A stretch of 23,434 nt of DNA from Thermoplasmatota archaeon (GTDB lineage Archaea; Thermoplasmatota; E2; JACPAO01; JAHFTW01): contig JBFJYU010000012.1 in NCBI GenBank assembly GCA_041622435.1, positions 1 to 23,434 on the forward strand, in the 5' to 3' direction. Under the pieces are notes generated by a model. The model was not told the DNA's origin, did no database searches, and saw nothing but the letters and a program-made list of their open reading frames with translations. Positions within the stretch are counted from its first letter, which is position 1, and each line of letters starts with the position of its first letter. A program made the translations under genes and the position numbers. Below, one piece after another: positions 1 to 23,434 of the stretch.

Positions 1-545
1 GCGTCCTCCTCCGTAGCGAAAACGGAGTGGTCCTCGAAGAAGTGGATTTCACGCACGCGCATGAACGCCCGCGTCTGCTTGGTCTCATACCGGAACACGT
101 TGCAGATCTGGAACGTCTGCAGGGGCAGGTCGCCGTGGCTGCGAATCCACAGCGGGAAAATCTCGTACATGGCGCACTCGCTGGTGGGCCGGACCACCCA
201 GCGCTCGCCGTCGGGCAACTCGTTGTTTCCGGCGTGCGTCACCCAGAACACCTCGCCGCCGAAGCCCTTGATCTGCTCGGCTTCCTTCTGGAACAGTTTC
301 TCCGGAATCAGGAGCGGGAAGCTGACCTCATCGTGGCCGGTGCGCGCCATCTCCGTGCGCGTGAACGAATCGATCTGGTTCATGATGCGCTGGCCGTAGG
401 GGCGCCAGATGTTCATCCCCTTGATCGGGTAGCGCTTGTCGGTGAGCTCGGCGAGTTCGACGACTTCGTTGTACCACTCCATGAAGTCGGCGCTCTTGGC
501 GGGCAGACCGGACTTGGCCTTCTGGACCTGGGCAGCTTGCGACAT
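1..545 (-). CDS. proS: Prolyl-tRNA synthetase, archaeal/eukaryotic type (class II aaRS). N-terminal ~181 aa; the gene continues beyond the window start.
   Basis: Manual reverse-strand translation from the ATG at 545..543 gives [171 protein letters not shown]. This aligns with the conserved N-terminal/catalytic motifs of archaeal-type ProRS (FxEWY, RYPxKG, RPTSE, LWIRSH, FRYETK). It is missing from the ORF track because the frame runs off the window edge. Confidence 0.8.
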
Positions 546-589
546 GACGGCGCCGCCACCCGGTTGCCACTGATAAAAGCCGGCGATGG

Positions 590-1468
590 CTACGTGGCTT
601 CGGCGTCCACGGCGGCGGCGGCCTCCAACGCGCCGAAGAGGCCGCAGTGCTCGATCAGGAAATCCTCCAGTTCCCGCGGCGGCAGGCCCGTCAGGCGCGC
701 CACATGCTCCGTGGGCGCGCCGGTGTCGTTCTCGTGGACGGCGACCTGGTCGCTTGCCAGCCAGGCGCAGCCGTGCTCGTCGTTGAGCCGGCGGATCCAG
801 TCGCTGCGCGTGGTCTGCACCAGTTTCACCGGGCGACGGATGGCTGCGGCGATGGCGAGCCTCACGTGATCAAGATCGTAGACGCGCGGCCCCGTCAACT
901 CGTATTCCTGGCCGCGGTGGCCGGGCCGCGTCAGGGCCGCCTGGGCGGCCGCGGCGACGTCACGGGCGTCAATGTAGGCGCTCTTGCCGCGCCCCGCGGC
1001 GCTGAACGTACCGGTGTTCGCGACCTCATGGGCCCAGCGCAGGAGCGTCTGTTGGTACAGGTCGGGCTTCAGGATGGTCCATGCGACTCCGCTTTGGCGC
1101 AGGTAGTCGTCGGCCTCGGCGTGCCAGCGCCGGATGTTCACGCGCGACCCGAGGCTGGCGCCGCGCGTCGAAACGCGCACCACGTGTTCCACGCCGTAGT
1201 TGCCGGCGGCATCGATCACCTTGCGATGAATACGCGGCATGTCCGGGTGCGCACTGCTGAGCAGGAAAATCCGGTTCGCGCCGCGCACGGCCCGATCAAC
1301 GGTGCGATCCTCGGACAAGTCGCCGAGTACCACGGTGGCGCCCGCTTCTTTCAATTCACTAGCGGCCGCCGCACGGCGCGTGACGACGCGAAGTCTGTGC
1401 CCCGCCGACAGCAGGCCATCAACAAGGGGACGCCCAACGCGCCCGGAGGCTCCCGTAATCAGCATCAT
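590..1468 (-). CDS. NmrA-like NAD(P)H-binding atypical short-chain dehydrogenase/reductase (~292 aa)
   Basis: Subset of ORF 590..1687(-), using the internal MM start at 1468. [32 protein letters not shown] is a Rossmann GxxGxxG N-terminus typical of the NmrA/atypical-SDR family and the length fits. The upstream 73 codons of the tracked ORF are probably not translated. Confidence 0.65.
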
Positions 1469-1701
1469 GGCGAAAACCCAGCGGGCCGTCAGGCCCAAAC
1501 GAGTTTCGTTCACAGGGGCGGTTAAGGGTTCGCATGGCGCTCCTGGCGGGCCGGTCCTTACGGCTGTGCCAGCATAAGGCACTTCAAGCAGGAGACCTAG
1601 CAGGGTTTGAGCGCCTACCCGGAGAGCCCACCTGTTGGGCACGCCCCCGAGCTCTCCGCGTGACCGCCTCCCCCGCAAGGGGGGCACAGCACATCGATCC
1701 C

Positions 1702-3087
1702 ATGCAGTCTCTTGCCAAGCCCACGACGCCCGCCACGGTTTCCTACAAACCGTTTGACCTGCGGAACTTCCGCTCGATACCGCAGGTGAAGGAGCGGTTG
1801 TCCGAGGCCGACATGTTCGAAATCGAGGTCGTCGGACACGTCTTTCCCTTCAAGACGAACAATTACGTCATCGACGAATTGATCGACTGGGAAAACGTTC
1901 CCAACGACCCGATGTTTGCACTGACTTTTCCTCAGCGTAGAATGCTCCGGGAAAGCCATTACAACCGTATGGCCGAAGCCATGCGGGAGCGCCCCGACGA
2001 CGCCCAGTACCTGCTGGATGTCGCCAACGAGATTCGGCACCAGTTGAACCCGCATCCGGCCGGCCAACTGGAGCACAACGTCCCCGAATTGTACGGCGAG
2101 CCGCTTGAGGGAATGCAGCACAAGTACAACGAGACGGTGCTCTTTTTCCCCAGCCAGGCACAAACCTGCCACGCCTACTGCACCTTTTGTTTCCGCTGGC
2201 CGCAATTTGTCGGCCTTGACGATTTGAAGTTCCAGACGAAGGAAATTGAGAACCTCATTTGTTACCTCGAGGAACATCCCGAAGTGTCAGATATCCTGTT
2301 CACCGGTGGGGACCCCATGGTGATGGGGCCTCGCCTGATTCGCACCTACCTCGGCGCAATTACGGAGGCGCGCCACGCGGGGCGAATTCCCAACATCTCC
2401 ACCATTCGCATCGGTTCCAAGAGTCTGACCTACTGGCCGTACAAGTACGTCACAGACGCCGGCGCGGACGAGGTCCTTGACACGTTCCGTGATGTGGTTG
2501 ACAGCGGCATCCACCTGGCTTTTATGGCGCACTTCAACCACCCCGTGGAGTTGTCGACGCCCGTCGCTGTCGAGGCGATCCGTCGCATCCGCGATACGGG
2601 CGCCCAGATTCGCAGCCAGACGCCGCTGTTGCGCAACATCAACGCTGACCCGGAAGTGTGGGCCGCCAAGTGGCGCCGCGAGGTCGAGTTGGGCGTCATC
2701 CCGTACTACATGTTCGTTGTCCGTGACACCGGCGCGCAGCATCACTTTGGTGTTCCGCTCGTCGAGGCGCACGACATTTTCAGGAAGGCGTACCAGAAGG
2801 TCAGCGGGCTGGCGCGCACCGTGCGCGGGCCGTCCATGAGCGCCGACCCCGGCAAGGTCGAAGTCCTTGGGCCGACCGTTGTGGCCGGCCGGAAGGTGCT
2901 GGCGCTGCGGATGCTTCAGGGTCGCAACCCGGACTGGGTCGCGCGGCCGTTCTTTGCCGAGTACGACGAGGACGCCTTGTGGCTGGATGAGTTGAAGCCC
3001 GCGTTCGAGTCGCGGTTTTTCTTCGAGCCCGAGATGGCCAAGCTGGATGCCCCCGAGGCGGACGGCGCCGCGGCCGCCCCTGCATAG
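1702..3087 (+). CDS. KamA-family radical SAM protein (lysine 2,3-aminomutase-like aminomutase), ~461 aa
   Basis: ORF 1534..3087 trimmed to the ATG at 1702. CHAYCTFCFRW is the CxxxCxxC radical-SAM cluster motif in KamA context, and LFTGGDP corresponds to the KamA PLP/SAM region. The VIPYYMF and NHP motifs resemble lysine 2,3-aminomutase. The exact substrate (lysine, glutamate, beta-lysine or other) cannot be read from sequence. Confidence 0.8.
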   Translation: MQSLAKPTTPATVSYKPFDLRNFRSIPQVKERLSEADMFEIEVVGHVFPFKTNNYVIDELIDWENVPNDPMFALTFPQRRMLRESHYNRMAEAMRERPDDAQYLLDVANEIRHQLNPHPAGQLEHNVPELYGEPLEGMQHKYNETVLFFPSQAQTCHAYCTFCFRWPQFVGLDDLKFQTKEIENLICYLEEHPEVSDILFTGGDPMVMGPRLIRTYLGAITEARHAGRIPNISTIRIGSKSLTYWPYKYVTDAGADEVLDTFRDVVDSGIHLAFMAHFNHPVELSTPVAVEAIRRIRDTGAQIRSQTPLLRNINADPEVWAAKWRREVELGVIPYYMFVVRDTGAQHHFGVPLVEAHDIFRKAYQKVSGLARTVRGPSMSADPGKVEVLGPTVVAGRKVLALRMLQGRNPDWVARPFFAEYDEDALWLDELKPAFESRFFFEPEMAKLDAPEADGAAAAPA

Positions 3088-3119
3088 GTAGGGCTCCGCG
3101 GCTGGCGCCGCCGGCGGGC

Positions 3120-3746
3120 TCACTTGACGGGCACCGACTTGGCCCTGGCACGGGCGGGCTTGTGGAGGTTGACTTCCAGGCTCAGCACACCGTTCTCATA
3201 CGTGGCCGACGTGCGCTCGGGGTCCAGGTGGACTCCGGGTGAGCAGGTGGCGAGGTACTTCTGGCCGTCGCCCTCCCCTTCAATCTCGATGGTGTCACCG
3301 GCGACCTGGACCTTGATGCGGTCCTTGTCAACCCCCGGCATCTCGGCTCGCACGTTCAGTGTCCGGCGCTTCTCGTCCAACCGCCACGTCAGAAACGGTT
3401 CCCGCCAGCCTTCCTCGAGCGCGGCCAGGCTTTGCCCAAGGCTGCCAAACGGCTGGAAGACCGGCCGGCCATGGGGGCCCGGCTGTAGCGACAGGCCGTG
3501 CATCAGAGGCAGCCCGATCCAGTCGTGCCCTTCGGTGAAGGCCTCCTGGAGCAGGCGGTCCATGCGTCGCTCCATCTCGTGCAGGGCAGTCTCAAACGGC
3601 CGAAACACATCCCGGTAATGGTCGAGTTCGGCGCCGCTTGGCGCGGCCGGGACGGCGGGTGTCGCCTTTTCCGGTTTCGAGCGCGCTGGCTTGCGTGCCT
3701 TGGCCGGCCCGGATTCGGTTTTGCTGGACGGCTTGGATTTGGCCAT
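3120..3746 (-). CDS. Hsp20/alpha-crystallin small heat-shock protein with a ~45-aa basic K/P/A-rich N-terminal tail
   Basis: The alpha-crystallin domain is visible: WRLDEKRRTLNVRAEMPGVDKDRIKVQVAGDTIEIEGE...YENGVLSLEVNL. The ATG at 3746 is preceded by GAGGTGA (3753..3759, minus strand) with a 6-nt spacer. The N-terminus MAKSKPSSKTESGPAKARKPARSKPEKATPAVPAAP is low-complexity and basic. Confidence 0.75.
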   Translation of the reverse strand: MAKSKPSSKTESGPAKARKPARSKPEKATPAVPAAPSGAELDHYRDVFRPFETALHEMERRMDRLLQEAFTEGHDWIGLPLMHGLSLQPGPHGRPVFQPFGSLGQSLAALEEGWREPFLTWRLDEKRRTLNVRAEMPGVDKDRIKVQVAGDTIEIEGEGDGQKYLATCSPGVHLDPERTSATYENGVLSLEVNLHKPARARAKSVPVK

Positions 3747-3950
3747 TTCTGATCACCTCGGGCTGGCGCCCGGACCCATCTCGTGCAGCGGCGCCCCAAA
3801 ACGTTGCGAGAGAGCCGCAAGCCTTGGCGGGGCGAGCGTGGCCCAGGGGGCCTCGTACCAGCGCGACAGGGCCTGCCGGCGGTCCCGGCTGAGGCCGACC
3901 GGGGCGCCCGCATTGCGCACGCTTTAGGAGGCGCGCCCCATCGCGCCGGC

Positions 3951-5399
3951 ATGAAGGCCGTCGAGATCGAACCGATGCTGTTGGGGCACGATTGGAGCGC
4001 CGGCTCCGGGGGCGACGCACAGGACGTGATCGATCCTGCCACCGGGCAAGTCCTGGCGCGGGTGCCCCGAGCCAACGCCGACGACGCCGCGGCCGCCGTG
4101 GCATCGAGCCGCGAAGCGTGGGGGCCGTGGGCCCGGTCGGACCCGGCCGAGCGCGGCCGCATCCTGCACCGTCTGGCAGGGCTCACGCGCCAACACGCCA
4201 AGGATCTGGCGCTCCTGGAGAGCCGCAACAACGGCAAGACCATCCGCGAAGCGGCGGGCGATGTGGCTTTCGCCGCCTGGACGCTGGAGTATTTTGCCGG
4301 CTGGGCGGACAAGATCCACGGTGAAACGATCCCGGTGCCCGGCGACCGGCTTGGGTACACGCTGCGCCAAAGCCTCGGTGTCACGGCCCACATCAGCCCG
4401 TGGAACTATCCTTTGCAACTCGCCGTGCGTTCCCTTGCGCCGGCGCTGGCCGCTGGCTGCACGGTGGTCGCCAAGCCAGCCGAGCAGACGCCGCTCAGCC
4501 TGCTGCGCTGGGCCCGCCTGGCCCAGGAGGCCGGCGTCCCGGAGGGCGTCCTCCAGGTCATCACGGGAGACGGCCCGGTCGTCGGCGACGCGCTGGCGCG
4601 CAACCCGGACGTGGCGGGAATCAGCTTTACGGGCGGCATCGAGGCCGGCCAATCGGTCATGCGCGCCGCAGCCGACCACGTGGCTCCCCTGGCCCTTGAG
4701 CTCGGCGGCAAGGGCGCCAACATCGTGTTCCCCGACGCGAACCTGAAGCGCGCGGCCAAGGGCGTGTGCTTCGGGGTCTTCATGAACGCGGGCCAGATGT
4801 GCTGGGCCGGCAGCCGCCTGCTCGTGCACGAGGACATCCACGACGACGTGGTGGCGTCCGTGGCGGCCGAGGCGGCCAAATGGAAGATCGGACCGGGCCA
4901 GGAGGAAGGCGTGCGCGTGGGCAGCCTGATCAGCCAGGACCACCAGGCGCACGTGCAGGGATTCATCGACCGGGCCGTCGATGCCGGGGCGCGGGTCGTC
5001 ACGGGCGGCGGGGCCCCAGGCGACGCGGCCATGGCTGACGGCGCGTTCTTGCAACCCACGGTGCTGGCGGACGTGAAGGCGACCCACGAGGTTGCTCGCA
5101 ACGAAGTGTTCGGGCCGGTCTTGGCGGTGCTGCCGTTCGCCGACGAGGAGGAGGCGCTGCGCGTCGCCAACGGCGTGGATTATGGCCTGATGAATGGCGT
5201 GTGGACCAACGACCTGGGCCGCGCGCACCGCATGGCGCGGGACCTGGAGGCGGGCATGATCAGTATCAACGAGTTCCCGGTGACCTTCCCCCAGACGCCG
5301 TTTGCCGGTTGGAAGCGCAGCGGCTTTGGCGTGGAGCAGGGGCGCCACGCGATGGATTTCTACACCCACGTCAAGAACGTGAACGTCAACCTGGGGTAG
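3951..5399 (+). CDS. NAD(P)-dependent aldehyde dehydrogenase (ALDH superfamily), 482 aa
   Basis: ORF 3783..5399 trimmed to the ATG at 3951 (MKAVEIEP...). The catalytic Glu motif ELGGKGANIVF and catalytic Cys motif FMNAGQMCWAGSRLLVHE are present, as is the GxGxxG-like FTGGIEAGQ. The stop at 5397..5399 is 3 nt before the next start. Confidence 0.85.
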   Translation: MKAVEIEPMLLGHDWSAGSGGDAQDVIDPATGQVLARVPRANADDAAAAVASSREAWGPWARSDPAERGRILHRLAGLTRQHAKDLALLESRNNGKTIREAAGDVAFAAWTLEYFAGWADKIHGETIPVPGDRLGYTLRQSLGVTAHISPWNYPLQLAVRSLAPALAAGCTVVAKPAEQTPLSLLRWARLAQEAGVPEGVLQVITGDGPVVGDALARNPDVAGISFTGGIEAGQSVMRAAADHVAPLALELGGKGANIVFPDANLKRAAKGVCFGVFMNAGQMCWAGSRLLVHEDIHDDVVASVAAEAAKWKIGPGQEEGVRVGSLISQDHQAHVQGFIDRAVDAGARVVTGGGAPGDAAMADGAFLQPTVLADVKATHEVARNEVFGPVLAVLPFADEEEALRVANGVDYGLMNGVWTNDLGRAHRMARDLEAGMISINEFPVTFPQTPFAGWKRSGFGVEQGRHAMDFYTHVKNVNVNLG

Positions 5400-5402
5400 T
5401 CC

Positions 5403-6209
5403 ATGCCGGACTCTCCTGCCCGTCCGGCCCGGTTGCTTCGCGTCGAGCGCCACGACGGCGGCGTCGCCGTTGCCACGTTCGAGGGCGCCGAGTCCATGAA
5501 CGCGTTCGATCCGGAAACGTTGGGCGCGTTGCGGGTGACGCTCCAGGCACTGCTGGACGACCCCGATGTACGAGCCATCGTTCTAACCGGCTCCGACGGC
5601 GTCTTCTGCGCGGGCGCGGACATCCGGGAGTTCCAGCGCTCCATCCAGGCCGGCACCACGACGGCCTTTGTCCTGGCTGCGACCGAGGAACTGCACGAGC
5701 TCCTGCTGGCCATCTGGCGCAGCGATACCGTGTTCGTCGCTGCTGTCAACGGCGCCGCCGCCGGCGGCGGGCTGGGCCTGGCGCTCGTCGCCGACTACCG
5801 GGTCGCGAGCCCGGGCGCCCGGCTGGCCGCCAGCTACTTCCGACTCGGCCTCTGCCCCGATGGCGGGTCGACGTGGCTGCTGCCGCGGCTCATCGGCACG
5901 CAGCGAGCCAAGCGCTTCTTCTTCGACAACGAGGTCATGGGCGCCGACGAGGCCCTTGCGACGGGGGCCGTTGATGAGGTGACGTCGTCCGAGCACCTCT
6001 TGGAGCGTGCTGTCGCCGTCGCCACCAAATGGGGCGCCTGGTCGGCGGCCAGCCGCGGCTCAACCAAGCGGCTGCTCTCCATGCAGGCCGGTGACTTCGC
6101 GGCCCAACTCGACGCCGAGCGGGGCTTGATCACGTCCTCGGCCGCGTCGGCAGCCTTCGCCGAGGGCGTCGCCGCCTTCCTTGAGAAACGCGAACCCCAC
6201 TTCCCCTGA
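5403..6209 (+). CDS. Enoyl-CoA hydratase/isomerase (crotonase superfamily), 268 aa
   Basis: Crotonase-fold motifs are present: VLTGSDGVFCAGADIREF and the oxyanion-hole region AAVNGAAAGGGLGLALVADYRV. The gene is tightly adjacent to the ALDH gene with a 3-nt gap, implying an operon. Confidence 0.8.
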   Translation: MPDSPARPARLLRVERHDGGVAVATFEGAESMNAFDPETLGALRVTLQALLDDPDVRAIVLTGSDGVFCAGADIREFQRSIQAGTTTAFVLAATEELHELLLAIWRSDTVFVAAVNGAAAGGGLGLALVADYRVASPGARLAASYFRLGLCPDGGSTWLLPRLIGTQRAKRFFFDNEVMGADEALATGAVDEVTSSEHLLERAVAVATKWGAWSAASRGSTKRLLSMQAGDFAAQLDAERGLITSSAASAAFAEGVAAFLEKREPHFP

Positions 6210-6223
6210 CCGCGTCGACAGCG

Positions 6224-6288
6224 GCCACGGCGCCAGCCCGCCACGCCAGCCCGCCACGCCAGCCCGCCACGCCAGCCCGCCACGCCAG
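6224..6288. repeat. Intergenic tandem direct repeat, 13-bp unit CGCCAGCCCGCCA x ~4.4 perfect copies, plus a degenerate leading copy
   Basis: Read directly from the sequence: cgccagcccgcca repeats at 6231, 6244, 6257 and 6270, then cgccag. It lies between the crotonase stop (6209) and the lipoprotein gene start (6341). The unit length is not a multiple of 3. Confidence 0.9.
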
Positions 6289-6340
6289 GTTTCACGGAGA
6301 CCCCACAACCTTGATTGGCGCCCCGGCGTCCCACGTCGGC

Positions 6341-7387
6341 ATGAAGCTGGTTGGCCTTGCTCTCCTGATCCTGATGATGGCGACCGTCGCCGGATGCCTG
6401 AATGACTCCAGCGCGCCCGAGGATGCCGCAGAGGACCCGCAGCCGGGCCTTCGATTCCTTGTCATCGGCGACCAGGGCACCGGCGGACCGGACCAGGCCA
6501 AGGTGGCCGAGGCGATGGCCCAGGTGTGTGAGAAGCGCGGCTGCGACTTCGTGATCACCAACGGCGACAACATCTACGAAGCCGGCGTGGACGGCCCGGA
6601 TGACCCGCGCTTCGAGCGCCAGTTCGAGGAGCCCTACTCCGGCATGGACCTGCCCTTCTACCTGACGCTCGGCAACCACGACAACGACATGACCCCCGTC
6701 CACGCGGCCGCCGACACAGACGCCGGCGGCGGGCTCGGCGTCTGGGGCGCCGCCGGCGACCACCAGGTCGCCTACACGTTCCGTGAAGACCGCACGAGCG
6801 ACAAGTGGAACATGCCTGCGCGCTACTACACGTTCAGCCTTGCTGGCGCCGATGGCACGTCGGCCCAGTTCATCGCCCTGGACACGTCGCCGTTCCTGTG
6901 GGACGGCATGCCGCCCCTGTACGATGACATGCTCGTCGAGGACCAGATCGCGTGGGCCACCGAGACGGTCGGCGAACCCAACGGCACGTGGCGCTTCAGC
7001 TTCGGCCACCACCCTTACCGCTCCAACGGCCAGCACAACGACGCCGGCAGCTACGACGGGTTTACCACGGGCGCGCCCGCCGGCGAGCGGTTGAAGGCGT
7101 TCTACGAGGAGGTGCTGTGCGACCAGATGGACATCTTCTTCGCCGGGCACGACCACGATCTGCAATGGCTGGAGCCGCGCGAGGAGTGCGGCAAGACACA
7201 GTTCATCGTCAGCGGCGCGGCCGGCAAAACGCGCCCGCTGGCCCAGTCCAACAACCCGGCCTATTACGAACAGGGCAGCATCCTGGGCTTCATGTGGGTC
7301 GAGTTGGAGGGCGACACCTTCCGGGGCGCCTTCTTCGACGCCGACGGCCGCATGCTCTATGCCCGCAGCTTCACCCGGGAGGCATGA
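6341..7387 (+). CDS. Calcineurin-like metallophosphoesterase, exported lipoprotein, very acidic
   Basis: The lipoprotein signal MKLVGLALLILMMATVAGC has a lipobox Cys. Metallophosphatase motifs GDQG, GDNIYE, GNHDN and GHDHD are present. The ATG at 6341 is preferred over the TTG at 6311 because it yields a canonical signal peptide. Confidence 0.75.
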   Translation: MKLVGLALLILMMATVAGCLNDSSAPEDAAEDPQPGLRFLVIGDQGTGGPDQAKVAEAMAQVCEKRGCDFVITNGDNIYEAGVDGPDDPRFERQFEEPYSGMDLPFYLTLGNHDNDMTPVHAAADTDAGGGLGVWGAAGDHQVAYTFREDRTSDKWNMPARYYTFSLAGADGTSAQFIALDTSPFLWDGMPPLYDDMLVEDQIAWATETVGEPNGTWRFSFGHHPYRSNGQHNDAGSYDGFTTGAPAGERLKAFYEEVLCDQMDIFFAGHDHDLQWLEPREECGKTQFIVSGAAGKTRPLAQSNNPAYYEQGSILGFMWVELEGDTFRGAFFDADGRMLYARSFTREA

Positions 7388-7409
7388 GGTCTACAGCGCC
7401 GGGGTGGGC

Positions 7410-8063
7410 ATGAGTTCCGATCCCGCCCATTGGCAACAGGTATGGAGCACGCGCGACCCGGCCGAAGTGAGCTGGTACCAGCGTACGCCGAGCGTTTCGT
7501 TGCGCCTGCTGCGCCAAGCGGGCGTCGGCCTCGGCAGCCCCGTTATTGACGTGGGCGCCGGCGCCTCACCGCTGACCGCCCATTTGCTGGCGCTGGGAGC
7601 CGAGGTCACCGTTGCCGACATCGCCGCCGAGGCGCTTGAGAAGGCCCGACTCCGGCTGGGCGATCAAGCCCAGCGCGTTACGTGGCGCACGGCGGACGTC
7701 ACCCGCGACCCCCTCGGCGGCCCCTACGACCTCTGGCACGACCGGGCCGTCTACCACTTCCTGGTTGACGCGGGGGACCGCGACGCGTACCGGCGGGCCC
7801 TGGCGGCGGCGGTGCCTCCGGGCGGCCACGCGATCGTGGCCACCTTCGCTCCGCACGGGCCCGAGACGTGCAGCGGCCTCCCCGTGCGACGCTACGGCGC
7901 CGACGAACTGGCGTCGTCGCTGGGCGCCGAATGGCACGTCGTCGAGCACACCCGCGAGGAGCACGAGACCCCGTGGGGCGCCCGGCAGGCGTTCACATAC
8001 GTCCTCGTGCGCCACGCGGCAGCGGGCGCGCCGGCGGCCAGCGGACTGGCTCTCCCCGGATAG
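7410..8063 (+). CDS. Class I SAM-dependent methyltransferase (~217 aa)
   Basis: Motif I VIDVGAGASPLTAHLLALGAEVTVADI and the post-I acidic residue fit the Rossmann-fold MTase pattern. The start is ambiguous: GTG 7404, ATG 7410 or ATG 7359. Substrate unknown. Confidence 0.6.
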   Translation: MSSDPAHWQQVWSTRDPAEVSWYQRTPSVSLRLLRQAGVGLGSPVIDVGAGASPLTAHLLALGAEVTVADIAAEALEKARLRLGDQAQRVTWRTADVTRDPLGGPYDLWHDRAVYHFLVDAGDRDAYRRALAAAVPPGGHAIVATFAPHGPETCSGLPVRRYGADELASSLGAEWHVVEHTREEHETPWGARQAFTYVLVRHAAAGAPAASGLALPG

Positions 8064-8093
8064 AGGCGGCACGAGCCCAGGCGACCCTCGCCT

Positions 8094-8990
8094 TCAGGCG
8101 CGGGCCAGCAGTTTTTGACTGTTGTCGCGCAGGATTGCCCGCACGGCCTTCGCCGGCAGCCCCAGCCGCAAAAACGCATCGACGTTGGCGCCCATGCCGG
8201 GAACCCGCGGGCCCGGCCAATCGCTGCCCCAGAGGGTGCGGGGAGCCAAGGCTTCCAGGCCCGCGAAGCCGCCAAAGTAATCCGGCAGCCGGCGCGGTGG
8301 GCAGCTCGACAAATCCAGCAAGGCGTTCGGGTAGCGGTCCATCAGATCCAGCGCCGCCGCAGTGCGGTCGGGGCGGCCGCCGTGGGCCAAGATCACCGAC
8401 AGGTCGGGAAAGTCCGCGAGCACGGGTTCGACCAGCGCCGGATCGGCGAAGGCGTTGTCGGCGCCGGGAAAGACGCTGGTTCCCGTGTGGAAGATGACCG
8501 GAAGACCCAGCTCCTGGGCCCGGGCGTAGGCGGCCCCGAGGCGGCCGCCGGCCTGCGTGGCCTCCCGGTGCAGGCCCGGCAGCAAGTGCTGGTGGACCGC
8601 GTGAATCTTCAGCGCCTTGATTCCGAGTTCGACCAGCCGGTCCATGGCCAGGGCACCCTCGCCATCCGTGCGGGGATCGTATCCGCCCACGGCCACGAGC
8701 CGGTCCGGGTCCGCCTGCACGTAGCCGGCGACCCAGTCGTTGACCTCCCAGCCGTAGCCCATGACGATTTTGGCGCTGTAATTGATAAGCCACGCCTGCC
8801 AGATCCCCTCCGCGTCGAGGTGCTCCAGGAAGCCGTCCGGGTCGTGGATGAACCGGGCCATCAGGGGAAACGTCGGATTGGTTTCGATGATTTTGCGCGG
8901 GCCGTCGTTCATCCAGTCGAAGCGGTTGACGTGGACATGGGCGTCCACAACGGGGAATCCGGCGCCTGGGTGGCTCACGGGTTGGGCCAT
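8094..8990 (-). CDS. Amidohydrolase-2 family (TIM-barrel metal-dependent hydrolase/decarboxylase, COG2159-like), ~298 aa
   Basis: ORF 8094..9146 trimmed to the ATG at 8990 (MAQPVSHPGAGFPVVDAHVHV). There is an N-terminal HxH metal-binding motif and later conserved His/Asp residues (ILAHGG, WGSDWP). The start overlaps the stop of the upstream crotonase gene in a TAGCATG junction. A GGAG lies 9 nt upstream. Confidence 0.7.
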   Translation of the reverse strand: MAQPVSHPGAGFPVVDAHVHVNRFDWMNDGPRKIIETNPTFPLMARFIHDPDGFLEHLDAEGIWQAWLINYSAKIVMGYGWEVNDWVAGYVQADPDRLVAVGGYDPRTDGEGALAMDRLVELGIKALKIHAVHQHLLPGLHREATQAGGRLGAAYARAQELGLPVIFHTGTSVFPGADNAFADPALVEPVLADFPDLSVILAHGGRPDRTAAALDLMDRYPNALLDLSSCPPRRLPDYFGGFAGLEALAPRTLWGSDWPGPRVPGMGANVDAFLRLGLPAKAVRAILRDNSQKLLARA

Positions 8991-8991
8991 G

Positions 8992-9756
8992 CTAGCGCTC
9001 CAGGAAAGCCTCGATGCGTGAGCGCGCCTCGGGGCGGGCGTGCATCTCAAGGAAGCGCTCCACCTCGAAGGCCAGGCCGTCCGCGTAGGGCAGCCTGGTC
9101 GCGGCGCGCAGCGCGGCCTTGGCGGCCGCCAGCGCCCCGGGCTCATGGCGCGCCATGCGCTGGGCCAATGCTACTGCGGCGTGCTCAGCGGCCAGGGGCT
9201 CGTCGCCAGAGACAACCTCGTCAACAAGGCCCCATGCCAGCGCCTCGCCAGCCGCCACCGGGTCACCGGACAGGACCATGCGGGCGGCCCGGCCCGCTCC
9301 GACGAGGCGCACCAGGCGTTGCGTCCCGCCGCCGCCCGGGATAAGCGCCAGGTTGATCTCGGGTTGGCCGAGTTTGGCGCGCGGCGCGCACACCCGCACA
9401 TCGCAGGCGGTCGCCAACTCCAGCCCGGCGCCCAGTGCGTGACCGTTCAAGGCGGCGATGACTGGCTTGTCCAAGTCCTCCACGGCGGCAAAAATGGTGG
9501 GTTCCGCCATGATCCGACGCTGATCCTCCGGGTTGCGCGCCAGCAGTTCGCGCAGGTCGGCACCCGCAGCAAAACAGGACCCCGTGCCCGTCAGGACCAC
9601 GGCTCCGACCGATTCGTCGCCAGCGGCCTCGCCCAGGTGCGCCAGCAACTCAGCCCGCGTGGCGGCATCCAACGCGTGGCGCGCCTCGGGCCGGTTGAAC
9701 GTCAGGATCAGGACGCGCCCGTCGCGGCGGGCGTTGACCCTCGCGGCGTCCGTCAC
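8992..9756 (-). CDS. Enoyl-CoA hydratase/isomerase (crotonase superfamily), ~254 aa
   Basis: Motifs LTGTGSCFAAGADLREL and AALNGHALGAGLELATACDVRV. The proposed GTG start at 9756 forms a GTGA overlap with the stop of the upstream 3-hydroxyacyl-CoA dehydrogenase gene. The longer ORF to 9798 would overlap that gene by 46 nt. Confidence 0.75.
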   Translation of the reverse strand: MTDAARVNARRDGRVLILTFNRPEARHALDAATRAELLAHLGEAAGDESVGAVVLTGTGSCFAAGADLRELLARNPEDQRRIMAEPTIFAAVEDLDKPVIAALNGHALGAGLELATACDVRVCAPRAKLGQPEINLALIPGGGGTQRLVRLVGAGRAARMVLSGDPVAAGEALAWGLVDEVVSGDEPLAAEHAAVALAQRMARHEPGALAAAKAALRAATRLPYADGLAFEVERFLEMHARPEARSRIEAFLER

Positions 9757-10643
9757 GAGCCGGGAAGCTCCCGCTCCTGGGGCGTGCCGTTCGACCAATC
9801 GTAGATGCCCCGGCCGGTCTTCTTGCCCAGATCGCCGTCCGCCACGAGCCGGCGCGCGATCTCAGGCGACTCGTACTGGGTTCCACCGAACTGGCTGTAG
9901 AGGTAATCGGACACCTTCTCGCGCACATCCAGGCCGACGAGGTCCGTCAGCTCCAACGGCCCCATGGGGTGACCGTAGCCCAGCTTCATCGCCAGATCAA
10001 TGTCGCGGGCCGACGCCACGCCGGACTCCAGCATTCGCATCGCCTCGTTTCCGATCACCACGCCCAGCCGGCTGGTCGCAAAGCCCGGGAGGTCCTTGAC
10101 GACGATGACCGTCTTGCCCATTTTTTCGCCGACCGCGCGAGCCTCGTCGACCGCCTCCTCGCTGGTCGTCTCGTGGCGCACCAGCTCCAGGAGCTTCATG
10201 AGCGGAACCGGGTTGAAGAAGTGCATGCCGACCACGCGGCCAGGATCATCGACAGCCGAAGCGATGGCGGCGATGGACAGACTGCTCGTATTGCTCGCCA
10301 ACACCGCCTCCTCGGGAACCATCCGGTCCACATCCGCGAAGACCTTCTGCTTGAGACTGAGAATCTCCGGCACCGCCTCGATGACCATGCCAATTCCGGC
10401 AACGGCGGCCTCCAGCGACGGCGCGGCGCTCAAGTTGGCCGCCCACTTGTCCCGGTCTTCCGGCCGCGTCTTGCCAAGATCGATGCCCCGGTTCCAGAAT
10501 TCGTTGATCGTGTCCATACCCCGCGCGAGCGCCTTGGGCTGGGCGTCGAACAGCCGCGTTTCGAACCCCGCCTGGGCGGCCGCCTGCGCGATGCCGGCAC
10601 CCATCGTTCCGGCGCCCAGAACCGCCACGCTGCGTGTGTCCAT
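9753..10643 (-). CDS. 3-hydroxyacyl-CoA (3-hydroxybutyryl-CoA) dehydrogenase, 296 aa
   Basis: The N-terminal NAD-binding motif VAVLGAGTMGAGIAQ is present, and the C-terminal dimerisation domain is conserved (SRLGVVIGNEAMRMLESGVASARDIDLAMKLGYGHPMGPLELTDLVGLD). Confidence 0.85.
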   Translation of the reverse strand: MDTRSVAVLGAGTMGAGIAQAAAQAGFETRLFDAQPKALARGMDTINEFWNRGIDLGKTRPEDRDKWAANLSAAPSLEAAVAGIGMVIEAVPEILSLKQKVFADVDRMVPEEAVLASNTSSLSIAAIASAVDDPGRVVGMHFFNPVPLMKLLELVRHETTSEEAVDEARAVGEKMGKTVIVVKDLPGFATSRLGVVIGNEAMRMLESGVASARDIDLAMKLGYGHPMGPLELTDLVGLDVREKVSDYLYSQFGGTQYESPEIARRLVADGDLGKKTGRGIYDWSNGTPQERELPGS

Positions 10644-10702
10644 GGGCGGTCATCCGTGTTTAGAATGAAGCCATTGCGATGGGGAAGAGGCGAGGCTGCC
10701 GC

Positions 10703-11482
10703 CTACTTGGACATGCCCAACGCCTTGAGCAATTCCACGGGCAACGGAATGACGACGGTCGTCCCCTTGTTGTCCGCGGCATTTTGGAGCGTTTGCAGCA
10801 TCCTCAGGAACATCGCGCCCGGCGACTCGGCCATGACGGCGGAGGCCTCGCCGAGCTTCTGCGCCGCCTGGAATTCGCCCTCCGCGGTGATGACGCGGGC
10901 ACGGCGCTCGCGCTCCGCCTCGGCTTGGCGAGCCATGGCGCGGCGCATGTCGGCGGCCAGTTCGACGTCCTTGATCTCGACCATTCCGACCTTGATGCCC
11001 CAGGGGTCGGTGGCGGCGTCGATGACCTCCTGCAATTTTTTGTTGAGTTTCTCGCGCTCGGCCAACAATTCGTCGAGGTCCGCCTGCCCGACGACGCTGC
11101 GCAGGCTCGTTTGGGCGATCTGGCTCGTGGCAATGCCGAAGTGTTCGACTTCAATGATGGCCCGGATGGGGTCGAGGACGCGGAAGTAGACGACCGCGTT
11201 GACGGATACGGGCACGTTGTCGTGGGTGATGATTTCCTGAACCGGCACGTCATGGGTGATGGTTCGCAGGTCCACCTTCACCATCTTGTCGAGCACCGGG
11301 ATGACGAAGAACAGCCCGGGGCCCTTGGCGCCGAGGAGCCGACCCAGGCGGAAAATGACGCCTCGCTCGTACTCCTTCACGATCTTGATCGCGGAAAACA
11401 GGAAGGCGACCACGAGCAGGACGACCACGATGGCCACGAACGCCGCCGTGGGACTGAGCGCCAGGAGCACGGGAGATGCCAT
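10703..11482 (-). CDS. Stomatin/prohibitin-family SPFH (band 7) membrane protein
   Basis: An N-terminal hydrophobic anchor precedes the SPFH core (GVIFRLGRLLGAKGPGLFFVIPVLDKMVKVDLR, VPVQEIITHDNVPVSVNAVVYFRV) and a C-terminal coiled-coil (RQAEAERERRARVITAEGE). The start is either ATG 11482 or ATG 11515, the full tracked ORF. Confidence 0.85.
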   Translation of the reverse strand: MASPVLLALSPTAAFVAIVVVLLVVAFLFSAIKIVKEYERGVIFRLGRLLGAKGPGLFFVIPVLDKMVKVDLRTITHDVPVQEIITHDNVPVSVNAVVYFRVLDPIRAIIEVEHFGIATSQIAQTSLRSVVGQADLDELLAEREKLNKKLQEVIDAATDPWGIKVGMVEIKDVELAADMRRAMARQAEAERERRARVITAEGEFQAAQKLGEASAVMAESPGAMFLRMLQTLQNAADNKGTTVVIPLPVELLKALGMSK

Positions 11483-11605
11483 GCCCTCCAAAACGATCGG
11501 GTGCTGATGAACCATCTGATCTAGCCCAGCCGCCGTTCAGCGGGACGCGACGCTTTTCCCCACGGGCCCCATGCCGTGCTTGTGACCCGGAATTGGCGGC
11601 TCGCC

Positions 11606-11992
11606 ATGGCACTCGTTGCCCTCGCTCTGGCTCCCGGGGCGGCGGCGCACGGAACCCATGTTGAGGACGGCGCCGGGTACGAGGTTTGGTGGGGGCTGCC
11701 CAGCCACGTTTACATCCACCTGGACGGGGCAACGTTTGCGGCGCTGGCGCAGCCCGGAAGCGGTTGGGCGCTGGCGTGGGACCTCGCGGCACCCATCGAG
11801 GAGGCGCTGGTGCGGGAACACGCGGCGCGGCCGGCGGGAGCGTGGTACTGTGACGGCGACCCCGGATATGTTCAGCCGCTGCCCTGCCGCCTGCGGGTCG
11901 CCATCGAACTGCAGGCCCATGTGAACGCTGGCGACGCCGACGTCCATTTCGATCGCTACTTCGGCTATGCCGGCGCCCTGCCGCTTGGCTAG
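11606..11992 (+). CDS. Small secreted protein of unknown function (~128 aa, 2 Cys)
   Basis: The signal peptide MALVALALAPGAAAHG is followed by a hydrophilic acidic mature region. GC3 is high. No recognisable domain. The start is taken as ATG 11606; the tracked ORF begins at an upstream GTG. Confidence 0.45.
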   Translation: MALVALALAPGAAAHGTHVEDGAGYEVWWGLPSHVYIHLDGATFAALAQPGSGWALAWDLAAPIEEALVREHAARPAGAWYCDGDPGYVQPLPCRLRVAIELQAHVNAGDADVHFDRYFGYAGALPLG

Positions 11993-12040
11993 CCCGGACA
12001 GCCCCAAGAGCCACGACGGGTGCTGTTTTGGATAGTCAGA

Positions 12041-12060
12041 GCCCGTGATATTTTTTTCAT
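12041..12060. promoter_or_regulatory. AT-rich island (GTGATATTTTTTTCATTG) in otherwise ~68% GC DNA; candidate TATA/-10 promoter element or oligo-T terminator
   Basis: A T7 run at 12051..12057 is seen in the sequence. It lies 30-50 nt upstream of the 12089 start and about 50 nt downstream of the 11992 stop. Confidence 0.35.
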
Positions 12061-12088
12061 TGCGGCCTCTCCGGTTCCGAGGTCCAAC

Positions 12089-12394
12089 ATGAACCCACTA
12101 GCCAAGCTGCTGCTGGTCGTGCTGCTGGCGCCGCCGGCGGCCGCCGATCCCGTCGAGGATGCCGAACAGATCACGTACGACTGTCGCACGATGCTGGCGG
12201 TGTATCCGCCCCGCGACCAATGCGTCGTCGAAGGGCGCGGCGTTGCCTGCGTCACGCAACTCGGCCCCACCTACGCACTGCGCTGCTGGCTCGTCGGCGT
12301 CGATTGCCACGGCAGCCACTGGCACGCGACCGTCGGGCCCACGCACGTGGCCGGCCAGAACACATGCCATCATGCCATCCGAGTCACGCCCTAG
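12089..12394 (+). CDS. Small secreted Cys/His-rich protein (~101 aa, 6 Cys, His cluster CHGSHWH...TCHH)
   Basis: GAGGT at 12079..12083 lies 5 nt before ATG 12089. The signal peptide MNPLAKLLLVVLLAPPAAADP has an AAA-D cleavage-site style shared with the next gene. Six Cys fall in about 75 mature residues. Confidence 0.55.
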   Translation: MNPLAKLLLVVLLAPPAAADPVEDAEQITYDCRTMLAVYPPRDQCVVEGRGVACVTQLGPTYALRCWLVGVDCHGSHWHATVGPTHVAGQNTCHHAIRVTP

Positions 12395-12484
12395 ATCCGG
12401 CGGGCGCGCTGCGCCGTGCAACCATTCGAGGTGGGGACCACCACGTTTTAGGACGACGCGCAGTTTGCAAATCGAGGTTGGAAA

Positions 12485-12781
12485 ATGAAAACTGTAGCCC
12501 TTCTGATCCTTGCCACCATGCTCGCCGTACCCGGCGCCGCGGCAGACGAGGACCCGTGCGAAACCGGCTTGGACGGCGCCGCCATTGTCGTCTGCCGCGG
12601 ACCCACCGACGAGGGCATCGGATGCGTCGCCCGTGCTGACGGCTGGACCGGGGCCGGCTGCGGCCTCGTCGGCTTCAACTGTTTCTCCGTGATCTGGGGC
12701 ATCCACAACAACGTGATCAGCGTCGGCGGGTACAGCTCATGCCAGGCCGGTGTGTTCGTCAACGTGCCGCCGACCGGGTGA
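12485..12781 (+). CDS. Small secreted Cys-rich protein (98 aa, 6 Cys)
   Basis: GAGGT at 12474..12478 lies 6 nt before ATG 12485. The signal peptide is MKTVALLILATMLAVPGAAADEDP. Six cysteines are spaced through the ~75-aa mature region, with Gly-rich loops. Confidence 0.6.
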   Translation: MKTVALLILATMLAVPGAAADEDPCETGLDGAAIVVCRGPTDEGIGCVARADGWTGAGCGLVGFNCFSVIWGIHNNVISVGGYSSCQAGVFVNVPPTG

Positions 12782-12887
12782 GTTGAACGGTGATGGCGCG
12801 GCAGGCACCCCGCCATCCGCGACTGTTCACCGGATTCGAGGAAAATCGTCCCAGACGCCTCTTATCATGCCCTGCGGCGTCCCCAAT

Positions 12888-15113
12888 ATGGCCGTGAAAA
12901 TCCCGCGCGTATTGCGTGCCCTCGCCCTCGCTGCCCTGCTGGGAGCAACGGGTGTTGCCGCCGCCGGATTCTTCGGCGACGCCTACGGCTCCGTCCCGGG
13001 AACGTGGGAGTTGCCGCCGCTCGAGTATGGTGCCAGCGGCGAGTACGCCGTACAAGGGTTCAACAGGACGCCCGGCGGCGAATTCGTGCCGATTGGTCCG
13101 ACCGCCCGCGGCCTTGAATACCGCAATCCCGCGCCGGAGTGGATTCTGGACGCTTCGGGGCAGCCCCGGCTGGCTTCCGGCGTCGAATCCACCATTTACG
13201 GCTACGTTGATCGAACCGTCGATTTCGATGACGCCGAGCCCACCTGGGCGCCCAAGTGGACAATGCGGGTCCTGGAGGCCGACGGCGACACGGTCGCGAC
13301 GCAAATCAGCATGGCCTTCGCCTCGGCGGACCGCAACGAATCGCTCGTGGAGGCGGCCGGCCAGCCATTGGTCAGCCACATCGCGCGTGGAACCCGGAAC
13401 GTGACCGCAACCACCTACGCCGACGCGTCCCCGCCGGCGTTCAGGACCTGCGGCCTCGTGAACCCGTACCAGGGCTCGCGGGCCCCCCTCGGCCGGACCG
13501 TCGACCTAGGGAACTGCCTCATTGCGGCGACCCACTCGTTGGGCTCCGCCCAAGGCGGAAATGGCACCGTCGCCGGAGCCCTGCTGGTGGTCGCTCGGCC
13601 CTTCGACATCAAGGGCACCCAGGCCATCGATGGCGAACGCGCCCTTGCCCTGGAAACCTCCACAACGATCCATGGAGCTCGCGTCGTGGTGCGGCTGTGG
13701 CTGACCCAGGAATCCCCCGTGCCGGTGCGGATGGTGACGATTGCGGATGACTGGGCCGTCGTGCTAAGCCTTGCGGGCACCCATCAAGCCGCGCCCGACC
13801 GACCCGGGCCCGCGCCAGAGGCGGCTCCAGGCCTCACGTGGGCGCCGCGCCAGCCGTGGGGCCCAGACGACTCCGATGCCGATCATTTCTTCCCGGCGTC
13901 CCAGGCGTGGGCGGCCGCCATGGAGGACGCCCGGGTTGCCGCCTATTTTGATGCCCACCCGAAGGCCGTCGCCGCGAGGATGCATGGGACCGAACACGAA
14001 TTCACGGACCGCCAGCGCGTGACGTGGCAGTTTCGCGTGACCGATGGCATGGAACCGTTCGTTTTCTCGGTGGATGTGGACGAGCGCCCACTGCTGGGGA
14101 TGTACCTGGAAGAACATACCGGCATCCCGGACCCCGCCTGGGATCCCGACGTGGAAGTCACGATCCACGAGCAGGATTATGCCCCGCTGCCGCCCCCCGA
14201 AACGTTACCCGACGTCCTCCCGACCGTAGGCTCGATCGCGAAGCTTCGGGCATCCTACTCGGGCGTCGATGGAGCCTCGCCCGAATGGGAATTCACGGCG
14301 GAGTGCCAGGACTTGCCCTGCGTGCGTAGCGAGTGGCTGGTTGCCGCGAGCCGCAAGGCGGTCAACCAAACCATCGAGCCCCACGCCACCCAGGGCCACG
14401 TCCAGATCGATACGGCATCGAAATCCAGCACGTTCAACGTCCACGGAGACGGCCACCGCAGCCTTTTCGTTTCGGACGGATCGAGCCGGAGCCAGGTCGC
14501 CCCGTCCCCGCTGGCGGCAGGCCGCGCACCAAGCGCCCCGGCCGCGGAAGCGCCCGCCTGGTCGCCCCCCAGCGTGGCGGTGGCCGCCGCGACAGGCCTC
14601 GCCGCCTTGGTCGCGGGGTTGCTTTACTACCTGTGGCCCCAAGTGAAGGCGGTCGGCATTGGCTTGTTCAGCCGGATGGGTCAGCAGGAAATCGTGGACC
14701 ACCCCGTGCGGCGGCACCTGCTTGCCGCCGTGGAGGCTGATCCTGGCATCCACTTCCAAGAGTTGGTTCGCCGGGTGGGTGTTGGTCGCAGCAGCGTCGA
14801 TCACCACCTGCGCCACTTGGAATCCCGTGGGCTCATCGTGCGCCGACTGACCCAAGGCTACGCGTGCTTCGCTCCAAGGGGGACCGATCGCCGAGTGCTC
14901 GCTGGCGCCGGAGCGATTCGGTCCAGCGGCGCCCGCGCCGTGCTCGCCGCCATCGAGGCCGCCCCCGGTGCCTCCATCGCCGACACCGCTCGGGCAACGG
15001 GCCTGGAGCGGTCCACGGCCCACCACCACGTCCAGCGCCTTACCGAGGCGGGACTGGTGGAGCGCCGCCGGGACGGGCGAGCGGTCCGACTGTGGCGGGT
15101 GCGGCCGGCGTAA
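12888..15113 (+). CDS. Membrane-anchored transcription regulator: signal peptide + ~530-aa acidic extracytoplasmic domain + one TM helix + two C-terminal winged-helix (ArsR/MarR-like) DNA-binding domains (~742 aa)
   Basis: ORF 12750..15113 trimmed to the ATG at 12888 (MAVKIPRVLRALALAALLGATGVAAAG). The TM helix is VAVAAATGLAALVAGLLYYLW near the C-terminal quarter. Two HTH units follow: HFQELVRRVGVGRSSVDHHLRHLESRGLIVRR and SIADTARATGLERSTAHHHVQRLTEAGLVERRRDGRAVRLWRV. The ectodomain has no motif I can recognise. Confidence 0.7.
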   Translation: MAVKIPRVLRALALAALLGATGVAAAGFFGDAYGSVPGTWELPPLEYGASGEYAVQGFNRTPGGEFVPIGPTARGLEYRNPAPEWILDASGQPRLASGVESTIYGYVDRTVDFDDAEPTWAPKWTMRVLEADGDTVATQISMAFASADRNESLVEAAGQPLVSHIARGTRNVTATTYADASPPAFRTCGLVNPYQGSRAPLGRTVDLGNCLIAATHSLGSAQGGNGTVAGALLVVARPFDIKGTQAIDGERALALETSTTIHGARVVVRLWLTQESPVPVRMVTIADDWAVVLSLAGTHQAAPDRPGPAPEAAPGLTWAPRQPWGPDDSDADHFFPASQAWAAAMEDARVAAYFDAHPKAVAARMHGTEHEFTDRQRVTWQFRVTDGMEPFVFSVDVDERPLLGMYLEEHTGIPDPAWDPDVEVTIHEQDYAPLPPPETLPDVLPTVGSIAKLRASYSGVDGASPEWEFTAECQDLPCVRSEWLVAASRKAVNQTIEPHATQGHVQIDTASKSSTFNVHGDGHRSLFVSDGSSRSQVAPSPLAAGRAPSAPAAEAPAWSPPSVAVAAATGLAALVAGLLYYLWPQVKAVGIGLFSRMGQQEIVDHPVRRHLLAAVEADPGIHFQELVRRVGVGRSSVDHHLRHLESRGLIVRRLTQGYACFAPRGTDRRVLAGAGAIRSSGARAVLAAIEAAPGASIADTARATGLERSTAHHHVQRLTEAGLVERRRDGRAVRLWRVRPA

Positions 15114-15139
15114 AGGGGGACGCAAACCGCCGCGCCGTG

Positions 15140-15446
15140 CTTCGCGCTAAGCGCTCAGCACGTGTTGCACGGCTCGGAGAACCTTCCACTCACCCTTCGC
15201 ACGGCCCTGCAAGCAGGGCCGCAGTCCCGCCGACTGGGCGTTCTTGCCTTCGCGGTCCGCTTCTCGTGGCTATGCGCCGAGAACCTTTTGGACCGCTCGC
15301 AAGACCTTCCACTCGTCCCTCATACGGCCGTGCAAGCACGGCCCCAGTCGCGACGAGTTCACGCGCTGGGCGCCCAGCGTGACGCCGGTTACGCCGACAT
15401 CACGCGCTGAACAGCACGCAAGACCTTCCACTCGTCGGGCATATAG
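15140..15446. repeat. Degenerate direct-repeat array of ~120-bp period (3 units). Each ~65-75-bp repeat core carries a 7-bp-stem/4-nt-loop hairpin. The third unit is the 3' coding end of the E1-beta gene.
   Basis: accttccactc occurs at 15181, 15304 and 15423. Core A (15176..15240) and core B (15298..15372) are ~80% identical. Their hairpins are ggccCtg-caag-caGggcc (15203..15220) and ggccGtg-caag-caCggcc (15326..15343), differing by a compensatory pair. A perfect 16-bp palindrome cgctgggcgcccagcg sits at 15364..15379. The 20 nt cgcaagaccttccactcgtc are shared exactly between unit B and the E1-beta C-terminal codons (DEWKVLR). Confidence 0.75.
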
Positions 15447-16375
15447 TAGTGCTCCCGCGCGAACAGCGGCGTGTGCACGTCGGGGGCGGTGACCCGCTCC
15501 ACGGGGGCCTCGAGGTGGTAGAACGCGTCCTCGTTGATGCGGGCGACGATCTCGCCGGCAAGGCCGCCGGTGCGTGGTGCTTCCTGGACGATGACACAGC
15601 GGCCGGTTCGCTTGACCGACTCGATGATCGGTTCGGAATCCATCGGGCTGACGGTCTGCAAATCCAGCACGTCGGCCTCGATGCCGTTGTCCGCCAGGGT
15701 GGCCGCGGCCTTGTCGGTGAAATACCGCATCGCGCCCCAGGTCACCAGGGTGAGGTCGTCGCCTTCGCGCACGTGGGCGGTCTTGCGCAGATCCGGCACC
15801 TCGTCGTCCACGGGGACGTCCTCACGATACTTCCGGTACAGGAACTTGGGCTCCATGAAAATCACGGGGTCGTCGCTGCGAATGGACGCCTTGAGCAGCC
15901 CACGGGCGTTGCGAGGCGTGCTCGGCATGACGACCGTCAGGCCCGGCGTGTGGGCCCAGTACATCTCGCGGCTCTCCGAGTGGTGCTCCAGGGCGTGCAC
16001 GCCGGCGCCGTAGGGCATGTGGATCACCATGGGCAGCTTGAAGCCGCCCTGGGTGCGCTTGAGCATGCGCGCCATATGGCTCTCGTAATGGTGGTGAGCC
16101 TGGTAGCTGAAGCCACTGAACTGCATCTCCCCGATGGGGCGCATGCCGGCCATGGCGAGGCCAGTGGCCGCACCCGCGATGCCCATCTCGCTGATCGGCG
16201 TGTCCACGACGCGGTGCTTGCCGTACTTGTCCATGAGCCCGTCGGTGAGACGGAAGATACCGCCGTCCTTGCCCACGTCCTCGCCTAGGATCATGACCTT
16301 CTCGTCGCGCTCCATTTCCTCATCGAACGCCCGGTTCATGGCCTCGATCAGGTTGACGCTGATGGTTTCGCCCAT
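15389..16375 (-). CDS. 2-oxoacid dehydrogenase E1 component beta subunit (TPP-dependent; pyruvate/branched-chain/acetoin-type), ~328 aa
   Basis: The transketolase-like beta-subunit sequence is present (ILGEDVGKDGGIFRLTDGL, DTPISEMGIAGAATGLAMAGMRPI, C-terminal transketolase C domain). ATG 16375 shares one base with the TGA of the alpha gene (TGATG). GGAGGTG lies 6 nt upstream (cacctcc at 16381..16387 on the plus strand). Confidence 0.9.
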   Translation of the reverse strand: MGETISVNLIEAMNRAFDEEMERDEKVMILGEDVGKDGGIFRLTDGLMDKYGKHRVVDTPISEMGIAGAATGLAMAGMRPIGEMQFSGFSYQAHHHYESHMARMLKRTQGGFKLPMVIHMPYGAGVHALEHHSESREMYWAHTPGLTVVMPSTPRNARGLLKASIRSDDPVIFMEPKFLYRKYREDVPVDDEVPDLRKTAHVREGDDLTLVTWGAMRYFTDKAAATLADNGIEADVLDLQTVSPMDSEPIIESVKRTGRCVIVQEAPRTGGLAGEIVARINEDAFYHLEAPVERVTAPDVHTPLFAREHYYMPDEWKVLRAVQRVMSA

Positions 16376-17556
16376 CACCGCACCTCCCCGGCGCCGGCCA
16401 GGTGGCTTTGCACGGAGCTGCTCAACTCGTACTGGGCGTCATGGAGTTCGGACTCGGTCTTGGCGCCGCCGACCGCCTCGAAGTGCTCCAGGAGCTCGCG
16501 CTTCTGGCGCTCCAGGTACGGGGGATTCTCGATGTACGCGTAGTCGAACATGCCCGACACGTCGTGCTCCAATTCGAGCTTGCGCGCCTCGAACGCCGTG
16601 ACGGCGTCGTCGAGCTGCTGCTTGATGCGCTCCTCGAGGTCCGCCTCCTTGGTCTTGTTCCAGAGGCGCTTGGAGGTGAGGTAGGAGCGCATTCGGGTGA
16701 TGGGGTCCTTGGGCACCCAGGCCTCCTCCTCTTCCTTTGTGCGGTACTTCGAGGGGTCGTCCGCCGTCGTATGGAACATCTTGCGGAACGTGACCGCCTC
16801 AATGAGGTAGGGGCCCTTGCCGCTGCGGGCGTGCTCAACGGCCTCGCGGGTCGCGTGGATCACGGCGAGGATGTCGTTGCCATCCACCTGGACGCCGGGA
16901 ATGCCGTACGCGATGGCCTTCTGGGCGATGGTTTCGCTCTTGGTCTGGTGGGCGCGCGGGACACTGATGGCCCACTGGTTGTTCTGGATGAAGAACACCA
17001 CGGGCGCCTTGAACACGGCGGCCATGTTGATGGCCTCGTGGAAGTCGCCCTCGCTCGTGCTGCCGTCGCCACCATACGTGATGGCCACGGCGTCCTCGCC
17101 CTGCAACCGGCTGCCCCAGGCGACGCCCAAGGCGTGGGTGTACTGCGTCCCGATGGGGATGCAGATGGGCAGGTTGCGGTCCGCCGCGTCCATCTCGACG
17201 CCTTCCTCGAAGCCGGCGACGTAGAGCAGATCCAGCATCAGGTCGGCGCCGCGCCACATGGCACAGGCGGACTCGCGGAAACTCGGCACAAACCAGTCCG
17301 TGTCACGGACGCAGTAGATGCTGCCGAGCTGCGCGGCCTCCTGGCCGGCGGCAGGCGCGAACGTGCCGATGCGGCCCTGGCGCTGGAGCTTGGCGCGCCG
17401 CTCATCGAACGCACGGCTGAGCATCATGGTCTCGTAAAGCCGGACCAGATCCTCCTTGGGAACCTTCGGCTCGAGCTTCTTGTCCACGTTGCCGTCCTGA
17501 TCCAGGATGGAGACGTGCTGAATGGTCTGGGATTGATGGGCCGTAGTGATCGGCAT
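16375..17556 (-). CDS. 2-oxoacid dehydrogenase E1 component alpha subunit (TPP-binding), ~393 aa
   Basis: ORF 16375..17619 trimmed to the ATG at 17556, which is preceded by GGGAGGA (17563..17569, minus strand) with a 6-nt spacer. The TPP motif region is GDGSTSEGDFHEAINMAAVFKAPVVFFIQNN, and the C-terminal tail resembles PdhA-type alpha subunits. Confidence 0.9.
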   Translation of the reverse strand: MPITTAHQSQTIQHVSILDQDGNVDKKLEPKVPKEDLVRLYETMMLSRAFDERRAKLQRQGRIGTFAPAAGQEAAQLGSIYCVRDTDWFVPSFRESACAMWRGADLMLDLLYVAGFEEGVEMDAADRNLPICIPIGTQYTHALGVAWGSRLQGEDAVAITYGGDGSTSEGDFHEAINMAAVFKAPVVFFIQNNQWAISVPRAHQTKSETIAQKAIAYGIPGVQVDGNDILAVIHATREAVEHARSGKGPYLIEAVTFRKMFHTTADDPSKYRTKEEEEAWVPKDPITRMRSYLTSKRLWNKTKEADLEERIKQQLDDAVTAFEARKLELEHDVSGMFDYAYIENPPYLERQKRELLEHFEAVGGAKTESELHDAQYELSSSVQSHLAGAGEVR

Positions 17557-17617
17557 GACGATTCCTCCCGAGGGATGGTAAGCGGGCGGCGCGAGCCCGT
17601 CCTCATTCTTAAGGGGC

Positions 17618-17639
17618 ACCCGGACCAGCCGGTCCGGGT
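17618..17639. terminator. Perfect 9-bp-stem/4-nt-loop GC-rich hairpin between the NfeD stop and the E1-alpha start; candidate terminator/attenuator
   Basis: acccggacc-agcc-ggtccgggt was read directly. It lies about 25 nt downstream of the NfeD stop (17664) on the minus strand. No U-tract follows on either strand, so its terminator function is uncertain. Confidence 0.35.
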
Positions 17640-17663
17640 TCGTACATGTTCAGGTGTGAGCCG

Positions 17664-19100
17664 CTATGTCTGGGGTTCTTGGCCCGGACCCGGTGGGCGA
17701 ACCCCGGCCCCCGCGTCAGCGGCAGACCCCGAGTCGGCAGGGCGGCTACCCTCGGCACCGGCACCCGCGTCAGCGTCGGCGAAGGATTCCTCCACCACGG
17801 GCCTGACAGTCAGCCGCAGGTCCTCGCGGTGGACGACCTCAACCGCAGCACCCGCAGGAACCGGCGGCCCATCCGCATCCTCCAGGTGCGCCGTCCACAC
17901 CTCGCCGCGCAGGGTCACCCGGCCCTCGGGCTGCAGGTCCTCCAGGACCCGGGCGCGCTCGCCGACGAGCCCAACGCGGGTCGGCAGCTTGCGGGCCTTC
18001 AAGGCCACGGTCACGGCACCAAACGTGATGGCGCCGCTGGTGACGGCCGCCGCCAGCCCGACGATGAAGAACGTCTGCAAGAACGACGCCGGCAACAACG
18101 GCTCATCCAACAGGAAAACGGCGCCGAGGGCCAAGGCAATCACGCCCACGATGGTCAGGACCCCGTGCGTCGGCGTAAACACCTCAGCGACGAAGAAAAT
18201 CCCGGCCACCGCCAGCAACAAGACCCCCGCCGTCGACGTGCTGAACAAACCCAGGCCGATGATGCCCAGCAACAGCATCAGCGCCCCGATGGTCTCGGGA
18301 ACGTAGGTGCCCGGGTTGGCCAGCCCAAAGATCAGCGCGTAAAGGCCGACCAGGAACAAGATGAACGACACCTGCGGGTTGCCAATGATGTCGACAAGCC
18401 CCGCCAGCGCGCCACGCTCGTACGTCACGATGCGCGCGTTCTCGGTGTCCAGCAGCCACGTGCCGTCGGCCACGTTGGCCCGGCTGCCGTGGACGCTGCG
18501 AATGAACGACGCCACGTCGCGGTCCAGGTACTCCACCATGCCGGTGTCGATGGCCTCGTCGGCCTCAAGGTTGAGGTTCTCGGTGATGAACCGCTCGGCC
18601 ACGTCGGGGTCACGGTCGTGCCGCTCGGCGATCGCCCGCATGCGCTCCACGAGGAAATTCTTCACCTTGTCATCGGCCGGCTGGGTCGAGCCGTCGGGCG
18701 ACGACTGGATCGGCTGCGCCGACCCAATGGTCGTTCCCGGAACCATGCCACTCGGGTGGCCCATGAGCAAAATGAACGTGCCCGCCGAGGCCGCAAAGCC
18801 CCCTCGCGGACCGACGAAGGTCAGCACCGGCACCGTACTGCGCGAGATGGCGCGATCGATGTCGAGGGTTGCATCCACCAGCCCACCCGGCGTGTCCAAC
18901 TGGATCACGAGCGGCACGCCGCGGGCCTCCGCCTCGCCGAGGGCATCCTCAATGTGAATCAGCGTTCCACGCGTGACGACGCCGGTCACGTTGACCAGCA
19001 AAACCTCGTGGCTTCCCCCGGATACCGGCGCCATGGGCGCGGCCAGCATGAGCAGCAGCCCCAGCAGGACGAATCGCCGTCGCACGGCACGACAGCCCAC
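17664..19100 (-). CDS. NfeD-family membrane-bound ClpP-class serine protease (long form: periplasmic protease domain + multi-TM region + C-terminal OB-fold domain), 478 aa
   Basis: The signal peptide is followed by a ClpP-like core (VIQLDTPGGLVDATLDIDRAI...GGFAASAGTFILLMG, a Ser/Lys dyad context), then 4-5 hydrophobic helices, then the C-terminal RVGLVGERARVLEDLQPEGRVTLRGEVWTAHLED, typical of the NfeD OB domain. The GTG start at 19100 is as in the ORF track. Confidence 0.85.
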   Translation of the reverse strand: MGCRAVRRRFVLLGLLLMLAAPMAPVSGGSHEVLLVNVTGVVTRGTLIHIEDALGEAEARGVPLVIQLDTPGGLVDATLDIDRAISRSTVPVLTFVGPRGGFAASAGTFILLMGHPSGMVPGTTIGSAQPIQSSPDGSTQPADDKVKNFLVERMRAIAERHDRDPDVAERFITENLNLEADEAIDTGMVEYLDRDVASFIRSVHGSRANVADGTWLLDTENARIVTYERGALAGLVDIIGNPQVSFILFLVGLYALIFGLANPGTYVPETIGALMLLLGIIGLGLFSTSTAGVLLLAVAGIFFVAEVFTPTHGVLTIVGVIALALGAVFLLDEPLLPASFLQTFFIVGLAAAVTSGAITFGAVTVALKARKLPTRVGLVGERARVLEDLQPEGRVTLRGEVWTAHLEDADGPPVPAGAAVEVVHREDLRLTVRPVVEESFADADAGAGAEGSRPADSGSAADAGAGVRPPGPGQEPQT

Positions 19101-19171
19101 CGGGGACTTATGAAGGGACGCAAACGCCCTGGCGGTGCCCCCGTGCGGGGGGCGACGGTGGATCGGCCCGC

Positions 19172-20812
19172 CTAGAGGATCCGGATCTGCTTGCCAACCG
19201 AGGGCGTACCGTTCTCGTCAAGCACAAAGATGTGGTACCAGCCCGGGGGCGCAATGGTCGGGCCCGACGGGGAGGAGACGATCAGGTCATCGCCCTGCAA
19301 CTCAAAGTCGAGTTCCAGGAAGCGCTGGTCGTAGAACATCGAGTGCGTGCTTGTGCCCATGCGGATCATGGTGACCCGCGCGATATCCCCGGCGTCGGGG
19401 CTCGCCACGGTGAAGAGCTCATCGTGGATGACGACCTCGGGCGCGGCCAGGATTTCGGGGCGGCTGGCGGCGAACATGTACGGCGGGTAGTAGACCTCCG
19501 ACGTGTGCTGGTTGAGGTCGGTTTCCTTCGTCGTTTCGATGTCGCTGCCGGCCACCAGGACGCGGCCGTCGGGCAACAGGACGCTGGTGGAGTGGTACGT
19601 GCGGCCGCGCTGGTGGCTCGCCGCCGGCAGCCAGGACATGGTTTCGGGGTCAAACACCTCGGCCACAAGGGTCGCGGGGTACTTGTCCGACTCGGGCGTA
19701 TAAATCGGAATGTCGAAGCCGCCGACGCGCCGGGGCAAAACGGCGCCACCGCTGACGAAGATCTTGCCGTCGGGCATGTAAACCGCCGTCACGTCGCGGC
19801 GGGCCGTCGCCATCTGGGCCACCGGCTCGAACGAGGGTTCGTCGCCGCTCAGGTCCAGAAGTTCGGTGTTGTACGCCCACAACTCGGCGCGGGCGCCGCC
19901 ACCAATGATGAGGATCTTGTCAAGGCTCGGCAGCAGCACGGAGGTGCCGCCGTCGCGGTAGCTGCCCTTCGTGAAGGGACCGTCGGACCAGGTCCACGTC
20001 TCGGTGTCCAGGAACATGATGCGGGCGTCGGGGCCGGCGCGAACGACGTCGCCGTCGGGCATCAGGTGGACCCAAGGATAGAGCTGCGACACGATGTCGG
20101 CGCTGGGGATGTGCTCCCATTCGGCGGCGCCGGGGCGCAGGATCTCGAACATCTCGTTGATGTTGACATCGAAGTCGGTGCCGGAGAACGTGATCACGGA
20201 GCCGTCGGCCAGGGTCAGGACCGCGGGGTACCAGCGGCCGCGCTCCATGGCGGGGCCCTGCTCCCAGGTCTCGGTCCACGGATCGAAGAACCACGTGTAC
20301 GGAGCGCCCGAGGCGCCACGCGAGCCTTCCGTGTGCGTGCCGCCGACGAGGAACGCGCGGCCGTCAGGCATGACGACGTGGCCGACGCAGAAGATGTTGA
20401 TCTCCTCGTCGCTTCCCTCCAGGGTCGGGGGCGCGACGCGCTCGGTGGCGCCGGTCGCGGGGTCGATGAGATAAATGAAGCTGCGGATTTCCCAGGCCAG
20501 GATCTTGCCCGTGGGCAGGAGGACCTGGTGGATCGCCTTGAAGGGCCATTCGACGGGGTCAGTCCAGGCGCCGACCATAGCCGCCTCGGGGCCGGCCAAG
20601 AGGTCGCCCTGGAACAGGAACTGGCCCTCGTAGTGGGCGCCGTGGCCGCCGAACAAGTCCGCGTGAAGACCCATCAGCTGGCTCTCGTCGCCCTCTTCGT
20701 CGTGACCCGACACCGATGTCAGCAGGCCGGACACGGTGACCATCATCGCTGCGGCAAGCAGGACCCTGCCGCGGCGTGGTGTTCCTTCCGACGATTTGAC
20801 CCTAAAACTCAT
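19172..20812 (-). CDS. Secreted galactose-oxidase-like copper radical oxidase family protein (kelch beta-propeller + C-terminal DUF1929/E-set domain), 546 aa
   Basis: The N-terminal signal peptide is followed by kelch-like blades (repeated GG..LPDG / DG..F..GG units). The C-terminus IRMGTSTHSMFYDQRFLEL...GWYHIFVLDENGTPSVGKQIRI closely parallels the galactose oxidase C-terminal domain (IRYGTATH..DQRRIPL ... GYWMLFVMNSAGVPSV..IRV). Confidence 0.75.
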   Translation of the reverse strand: MSFRVKSSEGTPRRGRVLLAAAMMVTVSGLLTSVSGHDEEGDESQLMGLHADLFGGHGAHYEGQFLFQGDLLAGPEAAMVGAWTDPVEWPFKAIHQVLLPTGKILAWEIRSFIYLIDPATGATERVAPPTLEGSDEEINIFCVGHVVMPDGRAFLVGGTHTEGSRGASGAPYTWFFDPWTETWEQGPAMERGRWYPAVLTLADGSVITFSGTDFDVNINEMFEILRPGAAEWEHIPSADIVSQLYPWVHLMPDGDVVRAGPDARIMFLDTETWTWSDGPFTKGSYRDGGTSVLLPSLDKILIIGGGARAELWAYNTELLDLSGDEPSFEPVAQMATARRDVTAVYMPDGKIFVSGGAVLPRRVGGFDIPIYTPESDKYPATLVAEVFDPETMSWLPAASHQRGRTYHSTSVLLPDGRVLVAGSDIETTKETDLNQHTSEVYYPPYMFAASRPEILAAPEVVIHDELFTVASPDAGDIARVTMIRMGTSTHSMFYDQRFLELDFELQGDDLIVSSPSGPTIAPPGWYHIFVLDENGTPSVGKQIRIL

Positions 20813-20897
20813 TCAGCCACCACTGTGGGCGACCGGCAAAAGGAAGATAAGTCTATGCGCTCACCTGTTGATAGCCCGGAGGTATACGGCTGCGTAG

Positions 20898-21713
20898 CTA
20901 GGCCGTAAAATCCGGCCGGCGCTTCTCGAAAAACGCGTCGCGGCCTTCGCGGTGCTCGGCGGTCTGGAAGGCCATGGCCTGCAGGTGCGCCTCGCGCTCC
21001 AGGGCGTCTGCGAGACCGGCGCCGAGGTTCAGGTGCATGGCGCGCTTGGACAAGGCAGTGGTGGCGCCGGGGCCCCTGGCGAGCTGGTCCGCGAGTTTGT
21101 CTCGCGCGGCCCCCAACTCGGTTGCGGGGGCGGTGGCGAGGATCAGGCCCCACGCCGCCGCGTCGGTCGCCGGAAACGGCGCGCCGGTCCACACGTGGTA
21201 CTTGGCGCGCTGGAGTCCCATGATGCGGGGCAGAATCCAGGTGCCGCCGGTGTCGGGGATGAGGCCCACATGGCGAAACGCGAAGGCGAAGGATGCGTCG
21301 GCGGCCGCGATGGCGAGGTCGCACTGGAACGCCAGGATGGCCCCGGCGCCGTGGGCGTCGCCCTGTACGCAGGCGACGACGGGCTTGGGCAGGTCATGGA
21401 TGGCCATGATGAGCCTGTTGAGGCCGCCGCGCAGGCGGTCGAGGGGGGCGCGGGGGTCGTCGGCGAAGTCCCGCATCACGGTCACGTCGCCGCCGGAACT
21501 GAAAGCGTCGCCGACAGCGTCGATGACCACCACGCGCACGGCGTCGTCGGCGGCCGCAGCCGCGATGCCGGAGCGCAGCGCGTCCAGGGTCTGCCAGTCG
21601 AGCGCGTTCAACTTGTCTGGCCGGTTAAGGGTCAGCGTCATGACCGAGCGGTCATGATCGACCCTGCTAAGCACCGGCTGTGAAGTCTCGAGGGCGCCTT
21701 GGGTCTCGGGCAC
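20898..21713 (-). CDS. Enoyl-CoA hydratase/isomerase (crotonase superfamily), 271 aa, GTG start
   Basis: Crotonase-fold sequence is present: LTLNRPDKLNALD, SSGGDVTVM, ACVQGDAHGAGAILAFQCDLAIAA. The GTG at 21713 is the only in-frame start before the upstream stop. Confidence 0.75.
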   Translation of the reverse strand: MPETQGALETSQPVLSRVDHDRSVMTLTLNRPDKLNALDWQTLDALRSGIAAAAADDAVRVVVIDAVGDAFSSGGDVTVMRDFADDPRAPLDRLRGGLNRLIMAIHDLPKPVVACVQGDAHGAGAILAFQCDLAIAAADASFAFAFRHVGLIPDTGGTWILPRIMGLQRAKYHVWTGAPFPATDAAAWGLILATAPATELGAARDKLADQLARGPGATTALSKRAMHLNLGAGLADALEREAHLQAMAFQTAEHREGRDAFFEKRRPDFTA

Positions 21714-21720
21714 GTGCGCC

Positions 21721-21740
21721 CATGAATGCAGGCGTTCATG
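21721..21740. promoter_or_regulatory. Inverted repeat CATGAA-N8-TTCATG immediately upstream (8-27 nt) of the crotonase start at 21713; candidate operator
   Basis: catgaatgcaggcgttcatg was read directly. It has 6-bp perfect arms and is relatively AT-containing for this genome. It lies in the 78-nt gap between 21713 and 21792. Confidence 0.4.
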
Positions 21741-21791
21741 GCCGTGCCGGTGAACGCGGTCCAGGCGGGCGGCCCGGCCGCAGGGGCGGAC

Positions 21792-22403
21792 CTAGTGGGG
21801 CTCGGCGCCGTACTCGCTGAGGGCTGCCTGGATGATGCGCCCAAGCACCACGTTGGTTTCGGGAACGTTCCAGTAGGCAATGCGTTGCTTCAGTTCCTCG
21901 ATGGCGCTGACGTACAACCCATACACCGCTGGCTCCCTCAACTTGACGTACGGCATCGCGAGGCCGAGCCGGGCCAGGCCCGCGCACGCCGCGTCGTCGT
22001 AGATCGGGTAGGCCTGGTGGATGTGGTGGAGGATGCGGCTCAGCGCCGACAGCGTCAGGCCCGGCACGGCGCGCAGGCGCCCAAGCGGACCGACGTCCGG
22101 GTAATGGATGGGGTCGAGCAAACCGATGGCGTCAGCGGCGGCCTGGTCCGTCCACGTTGGACGCCGCATGCCATAGGCGTCGGTGATGCGTTCAAGGCTC
22201 GCGCGATCCAAGGGGTGCTCGATGGTGTAAAGCAACTCCTGGTACGCGTGGTCCTGCCGGCGCGCCGCCGCCTCGTAGAGACCCGGCACCCGCGCGAAGA
22301 ACGCCGCCACCGCGCCGCCCTGGAAGCCGACGCCAGAGACAGCTTGCGCCACCCGACCGGCCGACCTAGGCCGCCGCGGGGAGCCAGCGTTGACAGAATC
22401 CAT
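21792..22403 (-). CDS. Hypothetical protein (~203 aa) translationally coupled to the upstream BoxB-like gene
   Basis: ORF 21792..22442 with the likely start ATG 22403, which forms an ATGA overlap with the BoxB-like stop. GC3 is high. No motif recognised. Confidence 0.5.
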   Translation of the reverse strand: MDSVNAGSPRRPRSAGRVAQAVSGVGFQGGAVAAFFARVPGLYEAAARRQDHAYQELLYTIEHPLDRASLERITDAYGMRRPTWTDQAAADAIGLLDPIHYPDVGPLGRLRAVPGLTLSALSRILHHIHQAYPIYDDAACAGLARLGLAMPYVKLREPAVYGLYVSAIEELKQRIAYWNVPETNVVLGRIIQAALSEYGAEPH

Positions 22404-23434
22404 CAAGCCGCCTTCGCCGCGATCCAATCCTGCTTGAAGCACTCCTCAAGGACCCCCGCATCCTCCGACGTCGGGAGCACCTCCGCCAGGTGATCAGCGT
22501 ACGAGCCACCCGACCAAGGCGTGCCATCAACCGTGAATTCACCCCCGGCGTACTCGCCGATGGCGCGGTTGAACCTGAAATCCGGCACCACGAGGCGCGG
22601 CTCGCCGTCGGGCACCTGCTGATTCAACAAGTGCACCTCGCGAACGATTTCGTCACGGTACTGGGCCCGGGCGCGCTCGTTCAAGTGCTTCTTGTCCACC
22701 GGCTCGCCCGCCGCCGCAGCCTCGGCCTCATCGTAGCGACCCTTGATGCCCCACACGTACGCCCACTCCGCCGAGCCCGACTCGTCCTTGCCAAACAAAT
22801 CAAACGCCGTCGGAATCCACTTGTTGAAATAGCGCTGCACCACCGGAATCGGAACCACGCCGGCCTTGACAATCCGGCGCAAACCATTGGCGCCCGTGCC
22901 CAAATGGAACGACTCCTCCTTCAGCATCGGCCCCATCGACGCCGCCAACGGCTTGAACGCCGACGTGGACAACATCTTGAGTTGATACTTGCCATCCCGA
23001 TCCACGAATTGTGTGAACGTAAAGAAATCCAGCCAATGGTCGCACGGCTCATTGAAGGAACCCAAAAGCCGCGTGCTCTGCTGGGCGTTGCGCTCCAGCA
23101 ACTTCTGCGCCTCCCGCGCCCCCGCATGACCAAAATGCTCCATTAAAACGTGACACATTTGCCACCCATGCCGCTGCTCCTCCGCCATGATGCGCAGCGC
23201 CGACTTTCGATCATACTCCGTCGGCGCCGACGCCAACAAATGACGCTGCTGCTCAACCGAAGCGAACTCCGTATCGCCCTGCACCGCAATCAAATGCAAC
23301 AACGCATCCCGAATGTTCTGATGCGGAATCTGCAACGGCCGCTCCCACTTCGGCCGCCCGGCGAAATCGCCGTACTCAATCTCCGGCGCCACATTCTCAT
23401 AATCGTACTTGGCCTCGAACGAGTAATCGCCCAA
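22403..23434 (-). CDS. BoxB-like diiron benzoyl-CoA oxygenase (benzoyl-CoA 2,3-epoxidase component B family). C-terminal ~343 aa; the N-terminus lies beyond the window end.
   Basis: AVQGDTEFASVEQQRHL, MAEEQRHGWQMCHVLMEHFG (an ExxH diiron ligand motif) and FNEPCDHWLDFFTFTQFVDRDGKYQL closely parallel conserved BoxB blocks (VTQGDTEPASVEQQRHL, EEGRHLW...HAHFG, FNEKTPDWLSFFMFTFITDRDGKFQL). The leading M in the track is a TTG artefact at the window edge. Confidence 0.6.
   Translation of the reverse strand: MGDYSFEAKYDYENVAPEIEYGDFAGRPKWERPLQIPHQNIRDALLHLIAVQGDTEFASVEQQRHLLASAPTEYDRKSALRIMAEEQRHGWQMCHVLMEHFGHAGAREAQKLLERNAQQSTRLLGSFNEPCDHWLDFFTFTQFVDRDGKYQLKMLSTSAFKPLAASMGPMLKEESFHLGTGANGLRRIVKAGVVPIPVVQRYFNKWIPTAFDLFGKDESGSAEWAYVWGIKGRYDEAEAAAAGEPVDKKHLNERARAQYRDEIVREVHLLNQQVPDGEPRLVVPDFRFNRAIGEYAGGEFTVDGTPWSGGSYADHLAEVLPTSEDAGVLEECFKQDWIAAKAA

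Follow-up and report, generated by a model that had tools for sequence, protein, structure and literature searches.

Sequence comparison identifies orf2 and orf3, two adjacent small genes of an uncultured Thermoplasmatota archaeon, as tandem paralogues in a family of secreted proteins that is undescribed and restricted to one lineage. The conserved neighbour of this family is the E1-beta (2-oxoacid dehydrogenase) gene, not the regulator gene orf4, and the convergent position of family and E1-beta genes is kept across the clade. Both paralogues are found in the window, i.e. the whole analysed stretch of 23,434 nt (host GC 67 %), in a block of genes separated by spacers of 85-106 nt. The block comprises the following features:

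11576..11992 (GTG start) or 11606..11992 (ATG start), + strand: orf1, open reading frame
12046..12060, + strand: AT-rich box GATATTTTTTTCATT in the orf1-orf2 spacer, 30-40 nt 5' of the orf2 ATG
12079..12083, + strand: putative GAGGT Shine-Dalgarno sequence of orf2, position -10
12089..12394, + strand: orf2, open reading frame, 101 aa
12444..12451, + strand: GTTTTAGG box, 34-41 nt 5' of the orf3 ATG
12474..12478, + strand: putative GAGGT Shine-Dalgarno sequence of orf3, position -11
12485..12781, + strand: orf3, open reading frame, 98 aa
12867..15113 (NCBI start ATG 12867, 748 aa) or from ATG 12888 (741 aa), + strand: orf4
15147-15233 and 15270-15356, - strand: two degenerate extra copies of the E1-beta 3' end, direct repeats

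The original prediction, made from the DNA sequence, placed three small same-strand genes at these positions, and codon statistics support all of them. Using 17 confident genes from the window as training set, codon-usage log-odds amount to 0.37-0.40 bits per codon for orf1, 0.30 for orf2 and orf3 and 0.29 for orf4, and do not exceed 0.04 in any overlapping alternative frame. GC content by codon position is in line with these frames; the orf1 pattern is ambiguous with respect to its own antisense frame. By codon statistics, orf1-orf4 are genuine genes. GAGGT motifs, anticipated for two of three start codons, were indeed detected in front of orf2 and orf3. Since GAGGT occurs in the window at a frequency of 0.00126 per base, two well-placed copies are improbable by chance; a site of this type was seen in just one of 11 further genes inspected, E1-beta. 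The orf4 gene has no Shine-Dalgarno sequence and appears to be expressed separately or leaderlessly. The box GATATTTTTTTCATT may represent an archaeal TATA-like promoter element and/or an oligo-T terminator of orf1. Similarly, GTTTTAGG is a candidate promoter element: intergenic spacer alignments reveal boxes resembling it at about equal distance 5' of the family genes P0003 and P0007 in the closest relative (locus L002). A scan of the window for bacterial-type promoters and terminators, whose models are inapplicable to archaea, gave no match, and an Rfam scan of the window returned zero matches.

Orf2 and Orf3 share 29 % identity (BLASTP, E 1e-9). The family is defined by the core C-x4-W-G-[IV]-H-x5-[VIL]-G-G-x3-C, located in a domain of about 65-80 aa that is present in one to three copies per protein. 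Orf3, with signal peptide at aa 1-20 (12485-12544), domain at aa 20-98 (12542-12778) and core CGLVGFNCFSVIWGIHNNVISVGGYSSC, fits the core motif fully (CFSVIWGIHNNVISVGGYSSC) and is by sequence a canonical member. The family HMM, with Orf2 among its input sequences, detects Orf3 with E 7.7e-26 and Orf2 with E 1.3e-21. In the Orf2 core (CHGSHWHATVGPTHVAGQNTC), only C, W, one G and C are retained.

We wondered how widely the family is distributed. HMMER search of 1.84 billion cluster representatives yielded 12 matches, 11 of which are true family members; all 11 display, by inspection, a signal peptide and no membrane anchor. When 185,579 species genomes were scanned with a degenerate DNA motif, five loci were retrieved, all from "Thermoplasmatota archaeon" MAGs, with zero chance matches. 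Metagenome scan with a degenerate DNA pattern gave three matches, one further member and two chance ones. Word-indexed homologue search retrieved just P0003, P0014 and P0001 with the family profile as query, and just near-identical sequences with Orf2 and Orf4. All named genome matches of the family are Thermoplasmatota MAGs. Tandem arrays of two or three genes in a row occur in the window, L002, L011 (three genes) and L013.

The expectation that Orf2 and Orf3 fall in no recognised family was borne out, as neither has a family match in Pfam, NCBIfam, PHROGs or PADLOC. Pfam search with 10 family members gave just two sub-threshold noise matches, PDB sequence search with the family profile (E<=10) no credible match, and literature searches on secreted cysteine-rich proteins of Thermoplasmatota nothing relevant.

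Orf1 proved to be different. The three small proteins had been taken for a trio of alike proteins, which is true for the homologous Orf2 and Orf3; Orf1 is related to neither of them, nor to their family, and it lacks the core motif. It has two cysteines and comprises 128 aa from ATG 11606 (the NCBI call) or 138 aa from GTG 11576. Its start is uncertain: GTG 11576 or 11582 would supply a charged n-region that is absent from the ATG form. No homologue was found apart from one 99.7 % identical strain. Orf1 has no family match in Pfam and NCBIfam (E<=1), PHROGs or PADLOC, and its best match among PDB sequences (E<=10), an epimerase/dehydratase, is at chance level (E 0.81), with none credible. These comparisons mark Orf1 as a secreted orphan that is unrelated and strain-specific. 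Its origin as a decayed remnant of the regulator type present in L002 was considered and dropped, since neither tblastx nor blastn revealed similarity.

All three small proteins had been predicted to carry signal peptides ending in the same AAA-D/H style. Inspection of sequence and hydropathy agrees with this: the hydrophobic N-termini of Orf2 and Orf3 end in A-A-A, and the respective junctions, with a slash at the predicted cleavage site, are AAA/HGTH in Orf1 (His being the predicted mature N-terminus), and AAA/DPVE and AAA/DEDP in the other two. Six cysteines in each of mature Orf2 and Orf3 were confirmed as well. Relative to the fifth cysteine (C5), they are found at -41, -28, -19, -7, 0 and +20 in Orf2 and at -41, -29, -19, -7, 0 and +20 in Orf3, so both proteins have C4 seven residues before C5 as well as C5-x20-C6. 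The latter spacing is invariant in 23 of 23 tabulated domain copies, most of which contain four or six cysteines. AlphaFold2 modelled Orf3 with seven beta strands (pLDDT 89.5, pTM 0.71), a confident model in which the family domain would be all-beta and, by sequence comparison with PDB, without solved relative. After cleavage of the signal peptide, the domain would fold outside the cell into a beta-meander with two or three predicted disulfides. Sequence evidence thus upholds the view of these proteins as real, small, secreted and probably disulfide-rich. In L004, a gene for secreted thioredoxin-like lipoprotein is divergently adjacent to the family gene, which fits an oxidised extracytoplasmic family protein.

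To estimate how the two paralogues evolve, they were compared with their counterparts in L002. Orf3 and its orthologue P0003 are 73 % identical (dS 0.66, omega 0.34); for Orf2 and its positional counterpart P0007, identity is 33-37 %, dN 0.77 and omega about 0.63. The corresponding values for E1-beta are dS 0.70 and omega 0.08. Orf2 (signal peptide aa 1-19, 12089-12145; domain aa 27-101, 12167-12391) has WHAT in place of WGIH and VAG in place of VGG. It retains the six cysteines and has six histidines, arranged in CHGSHWH...TH...CHH. These comparisons point to Orf3 as the conserved copy and to Orf2 as a fast-diverging duplicate that lost WGIH/VGG, gained histidines and kept the cysteine scaffold.

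Further, we examined the neighbourhood of family genes in 10 independent loci. Family gene and E1-beta are convergent in the window, L002, L003, L004, L005 and L012. Besides the window and L002, five loci have the family gene beside E1-beta without any HTH protein, three of them being read over 6-8 kb. Neighbours across the loci are SPFH, E1-alpha/beta, NfeD, thioredoxin-like protein, TspO, a DUF4097 protein and an RraA-like protein. The extra copies of the E1-beta 3' end are flanked by the stop codon of orf4 and by the true stop of E1-beta at 15389. They have a period of 119-123 nt and 76-78 % identity, and each still encodes (D/G)EWKVLRAVQxVxxA followed by a stop. Three further copies are found in L002 and one in L003, and none elsewhere in the window. 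The copies mark the block boundary and are not part of the small proteins. That the block might be an element integrated at present, with these repeats at its ends, was considered and rejected, as the window contains no distal copy and no integrase.

What might the family proteins do? Architecture and conservation pattern make a binding module the most likely role. Outside the cell, the domain would be a stable module with a binding or structural role, e.g. for a cell-envelope or environmental ligand, which is predicted to be contacted through the invariant Trp/His/Gly-Gly face. In tandem-domain members, no catalytic partner, membrane anchor or partner domain was found. By analogy, the domain may be likened to carbohydrate-binding or lectin-like mini-domains and repeats, which are also small, all-beta and tandem-repeated, with conserved Trp/His/Asn/Gly, and follow a signal peptide with no catalytic domain attached. 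The Orf2/Orf3-type domain would then not be an enzyme, nor would it serve Orf4 as a dedicated ligand; Orf4 would at most regulate the small genes without sensing their products, and its adjacency would be local to the sub-lineage. Taken as a whole, this explanation, a lineage-restricted, Sec-exported and disulfide-stapled binding or structural module that is not an enzyme and not the Orf4 ligand, is plausible and is put forward tentatively.

As a counterpoint, tandem duplication and fast divergence would equally fit secreted toxins or competition factors. The family might consist of antimicrobial, archaeocin-like proteins whose duplication and divergence reflect an arms race. They are small, secreted and probably disulfide-stabilised, have a narrow lineage distribution and occur in tandem arrays with divergent copies (omega 0.34-0.63 versus 0.08 for E1-beta); in L002, they adjoin an MNT/HepT toxin-antitoxin pair. 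Archaeocins of halocin C8 type are exported, roughly 8-kDa, disulfide-rich and very stable proteins of narrow phylogenetic range. The Orf2/Orf3 family is similarly exported, small, disulfide-rich and narrowly distributed, but it has no Pfam sequence match (E<=1), its loci are devoid of a precursor/immunity arrangement or export genes, and its domain is found in two or three repeats, an organization unusual for bacteriocins. No locus contains an adjacent immunity gene, dedicated (ABC) exporter or processing protease, and the chromosomal position beside core metabolism is stable across the clade. The sole toxin match in Pfam, to the SMK killer-toxin beta subunit, is noise (E 0.073, 13.9 bits versus a cut-off of 27). 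A toxin function is unlikely.

The original prediction suggested that the trio and Orf4 might form a ligand/sensor module, and co-conservation of the two was examined. In this model, the Orf4 ectodomain would detect the small proteins as diffusible ligands, co-sensors or metallophores, with the wHTH part then controlling transcription. The topology of Orf4 suits this role, and it was confirmed by Pfam and hydropathy as predicted: an ectodomain, one TM helix and cytoplasmic winged-helix domains. Numbered from 12888, hydrophobic segments are located at aa 8-30 (signal or anchor) and aa 560-583 (TM, 14565-14636), the ectodomain spans about 530 aa, and the two wHTH domains lie at about aa 603-668 (14694-14891) and aa 684-736 (14937-15095). 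Pfam matches are limited to generic HTH families (HTH_24 1.8e-16, MarR_2 7.8e-16, HVO_0163_N 2.8e-13, two stretches each), the ectodomain has no family match in NCBIfam, the sole database sequence of Orf4 is Orf4 itself, and an exact look-up of it returned no contig. These features suggest a one-component transcription factor that is tethered to the membrane. In addition, the four genes share one strand with short spacers (85-106 nt), and an orf4 homologue directly adjoins two family genes in L002.

Lack of synteny between trio and regulator in relatives had been named beforehand as refuting the idea, and synteny is largely not kept. Among 10 loci, just two, those of the window and of L002, place an orf4-like regulator beside a family gene. 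It is absent beside family genes in L003, L004, L005, L006, L008, L011, L012 and L013, several of the 10 loci being short (1.2-3.1 kb), so that absence there is weaker evidence. In L002, the regulator is found upstream of the family genes, on the opposite side to that in the window, and the orf4 position is held by the MNT/HepT pair. Orf4 and its partial homologue in L002 are 41 % identical with dS about 1.9, compared with about 0.7 for E1-beta and orf3, and they are therefore probably not simple orthologues. Moreover, orf1 shows no conservation whatsoever, an AT-rich box of its own precedes every small gene, and expression of orf4 seems to be separate or leaderless. The sensing module in its proposed form is consequently quite improbable. 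Since a regulator homologue adjoins the genes in both close genomes despite rearrangement, a functional link between orf2/orf3 and orf4 could exist within the sub-lineage.

Known membrane-bound regulators were compared with Orf4. Bacterial ToxR/CadC proteins consist of an N-terminal cytoplasmic OmpR-type wHTH, one TM helix and a C-terminal periplasmic sensor, and ToxR works with the small co-encoded periplasmic partner ToxS, an arrangement like that proposed for Orf4 and the small proteins. Orf4 likewise is one polypeptide chain with a wHTH module, one membrane helix and a large extracytoplasmic part, and could thus pass a signal from outside straight on to transcription. Its order is reversed (ectodomain N-terminal, wHTH C-terminal), it has two wHTH domains of HTH_24/MarR/ArsR/TrmB type instead of one of OmpR type, it has no sequence relation to ToxR/CadC, and its partner relationship is not conserved across genomes. 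Orf4 is not a ToxR/CadC member, though by analogy its mode of action may be similar.

In archaea, ArnR/ArnR1 of Sulfolobus acidocaldarius are described as membrane-bound HTH transcription factors (Bischof et al. 2019, PMC6396743, as cited in PMC13286277). As far as this description goes, they resemble Orf4 in being archaeal HTH factors tethered to the membrane and differ in their N-terminal HTH, whereas Orf4 has an extracellular N-terminal domain of ~530 aa and its tandem wHTH at the C-terminus; any homology would be at the level of generic HTH families.

The histidine cluster of Orf2 had suggested metal binding. The cluster is present, but as a family property metal binding does not hold, because the cluster is private to Orf2, where it replaces the WGIH core. 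Orf2, and perhaps Orf1 by its mature N-terminal histidine, might still bind extracellular Cu/Zn/Ni as chaperones or scavengers: the six histidines in CHGSHWH, TH and CHH fall, when aligned to the Orf3 model, on three successive strands, predicted mature Orf1 begins with HGTH, and one histidine is nearly invariant across the family. On the contrary, the cluster is missing in P0007 and in every other family member, Orf1 and Orf2 have no match to cupredoxin, CopC or metal-binding families in Pfam or PDB, no metal transporter or resistance gene lies nearby in the window, and even-numbered conserved cysteines in an exported protein point to disulfides. Metal handling is accordingly very improbable.

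A long shot is that Orf2/Orf3-type proteins are secreted signals or co-receptors docking on ectodomains of paralogous membrane-tethered winged-helix regulators; under this reading, the regulators beside family genes in the two closest genomes are different paralogues. If true, it would be the first archaeal case of a one-component transcription system gated by a protein ligand, with a new disulfide-stapled beta fold. That the small genes are chance frames of a high-GC genome, which breeds long open reading frames (71 of at least 50 aa overlap an 8-kb stretch, and GC by position is ambiguous for orf1), or decaying pseudogenes (the family motif is lost from orf2) is almost certainly wrong and for orf2 and orf3 largely refuted, as codon log-odds clearly prefer the given frames, the orf3 orthologue is under purifying selection, the family HMM detects both (1e-21, 1e-25), Shine-Dalgarno motifs are properly placed, and orf2 has an intact frame with signal peptide and all six cysteines.

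The block is thus made up of two family genes at their ancestral E1-beta-side position, a strain-specific orphan and a recently adjacent regulator, and an attractive but weakly founded reading as signal plus sensor is removed. The family is new but modest and lineage-specific. It defines a previously unannotated extracellular domain of uncultured Thermoplasmatota, one candidate Pfam family, with a signature simple enough for specific retrieval of members from genome collections. In practice, the family offers a modest gain, namely a target for work on structure and binding. Lineage-specific secreted proteins of this kind are among the few handles on how these wall-less uncultured archaea interact with their environment.

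Four successive ORFs occupy 11.5-15.1 kb of the + strand of the window (67 % GC). The ORF scan placed them as follows.

Four-gene block of the window
11576 or 11606 to 11992, +, orf1, small gene (start uncertain)
12089-12394, +, orf2, small gene
12485-12781, +, orf3, small gene
12867 or 12888 to 15113, +, orf4, membrane-tethered winged-helix protein

Since high-GC DNA yields many spurious ORFs, coding potential was tested using a codon-usage log-odds score whose training set was 17 confident window genes. Scores were 0.37-0.40 bits/codon for orf1, 0.30 for orf2 and orf3 and 0.29 for orf4, with housekeeping genes at 0.34-0.75; GC by codon position is consistent with these frames. Common as spurious ORFs are in such DNA, it is scarcely credible that the small ORFs are non-genes, given that overlapping alternative frames all score at most 0.04 bits/codon. 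The start of orf1 is ambiguous: NCBI places it at ATG 11606, and a charged n-region occurs only in the GTG 11576 or 11582 forms. All three small proteins begin with a hydrophobic stretch up to A-A-A, followed by H or D, and the mature parts of orf2 and orf3 contain six cysteines each. GAGGT is located 10 nt upstream of orf2 ATG and 11 nt upstream of orf3 ATG; its frequency in the window is 0.00126 per base, and only one of 11 other genes checked, E1-beta (a 2-oxoacid dehydrogenase subunit), has it correctly placed. The original prediction of three small secreted same-strand genes, two with Shine-Dalgarno sequences and two with six-cysteine products, thus holds.

AT-rich boxes, conspicuous in GC-rich DNA, lie 30-40 nt upstream of the ATGs of orf2 (GATATTTTTTTCATT) and orf3 (CACGTTTTAGG). 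Similar boxes (CACGCTTTACC, CATGTTTTAGG) are found at about the same distance upstream of P0003 and P0007, related proteins from locus L002. They may represent TATA-like elements, oligo-T terminators or both. Because orf2 and orf3 have boxes of their own and neither candidate start of orf4 has a Shine-Dalgarno sequence, the arrangement would hint at several transcription units and not at a single operon.

As anticipated, no known family was recognised: orf1-orf3 gave zero matches in Pfam, NCBIfam, PHROGs, PADLOC and PDB sequences. The three are not of one kind. Sequence comparison makes orf2 a paralogue of orf3 (BLASTP 29 % identity, E 1e-9, four Cys in register), whereas orf1 is similar to neither, and its only counterpart in the searches and loci compared is a 99.7 % identical Logan contig. 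Word-indexed search of 5.8 billion proteins with orf2 retrieved a single match, a 99 % identical copy. When 1.84 billion cluster representatives were searched by HMMER with a profile of mature orf2 and orf3, 12 proteins matched at E<=1e-3. One of them, a fibronectin-III repeat protein, was rejected as false positive. Each of the remaining 11 combines a signal peptide with a 65-80-aa domain present once, twice or three times, and none has a catalytic or anchor domain. The core of the 65-80-aa domain is C-x-L-x-G-F-D-C-x-Q-x2-W-G-I-H-x5-V-G-G-x-N-G-C. The C-x20-C spacing is invariant among 23 domain copies, most of which have 4 or 6 Cys, a pattern suggestive of disulfides for a protein that is exported. 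AlphaFold2 modelling of mature orf3 with a 17-row family alignment predicted seven beta strands (pLDDT 89.5, pTM 0.71; four of five models scoring at least 80), a fold without recognisable solved relative in sequence-level PDB search.

A degenerate DNA pattern encoding C-x4-WG[IV]H-x5-[VIL]GG-x3-C was used to scan one genome per GTDB species. Five loci were found, all titled 'MAG: Thermoplasmatota archaeon'; in JGI metagenomes the same pattern picked up a single true member besides two chance matches. As only exact-motif members are caught, this distribution is a lower bound. L002 (MAG Mix_sand11.2021.09.Z.89) is the closest relative of the window; as their E1-beta proteins are 90.5 % identical, the source of the window is closely related to that MAG and belongs to its phylum. 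Gene contexts were compared in 10 independent loci.

Gene contexts of family members
Window: SPFH(-), orf1, orf2, orf3, orf4 (+), E1-beta(-), E1-alpha(-), NfeD(-)
L002: orf4 homologue (cut by contig end), P0007, P0003, MNT, HepT (+), E1-beta(-), E1-alpha(-), NfeD(-)
L004: SPFH(-), thioredoxin-like lipoprotein(-), family protein P0009(+), E1-beta(-), E1-alpha(-), NfeD(-)
L003, L005: three large anchored secreted paralogues, small membrane protein, family gene (two good domains, one degenerate), E1-beta
L012: two-domain member convergent with E1-beta
L006, L008, L011, L013: other neighbours (acyl-CoA dehydrogenase, TspO, DUF4097 protein, RraA-like); three consecutive family genes in L011, at least two in L013

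E1-beta is the recurrent neighbour, present in 6 of the 10 loci, and this chromosomal position beside core metabolism has been held through the clade. The domain multiplies both within proteins and between genes, four loci having tandem arrays. Such arrays, diverging fast, would suit a competition toxin, but immunity and export genes are absent and multi-domain forms occur, so that this role is unlikely. To halocin-like archaeocins and carbohydrate-binding mini-domains the small proteins bear only a general resemblance, and none of the membership tests places them with a known system.

NfeD is the usual operon partner of SPFH/stomatin; in the window the two (17664-19100 (-) and 10703-11515 (-)) are split by E1-alpha/E1-beta and the variable + strand block, and the same split occurs in the more distant L004 (SPFH 2-601, NfeD 4111-5595). 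The secreted paralogues of L003 (729-5191 (-)) and L005 (1850-6181 (+)), 430-490 aa long, adjoin the multi-domain family member and have C-terminal hydrophobic anchors ending RRR. They also contain HEHDHHTEAV, a His-rich motif; a Pfam scan of one of them gave no match. Just past NfeD (19172-20812 (-)) lies a 546-aa galactose-oxidase/glyoxal-oxidase-like Kelch protein with C-terminal E-set domain, an enzyme type uncommon in archaea. Two well-supported coding ORFs of 517 aa (1534-3087 (+)) and 216 aa (21792-22442 (-)) match no Pfam family at E<=1e-5. Just beyond the true stop of E1-beta, its last ~30 codons are stacked as degenerate tandem copies.

E1-beta 3'-end copies
Window 15147-15475 (-): two extra copies, ~120-nt period, each still encoding (D/G)EWKVLRAVQxVxxA and a stop, with GC hairpin before
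L002 2986-3440: three extra copies
L003 6961-7047: one extra copy, which matches the variant of L003 itself (DESKILAECRRIL)

The copies resemble relics of integration or duplication that recurred at the gene 3' end; neither a distal copy of this end nor an integrase was found within the window.

The expected membrane protein with winged-helix domains is indeed encoded by orf4: hydrophobic segments (aa 8-30 and 560-583) are followed by two such domains (HTH_24 1.8e-16, MarR_2 7.8e-16, HVO_0163_N 2.8e-13). Regulators of ToxR/CadC type are one-component membrane regulators; the mode of action of orf4 is comparable on paper, but its domain order and HTH type are not those that define them. Another difference is from archaeal ArnR/ArnR1, whose HTH is in the N-terminal region according to PMC13286277 citing PMC6396743.

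That the trio and orf4 form a ligand-sensor module, the small proteins being its ligands, signals or metallophores, is quite improbable. An orf4-like regulator is present in only 2 of the 10 loci, and in L002 it lies upstream of the family genes, orf4 being downstream; orf1 is not conserved. Absence is weaker evidence in several short loci (1.2-3.1 kb), but L003, L004 and L005 (6-8 kb read) clearly lack the regulator. Of the original prediction, novel secreted disulfide proteins are thus supported, but a co-conserved signalling module is not. In L002, the orf4 position is taken by a toxin-antitoxin pair, MNT (NTP_transf_2)/HepT (2105-2766, flanked by the small-protein genes on one side and the E1-beta 3'-end repeats on the other); since it stands exactly where the window has orf4, slot content is variable.

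Nei-Gojobori estimates, window vs L002
E1-beta pair: dS 0.70, omega 0.08, aa identity 90.5 %
orf3/P0003: dS 0.66, omega 0.34
orf2/P0007: dS 1.23, omega about 0.63
orf4/L002 regulator: dS about 1.9, aa identity 41 %

By these estimates, orf3 is an orthologue whose divergence kept pace with that of the genome, and orf2 is fast-evolving. For orf4 and the L002 regulator, dS is near saturation and codon bias strong; they are probably not simple orthologues, which is indicative only. While orf3 has the complete motif, orf2 keeps the Cys scaffold with WGIH changed to WHAT and VGG to VAG. A cluster among its six His, noticed earlier as a possible hint of metal binding, occupies the site of the family core. 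Because it is missing in the positional counterpart P0007 and every other member, metal binding, if real, would be private to orf2 and not a family trait; metal handling by orf2 or orf1 is very improbable.

The analysis shows orf2 and orf3 to be members of a lineage-specific family of exported beta-domains on a Cys scaffold. Divergent from P0009 and 85 bp away, L004 encodes a thioredoxin/AhpC-TSA-like lipoprotein (625-1170 (-); lipobox LLAGC, active site WCSLC). At this one locus it could serve as a disulfide partner outside the cytoplasm; as a single case, it fits extracytoplasmic thiol chemistry. The family is of a familiar general kind, lineage-specific secreted Cys-rich mini-proteins, and is itself new. 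Our reading of its role, which we hold at somewhat less than an even chance, is that the exported domain would be oxidised to a compact, disulfide-stapled beta-meander and may serve outside the cell as a stable module for binding or structure via its invariant W-G-x-H / G-G face, orf2 being perhaps a neofunctionalising or decaying duplicate.

Follow-up and report, generated by a model that had tools for sequence, protein, structure and literature searches.

Transmembrane transcription regulators (TTRs), which combine a DNA-binding domain with at least one transmembrane (TM) region, have been reported to occur widely among bacteria and archaea and are present in most archaeal genomes; the way in which transcription factors operate while at the membrane is an open question (Demey et al. 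2023, PMC10269533). Few membrane-bound one-component regulators have been studied, and those almost all carry an N-terminal DNA-binding domain. ToxR and CadC contain an N-terminal DNA-binding domain of the OmpR/PhoB type and adopt an N-in, type-II topology, with membrane tethers of 30–60 residues. ArnR and ArnR1, a paralogous pair in Sulfolobus, are membrane-bound, helix-turn-helix (HTH) one-component regulators of the archaellum that act on promoters (PMC6396743). Judged by description, the family reported below resembles this pair in being archaeal, membrane-bound, HTH-containing and represented by paralogs, and is set apart from ArnR by a C-terminal winged HTH (wHTH) and a large ectodomain. 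In ArnR, the HTH is N-terminal, the TM segments lie at the C-terminus, and a large ectodomain is lacking.

The gene analyzed here lies in a 23,434-nucleotide stretch of Thermoplasmatota DNA (the window). Its product contains both a recognised DNA-binding domain and a TM region, and is a TTR in this sense. Like ToxR, TcpP and CadC, it would unite an extracytoplasmic sensor, a single TM helix and winged helices in one polypeptide that operates without a kinase. The order of domains in ToxR and CadC, in which an N-terminal Trans_reg_C domain is followed by the TM segment and a C-terminal sensor, is reversed in the window protein. Unlike those regulators, the window protein carries its wHTH at the C-terminus behind a signal peptide in a type-I arrangement, and this wHTH is of the ArsR/MarR type and duplicated in tandem; moreover, the membrane tether is much shorter and the ectodomain is unrelated. 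As read from the sequence, the known kind is the TTR, and what is new is the reversed topology, the tandem wHTH and the ectodomain.

Coding sequence, ectodomain and predicted topology

On the plus strand, an open frame spans 12750–15113, within which the ATG at 12888 begins a complete coding sequence of 741 amino acids plus a stop codon (12888–15113). The public gene call (P0001) starts at an ATG at 12867 and encodes 748 amino acids; P0001 numbering, used below where indicated, refers to this form with seven more N-terminal residues. We consider 12888 the better start because the TATA box of family genes lies ~25–31 nt upstream of the start codon, whereas the ATG at 12867 overlaps a TATA-like box, CTTATCA (12861–12867, plus strand), which was recognised in the sequence and in the family promoter alignment and is located 27 nt upstream of ATG 12888. 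The ORF is a real, intact gene; a chance ORF or a fusion artefact can be dismissed since the whole architecture is common to 116 full-length relatives. The window contains no tRNA or Rfam features. No defence-specific PADLOC model matched the protein, and similarity was limited to aa 677–739, which resemble the wHTH portion, itself generic, of the Csa3, CasR and CARF models.

Two segments, aa 8–29 and aa 560–584, are the only ones that exceed a Kyte-Doolittle hydropathy of 1.6 over 19 residues. Aa 1–27 (12888–12968, plus strand) are predicted to form a signal peptide or signal anchor on the basis of hydropathy and the family consensus M..RR..A(h-region)GxAxA. This segment has a positive n-region, a hydrophobic core and an AAA/AxA-type end, and is modeled by AF2 as a helix with low confidence. 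A lipobox or lipoprotein reading was rejected, given that the signal region contains no Cys, and so was a Tat signal for the window protein, which has no RR; RR followed by hydrophobic residues occurs in 38 of 116 relatives. The second hydrophobic segment corresponds to a TM helix, VAVAAATGLAALVAGLLYYLW (aa 563–583; 14574–14636, plus strand), with a hydropathy peak of 1.94 at aa 562–580. It is conserved in the family and is helical in the AF2 model at residues 570–588 (P0001 numbering). Gly and Ala abound in this helix, which presents a conserved small-residue face formed by G577, A580, and G584 (P0001 numbering). A Pro/Ala/Ser-rich stalk (14505–14573, plus strand) that is predicted to be disordered (pLDDT <50 at P0001 residues 552–569) precedes it.

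The ectodomain comprises ~530 amino acids and is acidic. In the window protein, it contains 67 D+E versus 37 K+R and four Cys, while the cytoplasmic tail contains 26 K+R versus 14 D+E (net +12); the mean net charge across the family is -31 for the ectodomain and +9 for the tail. The number of ectodomain Cys is even across the family, being four in 62 of 93 members and mostly two, six or eight in the others. These even counts, together with the acidic ectodomain, the basic tail and the K/R residues that follow the TM helix, support a predicted N-out/C-in, type-I topology that would place the wHTH pair in the cytoplasm, as an earlier note on this DNA had concluded. The order of domains given in that note (signal segment, ectodomain, single TM helix, tandem wHTH) likewise stands, with hydropathy, Pfam and AF2 in agreement.

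The AF2 models are confident (pLDDT 85.3 and pTM 0.70; in a second model, pLDDT 81.5 and pTM 0.79) and suggest that the ectodomain may be built from a LolA/RseB-like barrel and PepSY-like modules. The N-terminal beta-rich module (aa 39–303; 13002–13796, plus strand) may resemble the open barrel of LolA, LolB and RseB; two paired Cys within it, aa 188 and aa 210, are invariant. Family alignments place the most conserved ectodomain motif, APRxPWGPDDxGVxHPFPLSxA, at 13842–13901 (plus strand; window version APRQPWGPDDSDADHFFPAS). The first of two helix-plus-sheet modules (aa 337–399; 13896–14084, plus strand) is putatively PepSY-like. The other, which is delineated by the models and the alignment (aa 447–539; 14226–14504, plus strand), contains an LPTVAS motif and a second Cys pair at aa 473 and 478 (C480 and C485 in P0001 numbering, kept in 78–79% of members). 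At the level of sequence, 20 ectodomains gave no match at E <= 1 to Pfam, including LolA, LolB, MucB_RseB and related families, and an ectodomain profile gave none at E <= 10 to PDB sequences; Foldseek against the PDB returned only meaningless porin matches with TM-scores of ~0.1. The earlier description of the ectodomain as having no recognisable motif holds in that it belongs to no sequence-level family, but it misses the LolA/RseB-like and PepSY-like folds suggested by the model. RseB and MucB are LolA-like periplasmic sensors of the sigma-E and AlgU envelope-stress pathways. Neither these proteins nor the wider LolA/LolB/LppX/VioE fold group share detectable sequence similarity with the window ectodomain. 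RseB acts on an anti-sigma factor as a soluble protein in its own right, whereas the corresponding domain of the window protein is followed by PepSY-like modules and fused via the TM helix to the wHTH pair. P0001 deviates from the family at several near-invariant ectodomain positions, including D56 to A, G337 to D, and G495 to S (P0001 numbering). The window member may be functionally divergent.

Tandem winged helices and the family

The TM helix is followed by a juxtamembrane segment defined by the family alignment, WPxLK....GLFSR (14637–14678, plus strand; window version PQVKAVGIGLFSRM), in which W590 (86%), P591 (83%), K594 (87%), L600 (88%), F601 (83%), and R603 (98%) are conserved. The (L)FSR junction is also present in relatives with other ectodomains. 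Only ~15 residues tether the TM helix to the first wHTH domain, and their modeled confidence is low (pLDDT <50 at P0001 residues 594–604). This first domain (aa 598–665; 14679–14882, plus strand) is ArsR/HTH_20-like, with HHLRHL in the recognition helix and GYACF in the wing; H629, H646, H647, and C667 are 96–100% conserved. The second (aa 666–738; 14883–15101, plus strand), for which the best Pfam stretches cover aa 683–733, aligns with the first by BLASTP with 42% identity over 45 amino acids (E 7e-11), and the two units are internal duplicates. Pfam matches comprise HTH_24 (1.8e-16), MarR_2 (7.8e-16), HTH_20 (1.4e-13) and HTH_HVO_0163_N (2.8e-13), each in two stretches, and Trans_reg_C is not among the best 25 of 33 Pfam families matched at E <= 1. 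The NCBIfam model HTH_metalloreg (NF033788) scores 49.3 bits, under its cut-off of 55; the domain-level Pfam models HTH_20 and HTH_5 are matched. ArsR/SmtB and MarR regulators such as Phr of Pyrococcus (2p4w), CzrA, BigR and FabT function as soluble homodimers that contain additional dimerisation helices and, in the case of ArsR/SmtB, metal-binding sites, whereas the window protein carries two minimal wHTH units in one chain behind a TM helix.

An exhaustive search with the ectodomain alone as query recovered 122 cluster representatives, nearly all of them 680–820 amino acids in length and of the same architecture. The wHTH Pfam domains are found in 64 of 65 members scanned, and the same number match HTH_HVO_0163_N (PF24266; best E 6e-23). 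Word-index homology searches with the full protein and with a 65-sequence profile returned only the query, and those with the C-terminal module a few short fragments. Genome loci retrieved with a 6-sequence alignment are from Thermoplasmatota MAGs, often with 2–4 tandem paralogs. The architecture is not singular, in that at least 116 full-length cluster representatives share it and the ectodomain-TM-wHTH layout recurs in Thermoplasmatota MAGs. By these searches, the family is an undescribed one that has expanded through paralogs in Thermoplasmatota archaea. Identity across the family is 40% in the TM and juxtamembrane region, compared with 32% in the middle of the ectodomain and 20–22% in its outer beta-rich modules. 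The sensor part thus diverges ~2-fold faster than the TM helix and wHTH (20–32% versus 38–42% identity). A divergent sensor combined with tandem paralogs is what one would expect if receptors of a family diversify while sharing the same output.

Soluble proteins of ~175–220 amino acids with the same ..EANPGIHF..HHL.. tandem module are encoded at metagenome loci L017, L020, and L022 and also adjoin family genes at L033 and L035. The small archaeal PF24266 proteins differ from the window family in that they have no signal peptide or ectodomain and mostly no TM helix. We found no literature on their function.

A conserved element in family promoters

A further new feature is a conserved element, nnnTTSGAnGAtCGyCCCa (consensus form GGATTCGAGGATCGTCCCA), that lies directly upstream of the TATA box in almost all family promoters examined. 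These promoters have the layout motif-N5-7-TATA-~25-31 nt-ATG. In the window, the distance of 27 nt from the TATA-like box to ATG 12888 suggests a leaderless or near-leaderless transcript. In the window, the element is represented by GGATTCGAGGAAAATCGTCCCA (12832–12853, plus strand), which occupies the same position as in family genes of other genomes and conforms to TTSGAnGA..CGyCCCA with a spacer longer by 3 nt. This copy scores 4.8 with the ungapped 19-nt position weight matrix (PWM) as it stands and 25.9 when the AAA insertion is removed; the same +3 spacer variant occurs at L032.

Several counts bear on the association of the element with family genes. The 8-mer TTCGA[ACG]G[AG] occurs nine times in 13 upstream regions of 130 nt (~0.7 expected), always 27–83 nt before the assumed ATG and in six of nine cases at 49–61 nt. 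In five held-out promoters, the best PWM match falls 53–60 nt before the ATG (empirical p 0.001–0.07 each). Ten newly fetched promoters yielded five strong matches (p <= 0.003) and four more that are variants at the same position. Across 148 kb of new loci, eight of 11 PWM matches belong to promoters of the family, where the element is often duplicated in tandem. The element is absent from the inspected promoters of the neighboring aconitase, thioesterase and E1-alpha genes. It is found, too, before genes outside the family at L010 (~1335 and ~7732) and L033 (~979), the products of which are secreted or unannotated. The sequence at 12832–12853 is a candidate (auto)regulatory operator, and its position directly upstream of BRE/TATA suits archaeal activator sites.

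Genes of acyl-CoA metabolism are often located near family genes. They encode a 4HBT thioesterase, ECH and putative acyl-CoA dehydrogenases, the last judged by their C-terminal sequence. A link to these genes is not favored: the neighbor promoters that were checked carry no motif, and the shared synteny may reflect only the relatedness of the MAGs.

Proposed mechanism and alternative explanations

Our preferred reading, to which we give about an even chance, is that the gene encodes a type-I, single-pass TTR, a kinase-free one-component regulator of an undescribed Thermoplasmatota family that binds an element in its own promoter. The signal sequence would direct export of the acidic, disulfide-bonded ectodomain to the outside of the cell, where the LolA/RseB-like open barrel and the PepSY-like modules would bind a ligand that, judging from the fold, may be hydrophobic or lipid-like. 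Ligand occupancy would be relayed by the conserved TM helix, in which the small-xxx-small face could mediate helix-helix packing, and by WPxLK..GLFSR. This relay would alter the arrangement or oligomeric state of the duplicated ArsR/MarR-type wHTH, ~15 residues from the membrane, and the tandem wHTH would bind TTSGAnGAnCGyCCCA in its own promoter (12832–12853) and in those of paralogs, leading to autoregulation or cross-regulation. The analysis shows the architecture, the family, indirect indicators of topology, the modeled folds and a promoter element with its specificity; the class of ligand, DNA binding by this protein, its identity as the factor that occupies the element and the direction of regulation are inferred. 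The suggestion in the earlier note of a kinase-free, membrane-bound regulator is plausible and is strengthened by the conserved promoter element that precedes family genes. Against the preferred reading, with so short a tether it is sterically less evident how the wHTH pair would engage chromosomal DNA at the membrane, the promoter element could be the site of another regulator, the window copy, with its +3 nt spacer, fails the ungapped PWM, and the substitutions at near-invariant ectodomain positions may mean that the window member has diverged in function.

The same sensing could be coupled to a different output, regulated proteolysis, in which gain or loss of ligand would allow the ectodomain to be shed and an intramembrane protease would then cut the TM helix and free the tandem wHTH to bind the promoter element, as in Notch, SREBP and RseA; we regard this as possible but unlikely. 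The archaeal cutter would be a presenilin-like or rhomboid protease, both of which accept N-out/C-in helices. The short, flexible tether favors release over action at the membrane, and the TM helix is Gly/Ala-rich, conserved in sequence and preceded by a disordered stalk. In addition, RseB and MucB, functionally the nearest counterparts of the ectodomain fold, gate a proteolytic cascade, and the existence of soluble tandem-wHTH-only proteins implies that the module can work without a membrane anchor. The window protein is also like Notch in its type-I topology, large ectodomain, single TM helix and intracellular transcription module, a likeness that is analogy only and not homology. However, conservation of the TM and juxtamembrane region is equally explained by signal transmission or dimerisation, and, unlike for Notch and SREBP, no protease partner was found for the window family: no protease gene is a conserved neighbor in ~20 loci, with S15 peptidases only at L010 and L036. 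Cleavage is hypothetical, and regulated proteolysis of the window protein is pure speculation. A rather improbable alternative denies the wHTH pair a role as a sequence-specific transcription factor. The protein would instead act in the envelope, for example in LolA-like handling of lipids or lipoproteins, with the wHTH docking a protein or binding nucleic acid non-specifically, while a separate regulator binds the shared element and co-regulates the family. The near-invariance of the recognition-helix residues H646, H647, L651, H721, and R724 across 116 diverged paralogs, which is unusual for a transcription factor family with diversified targets, would fit such a role, and the motif before non-family genes at L010 and L033 fits the regulon of another factor. 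On the other hand, the invariant HHLxxL and YHxxRL positions are the generic ArsR-type signature, and the flanking positions, which presumably contact bases, vary across the family. The matches are specific to DNA-binding HTH families of the ArsR/MarR/IclR type and lie well over Pfam cut-offs, the tail is strongly basic, and the most economical reading is that of a conserved DNA-binding module matched to a conserved element in the promoters of its own genes.

The wiring originally proposed for this locus, with repeats at 15140–15446 as operators, three small secreted Cys-rich proteins as ligands or partners and NfeD/stomatin as the releasing protease, is very unlikely to be correct. It draws on proximity in the window and on a half-motif, ATTCGAGG, shared by the sec3 promoter, which was rejected as a motif carrier with a PWM score of only 1.6. 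The repeats (15146–15388) derive from the 3' end of the convergent E1-beta gene, of which they are two degenerate copies in tandem, each still encoding ...EWKVLRAVQxVxxA followed by a stop codon, and include the hairpin downstream of E1-beta. They are relics that show no sign of an operator, and the candidate operator lies upstream, in the promoter. Homologs of the three secreted genes, NfeD and stomatin do not occur near family members in 10 loci, and none of these proteins is among the annotated neighbors in nine further loci. The NfeD gene of the window also lies apart from the regulator gene, on the opposite strand, which argues against its participation in proteolytic release. Neither the partnership with the secreted trio nor the link of NfeD/stomatin to proteolysis is backed by conservation beside homologs.

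Returning to the preferred reading of a membrane-bound regulator that binds its own promoter, the family offers a reversed, receptor-like topology, >100 diverged members with tandem paralogs, a confident model and a candidate operator. The operator is the most useful of these, in that it makes the idea of self-regulation directly testable, including in organisms that have not been cultured. A confirmed motif would allow the regulon to be charted in any Thermoplasmatota genome and would reveal which surface cues are sensed. It is tempting to speculate further, although we consider it a long shot, that the family constitutes a lineage-specific, paralog-expanded system of type-I receptor-transcription factors of the Thermoplasmatota. 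Divergent LolA-like/PepSY-like ectodomains would perceive different hydrophobic or envelope cues and converge, by way of the conserved tandem wHTH, on a common operator, TTSGAnGAnCGyCCCA, located in the promoters of their own genes and of those for a few surface proteins, following Notch-like release by an intramembrane protease. If true, receptor-to-nucleus signalling would have a counterpart in prokaryotes, and the system might be the principal means by which the phylum senses extracytoplasmic cues.

Gene structure and membrane orientation

The open plus-strand frame spans nucleotides 12750–15113, and translation from the ATG at 12888 yields 741 amino acids followed by a stop codon. The public gene call for the 23,434-nt NCBI contig (P0001; 748 amino acids) begins 21 nt farther 5′, at ATG 12867. 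That codon falls within a TATA-like box (CTTATCA; 12861–12867), and the TATA box in relatives lies ~25–31 nt 5′ of the start codon; ATG 12888 is therefore the better start, which upholds the choice made in an earlier note. The promoter geometry of the family also favors a leaderless or near-leaderless mRNA. In a related locus, L030, the gene call for the relative P0003 is truncated; a start at the true ATG, L030:3953, recovers the signal sequence.

Hydropathy analysis revealed only two hydrophobic segments (amino acids 8–29 and 560–584). The region between them is acidic (67 Asp + Glu versus 37 Lys + Arg) and contains four cysteines, whereas the tail is basic (26 Lys + Arg versus 14 Asp + Glu). 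Pfam identified two winged helix-turn-helix (wHTH) units at amino acids ~598–665 and 666–738, a region that scored 1.8e-16 with HTH_24, 7.8e-16 with MarR_2, 1.4e-13 with HTH_20, and 2.8e-13 with HTH_HVO_0163_N. The units duplicate each other within the protein (42% identical across 45 amino acids; E 7e-11). The first 590 residues matched no entry in Pfam or NCBIfam. These results agree with the earlier description of a signal-like segment, an acidic ectodomain, one transmembrane (TM) helix, and two wHTH units.

Three independent, family-wide features of the sequences support an N-out/C-in orientation, as in the type-I topology proposed previously. Of 93 members, 91 have an even number of ectodomain cysteines (62 with 4, 17 with 6, 9 with 2, and 3 with 8), which fits disulfide bonding outside the cell. 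Mean net charge is −31 for the ectodomain and +9 for the tail, and a conserved Lys and a conserved Arg come after the TM helix. A consensus of the GxAxA type, compatible with cleavage by signal peptidase, closes the N-terminal segment. If the segment remains uncleaved, the protein has two TM helices; the DNA-binding part is cytoplasmic either way.

The family and its predicted structure

A word-index homology search with the window protein returned only the protein itself. When the ectodomain alone (amino acids 28–560) was compared exhaustively by phmmer with 1.84 billion cluster representatives, 122 proteins matched with E ≤ 1e-3, including 22 with E ≤ 1e-10. Almost all have lengths of 680–820 amino acids, and they contain an N-terminal hydrophobic segment joined in most cases by a second at about three quarters of the length. 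Alignment of the relatives extends over their full length, through the TM helix and the two wHTH units. Pfam wHTH domains were present in 64 of the 65 members scanned, and the ectodomains of 20 members had no Pfam match even at E ≤ 1. The architecture, implied by the earlier note to be unprecedented, instead defines a family whose ectodomain is, as the note held, uncharacterized.

Conserved landmarks in the family alignments begin with GDxGxY near the mature N-terminus and a first cysteine pair, which is invariant among 65 aligned sequences and conserved in 100% and 99% of 116. PYPVR, APRxPWGPDDxGVxHPFPLSxA, HPxA, LPTVAS, a second cysteine pair (W.F...C....C), and WxxP lead to the TM helix, which carries small residues on one face. 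WPxLK....GLFSR follows the helix, and the wHTH units contain recognition helices of the ArsR type (HHLxKL and YHxxRL). With 23–34% identity to other members, the window protein is divergent; it has off-consensus residues at several near-invariant sites that include D56>A, G337>D, and G495>S (P0001 numbering, seven higher than that of the window protein). In the cytoplasmic wHTH units, P0001 residues H629, H646, H647, C667, and H721 (622, 639, 640, 660, and 714 in the window protein) are 96–100% conserved, and most members contain exactly one cytoplasmic cysteine; a putative metal or redox site is conceivable here.

A scan of one genome per species located ten loci, eight in metagenome-assembled genomes labelled Thermoplasmatota archaeon and two in a single one labelled uncultured Halobacteriales. 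Family membership and the common promoter layout suggest that the window, too, comes from Thermoplasmatota. Paralogs are often adjacent, with four copies in locus L003 and two or three each in L002, L004, L005, L006, and L028. Neighboring genes encode housekeeping proteins (4HBT thioesterase, fumarase, aconitase, tRNA-modification enzymes, arginyl-tRNA synthetase), and no partner gene was conserved beside family genes in the loci examined.

The AlphaFold2 model of P0001, built with a 116-sequence alignment (pLDDT 85.3; pTM 0.70), begins with an N-terminal helix, after which come a beta-rich domain containing long hairpins (46–310), two helix-plus-sheet modules (344–406 and 454–546), a disordered stalk (552–569), and the TM helix (570–588). 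The TM helix is joined to two canonical winged helices through a short helix and a linker of 11 flexible residues. Fold-level matches to the ectodomain included putative lipoproteins, TTHA1012 and VioE (7.7–7.8), LmcA (7.5), many LolA/LolB structures (5.1–7.1), RseB (6.7), MucB (5.4), and LppX (5.4). The ectodomain is new at the level of sequence; its modelled fold resembles an open barrel of the kind that takes hydrophobic ligands, with PepSY-like modules after it, a likeness of fold rather than established homology.

The output module is broader than the family, because it also occurs with other N-terminal parts and without a TM segment. The arrangement TM-(L)FSR-tandem wHTH follows other, shorter N-terminal or ectodomain parts in L016, L018, L019, L021, and L025, which are unrelated metagenomic contigs of low GC content (only 33–48% in some). 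The tandem wHTH module (..EANPGIHF..HHL..), with no TM segment detected, forms complete proteins of ~175–220 amino acids in L017, L020, and L022 and is also found in a partial protein in L027.

A shared promoter element and the surroundings of the gene

Alignment of the 75 nt 5′ of family genes revealed a constant layout: the element nnnTTSGAnGAtCGyCCCa, 5–7 nt, a TATA-like box, ~25–31 nt, and the ATG. T4, G7, A8, and C17 are invariant in a matrix of 14 sites. The window copy (GGATTCGAGGAAAATCGTCCCA; 12832–12853) retains both halves separated by a spacer 3 nt longer than usual, and scores 25.9 with AAA removed versus 4.8 as it stands. P0014, which is among the few relatives alignable to the window protein across the whole ectodomain, has the same +3 variant (GGTTGAGAAAATGCCCA) ahead of its gene.

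Overall, the 8-mer TTCGA[ACG]G[AG] has a frequency of one per 2.4 kb. The 13 regions of 130 nt upstream of family genes contain nine copies versus ~0.7 expected; these lie 27–83 nt 5′ of the assumed ATG, and six of the nine at 49–61 nt. For each of five promoters excluded from the matrix, the top match was 53–60 nt upstream (empirical p per window 0.001–0.07). Among ten promoters fetched later, five had strong matches (p ≤ 0.003), four had variants at the corresponding position (L031, L032, L035, and, once its start was corrected, L030), and that of L029 was weak. The 148 kb of loci that supplied these promoters contain only 11 positions with scores ≥ 11.5, and family promoters account for eight. 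Matches in family promoters are often two tandem copies 31–42 nt apart, and the element was absent from the promoters of the housekeeping neighbors inspected.

The element sits immediately 5′ of BRE/TATA, where an archaeal activator site would be expected. With a conserved DNA-binding module in the products and a conserved element in their own promoters, the simplest reading is autoregulation and cross-regulation, in which members of the family would bind this candidate operator. The element also stands at the correct TATA spacing 5′ of non-family genes for secreted or unannotated proteins (L010 at ~1335 and 7732; L033 at ~979): an open frame of 646 amino acids that has a C-terminal TM anchor but matches nothing in Pfam, a DUF7490 lipoprotein, and a protein of 338 amino acids, likewise unmatched in Pfam. 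These genes may belong to the same regulon. In the syntenic loci L033 (2046–2618, minus strand) and L035 (1865–2545, minus strand), a small HTH_HVO_0163_N protein (190–226 amino acids) is encoded ~1.5 kb 5′ of the family gene and could act at the same DNA element as a soluble partner or as a competitor.

Other parts of the window had been proposed as operators or partners. The downstream repeats (15146–15388, continuing into the minus-strand E1-beta gene at 15389–15475) showed no sign of an operator array. They are two degenerate tandem copies, with a period of ~120 nt, of the last ~30 E1-beta codons and the hairpin 3′ of that gene. Minus-strand translations end in ...GEWKVLRAVQHVLSA* and ...DEWKVLRAVQKVLGA*, compared with ...DEWKVLRAVQRVMSA* at the real C-terminus, and ...(G/D)EWKVLRAVQxVxxA-stop is still legible in both relics. 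The three small secreted genes are genuine open reading frames with signal-like N-termini. The first (11576–11992) encodes two cysteines and is unrelated to the others (12086–12394 and 12485–12781), which are paralogs (BLASTP E 5e-9) with six cysteines each. Neither Pfam nor PADLOC matched any of the three, related loci contained no homolog of them, and the promoter of the third contains a half-motif only (PWM 1.6).

Stomatin (Band_7; 10703–11515) and NfeD (17664–19100) genes are present on the minus strand as noted earlier, but neither was found near any homolog in the ten loci. Such genes are usually adjacent in one operon; here they are 6 kb apart, separated by E1 alpha/beta and the plus-strand block of three small genes and the regulator. 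The enoyl-CoA hydratase gene, which ends at 6209, and the metallophosphoesterase gene, which starts at 6311, are separated by a short gap that contains a perfect 13-nt tandem repeat (CGCCAGCCCGCCA; 6231–6288; 4.5 copies, 100% matches).

Proposed mechanism and comparison with known systems

The best explanation, held with middling confidence, makes the window protein a transmembrane transcription regulator of type I. In this scheme, a ligand, probably hydrophobic, would bind to the LolA-like/PepSY-like ectodomain, and the signal would pass through the TM helix and juxtamembrane segment, which are 40% identical across the family versus 20–32% for the ectodomain. The tandem wHTH would then bind the promoter element. 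In the main rival, the output alone is different: proteolysis would free the tandem wHTH. The very short, flexible tether in the AlphaFold2 model and the existence of soluble proteins that consist of just this module favor release, but no protease gene is conserved beside family genes in about 20 loci, and we consider this route unlikely.

Alternatively, the wHTH pair could be a docking module while another factor binds the promoter element, a slimmer prospect in our estimate. The near-invariance of several recognition-helix residues hints at such a role; however, these residues form a generic ArsR signature, and neighboring positions vary.

A membrane-bound transcription regulator would be of an established kind, as one-component regulators of this type are reported to be widespread in archaea (PMC10269533); ArnR and ArnR1 are an archaeal example (PMC6396743). 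The family differs from the known membrane-bound regulators in its reversed, receptor-like orientation with a signal peptide, its tandem ArsR/MarR-type output, its new ectodomain, the expansion of its paralogs within one phylum, and its shared promoter element. Our literature search found no paper describing the family. This uncharacterized but well-defined family offers a regulatory hypothesis that is open to direct testing.

Follow-up and report, generated by a model that had tools for sequence, protein, structure and literature searches.

Tandem copies of a structured gene end, each closed by a short hairpin, behind the E1-beta gene of a Thermoplasmatota archaeon

The repeats that follow the E1-beta gene in the stretch of DNA analysed here (the window, 23,434 nucleotides) are, all three, copies of that minus-strand gene's structured 3′ end rather than members of an intergenic RNA family. 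One copy is the live end of the gene, and the other two, modules B and A, are complete, untranslated alternative tails. The short hairpin that closes these modules, which we call H, occurs, within the ~84 kb of related loci and the collections scanned, only beside duplicated housekeeping-gene tails of this small clade of archaea. As far as the sequences go, a hairpin that marks duplicated tails in this way points to a small, so far undescribed element or a recombination process that works on the 3′ ends of genes. Tentatively, and at somewhat short of an even chance, we put foremost the reading that the H-bounded tail modules are ORF-less cassettes, inserted at the front by recombination and kept as sense-strand 3′-UTR hairpins, with H copied between genes.

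The repeat array is real and non-random. The motif accttccactc recurs at 15181, 15304 and 15423, with the periods of 123 and 119 nt given in the sequence-only reading of this DNA, and an exact 20-mer (GACGAGTGGAAGGTCTTGCG) occupies both 15298-15317 and 15417-15436, for which the chance expectation is 0 matches. Repeat searches aligned cores A and B at 76% identity over 88 nt and all three copies at 76-78% identity over 45 nt, at spacings of 123 and 119; Tandem Repeats Finder did not report the array in this region because the copies are too diverged. The homology of the cores, previously put at ~80% over ~65 nt, thus stands, but the ~50-nt "spacers" taken for non-homologous sequence are degenerate inverted copies of the preceding tail codons, with which they pair. 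Two hairpins with a 7-bp stem and a 4-nt loop (15203-15220 and 15326-15343) differ by the C:G to G:C swap described earlier as compensatory, and the perfect 16-bp palindrome of the second spacer is found at 15364-15379. An assembly artefact was rejected, as the units are shorter than read or k-mer length, the copies are mutually 12-30% diverged, and arrays recur across independent assemblies (the window and L001; L019 and L074; L060 and L070).

Each module has the form X-X′-H, where X is the last 15 codons plus the stop, X′ is an inverted copy of X that pairs with it and so brings the stop codon into a hairpin loop, and H is the short hairpin, so named, of 10 bp, which has the loop G(CUUG)C, contains one invariant G.U pair and precedes a GTRYGA flank. 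The core of H measures 18 nt, or 24 nt with the extended stem, and module boundaries fall between GGCCGTRYGANG and GAC. The features of the locus are as follows.

16375-17619, minus strand: E1-alpha gene, a gene call as the sequence-only reading had assumed
15389-16378, minus strand: E1-beta gene (2-oxoacid dehydrogenase E1 beta subunit), with Pfam Transket_pyr and Transketolase_C and 91% identity to P0001
15436-15318, minus strand: module G (119 nt), the live gene end, made up of X_G, X′_g and H copy 1
15389-15436, minus strand: X_G, the live tail DEWKVLRAVQRVMSA plus TAA, its opening 20 nt the same as in X_B
15353-15388, minus strand: X′_g, an inverted (in part also direct) tail copy that pairs with X_G and holds the 16-bp palindrome
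15318-15352, minus strand: H copy 1 with flanks, the end of module G; core at 15326-15343, GGCCGUG-CUUG-CACGGCC, covariance-model score 53.9 bits
15317-15195, minus strand: module B (123 nt), silent, made up of X_B, X′_b and H copy 2
15270-15317, minus strand: X_B, the silent tail DEWKVLRAVQKVLGA plus TAG, orthologous to the tail that is live in the closest relative
15230-15269, minus strand: X′_b, an inverted copy of X_B, 92% identical to the L001 copy
15195-15229, minus strand: H copy 2 with flanks, the end of module B; core at 15203-15220, GGCCCUG-CUUG-CAGGGCC, covariance-model score 57.6 bits
15147-15194, minus strand: X_A, the silent tail GEWKVLRAVQHVLSA plus TAG, reading frame and stop intact
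15125-15146, minus strand: partial X′_a (CGCGAAGCACGGCGCGGCGG), truncated where the 3′ end of the convergent regulator gene starts
12750-15113, plus strand: convergent gene for a membrane-anchored protein with two C-terminal wHTH domains, which delimits the array without belonging to it

The final 48 nt of the E1-beta gene are the coding arm of module G, and the third repeat copy is accordingly, as had been recognized together with its 20 nt of identity to unit B, the live C terminus of the enzyme (...YYMPDEWKVLRAVQRVMSA*). The silent tails end in ...QKVLGA* (module B) and ...QHVLSA* (module A, which starts at 15194 and is truncated near 15125 by the regulator gene's end), and all three tails of the window have intact reading frames and stop codons. 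Each module folds as a long hairpin plus H. In module G, X_G and X′_g pair over 12 bp as GCGUGAUGUCGG-CGUAA-CCGGCGUCACGC, with the stop codon inside the 5-nt loop, and stems this long occur at just 0.5% of window control positions; the same module contains a nested direct-inverted-direct pattern (cagcgcgtgaTGtcgGcg, an inverted copy, cagcgcgtgaACtcgTcg). The earlier suggestion that the 3′ end of the gene was duplicated and that the copies kept hairpins was therefore essentially right, B and A encoding full tails and stops; what it missed is that B and A are spare minus-strand coding tails with antisense arms. Its alternative, an inserted element that contributes the C terminus, did not survive the comparison of E1-beta C termini across relatives that it had called for: the window tail is homologous to E1-beta tails family-wide, so it is native and not element-donated.

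Nothing else in the window resembles this arrangement. Other window genes lack a tail duplicate, a comparable stop-spanning hairpin and a copy of H, both H copies in the 23 kb lie in the array, and a stop-spanning stem as long as that of E1-beta was seen at 0 of the 15 other genes. A stop-spanning hairpin as the normal 3′-end design of this organism was thus rejected, E1-beta alone standing out among 16 genes. Across the window and related loci (~35 ORFs; Pfam, NCBIfam and PHROGs) no recombinase, transposase, reverse transcriptase or endonuclease gene was found near any array, no linked enzyme emerged among the adjoining unannotated ORFs with the same three libraries, and the scanned ORFs contained no RVT domain. 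Rfam 15 gave 0 matches at E<=1 over 14800-15700, the 307-nt region had no blastn match in plasmid and phage collections, the tail pattern and H patterns returned nothing meaningful from viral contigs, and no record turned up for the exact protein sequence of the window's E1-beta.

The relatives of the window E1-beta are Thermoplasmatota archaea, and the closest, P0001 (91% amino acid identity), is encoded at locus L001 of GCA_041600695.1, which carries an array of its own. There the live end of the gene is of type B (...QKVLAA*), and downstream of it lie a module G (DEFKVLRAVQRVMSA*), an A-like module (A′) that lost its stop by a 7-nt deletion, and a second G (G2). The modules behave as units: their lengths of 119 (G) and 123 (B) are unchanged between the two genomes, their order is permuted (G-B-A in the window vs B-G-A′-G in L001), and the module joined to the gene is not the same one. 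Against cassettes, a permuted order could also come about through a few unequal crossovers in an ancestral array that was longer, with no mechanism particular to cassettes. Recombination within the arrays is active, as seen in the 20-nt identity of the live tail and module B in the window and in the two G modules of L001, which, each with its preceding H, share a tract of ~128 nt at ~99% identity.

Between the window and L001, the identity of orthologous modules is 88% for G and 93.5% for B, and in their non-coding parts it is 89-92% for X′ plus preH and 96% for H plus flank. Four-fold sites in the same comparison differ at 44% in E1-beta, 36% in E1-alpha and 56% in NfeD, and the third codon positions of E1-beta are ~68% identical along the entire gene, with no high-identity (recent-transfer) tract at its 3′ end. 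Module conservation is far above the neutral expectation set by four-fold sites, and the silent modules are thus not decaying neutrally; from these identities, they would be either constrained or exchanged more recently than the genomes split. The DNA 3′ of the arrays is variable in relatives, the regulator lies ~2 kb away from the L001 array, and the distant E1-beta relatives L002, L003, L066, L068 and L069 have no arrays.

A scan for the H pattern GGCCNTGCTTGCANGGCCGT over three public collections (genome, metagenome and viral contigs) yielded three genuine loci, namely the array of L001 and the end of folD in two lineages of related archaea, all remaining matches being chance hairpins of unrelated bacteria. 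Among 185,579 species representatives, H was found on one contig each in two (L001 and L019, from different MAGs), the sole Thermoplasmatota matches. At folD, the gene end in L019 and L074 reads ...KRKMGLLPTF*, inverted arm, H, MGLLPTF*, and in L060 and L070 it reads ...MGVVPAPPGGA*, H, LGVVPTPPGST*; the insertion sits at the identical codon in these two non-sister lineages and is absent from the closer folD relatives L071 and L073 (82-83% amino acid identity). A peptide-level scan for duplicated tails added the rps7 gene (ribosomal protein S7) of L019, whose tail ERVAKSAR* is present twice, the copies separated by an inverted arm and a hairpin; the first hairpin of this array is of a different kind. 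Seven copies of H went into a covariance model, which gave 9 matches at E<1e-5 across the ~84 kb of loci from related archaea, 9 of 9 beside duplicated tails (E1-beta, folD and rps7). One of these, at rps7, was outside the model set and scored 32 bits with the same flanks and loop and a compensatory U-A to C-G change. H is identical over 35 nt at unrelated genes, the tail copies stand just 28-75 nt apart with no ORF or element body between them, and the folD and rps7 loci lack a wHTH regulator of the window type. The sample amounts to 4 independent loci in 5-6 metagenome-assembled genomes, in which no pair of empty and filled sites from close strains was found.

Tail copies differ chiefly at third codon positions, mostly by G/C/T exchanges. 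Between E1-beta module types, 3 of 15 amino acids change with 13-15 nucleotide differences (P<=1e-4 under random placement); in folD of L019, none of 7 change with 5 nucleotide differences, all synonymous (P=2e-4, random placement), and in rps7 of L019, none of 8 with 3 differences, all at third positions (P=0.016, random placement). The folD tails of L070, with 4 of 11 amino acids changed by 7 nucleotide differences, look like random (P=0.55). A fairer null takes one copy as coding and the other as neutral, in which case about half of the differences would be nonsynonymous, and the 0 of 8 seen in folD (L019) and rps7 together then has a probability of ~0.004. With module lengths of 119, 123, 68, 64 and 94 nt, the silent copies cannot be translated in frame. 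The silent folD tail of L070 (GVVPTPPGST) is nearer than the live tail to the tails of 6 of the 6 closest relatives. Two explanations of the tail pattern remain, in that the silent tails may have been live until recently, or may be structurally frozen while the live copy drifts synonymously. Horizontally acquired tails could instead account for such codon-structured divergence, which also tells against cassettes.

The covariation check proposed for the hairpins bore out their structure: in the H stem 97% of cells are paired, with two covarying pairs and a G.U pair in 7 of 7 copies, so that the compensatory change first noticed in the window extends to more genomes. The loop reads G(CUUG)C on the sense strand of the gene and CAAG on the antisense strand; CUUG is a classic extra-stable RNA tetraloop and CAAG is not. 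In all 7 E1-beta modules the sense RNA is more stable than the antisense by 5-15 kcal/mol, and G.U pairs in these modules number 23 in the sense vs 13 in the antisense orientation. The rps7 array is an exception, folding better as antisense. Against shuffled sequence, z-scores go down to -6.8 in individual modules and to -10.7 in the array of L001. Hairpin covariation, the CUUG loop, fold energies and the G.U bias favour selection on the sense transcript, and the G.U bias, the loop and the conservation of the modules suggest that they may act at the RNA level. Because no oligo-T follows the window hairpins (the sense strand has no T run of more than 3 from 15388 to 15114) and the T-rich terminator runs of the rps7 array in L019 come after the last module only, the arrays are probably transcribed as 3′ UTR.

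In the cassette reading, a cassette would arrive at or shift to the front of the array through recombination in the conserved start of X (GACGAGTGGAAGGT) and displace the older tail downstream, and since it supplies a full tail and a stop codon the gene would stay intact. The entire array would then be transcribed as 3′ UTR with the sense-strand hairpins as the target of selection, and these would most plausibly protect or define the 3′ end of the mRNA. H would be copied from gene to gene by some trans-acting activity; as none of the enzyme genes looked for (recombinase, transposase, reverse transcriptase, endonuclease) was found near the arrays, its mobility is something that we purely infer. 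It is possible, but a good deal less probable than otherwise, that the arrays represent a new archaeal class of ORF-less mobile cassettes that would colonize the 3′ ends of essential genes with a recoded tail, an antisense arm and a CUUG hairpin, be mobilized in trans, possibly on folded single strands or RNA, and carry spare tails that could be swapped into the live position.

A doubtful but serious competitor is displacement of the C terminus, in which tails from a diverged lineage enter together with H by homing-like or homology-facilitated recombination, leaving the native tail as a downstream relic and the element reduced to a hairpin. Synonymous-only differences between live and silent copies are what diverged functional alleles would show, and displacement would also suit the affinity of the silent L070 folD tail with the 6 closest relatives, the folD insertions at one codon in non-sister lineages when the closer L071 and L073 have none, and the variable DNA downstream of the arrays; it has, moreover, a documented analogue (PMC3630166). 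However, the short intervals between copies offer no ORF or element body and no donor lineage was found. Silent non-coding arms that are 89-96% conserved despite 44% neutral divergence would be unexpected of relics, and the match of X′ arms to their own X, together with the nested direct-inverted-direct pattern in one module, argues for local templating. Replication template switching, by fold-back or strand switch at GC-rich hairpins and with functionless copies persisting by chance, accommodates this geometry, X - X′ - hairpin - X being the signature of two switches, repeated in nested form within module G, and it has no difficulty with a first hairpin that differs in the rps7 array. We nevertheless consider it unlikely, for it leaves unexplained the 35-nt identical H at unrelated genes, silent modules conserved far above four-fold sites, and the scarcity of first- and second-position changes in silent tails.

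Programmed use of the alternative tails, whether by phase-variation-like switching, by translational bypassing or by RNA processing in which a downstream tail is joined to the body of the gene, seems very unlikely. The three window tails do keep frames and stops, the sister genome has a different live module, and the stop codon lies in a hairpin loop, as it does at known bypass take-off sites. Yet such use would gain nothing, since the folD and rps7 copies of L019 encode identical peptides and the E1-beta tails, which differ by just 3 conservative residues, near-identical ones; in addition, the five module lengths keep no consistent frame, on inspection the exon end and the tail after it form no evident bulge-helix-bulge, and A′ in L001 is without a stop. 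Slimmer still is the chance that the region holds small RNA genes, iterons for the wHTH regulator, a terminator or attenuator, or att scars of an integrative element, all of them roles raised by the sequence-only reading. That the region is structured, lies between convergent genes and adjoins DNA that varies in relatives would fit these roles. A dispersed family of structured RNAs is at odds with the confinement of H to duplicated gene tails and with the absence of any Rfam match, a terminator array with the lack of oligo-T after the hairpins, and iterons with an array conserved in L001 where the regulator is ~2 kb off and with the presence of H at folD and rps7, where such a regulator is lacking. 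Scars of att type would call for an integrase, which was not found, and for room between the copies, of which there is none for an element, and searches of viral contigs (nothing meaningful) and of plasmid and phage collections (no match) lend them no help. The plus-strand ORF of 82 aa that is present in the ORF list does exist as an open frame (15162-15410), but that it is a real gene with an internal repeat we regard as next to impossible: against the orthologous modules it shows 10 nonsynonymous and 4 synonymous codon differences, its stop is not conserved, and the module order is permuted in the relative. The argument for structure drawn from nonsynonymous compensatory changes in this ORF was made on the wrong strand and frame, the relevant frame being that of the minus-strand tail. 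A CRISPR-like array, a tRNA-fragment att site, a C/D-box sRNA, a bulge-helix-bulge intron and stop-codon readthrough were dropped for want of matching motifs or a consistent frame.

The closest documented parallel is the C-terminal duplication of fungal mitochondrial genes by mobile ORFs, described for atp6 in Allomyces and for atp6, atp9, cox2 and nad3 in Glomus, where a homing-endonuclease ORF between the copies drives mobility (PMC3630166). As in those genes, an in-frame replacement tail stands at the gene end with a second tail copy just downstream, the copies are diverged in nucleotides and similar in protein, and housekeeping genes are hit; unlike them, the archaeal tails are separated by an inverted arm and a hairpin (28-75 nt) rather than an endonuclease ORF, and up to four modules are stacked. 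The orphan C-terminal modules downstream of rhs and cdiA are toxin domains, large and distinct in function, that come with immunity genes. They share with our arrays the tandem alternative 3′ ends with short homology to the main gene, and recombination can change the expressed end, but the tails here are 15 codons of a metabolic enzyme, nearly the same from copy to copy, and no gene accompanies them. Integrons are built on an IntI/attI/Pc platform, with attC sites of 57-141 nt that carry R and L boxes and a GTTRRRY core. The likeness lies in tandem units that each end in a folded imperfect palindrome with strand-specific structure, in an order permuted between relatives and in expression of just the first position, and the difference in the lack of IntI, attI, Pc and GTTRRRY, in an H of 18-24 nt, and in a cargo that is a gene tail rather than a gene.

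REP/BIME sequences, MITEs and Rickettsia palindromic elements are dispersed in tens to hundreds of copies; H is likewise a short, GC-rich, ORF-less palindrome at gene ends or within coding regions but, unlike REP and MITE elements, it is found beside duplicated tails only and not dispersed intergenically. The DUP-TRP/INV-DUP inverted triplications, which arise from replication template switching, have the same direct-inverted-direct arrangement (X X′ X) with junctions at hairpins, but would lead one to expect neither a common junction hairpin at unrelated genes nor conservation over long times. Diversity-generating VR/TR pairs of DGRs also place two copies of a gene 3′ end with a hairpin after the first; this candidate was dropped, as there is no reverse transcriptase, the differences show no adenine bias, and the targets are housekeeping enzymes. 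As with the att sites of integrative elements, the upstream repeat leaves the target gene intact (the live tail is full length), but the copies lie 119-123 nt apart from start to start with no ORF or integrase between, and in contrast to an intrinsic terminator there is no oligo-T directly 3′ of the window hairpins. The literature searched holds no description of such tail arrays in archaea, and we rate them as a clade-restricted, hairpin-only form of gene-tail duplication or displacement at three housekeeping genes.

For annotation, these arrays carry a warning that short intergenic repeats after a gene may be spare coding ends and that antisense ORFs across them, however plausible they look, are artefacts. 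If the modules act through RNA only, they would represent a 3′ UTR of unusual design, one that pairs with the last codons and sets the stop codon in a hairpin loop. If instead the modules are mobile or recombining, a tiny element without genes can occupy essential genes harmlessly, a strategy known from organellar homing endonuclease genes and, in the literature searched, undescribed for archaeal chromosomes or in a hairpin-only form. The arrays would then record past gene tails and recombination among related uncultivated Thermoplasmatota.

The hairpin of the array of tandem E1-beta 3'-end copies (H, a 10-bp stem with a G(CUUG)C loop) has counterparts at another gene, folD, where in related archaeal loci belonging to two non-sister lineages the same hairpin separates the live tail of the gene from a second copy:

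L019, 5660-5750, minus strand: folD live tail, H, second tail copy
L074, 3960-4060, plus strand: the same arrangement
L070, 2025-2125, plus strand: the same arrangement
L060, 1-80, minus strand: the same arrangement

No H was found at folD in the closer relatives L071 and L073, in which a convergent glutaredoxin gene directly adjoins folD. Past the second folD tail in L019 (about 5600-5640, minus strand) lies a further hairpin (GTGGGCGC..GCGCAC), which went undetected by the H model (a covariance model of seven H copies), followed by GATGGGGCCGTACTCGGCGTCA, which may be a third, decayed folD tail copy (about 13/21 nt). The same locus carries a second duplicated tail:

L019, 2468-2650, minus strand: end of the ribosomal protein S7 gene (rps7) and duplicated tail

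Here the live C-terminus reads ...ERVAKSAR*, and 3' of the stop stand, in order, an inverted tail copy, the hairpin GGGAGCC-CUGC-GGCUCCC and ERVAKSAR* once more, beyond which an H-like hairpin scoring 32 bits precedes T-rich terminator runs. All three differences between the two ERVAKSAR* copies are synonymous.

At the more distant E1-beta of L003 (78% aa) no array was found, and a hairpin spans the stop codon (CGGAUUCUgGCCG-CUUAGG-CGGCaAGAAUCCG; 7040-7100). Within the window, the only other gene approaching the E1-beta value for a stop-spanning hairpin is that for an amidohydrolase, whose stop codon is spanned by a 10-bp hairpin with one mismatch (8085-8110, minus strand). Other features of the window are as follows:

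1534-3087, plus strand: 517-aa ORF matching KamA-family NCBIfam models (radical SAM, lysine 2,3-aminomutase-like) with scores under the curated cut-offs; no Pfam match at E<=1e-5
6231-6282: perfect tandem repeat, four units of the 13-nt CGCCAGCCCGCCA, flanked by the genes for enoyl-CoA hydratase and a metallophosphoesterase
12750-15113, plus strand: large protein, putative regulator, with signal/TM and winged-helix domains

The last of these starts with a signal/TM segment, followed by some 550 residues that match nothing in Pfam and by a second TM segment; two winged-helix domains lie at the C-terminus. It resembles a membrane-anchored transcription regulator. Roughly 1.5 kb (11250-12706) separate this regulator from the Band7 gene, and the ORFs in that interval matched nothing in Pfam, NCBIfam or PHROGs; in L003, the syntenic interval is occupied instead by a redoxin gene and an ORF of 119 aa.

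In L001, the sister locus with the closest E1-beta, the regulator orthologue is separated from the E1-beta array by about 1.9 kb (4860-6800), in which a HepT/MNT toxin-antitoxin pair is accompanied by two small ORFs with no function assigned. This DNA has no counterpart in the window, and the DNA immediately distal to the E1-beta array is therefore a rearrangement point.
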